Below are positions 1-64,000 of a stretch of DNA of 64,000 nucleotides, piece after piece (within the stretch, counting starts at the first letter, position 1; each line of letters opens with the position of its first letter). Source of the DNA: an uncultured Eubacteriales bacterium (GTDB lineage: Bacteria; Bacillota; Clostridia; Lachnospirales; Lachnospiraceae); contig CASFAQ010000016.1 in the NCBI GenBank assembly GCA_949292725.1, positions 738-64,737 on the forward strand. Reading direction: 5' to 3'. The position numbers and the translations under genes were made by a program. Under the pieces are notes generated by a model that ran no database searches, was not told the DNA's origin, and worked only from the letters and a program-made list of their open reading frames with translations.

Positions 1-254
1 ACAACCTCTGCACTCTGCATTGAAACTTTATCAGCAAGCTTAACCTCTGACGTGCACCTTACTCTGACAATATTACTGCTCCTTCCTGTCATACCCGTTA
101 CGCTGCTCCTTACTATTCCCAACATATCATCATTCAAAAGTGCAACATCAAAATGTTCGAGAGTGTCATAATGCGTAAAAGACGCTCTGCATATGCATGC
201 CGCAATTATGAGAATAGCGATTATGGTTGCCGTAGCCGCAATCCACTTTTTCAT
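1..254 (-). CDS. N-terminal part of a putative lipoprotein or membrane-anchored protein; the gene runs off the window
   Basis: Not in the ORF track because it is truncated. ATG at 254..252 follows GGAGGTGG. 84 stop-free codons reach position 1. N-terminus MKKWIAATATIIAILIIAAC looks like a signal peptide with a lipobox-like IAAC. Confidence 0.4.
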   Translation of the reverse strand, partial: MKKWIAATATIIAILIIAACICRASFTHYDTLEHFDVALLNDDMLGIVRSSVTGMTGRSSNIVRVRCTSEVKLADKVSMQSAEV

Positions 255-313
255 TCTACCACCTCCGATGCCATAGTATTTCTACTAATTCCCTGTTATT
301 TACTTAAACGACG

Positions 314-1165
314 TCAAATTATCTCATCATTATGCACTATATACATTATCATCAATACATTCACGATTGCTAACATCAATATAAATACAATATATGCCAC
401 TGAACTGCCAAGACTTAAATCGGCCAGAGATATATACTCAAAATAGTTTGAAGACCACTCTATGGAATCTATACTTCCAAATATTTTTCCTATAGCAAAT
501 AGCAGGATATATACCGTCAAAAATATAAATACCGAAAACTTAAATCTGATAACCATAGATACACATTGGGCAAAAACTGCCAGCAAAGACGTTGCAATTC
601 CAAATAATGCAATCATGACAATCATATATAAAAGCTTATTATATACCCACAAATCCGATAACAGATATCCTTGCACGTACTGCTTATAAACTGCATCAAA
701 TATGGAGGCGTTATCAGAGTCTATCGATGTATCAAGACTTACCGGAAACGCCAATATATTCAGCGCAAGTTCTATATATAACGGAAGTGCATATATAATA
801 AAGGTGACCAGAAATGTGGATATGCTCCTGCTGATATAATATCCTTTTCTGCCTGTTCTTGCCTGTAGGAATACTATCGCACGGCTCTTCTTATCAGCAA
901 AGTATGCAAAGGAAGCAGGCAGAACTATCAGCAAAGGATAATATTGCATAAATAAGAACCCCACCCTGCCATAATTATTGCCGCCCAAATATATAAGCCT
1001 CAAAGGATTATACATATATGACGCATCATAGCCATAATATTTCAATATATTTCCCATAAAGTGTGAGGCCATAGCTACAAGCATCACAAACCACATAATA
1101 CAAGTACTTTTTCTACTGAATAATATGTAAAGTTGGGCCTTAACTGACTTCCACATTCCGGTCAC
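314..1165 (-). CDS. ABC-2-type transporter permease-like integral membrane protein
   Basis: 283 aa with about 6 hydrophobic segments. RBS GGGAGGGGG lies upstream of the ATG. No ATPase gene is adjacent. Confidence 0.55.
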   Translation of the reverse strand: MTGMWKSVKAQLYILFSRKSTCIMWFVMLVAMASHFMGNILKYYGYDASYMYNPLRLIYLGGNNYGRVGFLFMQYYPLLIVLPASFAYFADKKSRAIVFLQARTGRKGYYISRSISTFLVTFIIYALPLYIELALNILAFPVSLDTSIDSDNASIFDAVYKQYVQGYLLSDLWVYNKLLYMIVMIALFGIATSLLAVFAQCVSMVIRFKFSVFIFLTVYILLFAIGKIFGSIDSIEWSSNYFEYISLADLSLGSSVAYIVFILMLAIVNVLMIMYIVHNDEII

Positions 1166-1437
1166 CCCCTCCCTTTTTTAATATTTATCTTCCGTTATAA
1201 TATACATGTGCATTTGCCGAATGATCAGGATTATTCCCTCTGAATGCAAATACAACATTGGATGTGTTTAAATAGCCTTCCTTTATTCCTATAAATGTAA
1301 CTTCTGAAGCCGTTTCATTAAGCGTACGTATTTCAGTAATGTTGTTACCCTAATTATTATAAATAATTGTAAACAAATAACATACTATAATTGTATGTCA
1401 ATCGGTTGTATTTGTCAATATATTTTCTTAATTAATT

Positions 1438-1767
1438 TTAATATTTTTTTATTATAGTCATACTTAAATTCCTTTCCGGCATAGCAGGAGTACCTTCTTT
1501 AATGGTTGATCTTTCCTGTATGTTCATCGTATCTATTGTAAGAGTTCTGTCATCTAATGCCCTTACCACGGCAAAAGGGTCATGGTAACCAATGTCCCGG
1601 TCTTTAAAAGACTCTTTTGATATTATCCTTTTTGTCATAGAACTCTCCTCCTTAATCGATTATTTTTTTGCTGTTGCGCCTGTTGACTGACGCACTGCTT
1701 TTTCATATAATTCTTCTATGCCCGTTGTAATATCAGGCATAGAAATCTGCGTATCACGATCAGACAT
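1438..1767 (-). pseudogene. Degenerate copy of the 3' end of groEL, split into a 35-aa ORF (1660..1767) and a 66-aa ORF (1438..1638)
   Basis: The 66-aa ORF contains ...RIISK..GYHDPFAVVRAL...STIKEGTPAMPE. The GroEL C-terminus reads ...[18 protein letters not shown]...[16 protein letters not shown] 1476..1510 matches groEL 1968..2002 at 32/35 nt. The 35-aa ORF (DITTG..LYEKAVRQSTG) aligns with Gro[16 protein letters not shown]. Confidence 0.6.
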
Positions 1768-1806
1768 CTTTCTTCATAACAGTTTCCCAACCTCTCTTTT
1801 TAAATA

Positions 1807-1838
1807 CTATTTTGACCCATCCCCTATTTCGACCCATC
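1807..1838. repeat. Tandem direct repeat CTATTTTGACCCATC / CTATTTCGACCCATC (14/15 identical, 2-nt spacer)
   Basis: Read directly from the sequence. It lies between the groEL terminator and the groEL-fragment ORFs. Confidence 0.6.
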
Positions 1839-1861
1839 TGCTAAATTCTTACACGCCATAC

Positions 1862-1910
1862 AAATAAAAAAACCACTCGGAAGCAGTCGTTTCTGCCATT
1901 CCGAATGGTT
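1862..1910 (-). terminator. Rho-independent terminator of groESL
   Basis: On the minus strand, AACCAUUCGGAA, a 16-nt loop, UUCCGAGUGGUU (12 bp with one G-U), then UUUUUUUAUUU. It starts 29 nt after the groEL stop. Confidence 0.7.
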
Positions 1911-1938
1911 CTTTTTATTGTTGATATTATAATTATTA

Positions 1939-3582
<1,644 letters not shown>

Positions 3583-3586
3583 TCAA

Positions 3587-3874
3587 TTAATCTTCAACTA
3601 TTGCTACGATATCATTCTGCTTTACTACTACATATTCATCTTCGCCAAGCTTTACGTCTGTTCCGGCATATTTTGAATATATAACCTTATCTCCGACCTT
3701 AACCTGCATAACTACTTCTTTACCATCTACCGTTCCTCCCGGTCCTACAGCTATAACTTCTGCCTGCTGAGGCTTTTCCTGTGCCTGACCCGGCAGTACG
3801 ATTCCGGACTTTGTTGTCTCTTCTGCTTCTAACTGTTTCAAAACGACTTTGTCTCCTAAAGGTACTAACTTCAT
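3587..3874 (-). CDS. groES: Co-chaperonin GroES
   Basis: 95 aa. MKLVPLGDKVVLK... is typical Cpn10. It lies directly upstream of groEL. Confidence 0.97.
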   Translation of the reverse strand: MKLVPLGDKVVLKQLEAEETTKSGIVLPGQAQEKPQQAEVIAVGPGGTVDGKEVVMQVKVGDKVIYSKYAGTDVKLGEDEYVVVKQNDIVAIVED

Positions 3875-3902
3875 TACACATTCCTCCTGATATATTTTTT
3901 TA

Positions 3903-3929
3903 TTAGCACTCCTTTATGTCGAGTGCTAA
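3903..3929. promoter_or_regulatory. CIRCE operator (HrcA binding site)
   Basis: Perfect TTAGCACTC-N9-GAGTGCTAA inverted repeat between the promoter and the groES RBS. Confidence 0.9.
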
Positions 3930-3941
3930 CTGCTAGGATAT

Positions 3942-3970
3942 ATATTAGCCACTCAATCCATTATTTGCAA
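3942..3970 (-). promoter_or_regulatory. Putative sigma-A promoter of groESL
   Basis: Minus strand: -35 TTGCAA, 17-nt spacer, -10 TAATAT, immediately upstream of CIRCE. Consensus match only. Confidence 0.5.
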
Positions 3971-4067
3971 ATCAAATAATAATAAATATAACCGAAAAAC
4001 CAGCCGTAATCTTTTTTTATCTCATTATTTCTCGTATTTTCTCTTGTTTTTACATTATATCACAATA

Positions 4068-4096
4068 TTGATAATGGTTAAAACATAGAATATACT
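4068..4096 (+). promoter_or_regulatory. Putative sigma-A promoter of the Cys-rich gene
   Basis: -35 TTGATA (4068..4073), 17-nt spacer, -10 TATACT (4091..4096). RBS GGGAGG at 4115..4120. Confidence 0.5.
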
Positions 4097-4126
4097 TATC
4101 TAATATACTACATTTGGGAGGCAGAT

Positions 4127-4852
4127 ATGAAAGAAGCGCTGTATACAATACCGGTAAATGACGCTTTCAAGGCAGAATGCGAATGTCCAATCTGCAATAT
4201 GTACCGGAACATCGAAAAAGATGTTATCGAATTCACGATGGGACCAAGTTATATGGAGGACGACATACGTGCCGTTACCGATAAGAAGGGGTTCTGTTCC
4301 ACCCATGCCGCAATGCTGTACCGCCATCAGAACAGACTCGGTCTGGGTCTTATACTAAACACCCATCTTGAGTACACGATAAAAAACATGGAAAAACTTA
4401 TAAAAAGCGAGTCAAAGACTCCTTCGTTATTCAGAAAAAAAACCACGGGCGGTCCTGCAGAATTTCTGGAGCATGTAAACTCCTCCTGTTTTATCTGCGA
4501 TAAAATAGCGGATACATTTGACAGATACATAGCAACTATATTTCACCTGTATCATAGCAGCTCCGATTTTCGCACATTATTTGCCGGGGCTAAGGGCTTT
4601 TGCAGCAAGCACTATCTTCTTTTATATAAGAGTGCGGACAAATATGTCGGAGGCCGGGAGCACTCAGAATTCATAGAAACACTTAACAGGGTATATATGG
4701 ACAGCCTGAAGACAATGCAGGCAGATCTGGAGTGGTTCACCGACAAATTCGATTACAGAAACGCTGATGCGCCGTGGAAGAATTCCAAGGACGCTCTTGT
4801 ACGTACAATCAAAAAAACCAACAGTCTGGATGCAGAAAAGGATATTCCTTAG
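4127..4852 (+). CDS. Conserved Cys-rich hypothetical protein (DUF6062-like by recollection)
   Basis: 241 aa with a good RBS. Two internal CxxC...GFCxxH modules: CECPICNMY...GFCSTH and SCFICDK...GFCSKH. Confidence 0.6.
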   Translation: MKEALYTIPVNDAFKAECECPICNMYRNIEKDVIEFTMGPSYMEDDIRAVTDKKGFCSTHAAMLYRHQNRLGLGLILNTHLEYTIKNMEKLIKSESKTPSLFRKKTTGGPAEFLEHVNSSCFICDKIADTFDRYIATIFHLYHSSSDFRTLFAGAKGFCSKHYLLLYKSADKYVGGREHSEFIETLNRVYMDSLKTMQADLEWFTDKFDYRNADAPWKNSKDALVRTIKKTNSLDAEKDIP

Positions 4853-4889
4853 ACCCGGGTCTTCGGAATATCCCTGCATACGTTCTATT

Positions 4890-6563
4890 TTACCTTATAT
4901 TCGGCTTATAGGAGCTTTTCTGAGAAACGATTCTGTTAAACACAGGTGCGTCGCTCCTGTGATCTTTACTGTCCACACAGAAGTATCCCTGTCTCAAAAA
5001 CTGGAATCTGTCTCCACTCTTTACATCGGCAAGCGCAGGTTCGAGATAACAGTTGTTGAGAGTTTTCAATGAATTCGGATTCAGATTGACACTTCCGTCT
5101 TCGTTATAAACTCCCTTTTCTTCATCTACCAGATTCTCATACAGCCGTACGGTTGCCTTTACGGCAGTTTCCTTTGCAACCCAGTGTATGGTTCCCTTAA
5201 CCTTGCGTCCTGTGAATCCCAAACCACTCTTCGTCTCGGGATCATAAGTACAGTGTACCTCTATGACATTCCCCGCATCATCAAGCACATAATCCTCACA
5301 TTTTACGAAATATGCACTCATAAGCCTTACCTCATTGCCCGGAAACAGTCTGTAATATTTCCTGGGCGGTTCTATCATAAAATCATCACGTTCTATATAA
5401 AGCTCCCGTCCAAAAGGCACCTTTCTGGTACCCATATCAGGGTTCTCCTGATTATTTGGAACATCAAGGTATTCTATCTGTCCCTCGGGATAATTGGTGA
5501 TAACAAGCTTTATCGGATCAAGCACAGCCATCATCCTTGGTCTTGTAAGTTTCAGATCCTCACGTATACAATATTCGAGCATTGCATAATCTATCGAACT
5601 CTGGGCCTTTGACACACCAACCATATTCATAAGCATTCTTATCGATTCAGGCGTATAACCTCTTCTTCTGAGCGCCGCTATTGTAACAAGTCTCGGATCA
5701 TCCCATCCGTCCACAACACCTTCATCCACAAGCTTCTTAATATATCTCTTACCCGTAATCACATTGGTAACATACATCTTGGCAAACTCTATCTGCCTTG
5801 GCGGGATCTCATATTCAAGTTCATTCACCACCCAGTCGTATAACGGTCTGTGATCTTCGAATTCGAGCGTACACAGAGAATGCGATATGCCTTCTATCGC
5901 ATCTTCGATAGGATGAGCAAAATCATACATAGGATATATGCACCACCTATCTTTTGTATTATGGTGAGGAACATGCGCAACTCTGTATATTACAGGATCC
6001 CTCATATTGATATTAGGCGAAGCCATATCTATCTTTGCGCGAAGCACGCGGCTGCCGTCCTCATATTCACCATTTTTCATTCTGATGAAAAGATCTAGAT
6101 TCTCCTCTATGCTTCTGTCTCTGTACGGACTATTCTTGCCGGGCTCGGTTAACGTCCCTCTGTACTCCCTTATCTCCTCAGCCGTCAGGTCATCCACATA
6201 CGCCTTACCCTTTCTGATAAGCTTTAATGCCGCCTCATACATCTCGTCAAAATAATCAGATGCAAAGTATACATTATCTATATTTATGTTTCCACATATC
6301 CACTCTACATCCTTGCGAATAGCCTCCACAAACTCAGTATCTTCCTTAACCGGATTGGTATCATCAAAGCGCAGATTGAATTTACCGTTATATTTTTCTG
6401 CCATTCCATAATTCAAAAGTATGGACTTGGCATGTCCTATATGAAGATATCCGTTAGGCTCCGGCGGAAACCTTGTTGCGATATCCTTATAAACCCCATT
6501 CTTAATATCGTTGTCTATCTCCTGTTCAATGAAATTGCGGGATACAACATTCTTCTCTTCCAT
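4890..6563 (-). CDS. glnS: Glutamine--tRNA ligase
   Basis: 557 aa. [17 protein letters not shown] is the class I HIGH motif. Overall GlnRS-like. Confidence 0.93.
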
Positions 6564-6608
6564 ATAGATGGCAGCCTCCTTCGGTGTTCTGGTAGATATA
6601 ATCAGTTA

Positions 6609-6637
6609 ATTTTATCATAGAATATCAAAAATATCAA
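6609..6637 (-). promoter_or_regulatory. Putative sigma-A promoter of glnS
   Basis: Minus strand: -35 TTGATA, 17-nt spacer, -10 TAAAAT. RBS GAAGGAGG follows. Consensus match only. Confidence 0.45.
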
Positions 6638-6737
6638 ATACAAAAAGAATACACGGACTGCCTTTTTTGCTTGATAATTTACTGTATTTGATATACACTA
6701 CCTAGGAAGGCATAAAAGAAAAAGATGGAAGGTTGTT

Positions 6738-7923
6738 ATGGTATTTTCATCTAATATATTTTTATTTATCTTTCTTCCTGCTGTACTGGGAATATATTAT
6801 ATCGCAAAAAAGAATTTAGAAATATTATATTTTTACTTGCTTCGCTACTTTTTTATATATGGGCGGAGCCGTCGTATATGTGGATTATCATATTGTCGAT
6901 AGTGATAAATTATCTTGCCGGCCTGTTAATCGGCACAACTGATAAAATATTAGTAAAAAGGCTGGCATTGACATCCGGAATATTGTTAAATATATTTCTT
7001 TTATTTTATTTCAAATATTATGATTTCGCTCTGTCGTGTATAAATCAGATATTTAACAGCGGAATAAACCTTAAAAATACAGCCCTGCCATTGGGAATTT
7101 CCTTTTATACATTTTCAGGCTTGTCTTATATTATAGACGTCTATACACAAAAGGCAGAGGCACAGAAGAATCCAATGAATATTGCTCTGTATATATTAAT
7201 GTTTCCTAAACTCGCACAGGGATCTATCGTCAAATTCAGAGATATAAAAGACCAGCTTCATAACAGAAGCATAACTGCAGATGACTTTGCAGATGGCATA
7301 AGGAGATTTATTTTGGGTCTTTCCAAGAAAGTGCTTCTTGCCAATCAGTTGGGCGCTGTAACAGCAGAGATATTTGGCGACAATCCCTTGTCTAATTCCG
7401 TATCCACCGCATGGCTTGGCGCAATTTTGTATACAATTCAGCTGTATTTTGATTTTTCCGGTTACAGTGACATGGCAATCGGTCTCGGAAAAATGTTCGG
7501 ATTTAATATTATGGAAAATTTCAATTATCCGTATATTTCAAAAAGCATATCGGAGTTCTGGCGCAGGTGGCACATATCACTGGGAGAATGGTTCAAGCAA
7601 TATGTGTATATTCCATTAGGCGGAAACAGGCGCGGAAATGTATATGTTAATCTTTTTATAGTATTTCTTCTTACCGGAATATGGCACGGAGCTTCGTGGA
7701 ATTTTATCATATGGGGAATATGGATTTAAAACTGGTTATTCTTCTCACCGTGGCAGTTATAGCCTGTCTTCCAATAAAGAACCGGGTACTGAAGCTTAAT
7801 ATTCTAAAGAAGGATACCATAAGGATTGCGGCAGGGAACATTTATACAGCATTATTGCTTATCGTCTCTCTGATGTTTATGATGACCGACACCTTTAACG
7901 CTTTCATTTATTTTAAATTCTGA
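6738..7923 (+). pseudogene. MBOAT-family O-acyltransferase (AlgI/DltB/PatA-like), disrupted
   Basis: N-terminus MVFSSNIFLFIFLPAVLGIYYIAKK (frame 0) continues as EFRNIIFLLASLLFYIWAEPSYMWII.. in the -1 frame after the A6 run at 6806..6811. The frame breaks again after WHGASWNFIIWGIW (~7725). It resumes as LKLVILL...TFNAFIYFKF, a typical MBOAT C-terminus, with roughly 65 aa apparently missing. Confidence 0.8.
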
Positions 7924-7935
7924 GGTGAGTACTGA

Positions 7936-8835
7936 ATGAAAAAAATAATTAATTATATCTATATTATATTCTTCTTATTATGCATAACCATTCCTTTTAT
8001 TCTGTCCGATAAAAAGGGCGGAAGGATTTCTGAGGGAGAAAACCGGTATCTGGCTACGGCTCCCGATTATTTTGAAAATGGCCATTTGAAATTAGGCGGT
8101 CTCAGAGAGGGTACTGAGGAATGGATTAATGACAATGCATATGGAAGAGAGTATTTTCTTAAACTGACAGATTATATAAATGTTCACATGCTAAAAGAAA
8201 AGAAGTCCGGCGTGAATTATTACTGAAAAAATGATTGGATATTTTTATATAATGATGGAGTTATAAAAAACTACAGCCATGCCAATTCATTAAATGATGA
8301 TGAAATAAAACAACTTGTCGATAAATATGCAGACATTCAGAAGCACTACCGTGACAACGGCATAGGCGTATGCACCTCAGTATTTCCATATAAGACGGAT
8401 ATTTACAATGATTTTTTTACCGATTCAATAATCAAATCAGACGACAAACCACTGATTGATTTTTTTTTTGATAATATGGAGCGAAACGACAGCTTTAATG
8501 TAGATGTTCCGTATGACGAACTGATGTCATGCAAAAAAAACGGTATTCAGGCATACTATGCCTCATATGATGCATCTCACTGGAATTATTACGGCGCTTA
8601 TATAGGATATCTGTCCGTAATGAATAACGTAAAGAAGGATATATCGGATTTAAAAATACTAAGCGAAGATGATTTTAATATCAGCCAGATACAGGTTGAA
8701 AAGGAATATGCAGGAAAGACCTACAACGATATAGACTTCTCATTTGCCATGAAAGAAGAAAGTCATGCTTCTCTTGACATGACTTTCTTTGACAATTATA
8801 AAAGGTCTGTTAAAACCCCCCTAAAGGAAAAATAG
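7936..8835 (+). pseudogene. DHHW/AlgJ-AlgX-like O-acetyltransferase partner protein with an in-frame TGA
   Basis: A single reading frame runs 7936..8835, interrupted only by TGA at 8224..8226. N-terminal TM, GENRYLA motif, YDASHW (D-x-H-W) motif. It seems short at the C-terminus for this family. Confidence 0.7.
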
Positions 8836-8864
8836 CTATGGGCTCGCGCCCATAGCTATTTTTG
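8832..8864. terminator. Bidirectional rho-independent terminator
   Basis: ATAGCTATGGGC-tcgc-GCCCATAGCTAT is a perfect 12-bp stem. It is flanked by an A-run and a T-run, between convergent genes. Confidence 0.75.
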
Positions 8865-8934
8865 GTATGATTAATTATGCAACTAACCAAAAATATCAAT
8901 GATAATTATACAGCACATTTCTATCATCTATATA

Positions 8935-11900
8935 TTACTGAAAGATTCTCCTTGCAAAATTATATAATCCATTCTTCCAAGGTCCCCACCAATGACCTCC
9001 GGGCCACGTGTAATATATGTGATCAAAGCCATTATTCTTCAATGTTGTGCTGTACTGAAGCGGGCTGTCTCCTACTGTTGTGTCACCCTCACCTGCAACG
9101 ATTAGAAATAATGTGTTGTCACGATATTTTGCCGGCACGGTAAGTGTCTCAGTGGTAAGAAGCCCTGATTCGCGCCAGTATGGAAGTACTCCGACTGCAG
9201 GGCAGAATGCACCAGTATATGCAAAATCATCAACCATTGTTACTCCGGTATAGAGGGCGTTACGTCCTCCCATTGACAATCCTGCTATCGCACGATTATT
9301 ACGTCCTGTTTTCACCGAGAAGTTCTGTTCTATATACGGAATAAGGCTTGTCTTTAATTCATCAGCCGTTCTGTCATACATCTTAAACTGTTCTAACGTC
9401 AGATATCCCGGACTTGCTTCATCAGCCTTGCGTACGCACTGATTTGGAAGAACCATTATCATCTCCTTGCACGTTCCCGCAGCAATCATATTGCTTATAA
9501 TCTCATTCGGCTTACCATCAAGCCATTCGCTCTCACTTCCTCCTATACCATGAAGAAGGTATAGAACAGGATACTTTTTATTCGCATTATATCCTGGAGG
9601 AAGTATCACCTTTGCATTTCTGTTCATCCCTGCAATATACGAATAATATGAGACATCGATTACCGTTCCATATGTCACTCCGCTTTTAACCTCATCAAAG
9701 CCGGAAGGCGTATCATAGTTATTATCGATAAATGATACCTTATCACTGTCTGCATCATCTTCTCCTTCCTTCATTTCCATATCATCCATGAAGAATGTCA
9801 CAAGGTCATTTGATGAAGGATTGCTGTTATATGCGGTTTCAACAAATACCTGTACGCTTGACATATCTGCATCCTCAGGCACCTTATATGTTCCGCTTAT
9901 AAGGCTCCACTGCCCTCTTACAGCTTCTCCCGATGCAATGACAGTTACTTTCCCTCCGGTAACAAGGCATATGTTAAATACATGAGACGCATCATTACCT
10001 TCGCTGTAATTGATATATGTCTTTACGGTATAACTCTCACCAGCTTCAACCTTTCCGGTTATATCCTGTACAGGTCCCGAAGGGGTCTGTTTTCTGTTGC
10101 TTACCTTAAGCGAATGATTGCCGTTTCGTTTGGTAACCCAGCCTAACGACAGTTCTGCACCTGCATGTGAATCCCAGGAAGACGTTCCGTCCTCAATATC
10201 TCCGTTAATGATTATAGGTACATCCTCTTTCATGGATACATCATCTACATAGAATGTCATAAGGTCATTATATGTATCAGGTTTCTCTGTCCAAGGCGTT
10301 TCAAAGAACACTCTTACATCGGACACATCAGCATTCTCAGGTATGGTATATGTTCCGGTTATAATACCCCAGTTTCCTTTTTGGGTAGTTACCGAACCCA
10401 TGTTAGCGTATGTATTATCACCATATCTTATCGTCATAAAGAACTTCTTCTGATCCGGATACTGTGAGCTGTTCGCATCGCTTGCATCCTGCTTGTACTG
10501 AACCTTTGCAGATACCTTATACGTACGTCCTGCCTCAACTTTCCCGGTTATATCCTGATAGCATCCCGAGCTTGTGTAAGCGCGCTTTGAAACTTTCATG
10601 GAAAGTGCTCCCTTTGCCACTGTATAGTAGCCCAGAGACAATGTTGCTCCATTCATCGACTCCCATGAATCATATCCGTCCTCAAAGTCCGGATTATCGA
10701 TCAGGTTAGAGCCTCTTATAATCTCTACAGGCATAGCTGTTGGAGCCGGAGTTGGCGTCGCTGTAGGCGCCGGAGTTGGCGTAGGCTTTGGTGTCGGAGT
10801 CGCTGTAGGCTTTGGCGTCGCTGTAGGCGCCGGCGCTATCTCTTTCATTGAAATATCATCAGCAAAATATGTCATAAGATCATTTGCTGCCACCGGCGAC
10901 GGCGTCCACGGAGTCTCTATAAACACCTTCACGGAAGAAAGATTTGCATCTGCCGGTATGGTATAGGTTCCCGTAAGGTCTGCCCAGCTTCCTTTCTTAG
11001 CATACGCAGACGCTATATTTCTAATGGTTCCGTCACCATATACTATCGACATAAGGAACTGCTTTTCATCAGGGTAATTGGCGCTTAAAGCCTCATTTCC
11101 ATCATATCTGTACTGTATCTTTCCACTTATCTGATATGTTGCGCCATTCTCCACTTTTCCCGTAATATCCTGCTGCGCTCCGGACGACGTATGGTCGCGG
11201 TCATAGACTTTAAGGCCGGTAACTCCTCCCGTCTTCGTAACCCAGGCCAATCCGAGTTTGGAGTTGCCCCCTGCTTCCCAGTTTTCCACACCATTCTCAA
11301 AATCACCGTTAGCAATGATATTATCCGTTGCCGTCTGAACTGATTTTGGCGGAACAAGCTGAATACAATCGAGATAAAGTTCTCCCGCAGCTGCTCTGTT
11401 TGCCTTTAACTCGATAGTATTGCTTCCCTGATTGAGTACGATATTCTTCTCAACAGTACTCCATTTGTTATATCCTCCGGTTGCTTTAAATGACAATGTA
11501 TCAGTCTTTACTCCATTTATATAGAGGTCGACGCTATCCATTACCTCAACCCATGCCGTCATATATCTTATAATCAGCGTATGCTCGCCTTTGACTATTG
11601 CATTTACGGTTTCCTTAACAGCCGCAGACGGATTCTTTCCAAAATCAAGATAACCCTGTCCCCAGAAATTGATTATCTCGGGACTGAGACCTGCCGATGC
11701 ACCGTTTCTTATATTCTTTTCAATATTTTTATATCCGAAATTCTCTGCCTCATACTGTCTTGTACCCGTATATTCAGTTGGAAGCGCCGGTGCCGAAACA
11801 TTAGCGGTCTTATAATATGTAAGTCTGTCAGCAGCCTGTCCTTTACAATTGCTGATATTTATATCTATAGGACCGTTATGCCTTACCGTAAGAGTATATT

Positions 11901-13650
11901 CTCCGTTGCTGTAGCTTTCATATACCTGACTTGCCTGCTGACTACCTGCAAGTCCCCTGTCCTTGTATGTAAATGATGGTTTCGTGCTGCATCCCGATAT
12001 CTTGATGATATCCGTCTTAAGCGACGTATCCAGCTCATTATCATAATTATTGAGATATACTGCAAGAGATTCCCTGTGTTCTGTAATTATTCCACCTGAA
12101 TACCTGCTTCCAAGAGTGACATTCATCCTGCTGCATGTATTGTATTTGAACGGAATGGAACCGGATACGGACCTGTTACTCTTATAGGAATTATATACTG
12201 CCCATGTGTTTTCATTTCTGCGGGCATATATATCTCCGGTGTATTCCTGCGGAAACAGCGAGTTAAATTCATTTACTTTAGCCCATGTGCTGCCCCATCT
12301 TTCGGAGTACTGCGACGCTTTTACCTGTACGTCGAATGACTTCGCTACGTCATCCCGCAGCCCATATACCACCGGAATCGTAGGATATCTTCCGGTCTTT
12401 TTGTAATATGTGGTATTATCCGCATAATTTTTACCATCTTCCATATTATAAAGTCCGTCAAAGAGCGTCTGAGGAGTGCTGTATTTGTTATCATTGGTGC
12501 CCCACGAAACATCCTGAATAACAACCAGTTTTGTATTATCTATGACCTCCTGCCTTGTCGGAATCCTTATCGTTCCATCTATAACCTTTCTGAATACGTC
12601 TATGTATGCATTCCAGCACTGATTCGTAAACTTCCAGTTATTCTCCCTGTAGCCATCGGAAGATACCGTATCCTTATCCCCATTTATACAATCAACCCAT
12701 ATGAGCTCGGGTCCGTCTATGACAGTTGCTCCACTAATAAGGAATCGCTCCAGATGTGCTGCAATAGAGGATGAGAGCGTATAATTTCTGTCAGTTCCGC
12801 TATTTCCGTTCTCATCCGTCCATCCTGTATCGTCATAACGAATTCCATACTGTCCGCAGTAGCCCGAAAGATATGCACCCAGAGTCAGACTCTCCCTGTC
12901 ATACTGATAACCCATTGTGGTATGTTTTTCTTCAATTATGTAATTATCAGAGTATTTTTCACATGCCGCCTTCCATTCCGGAACCCTCTTTAGCATAGCT
13001 ATAGGATTGATATTGGCACACCACTGGTTACCGTTCCAGCTCATGGACACATACCCTCCGTATCTGTTACTGAGCTCTAAAAGTTTTGCAAGATGTCTGT
13101 ATCTCGCCTCGTCACTTGGCGCCACACCATCGGGATTGGTTGCATCAAATCCCCAAAACTGTTCCGCATAGTGGAATCCTATAAAATTAGGATATTCTCT
13201 GTACAATTCCCCATAAATTGCACTCTCATAATCCACACTTGCGTCATAGTCAGGGAAACGCGCTATACCGCCGCTTGCAACCTGAACCATACACCATACC
13301 CTGTTCTCCGCACAGGTCTTTAACCATGATCTGGTACATTCCTCAGCGTCATGTACAATATTCCATTTGCCATTATTAAAGCTTACGGAAAGAGTGATAA
13401 GAAAAACTACATATGGTCTTACGTCACTCGGGACCATATCAATGACCTTCTGAGGATCCGGATAACACCACGGATCAATATGTACCATCCACACAGGCTG
13501 CTCGGGTGATATCGAACGACGAAAATACGTGTCTCCACCCATTTCCTGTGCCTTTACAACGCTCTGGTCGGTCGCATTCATGCCCATACCCGGAGATATA
13601 ACGGATATAAGCATAGCGACCACCAGAACAAACCCCAATAATCTTCTCAC
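8935..13650 (-). CDS. Secreted multidomain xylan-active enzyme: N-terminal catalytic region, CBM6/35-like module, 3 x CBM_4_9 (CBM22-type) modules, C-terminal CE1 feruloyl esterase
   Basis: 1571 aa with a GTG start after GAGGAG and a signal peptide. YEAENFG...LDCIQL is CBM6/35-like. Three NGDFE/NPDFE/NGDIE...DD(I/V/M)(S/E)MKE repeats. The C-terminus matches the C. thermocellum XynZ-type esterase (YLLHGIGGSESEW, RAIAGLSMGG, GGHWWGPWKNGLYNF). Confidence 0.9.
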   Translation of the reverse strand: MRRLLGFVLVVAMLISVISPGMGMNATDQSVVKAQEMGGDTYFRRSISPEQPVWMVHIDPWCYPDPQKVIDMVPSDVRPYVVFLITLSVSFNNGKWNIVHDAEECTRSWLKTCAENRVWCMVQVASGGIARFPDYDASVDYESAIYGELYREYPNFIGFHYAEQFWGFDATNPDGVAPSDEARYRHLAKLLELSNRYGGYVSMSWNGNQWCANINPIAMLKRVPEWKAACEKYSDNYIIEEKHTTMGYQYDRESLTLGAYLSGYCGQYGIRYDDTGWTDENGNSGTDRNYTLSSSIAAHLERFLISGATVIDGPELIWVDCINGDKDTVSSDGYRENNWKFTNQCWNAYIDVFRKVIDGTIRIPTRQEVIDNTKLVVIQDVSWGTNDNKYSTPQTLFDGLYNMEDGKNYADNTTYYKKTGRYPTIPVVYGLRDDVAKSFDVQVKASQYSERWGSTWAKVNEFNSLFPQEYTGDIYARRNENTWAVYNSYKSNRSVSGSIPFKYNTCSRMNVTLGSRYSGGIITEHRESLAVYLNNYDNELDTSLKTDIIKISGCSTKPSFTYKDRGLAGSQQASQVYESYSNGEYTLTVRHNGPIDINISNCKGQAADRLTYYKTANVSAPALPTEYTGTRQYEAENFGYKNIEKNIRNGASAGLSPEIINFWGQGYLDFGKNPSAAVKETVNAIVKGEHTLIIRYMTAWVEVMDSVDLYINGVKTDTLSFKATGGYNKWSTVEKNIVLNQGSNTIELKANRAAAGELYLDCIQLVPPKSVQTATDNIIANGDFENGVENWEAGGNSKLGLAWVTKTGGVTGLKVYDRDHTSSGAQQDITGKVENGATYQISGKIQYRYDGNEALSANYPDEKQFLMSIVYGDGTIRNIASAYAKKGSWADLTGTYTIPADANLSSVKVFIETPWTPSPVAANDLMTYFADDISMKEIAPAPTATPKPTATPTPKPTPTPAPTATPTPAPTAMPVEIIRGSNLIDNPDFEDGYDSWESMNGATLSLGYYTVAKGALSMKVSKRAYTSSGCYQDITGKVEAGRTYKVSAKVQYKQDASDANSSQYPDQKKFFMTIRYGDNTYANMGSVTTQKGNWGIITGTYTIPENADVSDVRVFFETPWTEKPDTYNDLMTFYVDDVSMKEDVPIIINGDIEDGTSSWDSHAGAELSLGWVTKRNGNHSLKVSNRKQTPSGPVQDITGKVEAGESYTVKTYINYSEGNDASHVFNICLVTGGKVTVIASGEAVRGQWSLISGTYKVPEDADMSSVQVFVETAYNSNPSSNDLVTFFMDDMEMKEGEDDADSDKVSFIDNNYDTPSGFDEVKSGVTYGTVIDVSYYSYIAGMNRNAKVILPPGYNANKKYPVLYLLHGIGGSESEWLDGKPNEIISNMIAAGTCKEMIMVLPNQCVRKADEASPGYLTLEQFKMYDRTADELKTSLIPYIEQNFSVKTGRNNRAIAGLSMGGRNALYTGVTMVDDFAYTGAFCPAVGVLPYWRESGLLTTETLTVPAKYRDNTLFLIVAGEGDTTVGDSPLQYSTTLKNNGFDHIYYTWPGGHWWGPWKNGLYNFARRIFQ
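10733..10837 (-). repeat. Pro/Thr-rich linker (APAPTATPKPTATPTPKPTPTPAPTATPTPAPTA) with short DNA repeats
   Basis: GCGCCTACAGCGACGCCAA occurs twice. It lies between CBM22-type repeats 1 and 2. Confidence 0.8.
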
Positions 13651-13718
13651 TACACATTTCTCCTCTCTAATTTTATATAATACAAAACAATAATATTTAT
13701 TTCATGTCGTTTATTCAA

Positions 13719-13752
13719 TGATTATTAATAATATGAGCATGATTAATAATCA
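13719..13752. promoter_or_regulatory. Perfect 11-bp inverted repeat TGATTATTAAT-N12-ATTAATAATCA (candidate operator)
   Basis: Located in the divergent region between the xylan enzyme gene and the AraC regulator gene. It abuts the -35 of the araC-type gene promoter. Confidence 0.4.
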
Positions 13753-13756
13753 TATA

Positions 13757-13785
13757 TTAACAAACCATTCCCTTTGTGGTATAAT
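13757..13785 (+). promoter_or_regulatory. Putative sigma-A promoter of the AraC-family gene
   Basis: -35 TTAACA, 17-nt spacer, extended -10 TGgTATAAT. Confidence 0.55.
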
Positions 13786-13836
13786 GTATTAAAATTATAT
13801 ATTTACAATAAATATGACATATGGGGATGAGCAATC

Positions 13837-14664
13837 ATGATCAGAACATTACAGGTCGGATATCACAGTCATCATTCAGATGATTTCAGAGTACACATAG
13901 GAGAGGGCAGATACTGGCTCATAATCAACACACTTTCTCCCGCCGAATTCTACGTCAACGGCAGATGGATTGCCTGCCGGAATAATCAGATAATCATATA
14001 TCCTCCAGGAGTATATGTGGATTACCGCGCTCATGATAGTGAGTATGGGGACAATTATACATTACTGGTTACCAACGAGGATTTTATCGTTAACACATCC
14101 TGCCCCCTTGGCAGACCTATAACCATACAGTCACAGTTTATCTTTGACTATATATTCCACATGCTGTTGATTGATAATCATTATGACAGTAAGAATAAAA
14201 CAGATAATATGATGATGCTTTATAAGCTTTTATTCAACAAAGTAGATGAGCTGTGCGCCAATCCCGACACAATGGGCTATAAAGACATATCTAACAGTTA
14301 CCTTGCCGACCTGAATCTGCTGAATACCAATATAATAGAAAATCCAAGCTATAACTGGACCGTTGAACATATGGCCACACAGCTTAATCTGTGCAAGGGA
14401 TATTTCCAGAAAATATATAAAAAGCAATTCGGCGTATCCTGCATGGAATTCGTTTATCACAGCAGGATTGAGCTTGCCAAAAGATATCTTTCCATATCAA
14501 AATACAGGATAAAGGATATTGCGACAATCTGCGGATATAACAACTACGAGCACTTCAGCAGACATTTTAAAAGATTTACGAATCTGTCGCCACAGGAATA
14601 CCGCACTACATACCAAAAGCAGGTATCCTATCCATACACACATGAACAGGAACACCTGCCTTAA
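13837..14664 (+). CDS. AraC-family transcriptional regulator
   Basis: 275 aa. C-terminal double HTH (GYNNYEHFSRHFKRFTNLSPQEYR). Divergent from the xylan enzyme gene. Confidence 0.85.
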   Translation: MIRTLQVGYHSHHSDDFRVHIGEGRYWLIINTLSPAEFYVNGRWIACRNNQIIIYPPGVYVDYRAHDSEYGDNYTLLVTNEDFIVNTSCPLGRPITIQSQFIFDYIFHMLLIDNHYDSKNKTDNMMMLYKLLFNKVDELCANPDTMGYKDISNSYLADLNLLNTNIIENPSYNWTVEHMATQLNLCKGYFQKIYKKQFGVSCMEFVYHSRIELAKRYLSISKYRIKDIATICGYNNYEHFSRHFKRFTNLSPQEYRTTYQKQVSYPYTHEQEHLP

Positions 14665-14676
14665 CGTCACGAAGCA

Positions 14677-15312
14677 TTATTTGAACATATGACCGGCAAG
14701 CTTATATTTTGCATTGCCTAAATATCCGCTGAAATACTTATATTTTCCCATGTCCTTTGTCTTGCCCTTGTAGGTTACGGATTTCTGTCCGCCAAGAGCT
14801 GCCTTTGCTGCCTTGATGCACTGCTTCTCCCTGTCAGAGGTAAATTTACCTGCGTCGTATCGCTCAAGCGCTTTCTTAAGCGAACCATTACGCACAGGCG
14901 AGAACTGTCCTCTCTGATATATAACTCCCTTTATCGTAGACGGAAATGATGATGACCTCACTCTGTTCATCACGACTATTCCCACTCCAACCTTTCCTGC
15001 GTACGGCTCCATATTCGCTTCACAATATATGATTGCCGACATAAGCCTCAGATCTGCTTTGGAATAATCATCCTCACCTTCTGCACCTGCTCTTACCTTC
15101 TTTGTTCTTTTACGAATATTCTTAACCGGCTTTTCCGAAGGTGCCTCAGATGTAACCGTCATCTCCTCTACAGGCACAACTTCCTGTACAATTACCTCTT
15201 CTGTATTAAAAGCTTCCTCTGCATAAGCCGCTTCGGTATTAGATAGCATAACTGCTATGAACATACCGATTACGCATAATGCAAATTTTTTCAAATTCAT
15301 AACAACCTCCAA
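14677..15312 (-). CDS. Secreted cell-wall hydrolase, SleB/Hydrolase_2 family
   Basis: 211 aa with a signal peptide. IIYCEANMEPYAGKVGVGIVVMNRV...YQRGQFSPV motif. Confidence 0.8.
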   Translation of the reverse strand: MEVVMNLKKFALCVIGMFIAVMLSNTEAAYAEEAFNTEEVIVQEVVPVEEMTVTSEAPSEKPVKNIRKRTKKVRAGAEGEDDYSKADLRLMSAIIYCEANMEPYAGKVGVGIVVMNRVRSSSFPSTIKGVIYQRGQFSPVRNGSLKKALERYDAGKFTSDREKQCIKAAKAALGGQKSVTYKGKTKDMGKYKYFSGYLGNAKYKLAGHMFK

Positions 15313-15377
15313 AAACTGTTACATTAAATGACTGTTTTTTACAACATTGTTGCAAGTCATTTAACAAATCTGTAACA

Positions 15378-15406
15378 ATTATAACGTAACTGTTCAATAA
15401 TTGCAA
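15378..15406 (-). promoter_or_regulatory. Putative sigma-A promoter of the SleB-like gene
   Basis: Minus strand: -35 TTGCAA, 17-nt spacer, -10 TATAAT. It leaves a ~75-nt leader containing a 10-bp hairpin (15324..15364). Confidence 0.5.
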
Positions 15407-15549
15407 CCCCGAATTTCCATGTACATTTTTCCATACATAAAAAAACATTGCAAAAACCGCCAAAAACTGTGTTTTTTACAATGTTTTAATATTTTCTTAT
15501 CACATAGTTAAATGTTACAAAATTGTTTCGTATTAAACAGCTCACCTGT

Positions 15550-16329
15550 TTAATTATATTTTTCAGCAATCTTATCAAAACTTAATGTCCCGCCAAATAT
15601 ATCCAGGGCGCTTCCTATAGTAAAATCGACATTATTATCTCCGAGTCTGCAAAGCTCGTCAATATCTTCATACGAGGATATGCCACCCGCGTATGTGGCT
15701 GTAACATCCGCGCACGTACCAAGCAGTGTACACACATTGTGCTCTATACCACGAGCCTTTCCCTCTACATCAACCGCGTGTACAAGGAATTCGTCGCAAT
15801 ATTCGCTTAATATATATATAAGCTCATCTGTAAGCTTTACATCGGTTATCTTCTGCCACCTGTCCGTAACTATATAATAATCATCCGATACCTTCTTGCA
15901 GCTAAGATCCAGAACCAGATTCTTCTTCCCCACAAGGTATGATATATCCTTTAACCTGTCGTAATGTATAATACCGTCTCTGAATACATACGAAGTCACT
16001 ATAACATGAGACGCGCCAAGATCAAGCATATATTCGGCATTGTCACATGTTATGCCTCCGCCTATCTGGAACCCCTTTTTGTATTCTGACAGAGCGGCTC
16101 CGGCCTGCTTTATATCCGCCTCATACATATCGCTTCCGCTTTTATTAAGTAAGATTATATGTCCGCCTTTAAGGTTATACTGCTTGTATAATCTTGCGTA
16201 TGAAGCCGCATCCGAATCAGATACATAATTCTCGCAGACATCATGAGCGCCGCCTGCGTCCTTAAGGGAGCTTCCCACTATCTGCTTTACCTTACCGTCA
16301 TGTATATCTATGCATGGTCTAAATCTCAT
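15550..16329 (-). CDS. hisA: HisA-type (His6-like) ProFAR isomerase homologue
   Basis: MRFRPCIDIHDGKVKQIVG... is a TIM-barrel HisA family signature. I prefer the ATG at 16329 over the TTG at 16341. Confidence 0.75.
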   Translation of the reverse strand: MRFRPCIDIHDGKVKQIVGSSLKDAGGAHDVCENYVSDSDAASYARLYKQYNLKGGHIILLNKSGSDMYEADIKQAGAALSEYKKGFQIGGGITCDNAEYMLDLGASHVIVTSYVFRDGIIHYDRLKDISYLVGKKNLVLDLSCKKVSDDYYIVTDRWQKITDVKLTDELIYILSEYCDEFLVHAVDVEGKARGIEHNVCTLLGTCADVTATYAGGISSYEDIDELCRLGDNNVDFTIGSALDIFGGTLSFDKIAEKYN

Positions 16330-16353
16330 AGCAGCCACCAACCTGATATAATA

Positions 16354-17841
16354 TTATAATCCCAGTATATCTTCCACGACATTCTGCATATCTTCTTTTG
16401 CGCATACACGATCGTGCAGGATTGGCGCAGTCTTAATATCCGTAATGGCATCCGGGATATCAACTCCCGACACCCTGCAGAGCTCATCGATAAGTTCAAA
16501 GTCACTCATCTTATCATAGGATGCATCTATGGCACACATTACGCTTCTTGCAAATTTATAAGGACTTGCCGTGGATGCAATGACTGACGGAGCATCGTCC
16601 CCGGTCTGCTTTCTGTAATTCTCATACACGACAGCCGCCACGGCTGTATGCGTATCCATGACATATCCTGTATCATCATATACATGCTTAATGCACTCTG
16701 ACATATCCTTCTCAGACGCATATCCACCCAGAAAATCAGAAAGATTTCTGCGCATATCATCATCAATGGAATATATACCCTTTTCAGACAGCGCTTTCAT
16801 ATATTCTGACGTCTTATCGCCGTTATAACCGGATATCATATAGATGAGCCTTTCAAGATTACTTGAAATCAGTATGTCCATGGAAGGCGAGCTTGTTAAT
16901 ATAAAATCTCTGTTTCGGTCATATGTTCCGGTTCTAAAGAAATCATACAGTACCTTATTCTCATTGGAGGCACATATAAGCTTTCCAACCGGAATGCCCA
17001 TCTTCTTGGCATAATAAGCGGCAAGTATATTACCAAAATTGCCTGTAGGAACCACATAATTAACTGCATCACCGGACTTGATGGCGTCGCTTTTAAGCAG
17101 TCTTCCATATGCATACACATAGTATACTATCTGTGGAACAAGCCTTCCGATATTAATGGAATTGGCAGACGAGAACTGATAACCCTTCTCCTTCATACGC
17201 TTGACAAGTTCTCCGTTACCAAACATCTTCTTAACACCTGTCTGAGCGTCGTCAAAATTACCCTTTATACCTACAACATATGTATTATTACCCCTCTGGG
17301 TAAGCATCTGCTTTTCCTGAATCGGGCTTACGCCGTCTTTTGGATAGAATACTATGATTCCGGTGCCGCCAACATCCGCAAATCCTGCAAGGGCGGCCTT
17401 TCCGGTATCCCCACTCGTTGCCGTAAGTATGATTATCTTATTGTGAATATCATTCTTTTTCGCCGCACACGTAAGAAGGTGCGGAAGTATCGATAACGCC
17501 ATATCCTTAAAAGCTATAGTGGCTCCATGAAAAAGCTCCATATAATATGCATGTCCACATTTTTTAATCCTTGTAATATCCTCTATATCGAACTTGGAAT
17601 CATAGGCGGCGTCAATACATCCCTTAAGCTCCTCCTGTGTATAATCCGAAAGAAACTCTTTCATTATAATATATGCCGTCTGCTTATAATCCATATCCGA
17701 AAGCTCATCAAGCGCTACCGGAAGTTCCGGAATAGTATCGGGAACGTATAATCCTCCATCATCTGCAAGACCCTTTAATATAGCCTGTGAAGCAGTTACA
17801 GTTTCCTTACTGCCCCTTGTGCTCTTGTACATAATATCCAT
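16354..17841 (-). CDS. thrC: Threonine synthase
   Basis: 495 aa. YKSTRG N-terminus and the PLP-lysine motif FHGATIAFKD. Confidence 0.93.
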   Translation of the reverse strand: MDIMYKSTRGSKETVTASQAILKGLADDGGLYVPDTIPELPVALDELSDMDYKQTAYIIMKEFLSDYTQEELKGCIDAAYDSKFDIEDITRIKKCGHAYYMELFHGATIAFKDMALSILPHLLTCAAKKNDIHNKIIILTATSGDTGKAALAGFADVGGTGIIVFYPKDGVSPIQEKQMLTQRGNNTYVVGIKGNFDDAQTGVKKMFGNGELVKRMKEKGYQFSSANSINIGRLVPQIVYYVYAYGRLLKSDAIKSGDAVNYVVPTGNFGNILAAYYAKKMGIPVGKLICASNENKVLYDFFRTGTYDRNRDFILTSSPSMDILISSNLERLIYMISGYNGDKTSEYMKALSEKGIYSIDDDMRRNLSDFLGGYASEKDMSECIKHVYDDTGYVMDTHTAVAAVVYENYRKQTGDDAPSVIASTASPYKFARSVMCAIDASYDKMSDFELIDELCRVSGVDIPDAITDIKTAPILHDRVCAKEDMQNVVEDILGL

Positions 17842-17885
17842 ATAACAATCTCCTTCACATATAGCCTACTCTAATCTGATATATG

Positions 17886-17914
17886 ATTATAGCATTTGGG
17901 ATATCTTATTTCAA
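17886..17914 (-). promoter_or_regulatory. Putative sigma-A promoter of thrC
   Basis: Minus strand: -35 TTGAAA, 17-nt spacer, -10 TATAAT. The leader is short. Confidence 0.55.
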
Positions 17915-17931
17915 TAATATTTTATATACAC

Positions 17932-18516
17932 TCATTTGTAGAACTCGTGACATCCATAGCTAAAAAGATAAGTAAGACTGTTTCTGAACCACCCAAGGCC
18001 CTCCGGATCGGCATATCGTGCCGCCACAAAATATCTTGCTCCCGATGAGTTATCTTCACCCGATAATGCTCTATCCACCGCTTTTTTCGTGGCAGCTGAC
18101 ACTCGCACGGAATAGTATCTGCCATCGCACACCGGTGAGAACTGATACACCCCGCCCCTGTGGGCGAACACCACTCCCTCTATATCATCTGCAAACTCAT
18201 CAGACAGCACCCTGTTGATTATAACATTGGCAACAAGCATTCTTCCCGACACATTCTCGCCACCCGCTTCTGCCTCCACAATTCTGTACAATATATTCTT
18301 TTCCTTTTTATTTACCTCGAATTCATCCCTGTATCTGGTTACGAGCCCGTTAACACGCACATCCGGCATACGTATTTCCGCCGTCTGCTCTATAAGCCTT
18401 TCACTGTTCTGCTGGCTCATTATGACTGTATCCGATATACAGTACAACTCCTCGGTCGGCCAATCGACATACACAGGCAGGGTAAGCAAAGCAAGACTAA
18501 GGCACAGATATTTCAA
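17932..18516 (-). CDS. Cell-wall hydrolase, SleB/Hydrolase_2 family (second paralogue)
   Basis: 194 aa. TTG start after AAAGGGGTG. EAEAGGENVSGRMLVANVIINRV...YQFSPV. Confidence 0.8.
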   Translation of the reverse strand: MKYLCLSLALLTLPVYVDWPTEELYCISDTVIMSQQNSERLIEQTAEIRMPDVRVNGLVTRYRDEFEVNKKEKNILYRIVEAEAGGENVSGRMLVANVIINRVLSDEFADDIEGVVFAHRGGVYQFSPVCDGRYYSVRVSAATKKAVDRALSGEDNSSGARYFVAARYADPEGLGWFRNSLTYLFSYGCHEFYK

Positions 18517-18736
18517 ACTAATACACCCCTTTACATATTACTATATAATAAGTATGTAACAGTTTTGAAATAATATTCCATTTTTTGTAAATTATTATTA
18601 CATGAAAATTATTAAAGATTTTGTTCACACATTATTAACTTTTTGCACATCGATAATTCATTTATAAAGAATATACTTGACAATAGAAAAAGAGCTATGG
18701 CACAGAATGCTTTTTTACGTTTTTTCATATTATTAG

Positions 18737-18760
18737 GGTCATCCGGGTAACCGGATGACC
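18737..18760 (-). terminator. GC-rich stem-loop downstream of the 18771 operon (putative terminator)
   Basis: GGTCATCCGG-gtaa-CCGGATGACC is a perfect 10-bp stem. The U-tract on the minus strand is poor. Confidence 0.4.
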
Positions 18761-18770
18761 TTTCCTCCGT

Positions 18771-19133
18771 TTATTGGAACATTATGAAGAATCCCACCAG
18801 ATATAATATAAGATATAATATGACCATTATCCCATTGATACATGCTGCTACGGATACAAGTCCTTTTTTTATATCCTCAGCCTTTAACTTATTATATGAC
18901 ACCACAAATGATATCAGGTTGATAATAAGACATACAATCGGTATGATTCCAAGCCACTCGTCACCCGCTCCCTTATTTATCGCAGATATTATGCACAGTA
19001 TTATAAAAGTACACAAAGAAACCACCCCTGCCAGAAATGTCATAACAACCGGCACTGGCTGTTTTCTATTTGCTATCCTGAGCGCGTTTCGCCTGCGCTT
19101 TTTTACAATGCTGTAATTATCCAATTCATTCAC
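18771..19133 (-). CDS. Small integral membrane protein (3 TM), function unknown
   Basis: 120 aa. It overlaps the VanZ gene end by 8 nt. Confidence 0.6.
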   Translation of the reverse strand: MNELDNYSIVKKRRRNALRIANRKQPVPVVMTFLAGVVSLCTFIILCIISAINKGAGDEWLGIIPIVCLIINLISFVVSYNKLKAEDIKKGLVSVAACINGIMVILYLILYLVGFFIMFQ

Positions 19134-19587
19134 CTTTATTCTTACGTATATTTTTTCTTATATGCACTGCTGCCTTATATAAGAAAAATCCGATCATCAC
19201 ACCCATGATATTAAGAAGTATATCATCAACATCAAAACTGCCGACCTTATATACCAGCTGAATGGTCTCGATGCAGCTTATCATCAGAAGCCCGTTAAAA
19301 AATGTGACAAGAAAATGCCTGTATGATCTTGCAAATACAGGCATACACAAACCGAAGGGTATAAATGCCACTACATTGCCAACAATGTTAAGCATAAATC
19401 CCTCAAAACCAATCGCATCATAATGTACAATATATCTTCTAATCTCTGAAAAAGGTCTGAGATTATATCTGTATCCGCTCACTCCGGTTCTTCCGTATCG
19501 TTCACAGAAGAACAAAAAATACACCATCGCGGCAATATATATACAGAACGCAAACCATATCAGATATTTAATATTCTTATTTTTCAT
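19126..19587 (-). CDS. VanZ-family membrane protein
   Basis: 153 aa. NLRPFSEI..., NVVAFIPFG, FDVDDILLN are VanZ-like motifs. Confidence 0.8.
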   Translation of the reverse strand: MKNKNIKYLIWFAFCIYIAAMVYFLFFCERYGRTGVSGYRYNLRPFSEIRRYIVHYDAIGFEGFMLNIVGNVVAFIPFGLCMPVFARSYRHFLVTFFNGLLMISCIETIQLVYKVGSFDVDDILLNIMGVMIGFFLYKAAVHIRKNIRKNKGE

Positions 19588-19595
19588 ATAAATTT

Positions 19596-20690
19596 TCAGC
19601 CCTTCGGCAACGCCATATCACCTGTTTTGATGAGCCTTAGATGTCTCATAATTTCTGAAAATAAAAGGGTAAGTATCGCCGGCGCCACAAAATGCATAAC
19701 GACTATCATGGCTGTTACAACAACAGGTGATGATCCACCCTCTGTAACCATGGTCTGATAAGTCATTATCTGACCGACAAGCCCCGACGTACCCATTCCG
19801 GAACCGGTGGCATTATTGGTCATATGAAGCAGACATGTTGATACAGGACCCAGAATCGCACTTGTCAGCGTAGGAGGTATCCATATAAGCGGTTTTCTTA
19901 CTATATTCGGAACCTGAAGCATGCTTGTTCCAAGCCCCTGTGCCAGAAGGCCTCCTACCTTATTCTCCCTATAACTTGCAACGGCAAATCCAATCATCTG
20001 AGCGCTGCATCCTATGGTTGCCGCTCCTGCCGCTATTCCCCCAAGTCCAAGGGATACTCCTATGGCGGCCGAACTAATAGGCAGTGTAAGGATCATTCCC
20101 ATAAGAACCGACACTACAATTCCCATGACAAACGGATAACTTTCGGCTCCCATATTAACAAGTCCTCCAAGCATCGTCATAAACGACGATATGGAAGGTC
20201 CGATAAGGATACCAACTGCACTTCCTGATATAATTGTAACAAGCGGAGTGAGAATAATATCTAATGGCGTCTTTCCCGCTATAAGTCTTCCTACCTCTAT
20301 TCCTACAAATGCAGCCACAAAAGCTCCCAGCGGTTCTCCCGGAAGCCCCGTAACAGTACTTATTCCGGCTTCATCAGTGCTAAATGAAAGAACCACACCA
20401 GTGCCCAGTATCTTACCTGCCCACGCTCCGACCATTCCACATACAGCGGAAGATACGGCAACAAGCGGCGTTGCCTTAAACTTACTCGCAACTCCTACAC
20501 CAATACCTGCGCCGGTAAGCGCTTTTGCAATCGTTCCTACGGCTACAATATAGACCCCTGCAATACCCGGAACAAAACTGCCAATCTGACAGAGTATAGT
20601 ACCGATGATAAGTGTTGCAAACAATCCAAGAGCCATTCCTGACAGCCCGTCGACAAAGATGTGATTAAGTACTTTTTTAATATTATTCAT
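19596..20690 (-). CDS. PTS EIIC_2-like polytopic membrane protein
   Basis: ~364 aa, Gly/Ala-rich and polytopic. I prefer the ATG at 20690 (GGGAG 6 nt upstream). The ORF-track start at 20711 is a GTG inside a palindrome. Confidence 0.65.
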   Translation of the reverse strand: MNNIKKVLNHIFVDGLSGMALGLFATLIIGTILCQIGSFVPGIAGVYIVAVGTIAKALTGAGIGVGVASKFKATPLVAVSSAVCGMVGAWAGKILGTGVVLSFSTDEAGISTVTGLPGEPLGAFVAAFVGIEVGRLIAGKTPLDIILTPLVTIISGSAVGILIGPSISSFMTMLGGLVNMGAESYPFVMGIVVSVLMGMILTLPISSAAIGVSLGLGGIAAGAATIGCSAQMIGFAVASYRENKVGGLLAQGLGTSMLQVPNIVRKPLIWIPPTLTSAILGPVSTCLLHMTNNATGSGMGTSGLVGQIMTYQTMVTEGGSSPVVVTAMIVVMHFVAPAILTLLFSEIMRHLRLIKTGDMALPKG

Positions 20691-20707
20691 CATATTCTCC
20701 CGGTAAT

Positions 20708-20727
20708 TCACTACTCTAGAGTAGTGA
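20708..20727. promoter_or_regulatory. Perfect 20-nt palindrome TCACTACTCTAGAGTAGTGA between the cistrons
   Basis: Read directly from the sequence. It lies between the gshA-like stop (20748) and the EIIC-like start, with no U-tract. Confidence 0.4.
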
Positions 20728-20747
20728 TTTTTCTTTGGTACATAATA

Positions 20748-21959
20748 TCATATGTCATTTTCATGTTCAATAGCATATGAATTTTTTTTCATAAGTGCCA
20801 TTCCGTATGCTTTCATGTCACCGGCATATTCTTCGTTACATTGCCGTACTATGATTCTTGAATACATGTTATCCTCATCTTCTATCTTTGAGAACTGATG
20901 CTTTAATGCATGAATATAATCCGAATCTGCTTTACAGGTATAATATTTCTTTATCTCATTAAGCACATCATATGCCTTATCAAGGAGTTGTCCATTATCA
21001 TACTGTGCCGCAAGTCTTATCATGTCAAGCGCCTCTTTCTGTGCTTCCTCATCAAATTCCGCATAATCAAGCGAATCCAGATATTCAAACAGCATATCAA
21101 GAAAGATAAGATCTTCCCTAAATACACCATAAGGTGTAAGGGGATTGATGTCAAGGAGTCTGAACTCAATATACTCTGCGCCATTCTTTTTCAGATTATC
21201 AAGATTATAATGCCCCTTGCATTTTAATCTGACCGGATAATAAAGCTCCGATTCAGAATACAGGAGTCCCTTATTTACCATATTATCTATGGAGCTTATA
21301 TATCCGTCAAACGAGGTATAATCTATTATTGGCGTAAAATGATTCCAGTAACCATTTTTTCCACATCTTATCGATGCTTCCTCATCCGATATTGTAAGAC
21401 CGTATCTGTCACTGCTTACCAGCGATATGTCACAGATTGGGCTTGCACCCATCAATAATACCGGAAGCCATGCATATTCGGCAATTCTCGCAGCAAGCTT
21501 AAGATATCTTTCGTTCGTATCCGGTATGTTATTATTATCCAGAGAATAATTATAGTGAATCCCACAATAGAGCATCTTCCTCACGTCATATTTCTCCGAA
21601 AGAAGCTTCCTGTAATCCTCCCTATACTTATCTTTCCTTTCAAATCTGGCGATACCTATCTCATCATTTGGTAGTAGCACAGGTGGCACAGAAAAAGGCC
21701 AGATATATTCTCTTGTTTCACCATCTGTTGAAAGCACGGACTCAACTTCTCTGTATATACTCTTTAACGCCTGATACACCTCATCTATACTTTCGCACGT
21801 ATCAGTTATCAGTTCCATCTGGCACTCAGCATAATCCTTTGAAATATGGGCGTTATCAAATGGATGCTCCTTTTGGGATATGCGCGCATCATTTGTGACC
21901 CTGAGGCTTTCCAGCTCTATTCCGAATGTTTTGTAATGGTTGATATTATAAATTTTCAT
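20748..21959 (-). CDS. Glutamate--cysteine ligase (GshA-type) homologue
   Basis: 403 aa. GIELESLRV...HPF...DYAECQMELIT parallels E. coli GshA GLERETLRV...HP...DFAEALLEFIT. Confidence 0.65.
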   Translation of the reverse strand: MKIYNINHYKTFGIELESLRVTNDARISQKEHPFDNAHISKDYAECQMELITDTCESIDEVYQALKSIYREVESVLSTDGETREYIWPFSVPPVLLPNDEIGIARFERKDKYREDYRKLLSEKYDVRKMLYCGIHYNYSLDNNNIPDTNERYLKLAARIAEYAWLPVLLMGASPICDISLVSSDRYGLTISDEEASIRCGKNGYWNHFTPIIDYTSFDGYISSIDNMVNKGLLYSESELYYPVRLKCKGHYNLDNLKKNGAEYIEFRLLDINPLTPYGVFREDLIFLDMLFEYLDSLDYAEFDEEAQKEALDMIRLAAQYDNGQLLDKAYDVLNEIKKYYTCKADSDYIHALKHQFSKIEDEDNMYSRIIVRQCNEEYAGDMKAYGMALMKKNSYAIEHENDI

Positions 21960-21989
21960 ATGAGATTTACTTCCTGTTGTTTTTTTTAT

Positions 21990-22018
21990 ATTTTAACCAT
22001 TAACTTATGATATGTAAA
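21990..22018 (-). promoter_or_regulatory. Putative sigma-A promoter of the gshA-like operon
   Basis: Minus strand: -35 TTTACA, 17-nt spacer, -10 TAAAAT. Confidence 0.5.
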
Positions 22019-22032
22019 TAATAATTTAGGGG

Positions 22033-22061
22033 TTGACAAACAGACATCCATAGTGTATCAT
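22033..22061 (+). promoter_or_regulatory. Putative sigma-A promoter of tRNA-Gly
   Basis: -35 TTGACA, 17-nt spacer, -10 TATCAT, 27 nt upstream of the tRNA. Confidence 0.6.
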
Positions 22062-22088
22062 TTTTATTGTTGCAAAACAAAAGCACAT

Positions 22089-22160
22089 GCGCGAGTGGCT
22101 CAGTGGTGGAGCACTTCCTTGCCAAGGAAGGGGTCGCGGGTTCGATCCCCGTCTCGCGCT
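22089..22160 (+). tRNA. tRNA-Gly (anticodon GCC)
   Basis: 72-nt cloverleaf. Acceptor GCGCGAG/CTCGCGC, D-stem GCTC/GAGC, anticodon stem CTTCC/GGAAG with loop TTGCCAA, T-loop TTCGATC. No encoded CCA. Confidence 0.93.
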
Positions 22161-22184
22161 CTGAATTATAAACTTTTAAATGAT

Positions 22185-22226
22185 ACGGCTGAATGCTAAA
22201 TATATTAGCGTCCAGCCGTTAATTTT
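22185..22226. terminator. Stem-loop terminator between the tRNA and the convergent pilin-sortase gene
   Basis: ACGGCTG...CAGCCGT with an inner GCTAA/TTAGC stem, followed by TAATTTT. Confidence 0.5.
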
Positions 22227-22231
22227 GTTGG

Positions 22232-23500
22232 TCATACAGAGCGAACACATCGCACCGCTATTCTTTCACGTCCGCCATATGTACAGGTGAACAGCGTAAG
22301 CGCCCAGTCACCGTTAAGCATTCTCTCGCAATCGTATCCGTCTATCACTTCTGTCTCATGCACGAGATAATTGTGAGTAACGCCCGTTACATCCGTAAAC
22401 TTTATAACATCCCCTGCTTCAAGATGCCGTATTCCGTTGAATACACTTCTCATATTATGCCCTGCAATTATCATATTATCCTGTCCGCAGGTTCCGGAGT
22501 ACAGACATGGGCCGTTACCAAGCGCTTTATCGGTGCACTCACTCTGAACCGGAAGTTTTACACCAGTCTTTGGTATATCTATAACTCCAATGTAGTCTGT
22601 ACCATCTACATCAAGGCTCTGCATCATCGAAATATCCACAGGACTATCATAACCGCCTGCCGTAAGCATCGCCTGCTCATAATTATCGAGCGCTGTAACG
22701 TTATGTGCACGAACCTTATTATCCTGTATATTATTGTATACAAACAGACTTATCGCACATCCGATGCATATTATGCCTCCTGACCACAGAAACCTTCTTA
22801 TGTTCTTGTTTATCAGCTTTACAAATCCGGCAATGATAAATACCATGCCTGAAACAGCCAGTATGGACACCGGCCACCAAAGCTGTCCTGTCTGCGGAAG
22901 TTTTTCTCTGTCATTATCCTTACTGTTATTAAGCCATGCCGCCCCGTCGTCATAAAAAGCCGCATATTTGCCCATCTCATCCTCAACAAGCTCCGGTTTT
23001 ACAGCCTTAAGCTTCGCATCAATTATGATCTTTCTCGTTATATCATCATTATTTTTTACCGGAAGCTCAAAGATTACAGGCTGTGCTATATATCCAACAT
23101 TGTCGTATATGTATCCCGATGGTGCGACAAGGTACAATCCGTCCGAAAGATTTTTTATGACCGCATTACCCTTTGAATTGGTCTTCTTGTCAGTCTGCGT
23201 ACTTATCTTATTCTTTAATATATAAGACGAAAGCTGTTCAGCTATATCCTGCCATCCGGAAACATCCCTGTATTCATTAAGGTCCGCAGAAGAATCTTTG
23301 AATGAGGATGTCTTTTCAAAAGAACCTTCCTTTGTCAGAGTGGCAACCTTATACAGCTTAACACTCATACCCTCTATATTTACATCATCATAATTATACT
23401 GTACAGTAACCTCATTATGCGCATTATCCGCGGCTTGCACAGGTACTCCAAACATGCCGATAATCAACGACATTGCAATAAACAAAATGTATCCGGCCAT
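22232..23500 (-). CDS. Fusion protein: secreted Cna-B/pilin-like domain with an LPQTG sorting signal joined in frame to a sortase catalytic domain
   Basis: ATG at 23500 follows AAAGGGGA. Signal peptide, then LPQTG (22886..22900), a TM segment and KLINKNIRR. A second TM follows directly, then sortase motifs (IIAGHN, TLFTCT, downstream R). No stop or start at the junction (~22790). Confidence 0.85.
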   Translation of the reverse strand: MAGYILFIAMSLIIGMFGVPVQAADNAHNEVTVQYNYDDVNIEGMSVKLYKVATLTKEGSFEKTSSFKDSSADLNEYRDVSGWQDIAEQLSSYILKNKISTQTDKKTNSKGNAVIKNLSDGLYLVAPSGYIYDNVGYIAQPVIFELPVKNNDDITRKIIIDAKLKAVKPELVEDEMGKYAAFYDDGAAWLNNSKDNDREKLPQTGQLWWPVSILAVSGMVFIIAGFVKLINKNIRRFLWSGGIICIGCAISLFVYNNIQDNKVRAHNVTALDNYEQAMLTAGGYDSPVDISMMQSLDVDGTDYIGVIDIPKTGVKLPVQSECTDKALGNGPCLYSGTCGQDNMIIAGHNMRSVFNGIRHLEAGDVIKFTDVTGVTHNYLVHETEVIDGYDCERMLNGDWALTLFTCTYGGRERIAVRCVRSV

Positions 23501-23517
23501 TTCATTAATCCCCTTTC

Positions 23518-26055
23518 TTATTGATAGAAACAATATCTGTCTTCCTCCTCCCTTTTGGCCCGATACATTGCGCTTTCCGCCTGCTCGAGCAGCTCATATG
23601 CGCTTGATTCTCCCGTAGTGTCTATCGATACGCCTATGCTCGCACACACGGACGTATTATCTTCTATACGAATATCCTGAAGCGCACTTACAAGTTTTTT
23701 TACCCTTAGTTCTACATTATCCCTGTTTAGAACTCCTGATAGGAATATGACGAACTCGTCTCCTCCGAATCTCCCAAGCATGTCCTCTTTACGGAACACA
23801 TTTTTGATGATATCGGCAACGGACTTTAGCACCTCATTGGCATTTTCATGTCCCATCACATCATTAATATACCTGAAATTATCTATATCGACAAGTAAAA
23901 GCGCTCCTCCGCCTGCCTCAGAGTTACGTTTGTTAAGGGCATATATGGTCGAATCGTGATTAAGCATACCGGTGAGAGCATCATTGGCCGCATGTTTCTT
24001 AAGATCAGCCGTCATCTTCATATCCTTATCTATACTGTCGGAGCGACCTACAATACGGTATACCTTTCCGCTGTAATCCGCCACGCTTTTGTAATATGAT
24101 CTGTACCATTTATACTCGCCATCCGATGAAAATCTGGCCTTGTAATCCATGGAACCACTTCTTGGATTCTTAATTGCATCACCGAATACTTTCCTGTGTA
24201 TGTCCATGTCATAATCATCAAGCCAGCTGCATTTTCCCTCTCCAAGGAATTTTTCTGCCGTTACAGTCCTTATATTACCTGCGCTCTCACATAATTCTAC
24301 TGTTATGATATCCCTGTCAGGATCATAGTCATAAGTTATCGTTCCCGGAATCTTGGCAAGTGTCTCGTATTTTTTCTGAACCCACTGCTGCGTAAGCTCT
24401 TCACTCATGTGAAGCGTCTCAGTTATATCCTCAAATACGGCAAATATTATATGTCCCTCATCAGAAGTATTAACATGTCTCATACTTATATGAATGTATT
24501 TGCCACAGGAATCAACCTTCATATCATAACTGTATGTTTTTCTTGATATGGTTTCTTCAACCGAATCTATGACTTCTGCCCGCATATCCGCATCCACATT
24601 GTTTAGAATATTATAATGCAGCATATCTGTAATTTTCCTGTCAGGATCAAGGGCTCCAATACATGAATTAAATATAAACGAAGCATTACTCTTGGAATCC
24701 AGAAGTTCGGTAAGGTTGATTCTGTTATCCGCCTCTCTGTGACGTGTTGTCACATTGTCCGGGCCACTCATTATAAGCTTCTCAAATGAATCCGCATCCA
24801 TTGGCATGGCAAAATAATATCCCTGCATAAATCTGCATCCCATATTCTTAAGGAGTCTCGCCTGTTCTTCCGTCTCCACTCCTTCTGCGATTACATCCAT
24901 GTCAAGTGCATGCGCCATACGTATGACCGAGCTGATTATATTGCCTGCTCTGGCATTATTATCAGTTTTTGATAGAAATTTCAGGTCCATCTTAAGCGTA
25001 TCCACCGTCATATCCTTAAGCATGTTTAAGGACGAAAATCCACTTCCAAAATCATCCATCTCGACCTTGAACCCGAATTGTCTGAGCTTTGATACAATCT
25101 TAATAAGTTCGTCAACATCCCTGATATATGCACCCTCAGTAATCTCAAGTCGTAACATATCTTTAGTAAGTCCGTAATCATCGACCAGTTTTTTAAAGTA
25201 TTCACATACATCTATACTGAGTACATCATTTCTTGAGATATTTACCGAAAGCGCTACGGATATATTTTTACCTGATTTCTTCCATTTCTGCATATATCCG
25301 CAAGCCTTATCCCATATGTAATGATCCAGAAGAAATATCTGTCCCGAATCCTCCAGAATCGGAATAAATTCATCAGGCGATATGTTGCCAAGCTCGGGAT
25401 TATGCCATCGTGCAAGTACCTCTGCTCCAATTATCTCGCCGGTCGTATAATCGTACTGTGGCTGAAACCACGGAGCTATCTCTCCATTGGCCAAGGCATC
25501 TCCTACCCCATGCCTTATCCTTGAAGTACGGGCTTCCCGCTTCCACAACTTCTCATCGCAGAATACGATATTGCTTCCCGAAATCTCCTTAGCCTTTTTC
25601 TGTGCAATATTGGCATAATCAAGCAGGTGATTGACATCAGTGACCTTATACTCCTTTGGATCAAACACATACACTCCGGCACACATCTCAACCACATACT
25701 GCTTCTCAGGAGTATACAGATATTTTTCAATACTGCCTGACACATAACGAAACGCCTCACATGTCATCTCTTCTGAATCAAATGGTGCAAAAACAACCAC
25801 ATTATCGCGCGAGATACGGGCGACAATTCCCTTATCGCCTATTACTTCAGCTATAACCTCTGCCCAGTGACGAAGAAGGGCATCCCCTTTTTCATAGCCA
25901 AAGAAATCATTGACAAATTTGAACTGCTTAATGTCCAGATAACACACCTGATACACTTCATTCAGAGCATCGGACAGAATATCTTTAACCTTTATCTTGA
26001 AACCCTCATAGTTAAAGCATCCCATCAGCTCATCATAATAATTAATCTTATTCAA
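23518..26055 (-). CDS. c-di-GMP turnover protein: degenerate GGDEF, EAL, PAS-like region, intact GGDEF
   Basis: 845 aa. EAL-domain motifs are EVLARW, EITEG, DDFGSGFSSL, AEGVETEEQ, QGYYF. The C-terminus has GRFGGDEFVIF. The N-terminal GGDEF site is degenerate (RISRDNV). TTG start after GGGAG. Confidence 0.9.
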   Translation of the reverse strand: MNKINYYDELMGCFNYEGFKIKVKDILSDALNEVYQVCYLDIKQFKFVNDFFGYEKGDALLRHWAEVIAEVIGDKGIVARISRDNVVVFAPFDSEEMTCEAFRYVSGSIEKYLYTPEKQYVVEMCAGVYVFDPKEYKVTDVNHLLDYANIAQKKAKEISGSNIVFCDEKLWKREARTSRIRHGVGDALANGEIAPWFQPQYDYTTGEIIGAEVLARWHNPELGNISPDEFIPILEDSGQIFLLDHYIWDKACGYMQKWKKSGKNISVALSVNISRNDVLSIDVCEYFKKLVDDYGLTKDMLRLEITEGAYIRDVDELIKIVSKLRQFGFKVEMDDFGSGFSSLNMLKDMTVDTLKMDLKFLSKTDNNARAGNIISSVIRMAHALDMDVIAEGVETEEQARLLKNMGCRFMQGYYFAMPMDADSFEKLIMSGPDNVTTRHREADNRINLTELLDSKSNASFIFNSCIGALDPDRKITDMLHYNILNNVDADMRAEVIDSVEETISRKTYSYDMKVDSCGKYIHISMRHVNTSDEGHIIFAVFEDITETLHMSEELTQQWVQKKYETLAKIPGTITYDYDPDRDIITVELCESAGNIRTVTAEKFLGEGKCSWLDDYDMDIHRKVFGDAIKNPRSGSMDYKARFSSDGEYKWYRSYYKSVADYSGKVYRIVGRSDSIDKDMKMTADLKKHAANDALTGMLNHDSTIYALNKRNSEAGGGALLLVDIDNFRYINDVMGHENANEVLKSVADIIKNVFRKEDMLGRFGGDEFVIFLSGVLNRDNVELRVKKLVSALQDIRIEDNTSVCASIGVSIDTTGESSAYELLEQAESAMYRAKREEEDRYCFYQ

Positions 26056-27847
26056 TATGCGCTCCCTCTACAATCAGTTTTGTATAAACCACCGCATGCT
26101 CCGGTGAAACATCGAGCTCCTCGGTCATATCAAGCACCGGCATGGAGTCCGTATCAAAATGAACTCTTCTAATTCCACTGCTCCTTACGCCTTCCTCGCC
26201 CGGTCTTGCATGATATGTATTCCATATATCTCCATACTCATCCACGACATAAGCATTATGTCCTGTTCCAAATTCTCCCGGCACGCTTCTTGAGGTAAGA
26301 ATAGGATAATTATTCTTCTCCCAGTTTTCCCTGACAAGAAGATCCTTTCCCTTTTCAATCGTGAGCATGCTTACCACATATGATGTATCCACTGCAGCGC
26401 TTGAAAATGTAAGCACTATCCTGTCTTCAAATATGAGCGCAAATGGTCCCTCATCGACAAATGTATGATTATTGGCCCAGCCATAATCCGGTTTTGACAA
26501 CACTACAGGCTCAGTAATAAGCTTCCACGGTTCATTTCTGTCAATCTTTGCGATATAAAGCCACGCTCCCAGATCCTTAGGCAGAAACTGCCTTTGCGAC
26601 CATACTGCATAATACTCATCCTGCCATTTAAAACAGGTCATATCAAGCGTAATCTCCCGACCCATCTCGCACAGATCCGTGCCGTCCCATTTCACAACTC
26701 TCTTTGGTGCGGACCAGTCATCCTTATTGGAAGGATTACCACCGTCACAAAGCTCCATAACATGCGACTCTTCACAGAAGAATTCTCCCGGAGTAAGAGC
26801 AAGGAATATATAAAGCTTTCCATCTATCTCATGAAACTCCGGCGCCCACAAAAGTCCCTTTGCATAATCATACATATCCGAATCAAGTATAAGTTTTTCT
26901 TCAGCGCTTACAAGCTCAGGGATGCTGTCAGCCTCCCTCACATACAATGAATGATTATTATCGGCATCATTGGTAGCTATAAAATAATATTTTCCGTTCC
27001 AAAATCCTATACACGGGTCAGCCCTGTTATATGCTACCGGAAACTCATAATGCTCCTTATGTATAACGCCTTTTATATAGTATTCTCCGCTCTTATCAAA
27101 GTCTATACCGCAGACATCCCAGTCGACTCTTTTTAATGCGCTTGTGCCATCGCTGTATAACGCCCTAATGCGGATGTCCTCAAGCTCCTCTTTGGACGAA
27201 ACTCTGATAGTGTCGCTCACTTCGTTACCTATATGATACGCCACAGTAAGTTTTTTTACAAGTCTGTCTGCAATTTCATCAGACACACGAATGACAGCAC
27301 AATCCCTCGCGCCTTCAATATCTGTTTCGACACAACCGGACGACGGCTCATCACATGACGATATCCCATCAACCTGCACTCCCCCGGTCATATCCTTTAG
27401 TATACTTTTATACCACTTACCGCCGGCACTCCACATAAGCCTGTAGTCGTCACAGGCTTCGTCATATTCACAGTATATCCTTTCAACTTCTGTATCTGAT
27501 ACATGTATCATTCCAATTTCTTTATACTTTATAAGGTCTTTGGTCTCCCAAAGCAGGATACCGCCCACATCCTCAGTATCCGCACAGCCCTCGCCGTCAG
27601 TACGTACGGCAAGAACATAGAATCCGTCCTTTGTCTTCTTCTCTGTTATAAAAGGATTCCTAAGACACTTGGGATTGAGGGAACCATCCTCATTCTCTGT
27701 AGCCAAAGCGAACAGAACACCCGAATTGTGGTTTAGCGCAGTAAATCCGTCTCCCTCCCTGATGGCAAGATGCATACTGTATGCTATTCTCGCATCATAA
27801 TGAACAGAATCAATCGGCTTCCTTGTGTAATATAATATTTCTTTCAT
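26048..27847 (-). CDS. Glycoside hydrolase family 43 protein with a ~270-aa N-terminal extension; no signal peptide
   Basis: 599 aa. RADPCIGFWNGKYYFIAT, WAPEFHEIDGKLYIF, DEGPFAL and GHNAYV fit a five-bladed-propeller GH43 pattern. Confidence 0.85.
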   Translation of the reverse strand: MKEILYYTRKPIDSVHYDARIAYSMHLAIREGDGFTALNHNSGVLFALATENEDGSLNPKCLRNPFITEKKTKDGFYVLAVRTDGEGCADTEDVGGILLWETKDLIKYKEIGMIHVSDTEVERIYCEYDEACDDYRLMWSAGGKWYKSILKDMTGGVQVDGISSCDEPSSGCVETDIEGARDCAVIRVSDEIADRLVKKLTVAYHIGNEVSDTIRVSSKEELEDIRIRALYSDGTSALKRVDWDVCGIDFDKSGEYYIKGVIHKEHYEFPVAYNRADPCIGFWNGKYYFIATNDADNNHSLYVREADSIPELVSAEEKLILDSDMYDYAKGLLWAPEFHEIDGKLYIFLALTPGEFFCEESHVMELCDGGNPSNKDDWSAPKRVVKWDGTDLCEMGREITLDMTCFKWQDEYYAVWSQRQFLPKDLGAWLYIAKIDRNEPWKLITEPVVLSKPDYGWANNHTFVDEGPFALIFEDRIVLTFSSAAVDTSYVVSMLTIEKGKDLLVRENWEKNNYPILTSRSVPGEFGTGHNAYVVDEYGDIWNTYHARPGEEGVRSSGIRRVHFDTDSMPVLDMTEELDVSPEHAVVYTKLIVEGAHIE

Positions 27848-27861
27848 ACCATCATCTCACT

Positions 27862-28692
27862 TCACTCATTATATTTTTCAAGAAAATGATACTTAATACC
27901 ATTCTCCTTGTAAGCTATTATCGTGCTGAGATTGACATTCTCAACACTTTTGAATATATTGCCTTCGATATACGGATTGACCTTACGCAGATTACGTATA
28001 AGCTCCTTTATCTCCTGCCTCTTCGACATGCTTTTATCTTCCCCGCATAATGATACTTCTTCCGTAAATCTGCACGCACACCGGAGGAATTCAAGTTTAT
28101 TATAATCCCTCCATGCAATGATGCTTTCTTCCCTTATAAGATACATGGGTCTTATAAGCTCCATTCCTTCAAAATTCGTACTGTGAAGCTTGGGCATCAT
28201 AGTCTGTATCTGCGCTCCATAAAGCATACCCATAAGTATCGTCTCAATGACATCATCATAGTGATGTCCGAGCGCTATCTTATTGCATCCTAACTCTTTT
28301 GCCTTGCTGTAGAGATGTCCTCTTCTCATCCTGGCACACAGGTAACATGGTGATTTCTCCACATGATATACGGAACCGAATATATCAGTTTCAAATATCG
28401 TTATGGGAACCTTAAGCATCTCTGCATTATGCTGTATCTGCTCCCTGTTCTTCTTGTTATACCCGGGGTCCATCACCAGAAATTCTACTTCAAACGGAAC
28501 CTTATTGTGCTTCATAAGCTCCTGAAAAAGCTTTGCCATAAGCATGGAATCCTTTCCACCGGATATGCAGACGGCTATTCTGTCATTTGCATTAACAAGC
28601 TCATACTCTCTTACCGCTTTGGTGAATCTGCACCAGATGTCCTTATGGAATTTTTTGACTATGCTCTTCTCTACATCTGTCATCTCATTCAT
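27862..28692 (-). CDS. ttcA: tRNA 2-thiocytidine biosynthesis protein TtcA-like (PP-loop ATPase)
   Basis: PP-loop CISGGKDS and Cys motif CYLCARMRRG. ATG at 28692 follows GGAG. It overlaps the tcdA stop. Confidence 0.8.
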   Translation of the reverse strand: MNEMTDVEKSIVKKFHKDIWCRFTKAVREYELVNANDRIAVCISGGKDSMLMAKLFQELMKHNKVPFEVEFLVMDPGYNKKNREQIQHNAEMLKVPITIFETDIFGSVYHVEKSPCYLCARMRRGHLYSKAKELGCNKIALGHHYDDVIETILMGMLYGAQIQTMMPKLHSTNFEGMELIRPMYLIREESIIAWRDYNKLEFLRCACRFTEEVSLCGEDKSMSKRQEIKELIRNLRKVNPYIEGNIFKSVENVNLSTIIAYKENGIKYHFLEKYNE

Positions 28693-29404
28693 CCGTACAT
28701 TCTCCAAGTCCTGCCAGATCTTTTATAACCTCGCCCGCAATTAAAAGTCCTGCAACAGGCGGCACATATGACATACTGCCCGGAACCACCTTATCCATTC
28801 CGTCATTATCGACCGGTTTACGAGCCTTCTCAGTTGAGTAGACACACTTAAGCCTCGTAACCGCCCTCTTCCTTAGTTCCCTTCTCATAACTCTTGCAAG
28901 CGGGCACACAGAGGTGTTATATATATCGTCTACAACAAATGCTCCTGCATCAAGCTTGTTGCCGGTGCCCATGGAACTTATCACCGGTACATTCGCTTCA
29001 TTTGCTTTCATGATTATCTCAATCTTGGCGGTAACAGTATCTACCGCGTCAATTACATAGTCATATCCCGAAAAGTCAAATCCGCTAGAATTTTCAGGAA
29101 GGAAAAAGCATTCATGTGTTTCCACGACTGCGGTAGGATTAATATCAAGTATCTGCTCCTTCATCACATCAGTCTTATATCTGCCCAGCGTGCTTACGGA
29201 CGCTATTATCTGCCTGTTAATGTTGGATGCGGATATTCTGTCATTATCTATAAGTACAAATGAACCGATACCTCCACGCGCAAGTGCGGATACTGCATAT
29301 CCGCCAACTCCGCCTATTCCAAATACCGCAACCCTTGCATTATTGAGCCTTGCAAGAGCATCCCTGCCAATCATAAGCTCCGTGCGCGATAATTCCTCTC
29401 TCAT
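28685..29404 (-). CDS. tcdA: tRNA threonylcarbamoyladenosine dehydratase (ThiF/E1-like)
   Basis: 239 aa. VAVFGIGGVGGYAVSALARGGIG..LIDNDRISASNINRQ. Confidence 0.82.
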   Translation of the reverse strand: MREELSRTELMIGRDALARLNNARVAVFGIGGVGGYAVSALARGGIGSFVLIDNDRISASNINRQIIASVSTLGRYKTDVMKEQILDINPTAVVETHECFFLPENSSGFDFSGYDYVIDAVDTVTAKIEIIMKANEANVPVISSMGTGNKLDAGAFVVDDIYNTSVCPLARVMRRELRKRAVTRLKCVYSTEKARKPVDNDGMDKVVPGSMSYVPPVAGLLIAGEVIKDLAGLGECTDE

Positions 29405-29429
29405 ACACCTCTCTCCGAACTGATATCCG

Positions 29430-32400
29430 TTATTCTATGGAAGCATGTATCTCCTGGAGCGGCATCACGCCGACATCTCCCTCTTTGATAACAGTGTATA
29501 TTCCTTCTGCCGTGGCTTTGGCCGCCGCCATGGTCGTAAAGTATGGTACCTTTGCCTTAATCGCTGTCTTACGTATATAACTGTCGTCAAACTGCTTCTC
29601 TTCCTTTGCAGCCGGCGTATTGATGATAAGCTGAATGTTGCCGTTCATAACTTCATCAACGATATTAGGACGACCTTCCTGCATCTTATTGATACGAGAT
29701 GCTTTTATATTATTAGCTAGAAGAAGCTCGTATGTACTTCCCGTTGCAACGATATTAAATCCGCATTCTTCAAACTTCCTTGCAACATCCACAACCTCAG
29801 GCTTATCCCTTCTGCTTACGCTAAACAGTACCGTTCCCTCCTTAGGAAGTCGGGTCTGGGTCGCTTCCTGCGCCTTAAAGAATGCTTCTCCGACATTGGT
29901 TGACAAACCGAGGACCTCCCCGGTAGAACGCATCTCCGGTCCGAGAACCGGATCGACCTCCTGGAACATATTAAATGGAAATACTGCTTCCTTTACACCA
30001 TAGTAGGACGGATGTGCCTCTTTTATGTTGGCGATAGGCGATTCCATATTGGTAAGCTCTCTGGTCATAATCTGCGTTGCAAGCTTAACCATCTGAACAT
30101 TGCACACCTTTGAGACAAGCGGCACGGTTCTTGACGCCCTTGGATTGGCCTCAAGTACATAGACCTTTCCGTTCTCAATTGCATACTGCATATTCATAAG
30201 ACCGCTAACCCCCATCTCTTTTGCAATTCTTCTCGTATATTCCTTAATCGTGGATACAAGCTCATCAGGTATATTCTTAGACGGAAGAATACATGCGGAA
30301 TCTCCTGAATGAACTCCCGCAAGCTCTATATGCTCCATTACAGCCGGAACATATGCATTCTCCCCGTCAGCTATCGCATCAGCTTCACACTCAGTGGCAT
30401 GTCTGAGGAATCTGTCTATGAGTATCGGTCTGTCAGGTGTTACTCCGACTGCTGCAGCCATATACTGTTTTAAACTCTCAGAGTCATTGACCACTTCCAT
30501 TCCCCGTCCTCCAAGCACATATGAAGGACGGACCATTACAGGATATCCGATTTCCTCAGCCACCCTGACTGCCTCAGAGACGTCCACAGCCATACCGGCC
30601 TCAGGCATAGGGATACCAAGCTTATCCATCATACCGCGGAACAGATCCCTGTCCTCTGCCATATCTATGACCTCCGGAGAGGTTCCAAGTATATTTACTC
30701 CATTCTTCTTAAGGTCAAGAGCAAGATTGAGCGGCGTCTGGCCACCGAACTGTGCTATAACACCCTCTGGCTTTTCCTTCTCATATATGCTCAGTACGTC
30801 CTCAAGGGTAAGCGGTTCAAAATACAGCTTATCAGACGTATCATAATCCGTTGATACGGTCTCAGGATTACAGTTTACTATTATCGTTTCAAAGCCAAGC
30901 TCCTTAAGCGCAAATGCAGCATGTACACAGCAATAATCAAATTCTATACCCTGACCTATTCTGTTAGGTCCTCCTCCAAGGATCATGATCTTCCTTCTGT
31001 CGGATACAACGGAATTATCCGGTGCATTGTATGTGGAATAATAATAGGCGCTGTCCTTGGTACCGCTTACACGTACAGGCTCCCATGCCTGTGTTATTCC
31101 GTATTCTGTTCTTGTACGTCTTATATCATCCTCGGATACATCAAGAATCATTGAGAGATAACGGTCTGAAAAACCATCCTTCTTGGCTTTCATAAGAACT
31201 TCTTTTTCAGGAATCCTTCCCTTCATTGCAAGAAGCTCTTCCTCCTCTCCGACAAGTTCCCTCATCTGCTCTATAAAGTATTCTTTTATTCCGGTAAGCT
31301 TATGTAACTCTTCTACCGACGCACCTTTACGAAGCGCCTCATACATTATGAACTGTCTCTCGCTTGTAGGATATATAAGCATCGAGAGCAGTTCTTCCTT
31401 GCTCTTTTCATAAAAATCTTTTGCAAATCCAAGACCATATCTTCCTGTCTCAAGACTTCTTATAGCCTTCTGAAAAGCCTCTTTATATGTTCTTCCAATA
31501 CTCATCACTTCACCCACAGCGCGCATCTGAGTTCCAAGCTTATCCTCTGAGTCCTTAAACTTTTCAAAAGCCCATCTTGCAAATTTGATAACTACATAGT
31601 CCCCTCCCGGAACATACTTATCAAGTGTGCCATGCACACCGCACGGAATCTCATCAAGTGTAAGTCCCGCCGCAAGCATCGATGACACGAGCGCGATAGG
31701 AAATCCTGTCGCCTTCGAGGCAAGCGCTGACGAACGTGATGTTCTTGGATTAATCTCTATAACTATTATGCGGTCTGTAGCGGGATCATGTGCGAACTGA
31801 ACATTCGTACCTCCGATGACCTGCACCTCTTCCACTATCTTATATGCCTGCTCCTGTAATCTTTGCTGACATTCCTCAGATATTGTGAGCATCGGCGCAG
31901 AACAGAACGAATCACCCGTATGTACTCCCATCGGGTCAATATTCTCTATAAAGCATACTGTAATCATGTTGCCTTTTGCGTCGCGTACCACCTCAAGTTC
32001 AAGCTCTTCCCAGCCGATGATGGATTCCTCTACAAGAACCTGACCAACCAGACTTGCCTGAAGTCCTCTTGCACACACCGTCTTAAGCTCTTCCACATTA
32101 TACACAAGTCCTCCGCCTGCGCCTCCCATGGTATAGGCAGGTCGAAGAACAACCGGATATCCAAGCTTGTCTGCTATGGCAAGAGCCTCATCAACCGAAT
32201 AGGCAACCTCACTCCTTGCCATCTCTATTCCAAGTTTATTCATGGTCTTCTTAAATTCAATACGGTCCTCACCACGTTCAATTGCATCCACCTGAACGCC
32301 TATTACCTTTACATTATATTTGTCGAGCACACCTTCGGTGGCAAGCTCAGAGCACAGATTAAGGCCCGACTGCCCTCCAAGGTTAGGAAGGATGGCATCC

Positions 32401-32648
32401 GGACGTTCCTTCTCTATAATCTGCGTAAGTCTTGTTACGTTAAGCGGTTCAATATATGTAACATCGGCAATGCCCGGATCCGTCATGATCGTTGCCGGAT
32501 TGGAATTCACCAGGATTATCTGATATCCAAGCTGCCTTAACGCCTTACACGCCTGCGTTCCTGAATAATCAAACTCACATGCCTGTCCGATAATAATCGG
32601 ACCCGAACCGATAATTAATACTTTTTTGATATCTTTTCTCTTTCCCAT
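29430..32648 (-). CDS. carB: Carbamoyl-phosphate synthase large subunit
   Basis: 1072 aa with two ATP-grasp halves. N-terminus MGKRKDIKKVLIIGSGPIIIGQACEFDYSGTQA. Confidence 0.98.
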   Translation of the reverse strand: MGKRKDIKKVLIIGSGPIIIGQACEFDYSGTQACKALRQLGYQIILVNSNPATIMTDPGIADVTYIEPLNVTRLTQIIEKERPDAILPNLGGQSGLNLCSELATEGVLDKYNVKVIGVQVDAIERGEDRIEFKKTMNKLGIEMARSEVAYSVDEALAIADKLGYPVVLRPAYTMGGAGGGLVYNVEELKTVCARGLQASLVGQVLVEESIIGWEELELEVVRDAKGNMITVCFIENIDPMGVHTGDSFCSAPMLTISEECQQRLQEQAYKIVEEVQVIGGTNVQFAHDPATDRIIVIEINPRTSRSSALASKATGFPIALVSSMLAAGLTLDEIPCGVHGTLDKYVPGGDYVVIKFARWAFEKFKDSEDKLGTQMRAVGEVMSIGRTYKEAFQKAIRSLETGRYGLGFAKDFYEKSKEELLSMLIYPTSERQFIMYEALRKGASVEELHKLTGIKEYFIEQMRELVGEEEELLAMKGRIPEKEVLMKAKKDGFSDRYLSMILDVSEDDIRRTRTEYGITQAWEPVRVSGTKDSAYYYSTYNAPDNSVVSDRRKIMILGGGPNRIGQGIEFDYCCVHAAFALKELGFETIIVNCNPETVSTDYDTSDKLYFEPLTLEDVLSIYEKEKPEGVIAQFGGQTPLNLALDLKKNGVNILGTSPEVIDMAEDRDLFRGMMDKLGIPMPEAGMAVDVSEAVRVAEEIGYPVMVRPSYVLGGRGMEVVNDSESLKQYMAAAVGVTPDRPILIDRFLRHATECEADAIADGENAYVPAVMEHIELAGVHSGDSACILPSKNIPDELVSTIKEYTRRIAKEMGVSGLMNMQYAIENGKVYVLEANPRASRTVPLVSKVCNVQMVKLATQIMTRELTNMESPIANIKEAHPSYYGVKEAVFPFNMFQEVDPVLGPEMRSTGEVLGLSTNVGEAFFKAQEATQTRLPKEGTVLFSVSRRDKPEVVDVARKFEECGFNIVATGSTYELLLANNIKASRINKMQEGRPNIVDEVMNGNIQLIINTPAAKEEKQFDDSYIRKTAIKAKVPYFTTMAAAKATAEGIYTVIKEGDVGVMPLQEIHASIE

Positions 32649-32682
32649 TATCTATCCCCCGCTGAGTATATTAGGATTTTAT

Positions 32683-32723
32683 ATAAAAAAGCCCTACGGC
32701 TTATTATAACACCCATAAGGCTT
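32683..32723 (-). terminator. Rho-independent terminator after the flavin reductase gene
   Basis: Minus strand: AAGCCUUAUGG, 13-nt loop, CCGUAGGGCUU (11 bp, two G-U pairs), then UUUUUUAUAU. Confidence 0.65.
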
Positions 32724-32742
32724 CTTTTCCATAAAAACTTTA

Positions 32743-33240
32743 TTAATCAGGTATATAGGTAGGAGCATTTTTCGGACTTTTACCTTTTATGACATTATGA
32801 TAATACGCATAGGACATAGGTAAACCTTCCCTTTTTTCTCCATCCGTAACCTTTACAAAAAAAACTGTATGGGTTTCTGTCTCGTATGAGCTCGTAACAT
32901 CACCCATGAAATATCCGCAGCCCGCATCCGGAAATGCCAGTCCTTTAGTTAAAACATAGTCTACAGCCTCGAATTTATCGGTATCACGAGAGCTGAAGTA
33001 GCCAAATTTCCCGATAATTCCCGGATCCGCATCCTCTGACAATATCGTCACTCCAAGCCTTCCGTATTTTCTGATACATTCGTTGGTATAATTATCGTGA
33101 TTTATACTTACTGCCACTACGGCAGGCTCTGCCGTCACCTGCATGATGGCATTACATATGCAGCCAACGGGTCTGTCGCCGTCCATTGTCGTCACAACAT
33201 AGACTCCGTAAGACATATTGAAAAATACATTATAATCCAT
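32743..33240 (-). CDS. Flavin reductase-like domain protein
   Basis: 165 aa. YGVYVVTTMDGDRPVGCICNAIMQVT is typical of the Flavin_Reduct family. Confidence 0.78.
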   Translation of the reverse strand: MDYNVFFNMSYGVYVVTTMDGDRPVGCICNAIMQVTAEPAVVAVSINHDNYTNECIRKYGRLGVTILSEDADPGIIGKFGYFSSRDTDKFEAVDYVLTKGLAFPDAGCGYFMGDVTSSYETETHTVFFVKVTDGEKREGLPMSYAYYHNVIKGKSPKNAPTYIPD

Positions 33241-33262
33241 AACAAACCTCCGATAAAAATGT

Positions 33263-34726
33263 CTAATACGTATCTTTTAGGCGCTGATGAATCCTATAAA
33301 ATTCGTCCACGGAAAATGATTTGACCGGGTTCTTACTGTTTGCCGCATTTGCAAGTATACTAACCTTTGCATGCCTTATATTCATCATGGCTTCAACCGG
33401 TCCTGATTTCTCAGTTATATACTGTATTTTGTCATACGGCATCATAATAATCTTTCTTGCCAGCATTCCGGATGAGATAACGAGATAATCATAACCAGTA
33501 TACAGTCCATTCGTATAATAAGACAATATATTAAACAGTACGCTTAACAGAATATATGCCGGTACCAAGGCTATCAATACGGCATTCCCGTATAGTGCAT
33601 CAGAAAACATATTACATATAAGGTATCGGACCGGTATAAGGCACAACAACCCGGCAAATGACCTTAAAAGCTTATACCAGAACACCCTGGCCGGTTGTCT
33701 TTTAATATTGTCCATGTCAAGGACCGGATATTCCGGCAGGAGCATTTTAAGGTCACTCGAAATCTCACCCCATTTTTTGGCAAGCATAATCTGAACCCCG
33801 CCGGCATCTTCTCCTTCGCCGCCTATATTTATAGCTTTTACGGATGCTCGTCCAAATATACGTCCAAGCATTGTATATTCTATGGATATTGCATTAATGG
33901 TATTGACCGGAATTGTAAACTTTCTTTTCCTTATCAGTCCATGGCTTACAAGTATCTTATCGTCCATACGTTTAGTGCGAAAATCAAAATCATCAAGCCA
34001 CGACTTTACAATGTATACCGCAAGAGAGCCGCCTGCAAAAAGCTGCATAAACACTGCGATTACCATGGATACGACATCATCTGTTGCATAAATTGAAGGT
34101 ATTATTGAAATTAAAAGAGCAATTGCCGTAATAAACAGTAATATATTCGTGCGAAAAATACAGCTTATTATGATTTCTTTTGTACTATATTTGATATCAT
34201 AACTATCTTCAGAAAATTCTTTCACAGACCGATTGGGTTCAGCATCCTCACTCATCATCTGCATTATAAGATTCTTTACTTCACCGGCACGCTCTTTTTT
34301 CAATACAATCTCAACATCCGTACTATTTGCGGTAGACAAACTGCTCGTATCAATCTTTAATTTGCATGTGCCGATAATCATATGAAAAATGTTCTGCTCC
34401 AGATTAATATTGGATATATTCTGTACCGACAACGTATTTATATGTCTGTTAAGAGTTTTCTTTGCTACCTCTATTGTTCCGTCTTTTATGGTTATTATCG
34501 TCTTGTACCAGCGTATTACATTCCAGATAACTATGACTGCAAGAAGCAGGATAAATACGGCAAGCGCCATGATTCCTTCCCGTATACTGCCTTTCCTTAT
34601 CAGTTCAGCAGCATCAAGCAGATCATCTGCATTTCCGACAAGGATTACAGCAAAGAAAACCAGCGCCTTCCACATTTTTTCAAGAATCATACCTGGATGG
34701 TTTCGAAAAGTTATATACTCATTCAT
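33263..34726 (-). CDS. YdbT-like membrane protein with repeated bacterial PH (bPH_2) domains
   Basis: 487 aa. TM pairs alternate with PH-like modules. It follows a YdbS-like gene. Confidence 0.75.
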   Translation of the reverse strand: MNEYITFRNHPGMILEKMWKALVFFAVILVGNADDLLDAAELIRKGSIREGIMALAVFILLLAVIVIWNVIRWYKTIITIKDGTIEVAKKTLNRHINTLSVQNISNINLEQNIFHMIIGTCKLKIDTSSLSTANSTDVEIVLKKERAGEVKNLIMQMMSEDAEPNRSVKEFSEDSYDIKYSTKEIIISCIFRTNILLFITAIALLISIIPSIYATDDVVSMVIAVFMQLFAGGSLAVYIVKSWLDDFDFRTKRMDDKILVSHGLIRKRKFTIPVNTINAISIEYTMLGRIFGRASVKAINIGGEGEDAGGVQIMLAKKWGEISSDLKMLLPEYPVLDMDNIKRQPARVFWYKLLRSFAGLLCLIPVRYLICNMFSDALYGNAVLIALVPAYILLSVLFNILSYYTNGLYTGYDYLVISSGMLARKIIMMPYDKIQYITEKSGPVEAMMNIRHAKVSILANAANSKNPVKSFSVDEFYRIHQRLKDTY

Positions 34727-34729
34727 ATA

Positions 34730-35203
34730 TCAACCCTCCGCGCGAGTCTGATATGCATATGAATTGATACGGGTTTTGAGTGTATCAACTATCTCTTCCG
34801 CCTTTTGATGCTCGATAAATCGTATTGTAACATCACCGCCGGCTGTAGTAATGATAACCTTCGACAGACCGAATATTCTGTCAAACGGTCCGCTCTGCAT
34901 GGCAACTTTATGAAGTCTTTCTATCGGAACTATATTACGGGTCACAAATATAAACCCTTCCTTTACATCTATCTCCTCATCCGTAAATCTGTAACGATAT
35001 CTCTCGTATCTTACAAATGGAGCCGCTATTCCAAGCACCCATATCACAGCGTCCACAACCCATATGATATCTGCAGAAAACGGTATGTCAGTGTTGCGTA
35101 TAAAAAACCATATTATAAAGATGGTAACAGTAGCTACAAGGCATGCAGTAATTTCACACACAAGCATCAGGCTTCTTGCCTTTACGTTTAATTTCTCATA
35201 CAT
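34730..35203 (-). CDS. YdbS-like bacterial PH-domain membrane protein
   Basis: ATG at 35203 follows AGGAGA. Two TMs, then FTDEEIDVKEGFIFVTRNIVPIERLHKV. Confidence 0.72.
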   Translation of the reverse strand: MYEKLNVKARSLMLVCEITACLVATVTIFIIWFFIRNTDIPFSADIIWVVDAVIWVLGIAAPFVRYERYRYRFTDEEIDVKEGFIFVTRNIVPIERLHKVAMQSGPFDRIFGLSKVIITTAGGDVTIRFIEHQKAEEIVDTLKTRINSYAYQTRAEG

Positions 35204-36248
35204 CTGTATTTCTCCTAAATATATTATAATAATACGTTTTGCACATTGCACATACACCATCAGATGCAGATTGCAAAATCACAGACACTATAAGAACAAT
35301 TGTCACAACTATTACAAACAGCATATAGTTTTTTATAACTGTCAAATTTGTCATATCAAATGCTGCCTGTATATATTCTATAATAACATGATGCGTAAGA
35401 AATATTGCATATGAATACTTAGTCAAAAACTCACATATTCGAAGAATCCAATTATATTTCAGATATCTGGATATATACACCAAAACAATGAAGAATGAAA
35501 CGCCTACATATGTTGTCTGTATACTTGTCATAAATGGAGGTTTTGTGATTGCATTTGCAATAAGCCCCAAAATTAAAAGAGGCAATATCAATTTTTTCAC
35601 TTTAAAATTACGCTTTACAAATGACATTCCAAAGCACAGCTCAGGAAGTCGAACAAATATGCATTTTGTAATTGACATGTTCATATCATAGTATTTAAGA
35701 ACAACTACATATAATACACCTATCACAACCCATGTAACAATCTCATTTTTCTTTATCAAATAACGAAGTAGCGGGAAAATAATATAAAATAAAACTATAA
35801 ATCCCAAAAACCATTCTCCAAGCACATAAAATCCTGCTCCATATTCTGCAAAATAACCATCCAAACCTATAGCAGTCAATAAAAAGCGTAATTTGTTAAT
35901 GTCAAGTCTCAGAAAACTCTCGAGTCTTGGAAGTACGGCCACGATATATGCAATCCAAAACATAGGGTATATTGCAATAAACCGTTTTATATAGAATTTT
36001 TTTAAATCTATTCTCTCATTATATACATGCATAAGAGCCGCACCCGATATAATTAAGAATAGTGAAACACCCAAATCACCTATATATATACCAAATGGGT
36101 ACTCAAAAAACAAGCATTTATGAATTTGCGGTGATTCAACACCAAATACATACACTGCGTTATAATGTGTAAACAATATTAAAATAACAGCAATAGCTCT
36201 AACAAAATCCAAATAAAATAACCGTTCTCTTTTATTATCCTTCTTCAT
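35196..36248 (-). CDS. Acyltransferase_3 family membrane O-acyltransferase
   Basis: 350 aa. LFYLDFVRAIAVILILFTH start, ~10 TM. Confidence 0.85.
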   Translation of the reverse strand: MKKDNKRERLFYLDFVRAIAVILILFTHYNAVYVFGVESPQIHKCLFFEYPFGIYIGDLGVSLFLIISGAALMHVYNERIDLKKFYIKRFIAIYPMFWIAYIVAVLPRLESFLRLDINKLRFLLTAIGLDGYFAEYGAGFYVLGEWFLGFIVLFYIIFPLLRYLIKKNEIVTWVVIGVLYVVVLKYYDMNMSITKCIFVRLPELCFGMSFVKRNFKVKKLILPLLILGLIANAITKPPFMTSIQTTYVGVSFFIVLVYISRYLKYNWILRICEFLTKYSYAIFLTHHVIIEYIQAAFDMTNLTVIKNYMLFVIVVTIVLIVSVILQSASDGVCAMCKTYYYNIFRRNTDV

Positions 36249-37252
36249 TTTCTATTAAATATACCGTATACCTTACTGTATAATCTCCATATCATCGTTC
36301 TCTTTATATTATATAACTCTTCTTCCAGTTTTTTTTGCGTGATATACGCTTCCTTTACAACTCTGTCAAGCTCATTTCTTACATCTGTAAGCACCATATC
36401 CGACTTTAATTTTTCGTCAAACATCTCCCTGTTTTTAGCATCGATAACTCCCTGAAGGCGGTCGCATTCACATTGCAGAACAATTTTTTCATGTAAAACA
36501 TCTTTAATACATTGGGTGTTTTTCAGACATATGGCCTTCATAAGAGCAAAGCCCTCATTCTCTCCATCGGATATTACATAATCATAAAAACAGCGATATG
36601 TCCGCTCAAGTGTTTCCATATCAGATACAACTCCGAGATAATCCAAAGCTTTCTTAAGCGGATATACACCCTCCATCTCAGGATGATGCTCATAATGATT
36701 CTGGATACAATGGTACAATACCACATCGAGGGGAACCGGAAAGTTAAATACCCACTCATAGTCAATATATACGGGCTCATCCTTCACGAAAATTATATTA
36801 CTGGAAATAGCATCATAATTACAGCACTTTAATGCTTTCTCATTGTCCCTGCTCTTATATTCTCCAAATATTTCCCCGAACTTATCACTTATCTGAAATT
36901 CAGTCCGGTTATCATCCTTACCAAGTATAAGTTTCTTATGTAATAAAAGAAGCTTCTGTATGGAATCCGTATCACCCTTATCGCATGCCTTTATATATTT
37001 TTCCTCAAGCGATTCTCCTGTAACATATTCAAATTCTGCCGTATCACCGCTTAGAGACGCTTTACACATACGATTATCATAATACTGTTCCAATAACGAA
37101 GCATTGGATACAATATTGGCAATATGCTCCAAGCCCTCCGAAAAAACAGCCTTCTTATACACCTTTAATTCATTATCGTCCGTTCCGATAATGGTCTTTA
37201 TGCAGAATTCCTTTCGTCTTTCATCACTGAATTTAACATACTTTACTTTCAT
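36245..37252 (-). CDS. Kinase-like (APH/protein-kinase fold) protein with a C-terminal coiled coil and amphipathic tail
   Basis: ATG at 37252 follows AAGGAG. VYKKA Lys. NYDAISSN (D-x4-N) and IDYEW are spaced as in APH/ePK catalytic and Mg loops. The last ~80 aa are heptad-rich and end in RTMIWRLYSKVYGIF. Confidence 0.55.
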   Translation of the reverse strand: MKVKYVKFSDERRKEFCIKTIIGTDDNELKVYKKAVFSEGLEHIANIVSNASLLEQYYDNRMCKASLSGDTAEFEYVTGESLEEKYIKACDKGDTDSIQKLLLLHKKLILGKDDNRTEFQISDKFGEIFGEYKSRDNEKALKCCNYDAISSNIIFVKDEPVYIDYEWVFNFPVPLDVVLYHCIQNHYEHHPEMEGVYPLKKALDYLGVVSDMETLERTYRCFYDYVISDGENEGFALMKAICLKNTQCIKDVLHEKIVLQCECDRLQGVIDAKNREMFDEKLKSDMVLTDVRNELDRVVKEAYITQKKLEEELYNIKRTMIWRLYSKVYGIFNRK

Positions 37253-38180
37253 TGCTACCATTCTCCTTTACCGCCTCAATAAGAAATGAATTTGCAAAAA
37301 GACTTATCTCATCCGTATCCCTAAGGCTCTCAAAAGCCTTTACCTGATCGAAGGTTACACATGCATCAGAGTCGTAGTTTGAGTGCTTGGCATAGCCGAC
37401 CGGCATCTGTTTTATGGTATCCTCATCATATATTACGGTTGGAAGCTTATAATCAGGGAACGGATAATAGAACGAAATATTTCCGAATCCGCTTCCTGAA
37501 AGCATGTCAGTAAGCTGGGATTTCGTAAATGTACGAACCCTGTCATCATTTCTATATCCCTCTATTCCCAAAAAGGCATTGCCCGTATGGTCTTCATTGT
37601 ATCCGGCGAAATATTTCATTCCAAGCTTATTCTCAATCGCAATATATATCCTTCCTCCGGGTTTCAGACAGGCTGCTATTCTCTCAAGAAAAGCGGTGTA
37701 TGGCGTCCTCGCATCGATATAATAGTATGCGTATTCAAACACTCCTATAAGAGTTACCACATCATACTGTTTCGTAACAGGTATATCCTGAAAATTACCG
37801 ATATAGATATTGATATTATCCATATCCCTGTGACGATATGCATTAACAAGAGAACGCCTTTTGGAAAGTTCTATACAGTCCACCTTCTTACACTTTCTGG
37901 CGAAGGCTCCTGTAACCGCTCCCATTCCGGCGCCAATCTCTAACAGCTCATCCTCCGGCATAAGTGTCATCGGCTCAACTATATTTTCTCTCTGACGGCT
38001 CAGATGATACAGAACCGCCCAATTGGCATATTCTCTGTGGCTGTATTCATATCCCTCTTCATTTTTAACGATGTCAAGAATTAACTCTTCTGTCTCATCA
38101 CCGTCACTGTAACTGTCGACTCCGGAATAAAAGGTCGTGTCTAACGTTACTTTGCCTATTTTCTCTGTCATCATTCCCAC
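37233..38180 (-). CDS. Class I SAM-dependent methyltransferase
   Basis: 315 aa. Motif I is LLEIGAGMGAVTGAFA. It overlaps both neighbouring genes. Confidence 0.85.
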   Translation of the reverse strand: MGMMTEKIGKVTLDTTFYSGVDSYSDGDETEELILDIVKNEEGYEYSHREYANWAVLYHLSRQRENIVEPMTLMPEDELLEIGAGMGAVTGAFARKCKKVDCIELSKRRSLVNAYRHRDMDNINIYIGNFQDIPVTKQYDVVTLIGVFEYAYYYIDARTPYTAFLERIAACLKPGGRIYIAIENKLGMKYFAGYNEDHTGNAFLGIEGYRNDDRVRTFTKSQLTDMLSGSGFGNISFYYPFPDYKLPTVIYDEDTIKQMPVGYAKHSNYDSDACVTFDQVKAFESLRDTDEISLFANSFLIEAVKENGSNESKVC

Positions 38181-40027
38181 CCTCTCATTTTCATATACCT
38201 TGCTCTTGCCTTTATATAAATCTTTTCAGGCATAATCCTTCGAAGCACATTTATTATGATTCTCTTAATCTTCTGTTTGCGTCCTTCGAGCACTGGATTT
38301 CGTATAATCTGATCGTTTTCGATTCTGTCCACGACTATCTTGTGATAACTTGGTCCGTATTTTTCAAAAACAACCTTATTTAGCTCTCTCATCATATAAT
38401 CCAGATTGGTAGTCTCTATGGCTGCATAATCATTATTATAGCATATTCCCGTATAATATCCCCTGTTCTGAACGGTATACACCTGCGCCATAAGAAATAC
38501 GTTCTTTTTGGTCCGTTCTATATTATTTCCCCGATTATCCACTGCGTTAGTTCTTATAAAGAAACTTCCGCCAAAAGGTGCAGCCGGCGGTTCATTCGCC
38601 TTACAGCTTACATCGCAACCGCATTTTTTGACATATTCGGCAACTTCTTCATATGAATTCTGCCATCCGTCAGCCTGTTTTTCAAATAATATACCATGGT
38701 ACGGTGTAGGCGGCACAAGCATTCCAAGGCGTCCATTTTCCTCAAATGTCGCAATTATATTGCTAATGATGCATTCGGTTCCTAAAAGATTCTCCCAATC
38801 CGTATACTGCCACGAATCATAATTACTGTACGGCTTTTCAATCTCTACATCCGCCATAACAAGCATTCCCGCAATATCATATCCGGCTGACAGCGATACA
38901 AATTTCTCATATGCGGTAATATAATCATTTTCTTTGATTACAGCCTTATTATAGCTTCTTTTGATATAATTCTTCTGTATGGTCTCAAGCTCATCATCCG
39001 TACCTATAAGGTAGAGCTCTATATCATCACATACGTTATCAAGATACCGTGCATATCTTTCGTAATGCCCGGAGCTTTCAACGTATACGCACACAATAGT
39101 TTTGGTATCACCATCCGATTCATATGCCTCAGAAGAAGGAAGCATATAATTCAGATGCATTGCCCTTGATATCTCCGTCATATTCTCAAGTCTTAGAAGA
39201 TTATCCCATATCATATCGGTATCGTATGAAAGATTATTTTTTATATAATCATATGCAAGAACAGACGGTTCCCCACATGAATTAAGCAGAAAATCATTGT
39301 AATCAGTAAAAAACGAACGCCTTTTTATGATTGGGCATCTTTGTTTTTCAATCATGTCCTTAATGTAGAACATAATCGGACAATAACAGTATTCCTTATA
39401 TTCGGATGAATCAACATAAGTATCCCATCTGTATCCCTTATCTTCAAAGTATTTGGTAAATATGGTCTCATATTCACATATTGATTCTATATACGACTGC
39501 GGATTCTTCATATCGGTGATGAATTTTCTGTAATCATCACTTTTAATGAAATCCTTCCTAAGGGACATGAAATGAGACTGTATGTGCTCAGGCATGTAGC
39601 CATAACGGTTAACGCCGTATGGATCCGGTTCAACCTTATAATGTCTTGTGATACCCCAGAAATCAAGATCCATTTTATCCATTTTATCAAACATTTCCGC
39701 GAAAGGATATAATGGGCCAAAAAAAGTATAATTAAACAGTATCGTCTCATCATATTCCGCCAGCCTGTCAAGTCCTATGTGAAAAATTCCCGCCCTGTAT
39801 CCTCCTACGTCAAAGCCTTCATTTTCCCTTATAAGAACTTCGTTAGCAATACCCTCAAAGCGTTTCTTCGTCTCATCCGTCAGCTCGCCGTTACACACGA
39901 TAAGAAGATTTTTTAAAAACGGGCGAAGCGATTTAAGCAGATAAAAAACATATTCATCCGCCTTTCCCTGTCTGTCATAATATAAAAATATTCCGCATCT
40001 GTTAGAGGAGCCCTTCGTTATCTTCAT
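38171..40027 (-). CDS. Rhamnan synthesis protein F (RgpF) family glycosyltransferase, paralogue 1
   Basis: 618 aa. CGIFLYYDRQG..., NEGFDVGGY, DFWGIT are RgpF-like. Confidence 0.78.
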   Translation of the reverse strand: MKITKGSSNRCGIFLYYDRQGKADEYVFYLLKSLRPFLKNLLIVCNGELTDETKKRFEGIANEVLIRENEGFDVGGYRAGIFHIGLDRLAEYDETILFNYTFFGPLYPFAEMFDKMDKMDLDFWGITRHYKVEPDPYGVNRYGYMPEHIQSHFMSLRKDFIKSDDYRKFITDMKNPQSYIESICEYETIFTKYFEDKGYRWDTYVDSSEYKEYCYCPIMFYIKDMIEKQRCPIIKRRSFFTDYNDFLLNSCGEPSVLAYDYIKNNLSYDTDMIWDNLLRLENMTEISRAMHLNYMLPSSEAYESDGDTKTIVCVYVESSGHYERYARYLDNVCDDIELYLIGTDDELETIQKNYIKRSYNKAVIKENDYITAYEKFVSLSAGYDIAGMLVMADVEIEKPYSNYDSWQYTDWENLLGTECIISNIIATFEENGRLGMLVPPTPYHGILFEKQADGWQNSYEEVAEYVKKCGCDVSCKANEPPAAPFGGSFFIRTNAVDNRGNNIERTKKNVFLMAQVYTVQNRGYYTGICYNNDYAAIETTNLDYMMRELNKVVFEKYGPSYHKIVVDRIENDQIIRNPVLEGRKQKIKRIIINVLRRIMPEKIYIKARARYMKMRGWE

Positions 40028-40100
40028 ATATCAATTCATCCTTTTCTACAGAAGTTTTGTTCTATTAAGCAGTTCAGAAAAGCTGCATACCCCGGTTTTT

Positions 40101-41810
40101 TTAAACAATGCCTGACTTCCAGTTGGTCATCTCTATACGCGCATAGGTGTCAGCCATAAGCCAGCCCGAATAATATCCTTCATTCTGTACACAGAACGGA
40201 TATAGTCTCTCAAGTGCATGCAGTACCGTGGCATCTGTTTCTATCGGTTCTTTTGGAAATTCGTCATATTCCCAGTCATGAGCAAATAATCCCCTTAGCG
40301 CTTTTGTACGTACCCAGAACATAGAGCCCAATGGCGCTATGGGTTCCTTAGTTATATCCATGTCAACACTAAGCCCAAGTTTATCCGCCCACTCTCTTGT
40401 CACTGCAAAATTCTCTCCCCACTCACCCTTACCGGTAGTCGGGTAATATGGAGCATGGTTCGGAACCGGAGGCGCAAGCATACCAAGGCGCTCATTTTCC
40501 TCAAATGTTTTAATTACATTTTCAATAAATATCCTGTTTTTCATCGTGTTTTCAAAGCATTTATAAGCCCATGACGAACCCACGGACCTTGGTATGACCT
40601 GATACACTTTCTTATCATGAACCTTACAGATAAGATCGTATCTGTCAATTATATCCTTACATCCCACAAGAAAAGGAGCTACATCCCTTCCCCGGTTGCC
40701 GACTATTCTGTAATCTATATTGCGGTCTGAGAGTTTTGAAAATACCTTCTTTACGGTCTCAAGCTTTTCCTTTGTCGGAACCGTAATATATATATCCGCA
40801 TTCTCCGGCATATTCTTCGCATACTCCATACAATACTCTGCCAGATCCTCAAAGTATATATGAAGAACCAGTGCAACCCTCATTTCACCCATTTTACCGG
40901 ACTTCGCCGGAAGTCTGGATGACAGAATATAATTGGACTGCATACGTTTCTTGATATCTGCCTGATTATAAAGTCTCAGAAGCGCTTCCCATATCATATC
41001 CGTATCATAATCCGTGCAATGCTCCAGATAGTTGAACACTTCCTTCACCGCTTCTCCGCCGCTTCTTGATAAAGCCTCGCCATAATCATGAAAGAACGAT
41101 CTTTTCTTCATTACCGGGCATCGTTTGTTCTCTATCATATATCTTGGGTAATCTCTGAGCGGATCATAGGTATATCCCTCAAGTTCATCAGAGCCTGCGT
41201 ATACCGTCCATTTATATCCCATGTCAGAGAATTTCTTTGTAAATACAGTCTCAAAATATCCTACCGCTTCGTTATAATTATTTATCACCGGAAGGTTCTT
41301 CCAATATGAGATAAAATCCCCGGACTCGCACAGCGATCTACGAAAAACCATAAAAAATGACTGGATATGCCTTGGTATATATCCGTATTCTATAGTTCCG
41401 AACGGGTCATACGGCACCTCATGAAAATTAGTCATGCCCCAAAAATCAACATCCTCCGCATCCATTTTTTCAAACATCTCTGAAAAAGGATATATTGGTC
41501 CAAACATGGTTGAGTTCATAAGAAGGACTTCGTCATAATCAGCAAGTCTTTCATATGATATATACTCAAGTCCGTACTTATATGCGGTAATGTCGTATCC
41601 TTCATTGGGACGAATGCATACCTCATCCGTAATGTCCTTAAATATCTCCATTCCCCTGTCACAAACATCCCCGTTGCACACAATTATCAAACGGCTTACA
41701 ACCTCTTTTATTCCATTTAAAAATACCGGAATATATTTATCAACAATGCCATCCTTGTCATAAAATACAAAGATGGCACATCTTTTTGGTTCTTTTTTAT
41801 CAAGCTTCAT
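40101..41810 (-). CDS. Rhamnan synthesis protein F (RgpF) family glycosyltransferase, paralogue 2
   Basis: ATG at 41810 follows AAAAGGAGA and overlaps the ATPase stop. CAIFVFYDKDG..., NEGYDITAY, DFWGMT. Confidence 0.78.
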   Translation of the reverse strand: MKLDKKEPKRCAIFVFYDKDGIVDKYIPVFLNGIKEVVSRLIIVCNGDVCDRGMEIFKDITDEVCIRPNEGYDITAYKYGLEYISYERLADYDEVLLMNSTMFGPIYPFSEMFEKMDAEDVDFWGMTNFHEVPYDPFGTIEYGYIPRHIQSFFMVFRRSLCESGDFISYWKNLPVINNYNEAVGYFETVFTKKFSDMGYKWTVYAGSDELEGYTYDPLRDYPRYMIENKRCPVMKKRSFFHDYGEALSRSGGEAVKEVFNYLEHCTDYDTDMIWEALLRLYNQADIKKRMQSNYILSSRLPAKSGKMGEMRVALVLHIYFEDLAEYCMEYAKNMPENADIYITVPTKEKLETVKKVFSKLSDRNIDYRIVGNRGRDVAPFLVGCKDIIDRYDLICKVHDKKVYQVIPRSVGSSWAYKCFENTMKNRIFIENVIKTFEENERLGMLAPPVPNHAPYYPTTGKGEWGENFAVTREWADKLGLSVDMDITKEPIAPLGSMFWVRTKALRGLFAHDWEYDEFPKEPIETDATVLHALERLYPFCVQNEGYYSGWLMADTYARIEMTNWKSGIV

Positions 41811-43083
41811 AGAATTCTCCTTTTCTGACCTCAACGACGGATTCCATGTCATAAAAACCTACTGTGTTCTTATCGGAAATAACATTAATGTCACACACAT
41901 CATATAATCTGTGATATACAACGAAACGACTGCCGTTAAAGCCGACACAACCAAGCGCCAGCACATAATTCCTTCCCTGAAGATTCATATGCTGCCTAAA
42001 TGAAACTATTCTCTCTTCACCCGCATTTACAGTACCGGTGGATATATTCTCATACATGGTGTTGGTGCCGGTAACCTCCGTTCCCTGCAGATCCTTTATG
42101 GTAAATGCAAATATTGGTTCCTCAATTTTCTCATGAAACCTTACTTTGAACTTAATCTCAAAATCAGTTCCTTTTTCAATATTGGAAGTCACTCTGCCCC
42201 TATTGTCTATTATTGCAAAATCTACTATTTCTGCCTTTTTCTCACCGTAATCAAGAAGATTTGGATTGATGGTAAGCTCATTATTCCAGTTTCCCCCGCT
42301 CTCGTCTTCTGAAACGCTCTGTCTGTTATCGACGTCAAGCTCATGTTTCTCATTAACCAGAATCTGCTTATATTCGTCGACTATCTTCTTTGGCATACCT
42401 TCGGATATCTTCTTGCCTTTATTAAGCAGTATAACCCTGTCGCAATATTTGCTTATGCTTCCAAGGTCATGACTCACGAACAATATCGTCTTTCCCATCT
42501 TTTTAAATTCTTCAAATTTGTGATAACATTTCACCTGAAAAAATACATCTCCTACAGAAAGCGCCTCGTCTACGATAAGTATCTCAGGGTCAATATTGAT
42601 TGCCACTGCAAATGCGAGACGTACGAACATTCCGCTGGAGTATGTCTTTACCGGCTGATGTACAAATTCACCTATATCGGCAAACTGTAATATCGAATCA
42701 AGTCTCTTATCGATCTCCTCACGGCTAAAACCCATCATTGTACCGTTCAGATATATGTTTTCTATACCCGTATATTCCATATTAAAGCCCGCTCCAAGCT
42801 CAAGCAGAGCGGAAAGTCTTCCGTCAACTTTAAGTTCTCCGTCCGTCGGCTGCAAAACACCGGTTATAATCTTAAGAATAGTGGATTTTCCGGAACCATT
42901 GATGCCGATGATACCCACCGTTTCGCCTCTTTTTACATTAAACGATACGTCCGATAAAGCAAAATGTTCATGATAGCATTTCTTTTTGGTCAGCCCAAGC
43001 GCCTCCTTGAACCTGTCGCTTTTATTATCATACAGCTTGTACATTTTGCTTATATTCTTAACCTCTATAGCGTAATTATCCAT
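41800..43083 (-). CDS. Polysaccharide ABC exporter ATP-binding protein (Wzt/TagH/RgpD-like) with a C-terminal Wzt_C-type beta-sandwich extension
   Basis: 427 aa. Walker A GINGSGKST, signature YSSGM, Walker B ILIVDEA. About 170 extra C-terminal residues. Confidence 0.9.
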   Translation of the reverse strand: MDNYAIEVKNISKMYKLYDNKSDRFKEALGLTKKKCYHEHFALSDVSFNVKRGETVGIIGINGSGKSTILKIITGVLQPTDGELKVDGRLSALLELGAGFNMEYTGIENIYLNGTMMGFSREEIDKRLDSILQFADIGEFVHQPVKTYSSGMFVRLAFAVAINIDPEILIVDEALSVGDVFFQVKCYHKFEEFKKMGKTILFVSHDLGSISKYCDRVILLNKGKKISEGMPKKIVDEYKQILVNEKHELDVDNRQSVSEDESGGNWNNELTINPNLLDYGEKKAEIVDFAIIDNRGRVTSNIEKGTDFEIKFKVRFHEKIEEPIFAFTIKDLQGTEVTGTNTMYENISTGTVNAGEERIVSFRQHMNLQGRNYVLALGCVGFNGSRFVVYHRLYDVCDINVISDKNTVGFYDMESVVEVRKGEFYEA

Positions 43084-43097
43084 ACATGTCCTTCCTT

Positions 43098-44465
43098 CTA
43101 CAGCACGTCTGCAAAGTGCGCTTTAAGCCTGTTAAACGTCCTGATTCCAAATATGAAAAGCAATATCGTAACTCCCCAGAAATATCCCGTAAGATAAAGT
43201 TTGTCCCAAAACCATACCTTCGATATAATGGAATCCCGATATCCATATACAATATAATACATTGGATTAAGCTTAAATATCCACCTGAACGGCTCAGGAA
43301 TCATGGTAAGCTGCCACATGATAGGCGTAATCCATATTCCCACCTCAAGTATTACACCGATTATCTGCATCGTATCCTTAAAGAACAATGCTACGGAGCT
43401 TGTAAAATATACCACTGCAAGGAGGAACACCACCATGCATACCATATAATACAGTATCTGCAGCATATATATATGAGGAGCGTTACCATAACAGCAATAA
43501 ACCGTAATAGGAAGCATTATAAAGAATAAATGTACAAATAATGCCGATAATACCTTAACAATCGGTATCGTGCTTATCTTAAAAACAATCTTTTTTACAA
43601 GGTACTGGTACTCTATAAGTGACGAGGTTCCGCTTCCCAAAACATCCGAGAACATAAACCATGGAACCAGTCCGGTAAGCAGCCACAGAACAAATGGGCA
43701 TCCATTCACGTCGTTGCTTCCAAGTCCAACCTGAAATACGAACCAATATACGAGTACGGTTATTATGGGCCGTATAAATGCCCACATAATTCCGAGAAAT
43801 GAGCCCACGTATTTGGATTTGAAATCATTCTTTGCAAGATTAAAGATGAGATTTCTGTAACCGGTCATTTCGCCCAGTGATGTACATAATGAATCAAATC
43901 TTCTAAGCATGCATATCAGTAATATATCAAAAAAAAGGCACATAATAACCTTTACTGTCATGGTTTTTACTGCCGACATATCGTTAAGTATCCCCTCAAG
44001 GTTCACCTTTGACATATCAAGTATGCTGTAGGGGTCCTCTCCTGATGCATTAAGAACGCAGATTCCATCCGTAACCGTAACATCCGTAATATCATTACTC
44101 TCTCCTGTGGCAACAGGCTCCGTTCCGATAATTCTATCCGCCTTATCATCCATAATCCGTATGGAATATATGGCTATGCGACCGGCAGCCTCCCCATAAT
44201 CCAATCTCCACGCAGTATATTCTGATGGTACGTTAAAGATAAGAGTTTGTCTTCCGCCATCCTTACTGTACTTCCGGGCGCTGACATTATTAATATCAAA
44301 TATTCCATTTGAATACATCACTTGTACTTCCGCATCGCTATCCATCTCAAGTTCTATCGCAATATCTATGGATGAATCGATCAGATTCTGTCCCTTTAAG
44401 ATTATAAGTACATTTATAACTACTGCCAATATAATCATAAAGGCACAAAACGGTCTTCTCTTCAT
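43098..44465 (-). CDS. ABC-2 polysaccharide exporter permease (Wzm/TagG/RgpC-like) with a ~190-aa N-terminal extension
   Basis: 455 aa. The C-terminal ~260 aa are a typical ABC-2 permease (NLAKNDFKSKYVGSFLGIMWAFIRP). The N-terminus has one TM plus a soluble ~150-aa segment. Confidence 0.85.
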   Translation of the reverse strand: MKRRPFCAFMIILAVVINVLIILKGQNLIDSSIDIAIELEMDSDAEVQVMYSNGIFDINNVSARKYSKDGGRQTLIFNVPSEYTAWRLDYGEAAGRIAIYSIRIMDDKADRIIGTEPVATGESNDITDVTVTDGICVLNASGEDPYSILDMSKVNLEGILNDMSAVKTMTVKVIMCLFFDILLICMLRRFDSLCTSLGEMTGYRNLIFNLAKNDFKSKYVGSFLGIMWAFIRPIITVLVYWFVFQVGLGSNDVNGCPFVLWLLTGLVPWFMFSDVLGSGTSSLIEYQYLVKKIVFKISTIPIVKVLSALFVHLFFIMLPITVYCCYGNAPHIYMLQILYYMVCMVVFLLAVVYFTSSVALFFKDTMQIIGVILEVGIWITPIMWQLTMIPEPFRWIFKLNPMYYIVYGYRDSIISKVWFWDKLYLTGYFWGVTILLFIFGIRTFNRLKAHFADVL

Positions 44466-44484
44466 AATCTGACTCCTTACAAAA

Positions 44485-45318
44485 CTACTTATAAATCTCT
44501 AATACCTTATCAAACTTATCACGATTTCCCCATACCATAGGCGAATCGTACGGTCTGTCCTTAAATGCTCCATATTCAAGTTTTATATCAAGATTATTAT
44601 CACTTATAAACTTTTCAACCTGCTCCGCAAGCGATACCGGTTTTCCGGTGCAGCAGTTGATTATGCCGTCAACCTTATTCTGCATGGCTACAAGAGCTAT
44701 CTGACATGCAAGCTCCTGAACCGATATAAAATCATACTTGTTCTTTCCACTTGTAAACGGAAACAGCTTCTGTCCTTCCTTATCTGCCTTAAGTATTTTA
44801 GTAAAAATGGACTGATTATGAAGGTCATCGCCAAGAATATAATATCCTCTCACCCACTGAACACATACGTCCTTATCCGACGTCATGGTATACAGTGCCT
44901 GTCTGAGCGCATTTTTGGCAATTCCATAAAAGGACTGCGGATTGGCAGGAGTATTCTCATCAATGGCTCCTTCCCAGTATCCCACTTCATGCATACTTCC
45001 CATTACTACGACCTGCTTAAGACCGCCTTCTATCATATTCTTTAGAAAATTCACATGTTTCGGCAAATCTTCAATATGCGAAATATTATTATGAACAAAT
45101 CCGTTGCGCCATGCCATGTGAATGCATACATCCGGCCTGTTTAGCTTTTCATATACATCCTTATCGTCATCAAACACAGACATTACAACCTTATCGGCGC
45201 GCTCATCCACATCATCAACCGACACATCGACAGCCGTTACGCTGCATCCCTTATCAAGAAGTTCCCTAACAATATATCTTCCAATGTAACCGTTTGCGCC
45301 TGTTACTGCAAATTTCAT
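44485..45318 (-). CDS. NAD-dependent epimerase/dehydratase (SDR) family protein
   Basis: 277 aa. MKFAVTGANGYIGRYI Rossmann motif. Confidence 0.85.
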   Translation of the reverse strand: MKFAVTGANGYIGRYIVRELLDKGCSVTAVDVSVDDVDERADKVVMSVFDDDKDVYEKLNRPDVCIHMAWRNGFVHNNISHIEDLPKHVNFLKNMIEGGLKQVVVMGSMHEVGYWEGAIDENTPANPQSFYGIAKNALRQALYTMTSDKDVCVQWVRGYYILGDDLHNQSIFTKILKADKEGQKLFPFTSGKNKYDFISVQELACQIALVAMQNKVDGIINCCTGKPVSLAEQVEKFISDNNLDIKLEYGAFKDRPYDSPMVWGNRDKFDKVLEIYK

Positions 45319-45343
45319 ATTTTACCTCCAAATAATCCTGTTC

Positions 45344-45372
45344 ATGATATCATCACGCCATAATAGTGTCAA
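45344..45372 (-). promoter_or_regulatory. Putative internal sigma-A promoter downstream of metK
   Basis: Minus strand: -35 TTGACA, 17-nt spacer, -10 TATCAT, in the 77-nt metK-epimerase gap. Confidence 0.5.
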
Positions 45373-45395
45373 GATAGGCGGTTGTATGCACTGCA

Positions 45396-46577
45396 CTAAA
45401 GGGCATAAGCCCTAAGTTCGTCCACTCTGTCAGTCCTCTCCCATGGAAGATCAAGATCTCCCCTTCCAAAATGACCATATGACGCCGTACCGGCATATAT
45501 AGGGCGCCTAAGATCAAGCATCTTTATTATACCGTCAGGCGTCAGATCAAAATGCCTCCTTATGATGTCTGTAAGCTTTGAATCATCCACGACTCCCGTT
45601 CCAAATGTATCGACGCTCACGGAAGTCGGCTCCGCAACTCCTATGGCGTAGGAAAGCTGTATCTCGCATCTGGCAGCAAGTCCTGCTGCAACAATATTTT
45701 TAGTCACATATCTTGCCGCATAGGAGGCTGAACGATCGACCTTGGTACAATCCTTTCCTGAGAATGCTCCTCCTCCATGTCTTGCAAATCCGCCATAAGT
45801 ATCAACAATTATCTTACGACCCGTAAGACCGCTGTCGCCATAAGGTCCACCTATGACGAATCTTCCCGTAGGATTCACATAGAATCTTGTCGTATCATCC
45901 ACAAGATGTGAAGGAACAACCTTATCTATAACATGCTTTCTGATATCAGAATGAATAACCTCCTGCGACACATCCTCATCATGCTGCGTAGATATGACTA
46001 TCGTGTCAATATGAACCGGTATACCATTCTCATCATACTCAACGGTCACCTGACTTTTACCATCCGGCCTAAGATACATAAGCGTACCGTCTTTTCTTAC
46101 CTCTGCGAGCCTTTTGGTAAGCTTATGGGCAATATATACCGGATACGGCATATACTCAGGGGTCTCATTCGTTGCATAGCCGAACATTATACCCTGGTCT
46201 CCTGCTCCCGTAATGGTGCCTGTTGTATTATCTGCCTTGAATTCATATGAATTATCCACACCAAGCGCGATGTCATCAGACTGCGTATCAAGCTTTATCA
46301 TTATTTTACATGTATGTCCATCAAACCCTAATTCCGGTTTGTTATAGCCAATCCTGTTAATGGTATTACGCACTATGCCTTCAATGTCAATATCTGCCTT
46401 AGTTGTAATCTCACCCATAACAAGAACAAAATCTGTTGTAACAGCCGTCTCACAAGCCACGCGGCTGTACGGATCCTTATCTATAAGCGCATCCAGAATA
46501 GCATCTGATATCTGATCACATACTTTATCGGGATGACCCTCTGTTACGGATTCAGATGTAAAAAGTTTCCTTTCCAT
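45396..46577 (-). CDS. metK: S-adenosylmethionine synthase
   Basis: 393 aa. [28 protein letters not shown]. Confidence 0.97.
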
Positions 46578-46581
46578 CCAA

Positions 46582-48795
46582 TTAATCCTCCTTATTAAAA
46601 CGATAGTAATTAGAATACATTATTTTGCTATAATCGTCAAGGAGCAGATATCCCGAGCCTATGGCTATGGCAAGCCTTGCACCCTCAGCAATATTCATGT
46701 TGGATGCACATTCAAAACCAATCATATACATTCTTTTCTTATGCACAATGCATCCTATCTCGGGTCTGTATATCTTCCTTGCCGCAAATTCATGAACTCG
46801 TCCGTCATCATATATGACAAGAATCTTTGCTCTGCGGATATTATTCAGTCTGCTGCCTTTAAGATATGCCCAGCCTGATATGCAAAATCCATTATCCATG
46901 GATATCCTGTCAATACTGTATTGTATATTATCATTTATTTTGTAGTCACTGATGCGTTTTTCCTTATAAACAGAATTATAATCACCTATATTGTCATAAT
47001 TACATGTAAAATCCACTCTGTTCTGAACAAGATTTGCATTATAAAAAGGATCCATGCTCCCATTTCCGGTAAATGCAGAATGCATATCATACAGCTTTTC
47101 CCTCTCACGTATAAGACGCTTCATCTTGTGCTCATCCACACTGTCATATCCTCTGCTGAATGATTCGTAATGGTATAAGGACACATCATTTCTCACTACA
47201 TTGTAATACCCTTTTTCAATCAATGAAAAACACAAATCTACGTCATTATATGATACGCTCATGTTTTCATTGAAGCCGCCCACTTCATAAAATTTATCCT
47301 TTGATATCATCAGGCATGCCGCTGTCACTGCTGAATAATTAAATGTCAGAAGATTGCGTGCAAACGGACATACATCCTTATCAGAATAACCGCAGAAGGC
47401 ATGGGACGGTCCGTTAAGTATATTAATCACACCCGTATGCTGTATAAGAAAAGAATCGGGGTAAAGAAGCTTGGCTCCAACCGCGCCCGTATGAGGAAGC
47501 TGTGCCTGTCCAAGCATTCTCTGAAGCCATTCTCCATCCGTAACCTCAATATCATCATTAAGGAACAGATAATATGAGCCTGCAGCAAGATTTGCACCAT
47601 TATTGCACATTCTGGAAAAATTGAATTCCATGGACTCATAGTGATATGTGCATCGGTATTTTTTGCACATATCTTCGTATATCAATCTGTTTGCATCATT
47701 GCTTCCATTATCATTAACTATTATTTCATAGTTGGAAAAAAGCGTTTTACTTCTTATGCTATTAAGGCACTTCCCAAGCATATCCGGATTATCCTTAGAT
47801 GGAATGATTATGGACACCATGCATTCAGCATCGGGAATATAATTAACGTTATACTGGGATACGGACTCCACAAGTTCCATATCCGCATTTAAACCTCTTC
47901 TTGTAAGTGCTTCACTCTTTGCTTTATATACAGAATGCATCACATACGGCTTTGCCGAGATATCCTCTGACGTAGAGCCTTTTCTCACTCTCCAGTGATA
48001 TAACACCTTTGGAATATGACGTATTCCGGTATCTTTAATCATCTCCGTATACCTGAGAACAAAATCATAATCCTGCGCTCCTTCATATCCCTCTCTGAAT
48101 CCTCCCATGTCCCGCGCAATATCCGTTTTGTATACCGACAGATGGCATGTATACATATAGGACATCAGGGTGTCGGGAGCCCAGTCTGATTTGAAATGCG
48201 GCGTATTACGGTTCTTTCCGTTCTCATCCACTTTATCCTCGTCCGTATATATAAATTCTACATCAGGACTTTCATTTATAACTTTTGCAACCTCGTATAA
48301 CGCATCCTCCGCAAGTATATCATCACAGTCAAGGAGCGCTATATATTCTCCTTTTGCAAGAGAGAGTGCCGAATTCGTAGCAGCCGATATATGTCCATTT
48401 TTCTCCCGGTAACATATATCTATGCGGTCGCAATCTTCATATTCTGACAGGACTTTTCTTACTTCAGGCATCGTCGAACAGTCGTCAGCGATACATAACT
48501 GCCAATTGTCATATATCTGTCCCAATACGGACTCTATACATTCTCTAAGAATATTCTCATCAACATTATACACCGGTACCAGAATGCTTATTAGCGGACG
48601 TAAAGAAAGAGAGATGGCTTTATTTTCTCTTTTTTCTCTTTCTTCCTTTTCAGTAATCCATTTTTCATAGGCCACACCGCTTTTGGCATGCTCTCTTATC
48701 TTGTATATAAATGTGTATAAGCCCTCGTTATAAAGTATATTAAGTCCTCTTACGACAAAATGCGGAAGGATATCGTAAATACGCTTTTTTAACAT
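46582..48795 (-). CDS. Glycosyltransferase with two GT2 domains
   Basis: 737 aa. [12 protein letters not shown]...ADDCST and [10 protein letters not shown]...NDNGSND, plus a ~150-aa C-terminal region of unknown function. Confidence 0.88.
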
Positions 48796-48800
48796 AATCT

Positions 48801-49649
48801 TTAAATCACACCAAGTTCTTTCATATATCTTTCTAATGCATCCTTCCAGTCAGGAAGCCTTGCAAATCCCGCCTTATCAAGGCTCGCCTTCGACAGGCGC
48901 GAATTCATCGGTCTTGGCGCTTTTGCTCCGTATTCTTCAGTTGTTATATGCTTTACTTTGGTAGTATAGCCTGCAATTCTGAATATCTCCTCGGTAAATT
49001 CCGCCCATGAACATATTCCCTCATTGGTTGCATGATAGACGCCATATCGGTCGGTCACAAGCATATCGCACAGAAGAATTGCAAGGTCGGCAGTATAGGT
49101 CGGCGAACCTATCTGGTCGCAGACAACTCTTACCTCATCACGCTCCTTACCGACTCTTAGCATCGTTTTTATGAAGTTGTTGCCATTTATACCAAAAACC
49201 CATGAGATTCTGACGATAAAATATTTATCGATGGTATCAATTACCGCTTTCTCGCCATCCAGCTTTGTAATTCCGTACTGACCAAGCGGGCCCGTCGCAT
49301 CATCTGTTTCATAATACTCCGTACCCATACCCGGAAATACGTAATCAGTGCTTATATATACCATTTTGCAGTCAAGTTCTTTGCATACCCTTGCAATATT
49401 GGCAGGTCCGTCCACATTAACAGCGCGACATACTTCTGTATTATCCTCAGCCTTATCCACCGCCGTATATGCAGAGCAATGAACCACGACGTCCGGAGCA
49501 TACTCCATTATATAGTTTCTTGTCTTCTCTGCATCGGTTATATCAAACTCCTCAATGTCGGCTCCTATACAGTCGATGTGTCTTTCCCTAAGGACTTTCA
49601 TAACATCATATCCAAGCTGTCCTTTAACTCCCGTAACAAGAACTTTCAT
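48801..49649 (-). CDS. rmlD: dTDP-4-dehydrorhamnose reductase
   Basis: MKVLVTGVKGQLG start (ATG 49649). STDYVF motif. Confidence 0.92.
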   Translation of the reverse strand: MKVLVTGVKGQLGYDVMKVLRERHIDCIGADIEEFDITDAEKTRNYIMEYAPDVVVHCSAYTAVDKAEDNTEVCRAVNVDGPANIARVCKELDCKMVYISTDYVFPGMGTEYYETDDATGPLGQYGITKLDGEKAVIDTIDKYFIVRISWVFGINGNNFIKTMLRVGKERDEVRVVCDQIGSPTYTADLAILLCDMLVTDRYGVYHATNEGICSWAEFTEEIFRIAGYTTKVKHITTEEYGAKAPRPMNSRLSKASLDKAGFARLPDWKDALERYMKELGVI

Positions 49650-49668
49650 TATATCATATCCTTTCGCA

Positions 49669-50688
49669 CTATCTTCCTGCATACATTTTTTCGTAATAAT
49701 TCTGATATTCTCCGCTTATTATCTTTTCCCACCACGGCTTATTATTGAGATACCAGTCTATGGTCTTCTTGATTCCGTCGTCAAATCTTGTGGTAGGTTC
49801 CCAGCCAAGCTCATCATGTATCTTTGTAGGGTCGATGGCATATCTCATATCATGTCCCGGTCTGTCAGTCACATACTGAATAAGATCCCTGCTCTTTCCA
49901 AGGGCGTCTATGATGGTCTCTACAACCTGAAGGTTGGTACGCTCATTATGACCACCTATATTATATACCTCGCCTTCCCTGCCGTCATGTATGATCATGT
50001 CTATGGCACGACAGTGATCCTCAACATACAACCAGTCACGAACATTCTCACCCTTTCCGTATACAGGAAGAGGCTTATCATTGAGACAGTTTGCGATCAT
50101 AAGCGGTATAAGCTTCTCCGGAAAATGATACGGTCCGTAGTTATTGGAGCATCTTGATATTGTAACAGGAAGCTTAAATGTCCTGTGATATGCAAGTACA
50201 AGAAGATCCGCAGAAGCCTTGGATGCCGAATACGGACTTGATGTGTGAAGCGGTGTGGTCTCAGTAAAGAACAGATCGGGCCTGTCAAGAGGAAGATCTC
50301 CGTAAACCTCATCCGTGGATACCTGATGATACCTCTTTATCCCGTATATACGGCATGCGTCAAGAAGTACGCCCGTTCCAATCACATTAGTCTGAAGGAA
50401 TATACCCGGATCAGTTATGGAACGGTCAACATGACTTTCTGCCGCAAAGTTCACGACCATATCCGGCTTCTCATCCTCAAAAAGCTTATATACAAAATCT
50501 CTGTCCGCGATATCACCCTTTACGAACCTGAATCCCTTATTATCCATCACCGGCTCAAGAGTCTCAAGATTGCCTGCATATGTCAGCTTGTCCAGACAGA
50601 TAATCTTATAATCAGGATATTTGTTAATCATATAGTGAACAAAATTACCACCTATAAATCCGGCTCCTCCGGTTACAATTATTTTCAT
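49669..50688 (-). CDS. rmlB: dTDP-glucose 4,6-dehydratase
   Basis: 339 aa. MKIIVTGGAGFIG, YSASKA. Confidence 0.96.
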   Translation of the reverse strand: MKIIVTGGAGFIGGNFVHYMINKYPDYKIICLDKLTYAGNLETLEPVMDNKGFRFVKGDIADRDFVYKLFEDEKPDMVVNFAAESHVDRSITDPGIFLQTNVIGTGVLLDACRIYGIKRYHQVSTDEVYGDLPLDRPDLFFTETTPLHTSSPYSASKASADLLVLAYHRTFKLPVTISRCSNNYGPYHFPEKLIPLMIANCLNDKPLPVYGKGENVRDWLYVEDHCRAIDMIIHDGREGEVYNIGGHNERTNLQVVETIIDALGKSRDLIQYVTDRPGHDMRYAIDPTKIHDELGWEPTTRFDDGIKKTIDWYLNNKPWWEKIISGEYQNYYEKMYAGR

Positions 50689-50710
50689 GCGTCATTTCCT
50701 CCATATTCTA

Positions 50711-51283
50711 TTAGATTTGGTATTGAAAATTAATATATGACTCGTCATTCTCCACATCCGACAGTTTTGGCGCCACGGCGTCCTTATCGGAAAGTATCGG
50801 ATTATCTATACCCCAGTCAATTCCGATATCCGGATCGTTCCAGATTATATTTCTGTCTGCCTTAGGAGCGTACAGATTATCCTCTTTATATACGAACTCT
50901 ACATCATCTGTAAGAGTAAGGAATCCGTGTCCGCATCCCCTCGGTATCAACAGCTGGTTAAAATTATCCGGAGTAAGCTCCACTGCAACCCATTTCTTAT
51001 ATGTCGGCGAGCCCTTTCTGAGGTCAACCGCCACGTCAAGCACTGCTCCTCTTACGCAGCGAACGAGCTTTGCCTGTGCATCATCACCGTATTGAAAATG
51101 AATTCCTCTTATAGTTCCCTTTACCGATGAAAAAGACTGGTTATCCTGAACAAAATCATAGAAGAGTCCTGCATCCTCCATCTTCTTCTTGGACCAGCTT
51201 TCCATGAACCATCCTCTTTTATCTCCAAATACCTGTGGTTTGAGAATTTTAACGCCTTCAACGGCTGTGTCGATTACTTCCAT
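50711..51283 (-). CDS. rmlC: dTDP-4-dehydrorhamnose 3,5-epimerase
   Basis: Start MEVIDTAVEGVKILKPQVFGDKRGWF after GGAGG. The upstream part of the track ORF overlaps rmlA and is rejected. Confidence 0.92.
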   Translation of the reverse strand: MEVIDTAVEGVKILKPQVFGDKRGWFMESWSKKKMEDAGLFYDFVQDNQSFSSVKGTIRGIHFQYGDDAQAKLVRCVRGAVLDVAVDLRKGSPTYKKWVAVELTPDNFNQLLIPRGCGHGFLTLTDDVEFVYKEDNLYAPKADRNIIWNDPDIGIDWGIDNPILSDKDAVAPKLSDVENDESYINFQYQI

Positions 51284-51299
51284 GTTCATATACCTCCGA

Positions 51300-52178
51300 T
51301 TAATATCTGTATTTTCCTTCCGCAACCTTCTTAAGGTGAGCTCCATATGAAGATTTACCGTACATGGAAGCCGAATAAAGAAGCTGTTCCTTATCGATCC
51401 ATCCGTTAATATACGCAATCTCCTCGACAGCGGAAACTTTGATTCCCTGCCTGTTCTCTATTACCTTAACAAACTCCGCAGCCTCTGAAAGCGCATCAAT
51501 CGTGCCCGTATCGAGCCATGCGTTTCCTCGTCCCAGAGTTACAACATTGAGAGTTCCCTCATCAAGATACATCCTGTTAAGGTCCGTGATCTCAAGTTCT
51601 CCCCTTGCGGATGGCTTTACTTTTTTTGCAAATTCACATACCCTGTTATCATAAAAATACAGTCCCGTAACACAGTAATTGGATTTGGGATTCTCAGGCT
51701 TCTCCTCAATCGAAACGGCCTTTCCGTTCTCGTCAAATTCAACTATTCCAAACCTTTCAGGATCATCAACATAATAACCGAATACAGTGGCTCCGACCTC
51801 TCTTCCCGCCGCATCCCTCAGATGCTTCTTAAGCCCGTTGCCATAAAAAATATTATCGCCAAGCACCATTGCACATGAATCGCCATCTATAAAATCTTCC
51901 CCGATAATGAACGCCTGTGCAAGTCCGTCAGGCGACGGCTGTTCCTTGTAACTCAGCTCTATACCATATTTCGAACCATCTCCCAATAATCTTTCAAATG
52001 CCGGCAAATCCGTTGGCGTCGATATAATAAGTATATCCCTTATGCCCGCCAGCATAAGCGTCGAAAGCGGATAATATATCATAGGCTTGTCATACACCGG
52101 CAAAAGCTGCTTTGACGTCACCATGGTCAGCGGATACAATCTTGTTCCCGAACCACCCGCAAGAATAATGCCCTTCAT
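51300..52178 (-). CDS. rmlA: Glucose-1-phosphate thymidylyltransferase
   Basis: [18 protein letters not shown] start after GGGAGGAG. Confidence 0.96.
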
Positions 52179-52237
52179 ATATACATCTCCTCCCAAATGT
52201 TCTCTAAACATATACAGAAATACTCATAATCTCTAGT

Positions 52238-52266
52238 ATTGTATCATATAAATTTTCAGTTTACAA
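52238..52266 (-). promoter_or_regulatory. Putative sigma-A promoter of the rml/glycopolymer operon
   Basis: Minus strand: -35 TTGTAA, 17-nt spacer, extended -10 TGaTACAAT. Confidence 0.5.
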
Positions 52267-52294
52267 CATAAAGTAACACACAGTAAGCTGACGC

Positions 52295-52323
52295 TTGATA
52301 AAAACAGCTTTTCGTACTATTAT
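52295..52323 (+). promoter_or_regulatory. Putative sigma-A promoter of the malic enzyme gene
   Basis: -35 TTGATA, 17-nt spacer, -10 TATTAT. Confidence 0.5.
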
Positions 52324-52372
52324 ATAGAAGTATATATAGAAAACCATATTTTATACGAAAGGACAACACAGT

Positions 52373-53521
52373 ATGAATAACGATCCACTTTTATTCCATG
52401 AAGAACTTAAAGGAAAGATAAGCACGGAGGCCAAATGCAGCGTCAAATCAAGAGAAGCCCTTGGCGTCGCATATACGCCCGGCGTTGCAGAGCCATGCAA
52501 GGTCATAGCAAAGGACCCTGAAGCTGCCTATAAATATACCATAAAATCCAACACCATAGCTGTGATTTCGGATGGAAGCGCTGTTCTTGGTCTTGGAGAT
52601 ATCGGACCACTGGCCGCACTTCCTGTTATGGAAGGAAAGGCCGTACTGTTTAAGGAGTTCGGAGGCGTCAATGCGTTTCCGATCTGTCTTGATACCAAGG
52701 ATACCAAAGAGATTATAGAAACTATCGTGCGTATCGCTCCAGTATTCGGCGGAATCAATCTTGAGGATATATCAGCTCCAAGATGCTTTGAAATAGAGGA
52801 AGAACTTAAAAAGCGCCTTGATATACCGGTATTTCACGACGATCAGCATGGCACCGCAATAGTTGTGCTTGCCGGCATAATCAATGCCCTAAGAGTTACC
52901 GGCAAATCAAAAAAAGATTGCCGTATCGTCGTAAACGGAGCGGGAAGCGCAGGAATTGCGATAACTAAGCTTCTTCTGTCATACGGATTTGCCGATATTA
53001 CGATGTGCGATATTTCGGGAATTCTTTCAAAGAACTCGCCTGATATTAACAGCGTTCAGCGTGAGATGATGGAATATACCAATCTTTCAGGCCAGAGCGG
53101 AACACTTGCCGACGCCCTGCGTGGTGCGGATGTATTTGTAGGAGTGTCCGCACCAAATATAGTCACCAAAGACATGGTTGCGTCCATGAATGATGATGCC
53201 ATATTATTTGCAATGGCCAATCCCGTTCCTGAAATAATGCCGGATAAGGCAAAAGCTGCCGGAGCAAGAGTTGTCGGTACCGGGCGTTCAGACTTTGCCA
53301 ATCAGATAAATAACGTAGTTGCATTTCCGGGAATATTTAAGGGAGCGCTTCTTGGACGCGCCCCACAGATTACCGAAGAGATGAAGCTTGCAGCCGCAGA
53401 GGCCATCGCCGCTCTCGTATCCGATGATGAAATTAATGACGAATATATAATGCCACAGCCTTTTGACCCGCGCGTTACTGACGCGGTATGCAAGGCTGTA
53501 ATGGAGCATATTGACAGATAA
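52373..53521 (+). CDS. NAD(P)-dependent malic enzyme (short form)
   Basis: 382 aa. LGVAYTPGVAEPC, GLGDIGP, VVNGAGSAGIA. Confidence 0.92.
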   Translation: MNNDPLLFHEELKGKISTEAKCSVKSREALGVAYTPGVAEPCKVIAKDPEAAYKYTIKSNTIAVISDGSAVLGLGDIGPLAALPVMEGKAVLFKEFGGVNAFPICLDTKDTKEIIETIVRIAPVFGGINLEDISAPRCFEIEEELKKRLDIPVFHDDQHGTAIVVLAGIINALRVTGKSKKDCRIVVNGAGSAGIAITKLLLSYGFADITMCDISGILSKNSPDINSVQREMMEYTNLSGQSGTLADALRGADVFVGVSAPNIVTKDMVASMNDDAILFAMANPVPEIMPDKAKAAGARVVGTGRSDFANQINNVVAFPGIFKGALLGRAPQITEEMKLAAAEAIAALVSDDEINDEYIMPQPFDPRVTDAVCKAVMEHIDR

Positions 53522-53532
53522 AAGGAGTTCCT

Positions 53533-54048
53533 ATGATATCCACACCACAGACATTATTCAAACTAATGATACTGTATTTTCTTGACTGCGCAGGCTTTTC
53601 TCTTTCTAATGCAGTTATATCGGACTATATCCTTGAGAAAGGATATACAGATTATTTTAATATACAGAAGGCCTTTTCGGAGCTTGAGGATGAAGAACTT
53701 ATATCGTCCGTATCCACTCACAAAAGCACGCATTACAGAATAACATCTGAGGGCAAAGAGACTCTTGGCTTTTTCCATTATGAGATATCTCCTGCAATAA
53801 AGGCAGAGATAAAAGACTATCTGAAAGAGCATTTCAACACCATAGTTGAAATGCTCTCCGTAAGTTCTGATTATAAAAGAATCCGTACCAATGAGTATCT
53901 GGTAAGCCTCAAAATAACTGAGCGCGATACTCTTATCATGGCGCTCGACATCACCGTCGCCACTGAGGAAGCCGCACTAAGATGCATGAGTAACTGGGAT
54001 AAGAATAATTCTGATATATATGCATACCTTATCCGTTCACTTATGTAA
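53533..54048 (+). CDS. DUF4364-like (PadR-like winged-helix) protein
   Basis: 171 aa. FKLMILYFL... N-terminus. Family assignment is by recollection. Confidence 0.6.
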   Translation: MISTPQTLFKLMILYFLDCAGFSLSNAVISDYILEKGYTDYFNIQKAFSELEDEELISSVSTHKSTHYRITSEGKETLGFFHYEISPAIKAEIKDYLKEHFNTIVEMLSVSSDYKRIRTNEYLVSLKITERDTLIMALDITVATEEAALRCMSNWDKNNSDIYAYLIRSLM

Positions 54049-54051
54049 TAT

Positions 54052-55863
54052 CTATTTGGACGGTCTTCCTATAACTGATATATTATCTATATTATACATA
54101 TACCCCTGAGATACGCTGTATCCGCTGGCATGTATTATCTTTCCGAATGTATAACCGCTTCCATAATATGTTGAAGCTTCCTGCCCCATATATATTGCCA
54201 CATGATATATATTCTTATATCTGCCGTTACGGGCTCCGCTAAAGAAGAAAAGGTCTCCCGGCAGAAGCTTGTTAAGCTTTGTCCTTGCCTTCTTCTTAAC
54301 TGTCTTGTTGCGTCTTACGCAGAATCTTGCCTCATTAGCCGCCACCGGTGCGTACTTTCTGTCGCCGAATACTATGCCGGTCGGTTTGTATGATCTCCAC
54401 ACAAGCGATGAACAGTCGTAATACCCTTTTGACATCCGTCTTGCCTGACTGTATTTTGCTCCCTCTGCCTTTAGTGCATTAAGAACCGCCTTTGCTCCTT
54501 TTTTGGTTCCAACATTTACCGACACCGTAAGCGCCGCACCATCCACATGTGCCGTTATCGCCGAGAAACCTGTTCCTTTTGCTTTAACAACCCCGCCTTT
54601 GCTTACCGTAGCAACGCTTTTATTGGATGATGTATAAGATATAACACTCTGTGCATTGGTTCCCGTAACATTGATAACCTGTTTGGTTCCCTTTGCCGTC
54701 ACATAAAAATTTTTCTTTAGCTGTGGATTCGTCACGGTAATATTACATGTCTTTACAACTCCATCCACCGAAACCGATATCACTGCGTTGCCCGTCTTAA
54801 CTCCATACATCGTTGCTGACGGGGAAGTCGGAACCGATACGCCGTTAGAATATACAACCACTGTACCGTAATCCGAAGAATTCCATACCGCGCTTCCACT
54901 GGTTCCCGAAAGAATAAGAGTCATGGATGCATTGATTGCAAGATTAGTTTCCGATACATTAAGAACCGGATTGGTAACATGAAATTCGCATCTGTATTTT
55001 ATAACTGCACCCGGACTTTTGGTGACAGATGCAGTAATAGTTGCCTCTCCTGCCAACACAGGCGTTACAAGTCCCGCTGAATTAACATTTGCCACGCTAT
55101 TATCGGAAGAACTCCATTGCACATCTCCACGTGTAAGATTAACAAGCGAAAGAATATACGGAGCGCTTCCCACAGCCCTGTATACTACTGATTCGGATAT
55201 ATATGTTCCGCCGGCATTGGCCTGCACTCTTCCCACGTACATTTTATTACCTGCGTTATCCTCAAGATATACCGACACCATCCCCGCTTTTTTAGAAGTG
55301 AGAGTACCATCCTCATCCATAGAAAACGCACCATTTTCGTTATTTTCAAGTACATAATGCATATTCTTGTATGCATTATATGTATGATAATCAAATTTTA
55401 CTGCTTCTCCTTCTTCTATGACCCGCTCTGACGTGGCTATAACCTCCACCTCAGCTCTTCCCATTATGGTCCTGGTACCCTTATACACACCGTCCTCATC
55501 ACAGTAATCAATCTCTGCGGTTACGCTTATATACGTCTTTCCCGTATAATTAGCTCTTATCCGTGCTCCGTAAGCTCCGTTTGAATCCACCGTGATAACT
55601 GCTGTTGAATAATCGGTTGCGTATGAAAATCTTGCCGTCTTATCCGAAAGACTGGTCTTAAGCTTTATATCAGCCGTGTCATTTACAATAAATGTATAGC
55701 TCTTCTCTTCAAACCCGAGCGAAATATCCTTAAGATCTTCCTCCGTAAAATAATCTCCTGATGTATCTTTAGCCGCAGCTTTTTCGTAATCCACGTACAT
55801 CCATGCAGCTGCAATCACACACATAATAATTACCGCATGCACTATCCTTCGTACATTAGCCAC
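54052..55863 (-). CDS. Secreted protein with several Big_2 Ig-like domains and a C-terminal NlpC/P60 peptidase domain
   Basis: 603 aa with an N-terminal anchor/signal. Repeated ...ATITASV.. / GFSAITAHV Big_2 signatures. C-terminal YDCSSLVWRSY...HVAIYMG gives the Cys-His pair. Confidence 0.85.
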   Translation of the reverse strand: MANVRRIVHAVIIMCVIAAAWMYVDYEKAAAKDTSGDYFTEEDLKDISLGFEEKSYTFIVNDTADIKLKTSLSDKTARFSYATDYSTAVITVDSNGAYGARIRANYTGKTYISVTAEIDYCDEDGVYKGTRTIMGRAEVEVIATSERVIEEGEAVKFDYHTYNAYKNMHYVLENNENGAFSMDEDGTLTSKKAGMVSVYLEDNAGNKMYVGRVQANAGGTYISESVVYRAVGSAPYILSLVNLTRGDVQWSSSDNSVANVNSAGLVTPVLAGEATITASVTKSPGAVIKYRCEFHVTNPVLNVSETNLAINASMTLILSGTSGSAVWNSSDYGTVVVYSNGVSVPTSPSATMYGVKTGNAVISVSVDGVVKTCNITVTNPQLKKNFYVTAKGTKQVINVTGTNAQSVISYTSSNKSVATVSKGGVVKAKGTGFSAITAHVDGAALTVSVNVGTKKGAKAVLNALKAEGAKYSQARRMSKGYYDCSSLVWRSYKPTGIVFGDRKYAPVAANEARFCVRRNKTVKKKARTKLNKLLPGDLFFFSGARNGRYKNIYHVAIYMGQEASTYYGSGYTFGKIIHASGYSVSQGYMYNIDNISVIGRPSK

Positions 55864-55865
55864 TA

Positions 55866-56468
55866 TTAATCATCTCCTGAAAATAATATAAAGTACTCCC
55901 ATATGTATTCAAGGATCTCATCCCTGCCCAATCCCGTTACGGAAGAAAAAGGAATAACAGGCGTGTCGCTTACGACATTAAGAACTCTTTTAATGGATGA
56001 AATGCCGGAGTTGATTCCGCTTTTTTTTATCTTATCTGCCTTAGTTGCTATAATAATCGGGCTGAATCCATAGCTGCACAATCTCTTATACATGTCTATG
56101 TCAAGTTTTGTAGGTTCATGACGTATATCTATGAGCTGGAACACTACGCGCAGCATACGGGAAGTTTTAAAATATCTCTCCGTCATACGAAGCCATTTTT
56201 CTTTGAGCTCTTTTGAAACCTTCGCATACCCATATCCCGGAAGATCCACAAAATACATCTGATCATTGACCTTATAATAATTGACCGTCTGGGTTTTGCC
56301 GGGCTGCGACGACGTTCTTGCAAGCGAACGCCTTCTAAGAAGCGAATTGATCAATGAAGATTTGCCGACGTTGGATCTGCCGATAAATGCAAATTCAATG
56401 TCCCTGTTATCGGGAAATGAACTTGTGATACCACACACTGTCTCAAGATTAACATTCTTTATCTTCAT
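55866..56468 (-). CDS. engB: Ribosome biogenesis GTPase YsxC/EngB
   Basis: 200 aa. GRSNVGKSSLIN, DLPGYGYA. Confidence 0.93.
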   Translation of the reverse strand: MKIKNVNLETVCGITSSFPDNRDIEFAFIGRSNVGKSSLINSLLRRRSLARTSSQPGKTQTVNYYKVNDQMYFVDLPGYGYAKVSKELKEKWLRMTERYFKTSRMLRVVFQLIDIRHEPTKLDIDMYKRLCSYGFSPIIIATKADKIKKSGINSGISSIKRVLNVVSDTPVIPFSSVTGLGRDEILEYIWEYFILFSGDD

Positions 56469-56521
56469 TAACTTCCTCCATAACTCTGTATACGATTATG
56501 ATCGATATATGTGTCAAAATA

Positions 56522-58664
56522 TTATAAAAACGCGTTATTTATAACCTGTTCCATATTATCCACATACTTTATCTCGATTCCGTCCGTAATCTCATTATCC
56601 ATATCATGTATGTCAACCTTATTCTTATCAGGTACCAGTACTGTTCGTACTCCGCAGGCCTTTGCCGCAAGAAGCTTTTCCTTAAGTCCTCCCACCGGAA
56701 GCACTCGTCCTCTTAATGTTATCTCCCCGGTCATCGCCAGATCAGAATGTACCGGCCTCAGGCATGTTGCTGACATTATTGCCGTTGCCATGGTAATTCC
56801 CGCGGAAGGTCCGTCCTTTGGCACGGCTCCCTCAGGTATATGGATATGTATGTCATTTTCCTCGAAATAATCCTCAGCAATATTATATTTGTCGCTTTGT
56901 GACCTTACATAGCTCATTGCCGTTACTGCCGATTCCTTCATAACGTCGCCCATTTGTCCGGTAAGTTTAAGATCTCCTTTACCATGCATAATGTTTACTT
57001 CAATTTCGAGTGTCTCTCCTCCGAATGACGTCCACGCAAGACCTCTTACGATTCCTATCTCATCCTTCTTGCCAATCTCATCCATTCTGTATACCTTTTT
57101 CCCAAGATATTCAGAAAGATTTCTTACGGTTATGCGCACTTTTTCCGTTTCTTTTGCTACTATCTGCTTAGCTGTTTTTCTGCAGATTTTGCCTATGCAT
57201 CTCTCAAGCTTTCTTACACCTGACTCCCTTGTATAATACTGTATTATATCCCTGATCGCCCCGTCTGTTATCGTAATATTATCCGGCCTGAGACCGTTTT
57301 TCCCAATCTGTCTTCTTACAAGATGTTTTTTGGCAATATGAAACTTTTCATTACTCGTATATCCCGAAACCTGTATTATCTCCATTCTGTCCAAAAGCGG
57401 TTCAGGAATGTTATCCGTACTGTTCGCCGTGCATATGAACATAACTTTTGAAAGGTCAACCGGAATCTCTACGTAATGATCGGTAAAATATTCGTTCTGC
57501 TCCGGATCAAGCACCTCAAGAAGCGCCGAAAATACATCCCCCTTATAATCACTGCTTACCTTATCTATCTCGTCCAGAAGCATAAGCGGATTAGATACTC
57601 CGGATTTCTTTAATGCACTTATTATCCTTCCCGGCATAGCTCCTACATATGTGCGTCTGTGTCCGCGTATCTCAGCCTCATCCCTTACTCCGCCGAGACA
57701 TATACGCATGTACTTGCGGTTAAGGGCTTCCGCTACGGATCTTGCAATCGATGTCTTACCGGTTCCCGGAGGCCCCACAAGACATATTATAGGAGACTCG
57801 GCTCCTTCGTTAAGAACTCTTACCGCAAGAGATTCGGCGATACGTTCCTTTACATCGGAAAGGCCGTAATGATCCCTGTCAAGAATCTTACGTACATTAC
57901 CGATATCAGTACTGTCCTTATCCGTCTTATTCCACGGAAGCGCCAAAAGCAGCTCTATGTAAGTACGGCTAACGGCTGCCTCCTGAGAACTTGACAATAT
58001 CTCCTCGTAACGCCTTATCTCCGTACAGATATGCTCCTTCACAGACTCATTTGCATCAAGCTCATCGCATTTGCCATAAAAATCACGCACAATTCCGTCG
58101 GAACTGTCGCCAAGCTCCTCTCTGATAACAGCAAGCTGCTCTTTTAGATAATAATCCTTCTGGTTCTTATCTATCTTTTTTTGTATCTTCTGATTAAATT
58201 CATTTCTCATTCGGAATATCTGAATATCCTCAGCAAGTCCTTTTATAAGAATGCTGCATCTCTTAATTATATCCAGTTCATTTATTATCTTATCTTTGAT
58301 ATCCTCTGCTACCGGAACATTAGCCGCAATAAAATCGGTTATTCGTTCAAGATCCACAGCCTCCCTGACAGTATCCGATATATAAGGATTTATGTGGAGA
58401 TTTTCTTTTTCGTATACTTCAAATATGTCCTTAAGCGCCATAAGCATTCCCGCAGTTTCATAGGTGCCTGTATCGCTTTTTTCAATCTCATCATATCTGC
58501 ATTCTGCCAGATCGCCGTTAATTCTGAAATCAGTTATGATTACCCGTCTCTTTCGCCGAGCGATAATTGCTGCCTTTTTCAACCATAAAATTAATATGTG
58601 TATCCGGAAAAACATGTATTCCATCCAACATAAAAACCGGTACATATAAAGAGGTTTTCTTCAT
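56522..58664 (-). CDS. lon: ATP-dependent Lon protease; reading frame interrupted near the 5' end
   Basis: GPPGTGKTS Walker A and [10 protein letters not shown] catalytic Ser motif. The N-terminus [30 protein letters not shown] (ATG 58664, RBS GGGAG) is in another frame. The frames join if one A of the A5 run (58575..58579) is removed. Confidence 0.88.
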
Positions 58665-58679
58665 AATATCAACTCCCAT

Positions 58680-58699
58680 AAATTGCACAAAAATTGCAC
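58680..58699. promoter_or_regulatory. Tandem direct repeat AAATTGCAC-aa-AAATTGCAC (11-nt period) just upstream of the lon RBS
   Basis: Read directly from the sequence. On the minus strand it reads GTGCAATTT-tt-GTGCAATTT. Confidence 0.35.
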
Positions 58700-58741
58700 A
58701 CTTATCACTGTGCATATACACTAACGTAATAATAAGTGTGC
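58696..58741 (-). terminator. Stem-loop after clpX (possible terminator or attenuator)
   Basis: GCACACTTAT...ATAAGTGTGC is a 10-bp stem with a 26-nt loop. On the minus strand AATTTTTG follows. Confidence 0.4.
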
Positions 58742-58755
58742 ATTTATAAGATCCT

Positions 58756-60036
58756 TCACCCGATCTTTTTGGTACGTCCCGACTTACTCTTATATTCTAT
58801 AACCGGCGTACCTTTTTTCTTTATTACATCCTTTGTAATGACACAGTGATCTACCGTATCGTCGGACGGAAGCTCGTACATTGCATCCATCATCGAAGCC
58901 TCCATAATGGCGCGAAGACCCCTGGCTCCGGTTTTTCTTTCTATGGACTGTCTTGCTATCTCGTTGATTGCATCATCATCAAAATCAAGCTTTATCCCGT
59001 CCAGTTCAAACAGCGCTTTATACTGCTTTACTATAGCGTTCTTAGGCTCAGTCAATATGCGCCTTAATGCTTCTTCGTCCAGTCTGTCAAGTCCAACACA
59101 CACCGGTACTCTTCCGACGAACTCAGGAATCATCCCAAATTTGACAAAATCCTGCGGAAGCACCTGCTTAAAGAGCTCTCCGATATTCTCATCCTTATCG
59201 ACCTTCTTGCCTATCTCGGCATTAAAGCCTATGGACTTCTTTCCTATACGTGCACCGATGATCTTCTCCAGACCATCAAATGCTCCACCGCATATGAATA
59301 ATATATTGGTTGTGTCAATCTCGATAAAATCCTGGTGCGGATGTTTTCTTCCGCCCTGTGGCGGTACATTTGCAACAGTTCCCTCAAGTATCTTAAGAAG
59401 CGCCTGCTGCACTCCCTCTCCCGACACATCTCTTGTTATGGACGTATTCTCAGACTTTCTGGTAATCTTATCTACCTCGTCAATGTATATAATTCCATAT
59501 TCAGCTTTTTCGATATTGTATTCTGCCGCCTGAATAATCTTAAGAAGAATATTCTCAACATCCTCTCCGACATATCCGGCTTCCGTAAGCGCAGTCGCAT
59601 CAGCTATCGCAAACGGCACATTAAGTATCTTTGCAAGCGTCTGTGCAAGATACGTCTTACCTGAACCCGTAGGTCCAAGCATTATAATGTTACTCTTCTG
59701 CAACTCCACATCCGTCTGTCTGCCGGCAAGAACTCTCTTATAGTGATTATACACTGCCACGGACAACGCTTTCTTAGCCTCATCCTGACCTATAACATAC
59801 TCATCCAAAAGCTCTTTTATCTGTTTGGGTCTCAGCAGGTTAATCTCATCCCTAAATGATGGTTCCTGTTCAAACTCGCTGCCATACAGCGCGTCTTCAA
59901 CTATTTCCGCACACACCTCAACACATTCGTCGCAGATATATACACCATCTCCCGCTATAAGCTTTCTCACCTTATCCTGGGGCTTATTACAGAACGAACA
60001 TCTTATATCATTTTCATTATCATCTTTTCCAGCCAT
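58756..60036 (-). CDS. clpX: ATP-dependent Clp protease ATP-binding subunit ClpX
   Basis: 426 aa. Zinc-binding CSFCNK...[12 protein letters not shown]. Confidence 0.98.
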
Positions 60037-60085
60037 TATATTACCTCATTCTGATTATTAAAAATATGCAGGACAACCGATAATA

Positions 60086-60670
60086 TTATATGCGATTTGT
60101 GATTATTCTATCAACAATACCGTACTCCAGTGCTTCCTGCGCACTCATATAATTATCTCTTTCGGTATCTATCTCAACCTGTTCAATAGGTTTACCGGTA
60201 TTCTCAGACAGAATCGCATTAAGTTTTGCCTTGATCTTAAGTATATTCTCGGCTACAATCTTAATCTCCGTTGCCTGTCCTCTTGCTCCGCCCGATGGCT
60301 GATGGATCATTATCTCAGCGTTAGGAAGCGCCATTCTCTTGCCCTTCGTGCCTCCTGCCAGAAGAAATGCTCCCATACTTGCAGCCATTCCAATACATAT
60401 CGTAGATACGTCGCATTTGATATATCTCATTGTATCATATATAGCCATTCCGGCTGTCACGGAACCGCCCGGACTGTTAATGTAAAGGTTAATATCCTTG
60501 TCCGGATCTTCCGATTCCAGAAACAGAAGCTGTGCAACAATAATGCTTGCAGAAGCATCTGTAACTTCCTCTCCAAGGAATATTATCCTGTCCTTTAATA
60601 ATCTTGAAAATATATCGTATGAACGTTCGCCTCTGCTTGTCTGCTCAATGACATAAGGTACCAGACTCAT
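60086..60670 (-). CDS. clpP: ATP-dependent Clp protease proteolytic subunit
   Basis: 194 aa. [32 protein letters not shown]. Confidence 0.98.
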
Positions 60671-60695
60671 GTATAATCCTCCTTAAAACTTCTGA

Positions 60696-61982
60696 TTATT
60701 TTTCAACAGCAGCGTCTGTTACGAATTCAGTCGCTTTCTCAACCTTTATATCGTCTTTAATCTGCTCAAGCTCGCTATCTCCTGCCGACTCCTTAAGCGT
60801 CGAAAGCTCGATGCCGTATGTCTTTGCCATATCGGCCAGCTTCTCATCAACCTCTTCGTCAGACACTTCAATACCCTCAGCCTTTGCAATCTCCTCAAGA
60901 ACCAGTCTTGCCTGTATTCTCTTGATTGCCTGAGGCTTCATCTGCTCAAGCATTCCCTGCGCAGTATTGCCGGTAAGCTGCATATACTGTTCAATATTAA
61001 TTCCCTGCATCTGAATATTCTGTGCGAACTCGCGTAACATAGTCTCAGCCTGTGCATCAACCATATCGTCTGCTATCTCCATCTTAGCGTTCTCTATGAT
61101 TTTTTCAATTACGGCGTCCTCTTTCTTAGCTCTGTTCTCTTTTTCTTTTTTCTCTATGAGTTTTGCCTTTATATCAGCTTTGTATTCATCAAGTGTGTCA
61201 AATTCGGATACATCCTGTGCAAGTTCGTCATCAATCTCAGGAAGCACCTTTTTCTCAATCTTCTTGATGGTTACCTTAAATATCGCAGGTTTTCCCGCAA
61301 GCTCTTCTGCCTGATAGTTCTCAGGGAATGTTACGGAAACCTCCGTCTCATCTCCGATATTCTTACCGATGAGCTGCTCCTCAAATGTATCGATGAACGA
61401 ATGACTTCCAAGAACAAGCGGATAATCAGTTCCTTTTCCTCCCTCAAAAGCTACGCCGTCCACAAATCCCTCAAAATCTATCGTAACTGTGTTGCCATCC
61501 TCTGCAGGCGCATCTTCAACGTTCTCCATTACGGCATTCTTCTCCTGCTCCGTCTTAAGAGATTCCATAACCTCATCATCCGTAACTTCGGAAGATAAGG
61601 CTTCTGTCTCAATTCCCCTGTACTCTCCAAGAGTCACCTCAGGCCTTACCGCAACAGTTGCAGTAAATATAAAGCTCTTACCCTTCTCTATCTGTTCAAC
61701 ATCTATATGAGGTCTTGCAACGACCCAAAGATCTGATTCTTTAATCTCTTCATCATATGCATCAGGAATGATTATATTGGCAGCATCCTCATAGAACACC
61801 TCCGGTCCGTACATTTTTTCAATAACGCTCATAGGCGCCTTTCCCTTACGGAATCCCGGTATATTGATCTTTCCTACGCCCTTTTTATAAGCCTGCTTAA
61901 GCGCATCGCTAAATCTCTCTGCCGAAACCTCAATCGTAAGCTTTACCATTCCTTTTTCAAGCTTTTCTACCTGCATACTCAT
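60696..61982 (-). CDS. tig: Trigger factor
   Basis: 428 aa. IPGFRKGKAP motif. Upstream of clpP-clpX. Confidence 0.96.
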   Translation of the reverse strand: MSMQVEKLEKGMVKLTIEVSAERFSDALKQAYKKGVGKINIPGFRKGKAPMSVIEKMYGPEVFYEDAANIIIPDAYDEEIKESDLWVVARPHIDVEQIEKGKSFIFTATVAVRPEVTLGEYRGIETEALSSEVTDDEVMESLKTEQEKNAVMENVEDAPAEDGNTVTIDFEGFVDGVAFEGGKGTDYPLVLGSHSFIDTFEEQLIGKNIGDETEVSVTFPENYQAEELAGKPAIFKVTIKKIEKKVLPEIDDELAQDVSEFDTLDEYKADIKAKLIEKKEKENRAKKEDAVIEKIIENAKMEIADDMVDAQAETMLREFAQNIQMQGINIEQYMQLTGNTAQGMLEQMKPQAIKRIQARLVLEEIAKAEGIEVSDEEVDEKLADMAKTYGIELSTLKESAGDSELEQIKDDIKVEKATEFVTDAAVEK

Positions 61983-62012
61983 TTTTTTAATTCCTCCTAA
62001 AATAAATGTTCT

Positions 62013-63176
62013 TTATTGCTGATCCATATATATACGGTAATTACCGCTAAGCGCCAGTAACGCAAACATATACAGACAATTATCATAATATCTTCTTACT
62101 CCGGTACGAAGAGGTGTGTTCCAGAAAAGTTTCACGCACTCCGAAGCATATCTTCCCCTAGCCGCAAGGGACGCCATCGCATTGGTAGCTATAAGCGCCA
62201 CCGGATGAAGCGCCGGCTGGTCAATAACCGTTCCGTCTGTCTCATATGTCATAAAGTCCTTATTACCAACGGTCTCACAGAAAAACTTCTGAATTCTGTC
62301 AGCGCATTCGCAGTTCCATTCATCGGCTCCAAACCATTCATAGTCCAGACCTATATTGGCTGCAACCCTGTAAGAATCACTGTAGAACCAGTCGTGTCTG
62401 CTTCCGAACTGTTTTATGAAATCCTCATCATAATCATACGGTGTTCCATCATAATTCGCATATTCAGCTGAAAGACCAGTAACAGGATGACATGCTTTCT
62501 TAAGATATTCGCGGCTTGCCTTCGCAGCTTCCCTCCAAAACGGTCTGTCCTCTTCATCTGCCCACAGAGCAAATAGCTCATAAAAATGCGCCAGATGATA
62601 CGACGGATCCGTCCAGTCGCAATTCGGAATAAATTTAATAAGCTTTCTATCGATATCCCACATAGGCATACCCGGCTCTTCTTCGCCGTTATGCAGACAA
62701 CTGTGCAGTATCTTTCTTGCGTATCCGGAATAATTATATATACCCTCGCCATCTCCCCATCTGTGAGATGCAAAAAATAACGCCATTGCGAAGAACTCTT
62801 CACCGTCAGGAGCAGGTCCGTCACTGTTTTGCTCGCCCGTTGTTTTGCACGACCATCCAAAATAGCCCTTGTGATATCCTTCCTTATTGTACATATATGT
62901 GTACGCCCATTTCCACAGCCTGTCAAATTCCTCTTTTTTATCGAGCTGTACGCACATCATCATACCATAGGACATTCCCTCAGTTCTTGCGTCATTATTA
63001 CCCGTATCCTCAAGGTAACCCATATCATCTCCTACGGTATGAAAGAATCTTTCATCTTCGCTGCCATAGAATATGGTATTGAACGCATCATCTATCTTTT
63101 TCTGAATATCCTCATCCGTATATCCAAGTTCCGCAAAAACATTGCGATATTTTCCTGTTGCAAATGCACCTTTCAT
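62013..63176 (-). CDS. GH8 reducing-end xylose-releasing exo-oligoxylanase (Rex)-like
   Basis: ATG at 63176 follows GGAGG. GAFATGKYRNVF, DTGNNDARTEGMSYGMMMCVQLDKKEEFDRLW closely parallels Bacillus halodurans Rex8A. Confidence 0.85.
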   Translation of the reverse strand: MKGAFATGKYRNVFAELGYTDEDIQKKIDDAFNTIFYGSEDERFFHTVGDDMGYLEDTGNNDARTEGMSYGMMMCVQLDKKEEFDRLWKWAYTYMYNKEGYHKGYFGWSCKTTGEQNSDGPAPDGEEFFAMALFFASHRWGDGEGIYNYSGYARKILHSCLHNGEEEPGMPMWDIDRKLIKFIPNCDWTDPSYHLAHFYELFALWADEEDRPFWREAAKASREYLKKACHPVTGLSAEYANYDGTPYDYDEDFIKQFGSRHDWFYSDSYRVAANIGLDYEWFGADEWNCECADRIQKFFCETVGNKDFMTYETDGTVIDQPALHPVALIATNAMASLAARGRYASECVKLFWNTPLRTGVRRYYDNCLYMFALLALSGNYRIYMDQQ

Positions 63177-63190
63177 ATCTGACCTCCGTA

Positions 63191-64000
63191 TCATACTGCA
63201 TGCCCTTTTTCGCAAAGCACATTAACTATCATATCCGTATAAAGCTTGCACTGTTCGTCCGACTCAGCTTCTACCATAACCCTTATAAGCGGCTCCGTTC
63301 CGCTCTCTCTGAGCAGAAGTCGTCCGTTATCCGATAACCTACTGCTTACAGCCTCTGCTACCGCCATAACGTCCTCGTCATTAAGCGCGGCGCTCTTATC
63401 GGCCACCCTGACATTCACAAGAAGCTGTGGATATATGTGTATATCACGTAATAATTCGGATATCTTTGTTTTCTTTTCAAGCATGACCTCCATTATCATA
63501 AGAGCTGTCAGCACTCCGTCTCCTGTAGTTGCATATTTTCCAAATATTATATGCCCGGACTGCTCTCCCCCGAAAGAGTGGTTATTCCTCGTCATATTCT
63601 CATATACGTACCTGTCTCCTACGGCAGTCTTCTCGTATGAAATGCCTGCCTCATCCAATGCCTTGTATAATCCAAGGTTGGACATGACCGTAGTCACGAC
63701 GGTATTGTTATTAAGCTCTCCCCTCTCGCTCATATAACATCCGCAAAGGTACATTATCATATCTCCGTCAACAAGATTGCCCTTATCATCTACGCAAAGG
63801 CATCTGTCAGCATCTCCGTCAAATGCAAATCCTATATTCGCACCACATTCTTTTACATACTCCTGAAGTCCTTCTATATGTGTTGAACCGCAGTCCTTAT
63901 TAATATTGGTTCCGTCAGGCTCTGCATTAATCACGTATGTCTTAGCCCCCAGCGCATCAAAAACTCCTTTTGCTATGGTTGATGCGGAACCGTTAGAACA
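63191..64000 (-). CDS. glmM: Phosphoglucosamine mutase, C-terminal part; the gene continues beyond the window
   Basis: AFDGDADR, GGEQSGH, SGTEPLIRVMVE motifs. The frame stays open past 63934 to the window edge. Confidence 0.92.
   Translation of the reverse strand, partial: CSNGSASTIAKGVFDALGAKTYVINAEPDGTNINKDCGSTHIEGLQEYVKECGANIGFAFDGDADRCLCVDDKGNLVDGDMIMYLCGCYMSERGELNNNTVVTTVMSNLGLYKALDEAGISYEKTAVGDRYVYENMTRNNHSFGGEQSGHIIFGKYATTGDGVLTALMIMEVMLEKKTKISELLRDIHIYPQLLVNVRVADKSAALNDEDVMAVAEAVSSRLSDNGRLLLRESGTEPLIRVMVEAESDEQCKLYTDMIVNVLCEKGHAV

Follow-up and report, generated by a model that had tools for sequence, protein, structure and literature searches.

Sortase-dependent pili are usually described as relying on a shared housekeeping sortase, which is loaded with the basal pilin and brings assembly to a close. 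In the canonical model, the basal pilin is bound by a non-polymerising sortase, and this enzyme goes on to attach the pilus to the cell wall (PMC8244301; PMC8088525). SpaB of L. rhamnosus GG is a basal pilin of this kind, with a single domain, a pilin-motif lysine at its C-terminal end and an LPQTG motif, and it is carried by the housekeeping sortase (PMC8244301). CpSrtD of C. perfringens (PDB 4d70), with an experimentally determined preference for LPQTGS, is encoded in an operon with the LPQTGS protein CPE_RS01465 and has been discussed with regard to sporulation, not pili (PMC4498605). Sortase and LPXTG motif have been placed in one polypeptide by engineering, in self-cleaving fusion tags such as that of the BISOP method (PMC2901362). 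No natural counterpart of such engineered fusions is cited in the papers found, and no description of a natural pilin-sortase or other substrate-sortase fusion was found in the literature searched. We present here a gene, located in a 64-kb stretch of DNA analysed as a whole (the window), that encodes both partners in one chain. With a probability of roughly 0.6, it represents a genuine and recurrent fusion of a basal-pilin-like LPQTG subunit with a dedicated class-D-like anchoring sortase, acting by the mechanism proposed below.

From the N to the C terminus, the predicted protein comprises a signal peptide, a pilin D1-like domain, LPQTG, a transmembrane segment (TM), a basic loop, a second TM, a stalk and a sortase domain (Table 1). 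The initial annotation had read these elements from one uninterrupted frame. The list of open reading frames and the translation bear this out, with a single reading frame and zero stop codons between LPQTG and the sortase part, and the same layout is kept in very divergent homologues. The positions that it gave for LPQTG, His348 and Cys406 are also correct.

Table 1. Features of the fused gene, its product and the adjoining gene in the window
Feature	Coordinates	Strand	Basis or remark
GGDEF-EAL-GGDEF gene, upstream of the fusion	23518..26055	-	Stop 18 nt before the fusion ATG
Alternative start TTG at 23533, giving 433 aa	22232..23533	-	ORF list
Fused ORF, 422 aa from ATG at 23500	22232..23500	-	Stop codon 22232..22234
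Signal peptide, residues 1-23 (MAGYILFIAMSLIIGMFGVPVQA / AD)	23432..23500	-	Hydrophobic segment 1-24; cleavage site inferred
Pilin D1-type Ig-like domain, residues 24-168	22997..23431	-	AF2 model and Foldseek
Lys163, pilin-motif-like lysine (here IIIDAK)	23012..23014	-	Presumed acceptor nucleophile, role inferred
Flexible linker, residues 169-200	22901..22996	-	pLDDT <50 for 183-196
LPQTG sorting motif, residues 201-205, then Q-L-W-W-P	22886..22900	-	Alignment of homologues
TM1, residues 207-227	22820..22882	-	Hydropathy; AF2 helix 209-225
Basic loop KLINKNIRR, residues 228-236, predicted cytoplasmic	22793..22819	-	Translation, split-locus alignment
TM2, residues 237-255	22736..22792	-	Hydropathy, AF2, split-locus alignment
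Helical stalk and flexible linker, residues 256-295	22616..22735	-	AF2 helix to 281; pLDDT 69 for 281-290
Sortase catalytic domain, residues 296-422	22235..22615	-	PF04203, alignment, Foldseek
Catalytic residues His348, Cys406 (TLFTC), Arg413 and Arg417	His348 22457..22459; Cys406 22283..22285; Arg413 22262..22264	-	

Homologues occur in which the two halves are separate genes, and these split forms differ from the fused ones by one stop codon or a short overlap alone. One error would thus be enough to imitate a fusion, and the frame might be an artefact or a decaying pseudogene, two ordinary genes having been joined by a mistake in sequencing or assembly or by the recent loss of a stop codon. 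This explanation is effectively refuted. An independent ENA metagenome assembly (L008) contains the 1302-nt gene with identical DNA, and shows 1 mismatch across 12.4 kb; orthologues at 62-70% identity have the same fused organisation, as do dozens of divergent clusters; and every catalytic and motif residue is retained. Public assemblies contain both an identical protein (P0001) and a 433-aa gene call (P0123). The initial view that the junction is not a missed gene boundary is upheld, since an in-frame junction, identity in the second assembly and conservation in orthologues together rule out both a missed boundary and a frameshift. A GGAGG-N6-ATG sequence at 22767..22781 is, as had been stated, out of frame and opens only a short ORF. 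It was considered as a vestigial sortase start and rejected: it is treated as coincidental because it lies inside TM2, unlike the sortase starts of split loci, which precede the TM.

Fused homologues were aligned (n = 86; mean column identity, 20%). Ala23, the last residue of the signal peptide, is at least 90% conserved among them. The domain that follows had been described as a Cna-B/SpaA-like surface domain, and a pilin-type fold is supported by structure prediction: the AF2 model of the N-terminal domain alone (pLDDT 89.4, pTM 0.83) matched D1 of C. perfringens CppA (5xcc/5xcb, TMq 0.58), LrpA, SpaA and SpaD in Foldseek, and also the basal pilins EbpB, SpaE, SpaB and GBS52. These pilin matches came from the separate domain model, the full-length model returning sortases only. 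Matches to sequence models stayed below threshold (SpaA, E = 0.006; SpaH/EbpB major pilin, E = 4e-6); homologues carry PF16555, PF17802 or PF05738. Within the domain, the G121-x-Y123-L124 strand is conserved. Lys149 of ELPVKNN, first proposed as the pilin-motif lysine, was dropped, as only 8 of the 86 homologues have K at this position. Lys163 is conserved instead (K in 83/86) and lies in the consensus Y-[DN]-V-x-V-x-P-K, in which the clade of the window protein has Ala in place of Pro. The linker leading to LPQTG (residues 169-200) is rich in proline in most homologues, the consensus having spaced prolines, and is not proline-rich in the window protein.

The sorting signal had been called canonical, and its parts are indeed all present in the classical order: LPQTG, then the hydrophobic segment LWWPVSILAVSGMVFIIAGFV, then the basic KLINKNIRR. 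It is not C-terminal in the precursor, where 186 residues (TM2, stalk and sortase) lie beyond the basic stretch. P202, T204 and G205 are invariant in the alignment, with L201 in 82/86 and Q203 in 85/86 homologues, and none of 74 fused cluster representatives has G directly after LPQTG. Hydropathy places segments 207-231 and 237-258 on either side of KLINKNIRR. In split loci, the TM at the C-terminus of the separate pilin is what TM1 aligns with, and TM1 is thus the counterpart of the hydrophobic segment that any cell-wall sorting signal contains. TM2, which ends in a conserved Y-N motif, likewise corresponds to the N-terminal membrane anchor of a stand-alone sortase, and KLINKNIRR, judged from the same sequence comparison, is the basic tail of the pilin merged with the basic N-terminus of the sortase. 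Across 82 homologues, the median loop between the TMs is 8 aa long, and the loops carry on average 4.2 K+R versus 0.74 D+E. This charge fits the positive-inside rule and the out-TM-in(+)-TM-out topology predicted in the initial annotation. A few fused homologues have a single TM between LPQTG and sortase, which does not fit the proposed two-TM topology.

The C-terminal domain passes the Pfam Sortase model (PF04203; residues 307-419, E = 4.5e-18, 65.6 bits against a cut-off of 26.6). The 86 homologues share H348 (IIAGHN), C406 and R413 without exception, with at least 90% conservation of R417, in agreement with the earlier reading of a complete sortase with its catalytic residues. The eight-stranded sortase beta-barrel is predicted with AF2 pLDDT >90 over residues 296-420, and the top Foldseek PDB matches are all sortases (E to 1.7e-9). 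The best TMt, 0.72, is shared by 4d70 (CpSrtD) and 7f87 (LGG SrtA), and housekeeping SrtA structures fit the domain as well as class D ones. By sequence, the best PDB matches are 4d70 and the class D enzyme of B. anthracis (2kw8), with weak similarity. Among class models, the highest score was reached with NCBIfam class C NF033745, at 45.8 bits against a cut-off of 160. Scores with the class D models NF033746 (30.8 versus 165) and NF058671 (37.9 versus 140) and with TIGR01076 (35.7 versus 39.35) were also under the cut-off. The lid motif of class C sortases consists of Asp-Pro followed by Trp, Phe or Tyr; none was seen between TM2 and strand 1. Hydropathy gave no C-terminal TM, and the chain ends 5 residues past Arg417. 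Class C identity was rejected on the score far under cut-off and the lack of lid and C-terminal TM. By its nearest matches the enzyme is tentatively termed class-D-like; it falls under every NCBIfam class cut-off, so that any class or nucleophile preference assigned to it is provisional.

Many Clostridia of the gut carry the fusion. About 105 of the 120 best database matches keep the signal peptide, LPQTG, two TMs, the His and TLFTC, and the fused layout is found in at least 74 of the best 150 clusters at 50% identity. The initial annotation held that pilin and sortase are normally two adjacent genes and left it to orthologues to show whether they are fused or split. Both states occur: among loci from 80 species-representative genomes, the two genes abut or overlap in 51 and are fused in 15. 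In the 51 split loci, the pilin ends with LPQTG-x-LWWPVP, a TM, a basic tail and a stop, and the sortase starts at -11, -8, -4, 0 or +3 nt from the pilin. The separate sortase has 195-230 aa and an N-terminus with MKxKR, a TM and YNxWD, and the fused proteins reproduce the split junction minus the stop. When a tree is built from the sortase domain, fused and split forms do not separate but intermix, with a parsimony count of 5 changes (3-7 across 60 bootstrap replicates). The tree is a neighbour-joining one from ~135 residues, in which just the minimum number of changes is to be trusted; by that minimum, the fusion was gained or reverted at least three times. Fusions or pairs occur in, among others, Lachnospiraceae, Oscillospiraceae, Butyrivibrio and Acetobacterium. 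Large LPQTG adhesins, too, can have this type of sortase as a neighbour or fusion partner, in places where a class C sortase is absent from the vicinity.

Since the same pilin and sortase are neighbouring genes in 51 of 80 loci, they can be regarded as a cognate enzyme-substrate pair, and the fused sortase most likely cuts its own LPQTG signal. It is improbable that the halves are not such a pair, the LPQTG being cut by a housekeeping sortase or left uncut, the N-terminal domain acting as a tethered ectodomain or regulatory pro-domain, and the sortase serving other substrates. Self-processing is a prediction, the sortase remnant could in principle turn over other LPQTG proteins, and the single-TM variants suggest a geometry that is not always fit for self-processing. 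However, LPQTG is nearly invariant across 86 highly divergent fusions, the gene directly upstream of the sortase carries the LPQTG-x-LWWP signal in the 51 split loci, no other LPXTG substrate is encoded within the window, and the nearest characterised enzyme, CpSrtD, prefers LPQTGS (PMC4498605).

The genomic setting of most homologues is a pilus operon. The usual order is a small ORF, an S26 peptidase, a tip pilin, a shaft pilin, a class C sortase and then the fusion or pair. Of 66 classified loci, 57 have a class C sortase in the flank, and 14 of the 15 fused genome loci, with most of the split ones, close a full pilus operon that includes LPxTGG pilins and a class C sortase of its own. Tip and shaft pilins carry LPxTGG, and the fusion or split pilin carries LPQTG followed by a residue other than Gly. 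The separate class C sortases of these operons have a C-terminal TM. This closing position in operons that have their own class C sortase points to the role of a basal pilin with its anchoring sortase. The predicted single D1-type domain, with its pilin-motif lysine towards the C-terminal end and LPQTG beyond it, agrees with this role, GG SpaB having a similar make-up (PMC8244301).

The window gene and its two closest relatives are orphans that adjoin a GGDEF/EAL gene. No pilus genes, class C sortase or other LPXTG protein were found in the 64-kb window, and no pilus operon, class C sortase or other LPXTG protein in the flanks of L006, L008 and L009. The GGDEF-EAL-GGDEF neighbour is conserved in L006 and L009; no terminator-like site was found between it and the fusion gene, and the two may share a transcript, which we note as context only. 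With no pilus operon within reach of the window gene and its two relatives, a pilus-base role is unsupported for this particular gene, and the conserved Lys163 might just as well act in self-polymerisation. Its product may be a stand-alone, self-anchored surface protein, or it may act for a pilus whose genes lie in another part of the genome.

The initial annotation went further and proposed a self-processing anchoring or pilus module made from a single gene. As a self-sufficient pilus module for the whole family this does not hold, because 14 of the 15 fused loci end a full pilus operon; the orphan state is confined to the small clade of the window gene. In a single-gene pilus, the fused sortase domain would join Thr204 of one subunit to Lys163 of the next, so that a homopolymeric fibre would grow and finally be attached to the wall. 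The orphan clade (P0002-P0004) does keep Lys163, shaft pilins bear their lysine in a D1-type domain, and neither the 64 kb nor the three flanks contain a class C sortase or another LPXTG protein. Self-polymerisation is nevertheless unlikely: the sortase has neither the lid nor the C-terminal TM of class C enzymes and is nearest to class D and housekeeping sortases, and a pilus operon may exist elsewhere in the source genome. The separate class C sortase and shaft pilin of 14/15 fused loci mean that the family needs no polymerising activity of the fused sortase. We are similarly doubtful of the broader idea of a natural single-turnover machine, in which the chain cleaves itself in cis and, in the orphan clade, a wall-attached homopolymeric fibre is built through Lys163 from one gene.

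In the favoured reading, that of an anchoring sortase fused to its pilin substrate, the precursor would be exported by Sec and its signal peptide removed. The TM1-basic loop-TM2 hairpin is predicted, by the positive-inside rule, to leave the pilin and sortase domains both outside the membrane. Cys406, His348 and Arg would then cut LPQT|G just above TM1, in the same chain or in a neighbouring copy, forming a thioacyl intermediate with Thr204. A peptidoglycan precursor would resolve the intermediate, placing the pilin domain covalently on the cell wall, and the remainder (G-TM1-loop-TM2-sortase) would stay membrane-bound. In homologues at operon ends, by analogy, the class C sortase would pass the shaft polymer on to Lys163, so that the fusion would be both the base of the pilus and the enzyme that anchors it, one chain doing the work of basal pilin and housekeeping sortase. 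In the full-length AF2 model (pTM 0.57), in which the inter-domain arrangement is uncertain, residues 201-210 around LPQTG have high pLDDT. This is only suggestive of docking of LPQTG at Cys406.

The evidence points to a variant of pilus biogenesis in Clostridia in which a dedicated, pilin-coupled anchoring sortase takes the place of the housekeeping enzyme. In hundreds of Clostridial species the last pilin appears to come with its own small sortase, and the pair appears to have been fused repeatedly. Such a fusion works as a "Rosetta stone": it gives strong comparative evidence of which enzyme acts on which substrate. It also fixes the enzyme:substrate ratio at 1:1, offers a clean system for asking whether a sortase can act in cis, and provides a model from nature for display constructs that cleave or anchor themselves. 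Were the single-gene homopolymer to prove true, it would be the smallest known sortase-dependent pilus system. Public databases label the fused proteins 'sortase' only, and their substrate half is therefore missed by surface-protein surveys of gut commensals.

Among described systems, BISOP-type tags are soluble man-made constructs built from S. aureus SrtA, and unlike the window protein in domain order and purpose. With class C sortases the fused enzyme shares the sortase fold, the catalytic triad and an association with pilus operons, but it has no lid and no C-terminal anchor, and the operons encode a separate, genuine class C enzyme. CpSrtD has the best sequence match of any solved structure (E = 1.3e-6) and is joint top by TMt (0.72), and is similarly compact and without a lid; it is, however, a separate protein of ~24% identity, and the class D NCBIfam score of the window protein is far under cut-off. 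The remaining comparison is with basal pilins and their housekeeping sortases (GG SpaB/SrtA; C. diphtheriae SpaB/SrtF), with which the fusion has in common an LPQTG distinct from the tip and shaft motif. As in those systems, the operons of most homologues include a class C sortase, and the folds are alike by Foldseek. The window domain is of the D1 type and that of GG SpaB of the CnaB type, and the window copy, unlike those systems, has no pilus operon nearby. Also unlike them, the anchoring sortase is not a genome-wide housekeeping enzyme but a dedicated one, encoded next to its pilin or within the same polypeptide.

The fusion gene lies on the reverse strand and can be read from two starts (see table). 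Reading of the DNA confirmed the positions initially annotated for LPQTG, the catalytic His, and the catalytic Cys, the absence of a stop codon between LPQTG and the sortase, and the out-of-frame placement of GGAGG-N6-ATG at 22767..22781. The start codon is ambiguous. The ATG at 23500 is preceded by a weaker AAAGGGG; a start at the TTG at 23533 overlaps the upstream gene at its end and would add MFLSIRKGINE, so that the signal peptide gains a basic n-region missing from the ATG-initiated form. Both lengths occur in public collections, 422 aa as P0001 and 433 aa as one gene call that uses TTG (P0123), and either start would yield the same mature protein.

Features of the fusion gene, its protein, its neighbors, and homologous loci
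Sequence	Feature	Position	Strand	Remarks
Window	Fusion ORF from TTG	22232..23533	-	433 aa; ORF listing
Window	Fusion ORF from ATG	ATG at 23500	-	422 aa; public form P0001
Window	Alternative TTG start (TTG at 23533)	23531..23553	-	Strong GGAGGAGG 10 nt upstream
Window	LPQTG	22886..22900	-	Residues 201-205; DNA reading
Window	x-L-W-W-P-[VI] extension	22868..22885		Residues 206-211
Window	His348	22457..22459	-	DNA reading
Window	Cys406 in TLFTC	22283..22285	-	DNA reading
Window	GGDEF-EAL-GGDEF gene	23518..26055	-	845 aa; upstream; stop 18 nt before fusion ATG
Window	GH43 enzyme	26048..27847	-	Beyond GGDEF/EAL gene
Window	tRNA-Gly (GCC)	22089..22161	+	Opposite strand, 71 nt past fusion stop
Window	Multidomain glycoside hydrolase	8935..13650	-	1571 aa; GH98, three CBM_4_9, CBM_6, esterase domain
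Fusion protein	Beta-rich domain	Residues 29-167		AF2 full-length model
Fusion protein	Disordered linker	Residues 183-196		AF2 full-length model
Fusion protein	TM1 helix	Residues 209-225		AF2 full-length model
Fusion protein	Single long helix, TM2 and stalk	Residues 232-281		AF2 full-length model
Fusion protein	Sortase barrel	Residues 296-420		AF2 full-length model
Locus L001	Operon-start ORFs	4476..5450		Coiled-coil ORF and S26 homolog
Locus L003	Operon-start ORFs	467..1518		Coiled-coil ORF and S26 homolog
Locus L004	Operon-start ORFs	860..1925		Coiled-coil ORF and S26 homolog
Locus L026	Large-adhesin locus	5685..10594		Sortase immediately downstream
Locus L068	Large-adhesin locus	957..7482		Sortase immediately downstream

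The C-terminal domain matches Pfam Sortase (residues 307 to 419; E = 4.5e-18; 65.6 bits versus a cut-off of 26.6), bearing out its initial assignment, and by profile, catalytic triad, and fold the fusion protein belongs to the sortase superfamily. Matches of the N-terminal part to pilin models were all below threshold (SpaA, E = 0.006; SpaH/EbpB major pilin, E = 4e-6). Hydropathy gives a signal peptide and hydrophobic segments at 207 to 231 and 237 to 258, on either side of KLINKNIRR. The substrate half carries a complete sorting signal, internal rather than C-terminal. AF2 modeled the full-length protein with confidence (pLDDT 90.1) except for domain arrangement (pTM 0.57). Foldseek matches of this model in the PDB were sortases only, with the top target-normalized score (TMt 0.72) for Clostridium perfringens SrtD (4d70) and Lactobacillus rhamnosus housekeeping SrtA (7f87); class C sortase structures aligned with large rmsd. 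Class C identity was tested and rejected. The protein falls outside the NCBIfam class D models, though its nearest characterized relatives appear to be class D; the nearest solved chains by sequence are 4d70 (E = 1.3e-6) and then Bacillus anthracis class D 2kw8. C. perfringens SrtD prefers LPQTGS in vitro and shares its operon with an LPQTGS protein (PMC4498605).

Modeled on its own, the N-terminal domain (pLDDT 89.4, pTM 0.83) matches D1 of C. perfringens CppA (TMq 0.58), LrpA, SpaA, SpaD, and T6 and also the basal pilins EbpB, SpaE, Corynebacterium diphtheriae SpaB, and GBS52 (Foldseek). The linking lysine of pilins sits in domain D1 (PMC8244301). Lys149, initially proposed as the pilin-motif lysine, is not conserved; the conserved lysine is Lys163, at the end of the D1-like domain in the consensus Y-[DN]-V-x-V-x-P-K. 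As modeled, the substrate half combines a pilin fold and a putative linking lysine.

A protein search returned 1447 relatives, and about 105 of the best 120 keep the order signal peptide, LPQTG, two transmembrane (TM) segments, A[AG]HN, and TLFTC. Relatives with this fused order are 400 to 660 aa long and match Pfam Cna_B, SpaA, or GramPos_pilinD1, followed by Sortase. Across 86 aligned relatives, mean column identity is only 20%; P202, T204, G205, H348, C406, and R413 are invariant, and L201, Q203, R417, and Lys163 are at least 90% conserved. An exhaustive search of 50%-identity representatives gave 5757 proteins at E ≤ 1e-3. Among the best 150 are at least 74 fusions, none with Gly after its [LI]PQTG, and 66 stand-alone sortases of about 190 to 260 aa. 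An independent ENA assembly (L008) carries an identical copy of the 1302-nt gene and shows 1 mismatch over 12.4 kb. Because of this second assembly, the conserved motifs, and the many divergent relatives fused likewise, a fresh pseudogene or an artefact, the latter very improbable, is excluded for practical purposes. In homologs, LPQTG is followed by a conserved sorting-signal extension, x-L-W-W-P-[VI] (W209 in 70/86, P210 in 67/86). Substrates of this sortase type share it, fused or split, and LPxTGG pilins encoded in the same operons lack it. It may help to determine specificity at the membrane interface.

Scanning species-representative genomes gave at least 596 relatives, in Lachnospiraceae, Oscillospiraceae, Butyrivibrio hungatei, B. 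proteoclasticus, Acetobacterium paludosum, Clostridium transplantifaecale, and others. ORFs were called and classified at 80 of these loci. Both layouts envisaged by the initial annotation were found: 51 loci are split and 15 fused, with 8 sortase-only, 4 at a contig edge, and 2 unclear. Split-locus pilins end in LPQTG-x-LWWPVP, a TM segment, a basic tail, and a stop. The sortase gene (195 to 230 aa; N terminus MKxKR, then TM and YNxWD..RA) starts at -11, -8, -4, 0, or +3 nt relative to the pilin and, in Butyrivibrio, up to about 75 nt downstream. The fused junction is the split junction minus the stop codon, and the two parts form a cognate pair. In fused proteins, the basic pilin tail and the basic sortase N terminus merge into a single predicted cytoplasmic loop (median of 8 aa in 82 fusions; mean K+R of 4.2 versus D+E of 0.74), so the topology of either part would be unchanged by fusion. 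The fused state is scattered over a neighbor-joining tree of catalytic domains (parsimony, 5 changes; 3 to 7 in 60 bootstrap replicates), and fusion, or fission, has apparently happened several times.

In a few fused homologs (P0029, P0042, P0097, and P0118), just one hydrophobic segment separates LPQTG from the sortase; it has a TM1-like start (LWWPVP) and a TM2-like end (YNxxDxxRA), as though a deletion had joined TM1 to TM2. P0118 stands for 104 sequences, and P0097 lies on a 1.1-Mb contig of Clostridium vitabionis. With a single pass, the sortase domain would end up cytoplasmic, on the wrong membrane face. P0042 (625 aa) is an apparent triple fusion of class C sortase, pilin, LPQTG, and second sortase; this singleton, on one contig and with an awkward topology, could be a frameshift or gene-call artefact.

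At three homologous loci (P0105, P0019, and P0015), the fusion is the last gene of a typical pilus operon, following a small coiled-coil ORF, an S26 signal-peptidase homolog, a large tip adhesin (SpaA/Cna_B), a shaft pilin of about 510 to 565 aa (GramPos_pilinBB/SpaA), and a class C sortase of 257 to 284 aa with a C-terminal TM. This order recurs in most of the 80 loci, and the fetched flank includes a class C sortase at 57 of 66 classified and 14 of 15 fused loci. Tip and shaft pilins end in LPxTGG (LPKTGG, LPDTGG, LPNTGG, LPSTGG, or LPETGG), and the LPQTG of the fusion or its split pilin is followed by Q, L, M, T, etc., never G. The coiled-coil ORF (about 110 to 200 aa) and S26 homolog, which also open operons in many of loci L009 to L088, presumably resemble SipA/LepA-type pilus assembly factors of streptococci. 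The same sortase type lies beside large LPQTG-LWWP adhesins (1440 and 1986 aa) and is fused to large nonpilin adhesins (P0150, 835 aa; P0216, 1553 aa). No class C sortase is near these adhesins. Judged from gene arrangement, this sortase type seems in general to anchor the product of the gene immediately before it.

In the most likely mechanism, the fusion would combine a basal pilin and its anchoring sortase in one chain. The protein would be exported by Sec, lose its signal peptide, and insert as a hairpin with, by predicted topology, both domains outside. Cys406 would attack the Thr204-Gly205 bond of the same or a neighboring chain, and a peptidoglycan precursor would resolve the intermediate, leaving a wall-linked pilin domain. 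In operon-embedded homologs, Lys163 would accept the shaft via the class C sortase. If so, fusion would ensure loading of the terminating subunit on the anchoring enzyme, not the polymerase, at a 1:1 ratio.

The 64-kb window contains no further LPXTG protein or sortase. The nearest relatives of its copy, P0002 (70% identity; L006) and a gene of uncultured Lachnospiraceae genome MGYG-HGUT-04210 (69%; L009), are likewise fused and orphan (no pilus operon nearby), in the same gene order. With 50% clustering, this clade stands alone, the next cluster being at 36% identity. The clade retains the catalytic residues as well as LPQTG and Lys163; the linker of its members is not rich in proline, and Ala replaces Pro before the lysine. 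For the orphan copy, the most likely role is to anchor itself or to serve a pilus encoded elsewhere (probability, roughly 0.6). Self-polymerization through the retained Lys163 is the main rival and is unlikely, and lack of action by the fused sortase on its own LPQTG is less likely still. The GGDEF/EAL gene also precedes the fusion in L006 and L009, and no terminator-like site was found between the two genes, so they may be co-transcribed. GGDEF-EAL-GGDEF domains turn over c-di-GMP, and a link between c-di-GMP signaling and the fused surface protein is possible. A glutamate-cysteine ligase homolog also lies downstream. The G+C content is 41%, and the host looks like a plant- or host-glycan-degrading member of Clostridia.

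All parts of the fusion are already familiar. NCBIfam has no model specific to the pilin-sortase fusion, and in public databases these proteins are called simply "sortase" or "sortase domain-containing protein." Full-text literature searches turned up engineered self-cleaving sortase tags and no natural pilin-sortase or substrate-sortase fusion. The covalent enzyme-substrate coupling, its recurrence, and a dedicated pilin-coupled anchoring sortase appear to be undescribed in the literature searched. In L. rhamnosus GG, the basal pilin SpaB has a single domain, a pilin-motif lysine at its C-terminal end (FPKN), and LPQTG, while SpaA and SpaC carry LPHTG (PMC8244301). The housekeeping sortase carries this basal pilin and then anchors the pilus (PMC8244301; general model, PMC8088525). 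The family operons follow the same pattern, with an LPQTG distinct from the tip and shaft motifs.
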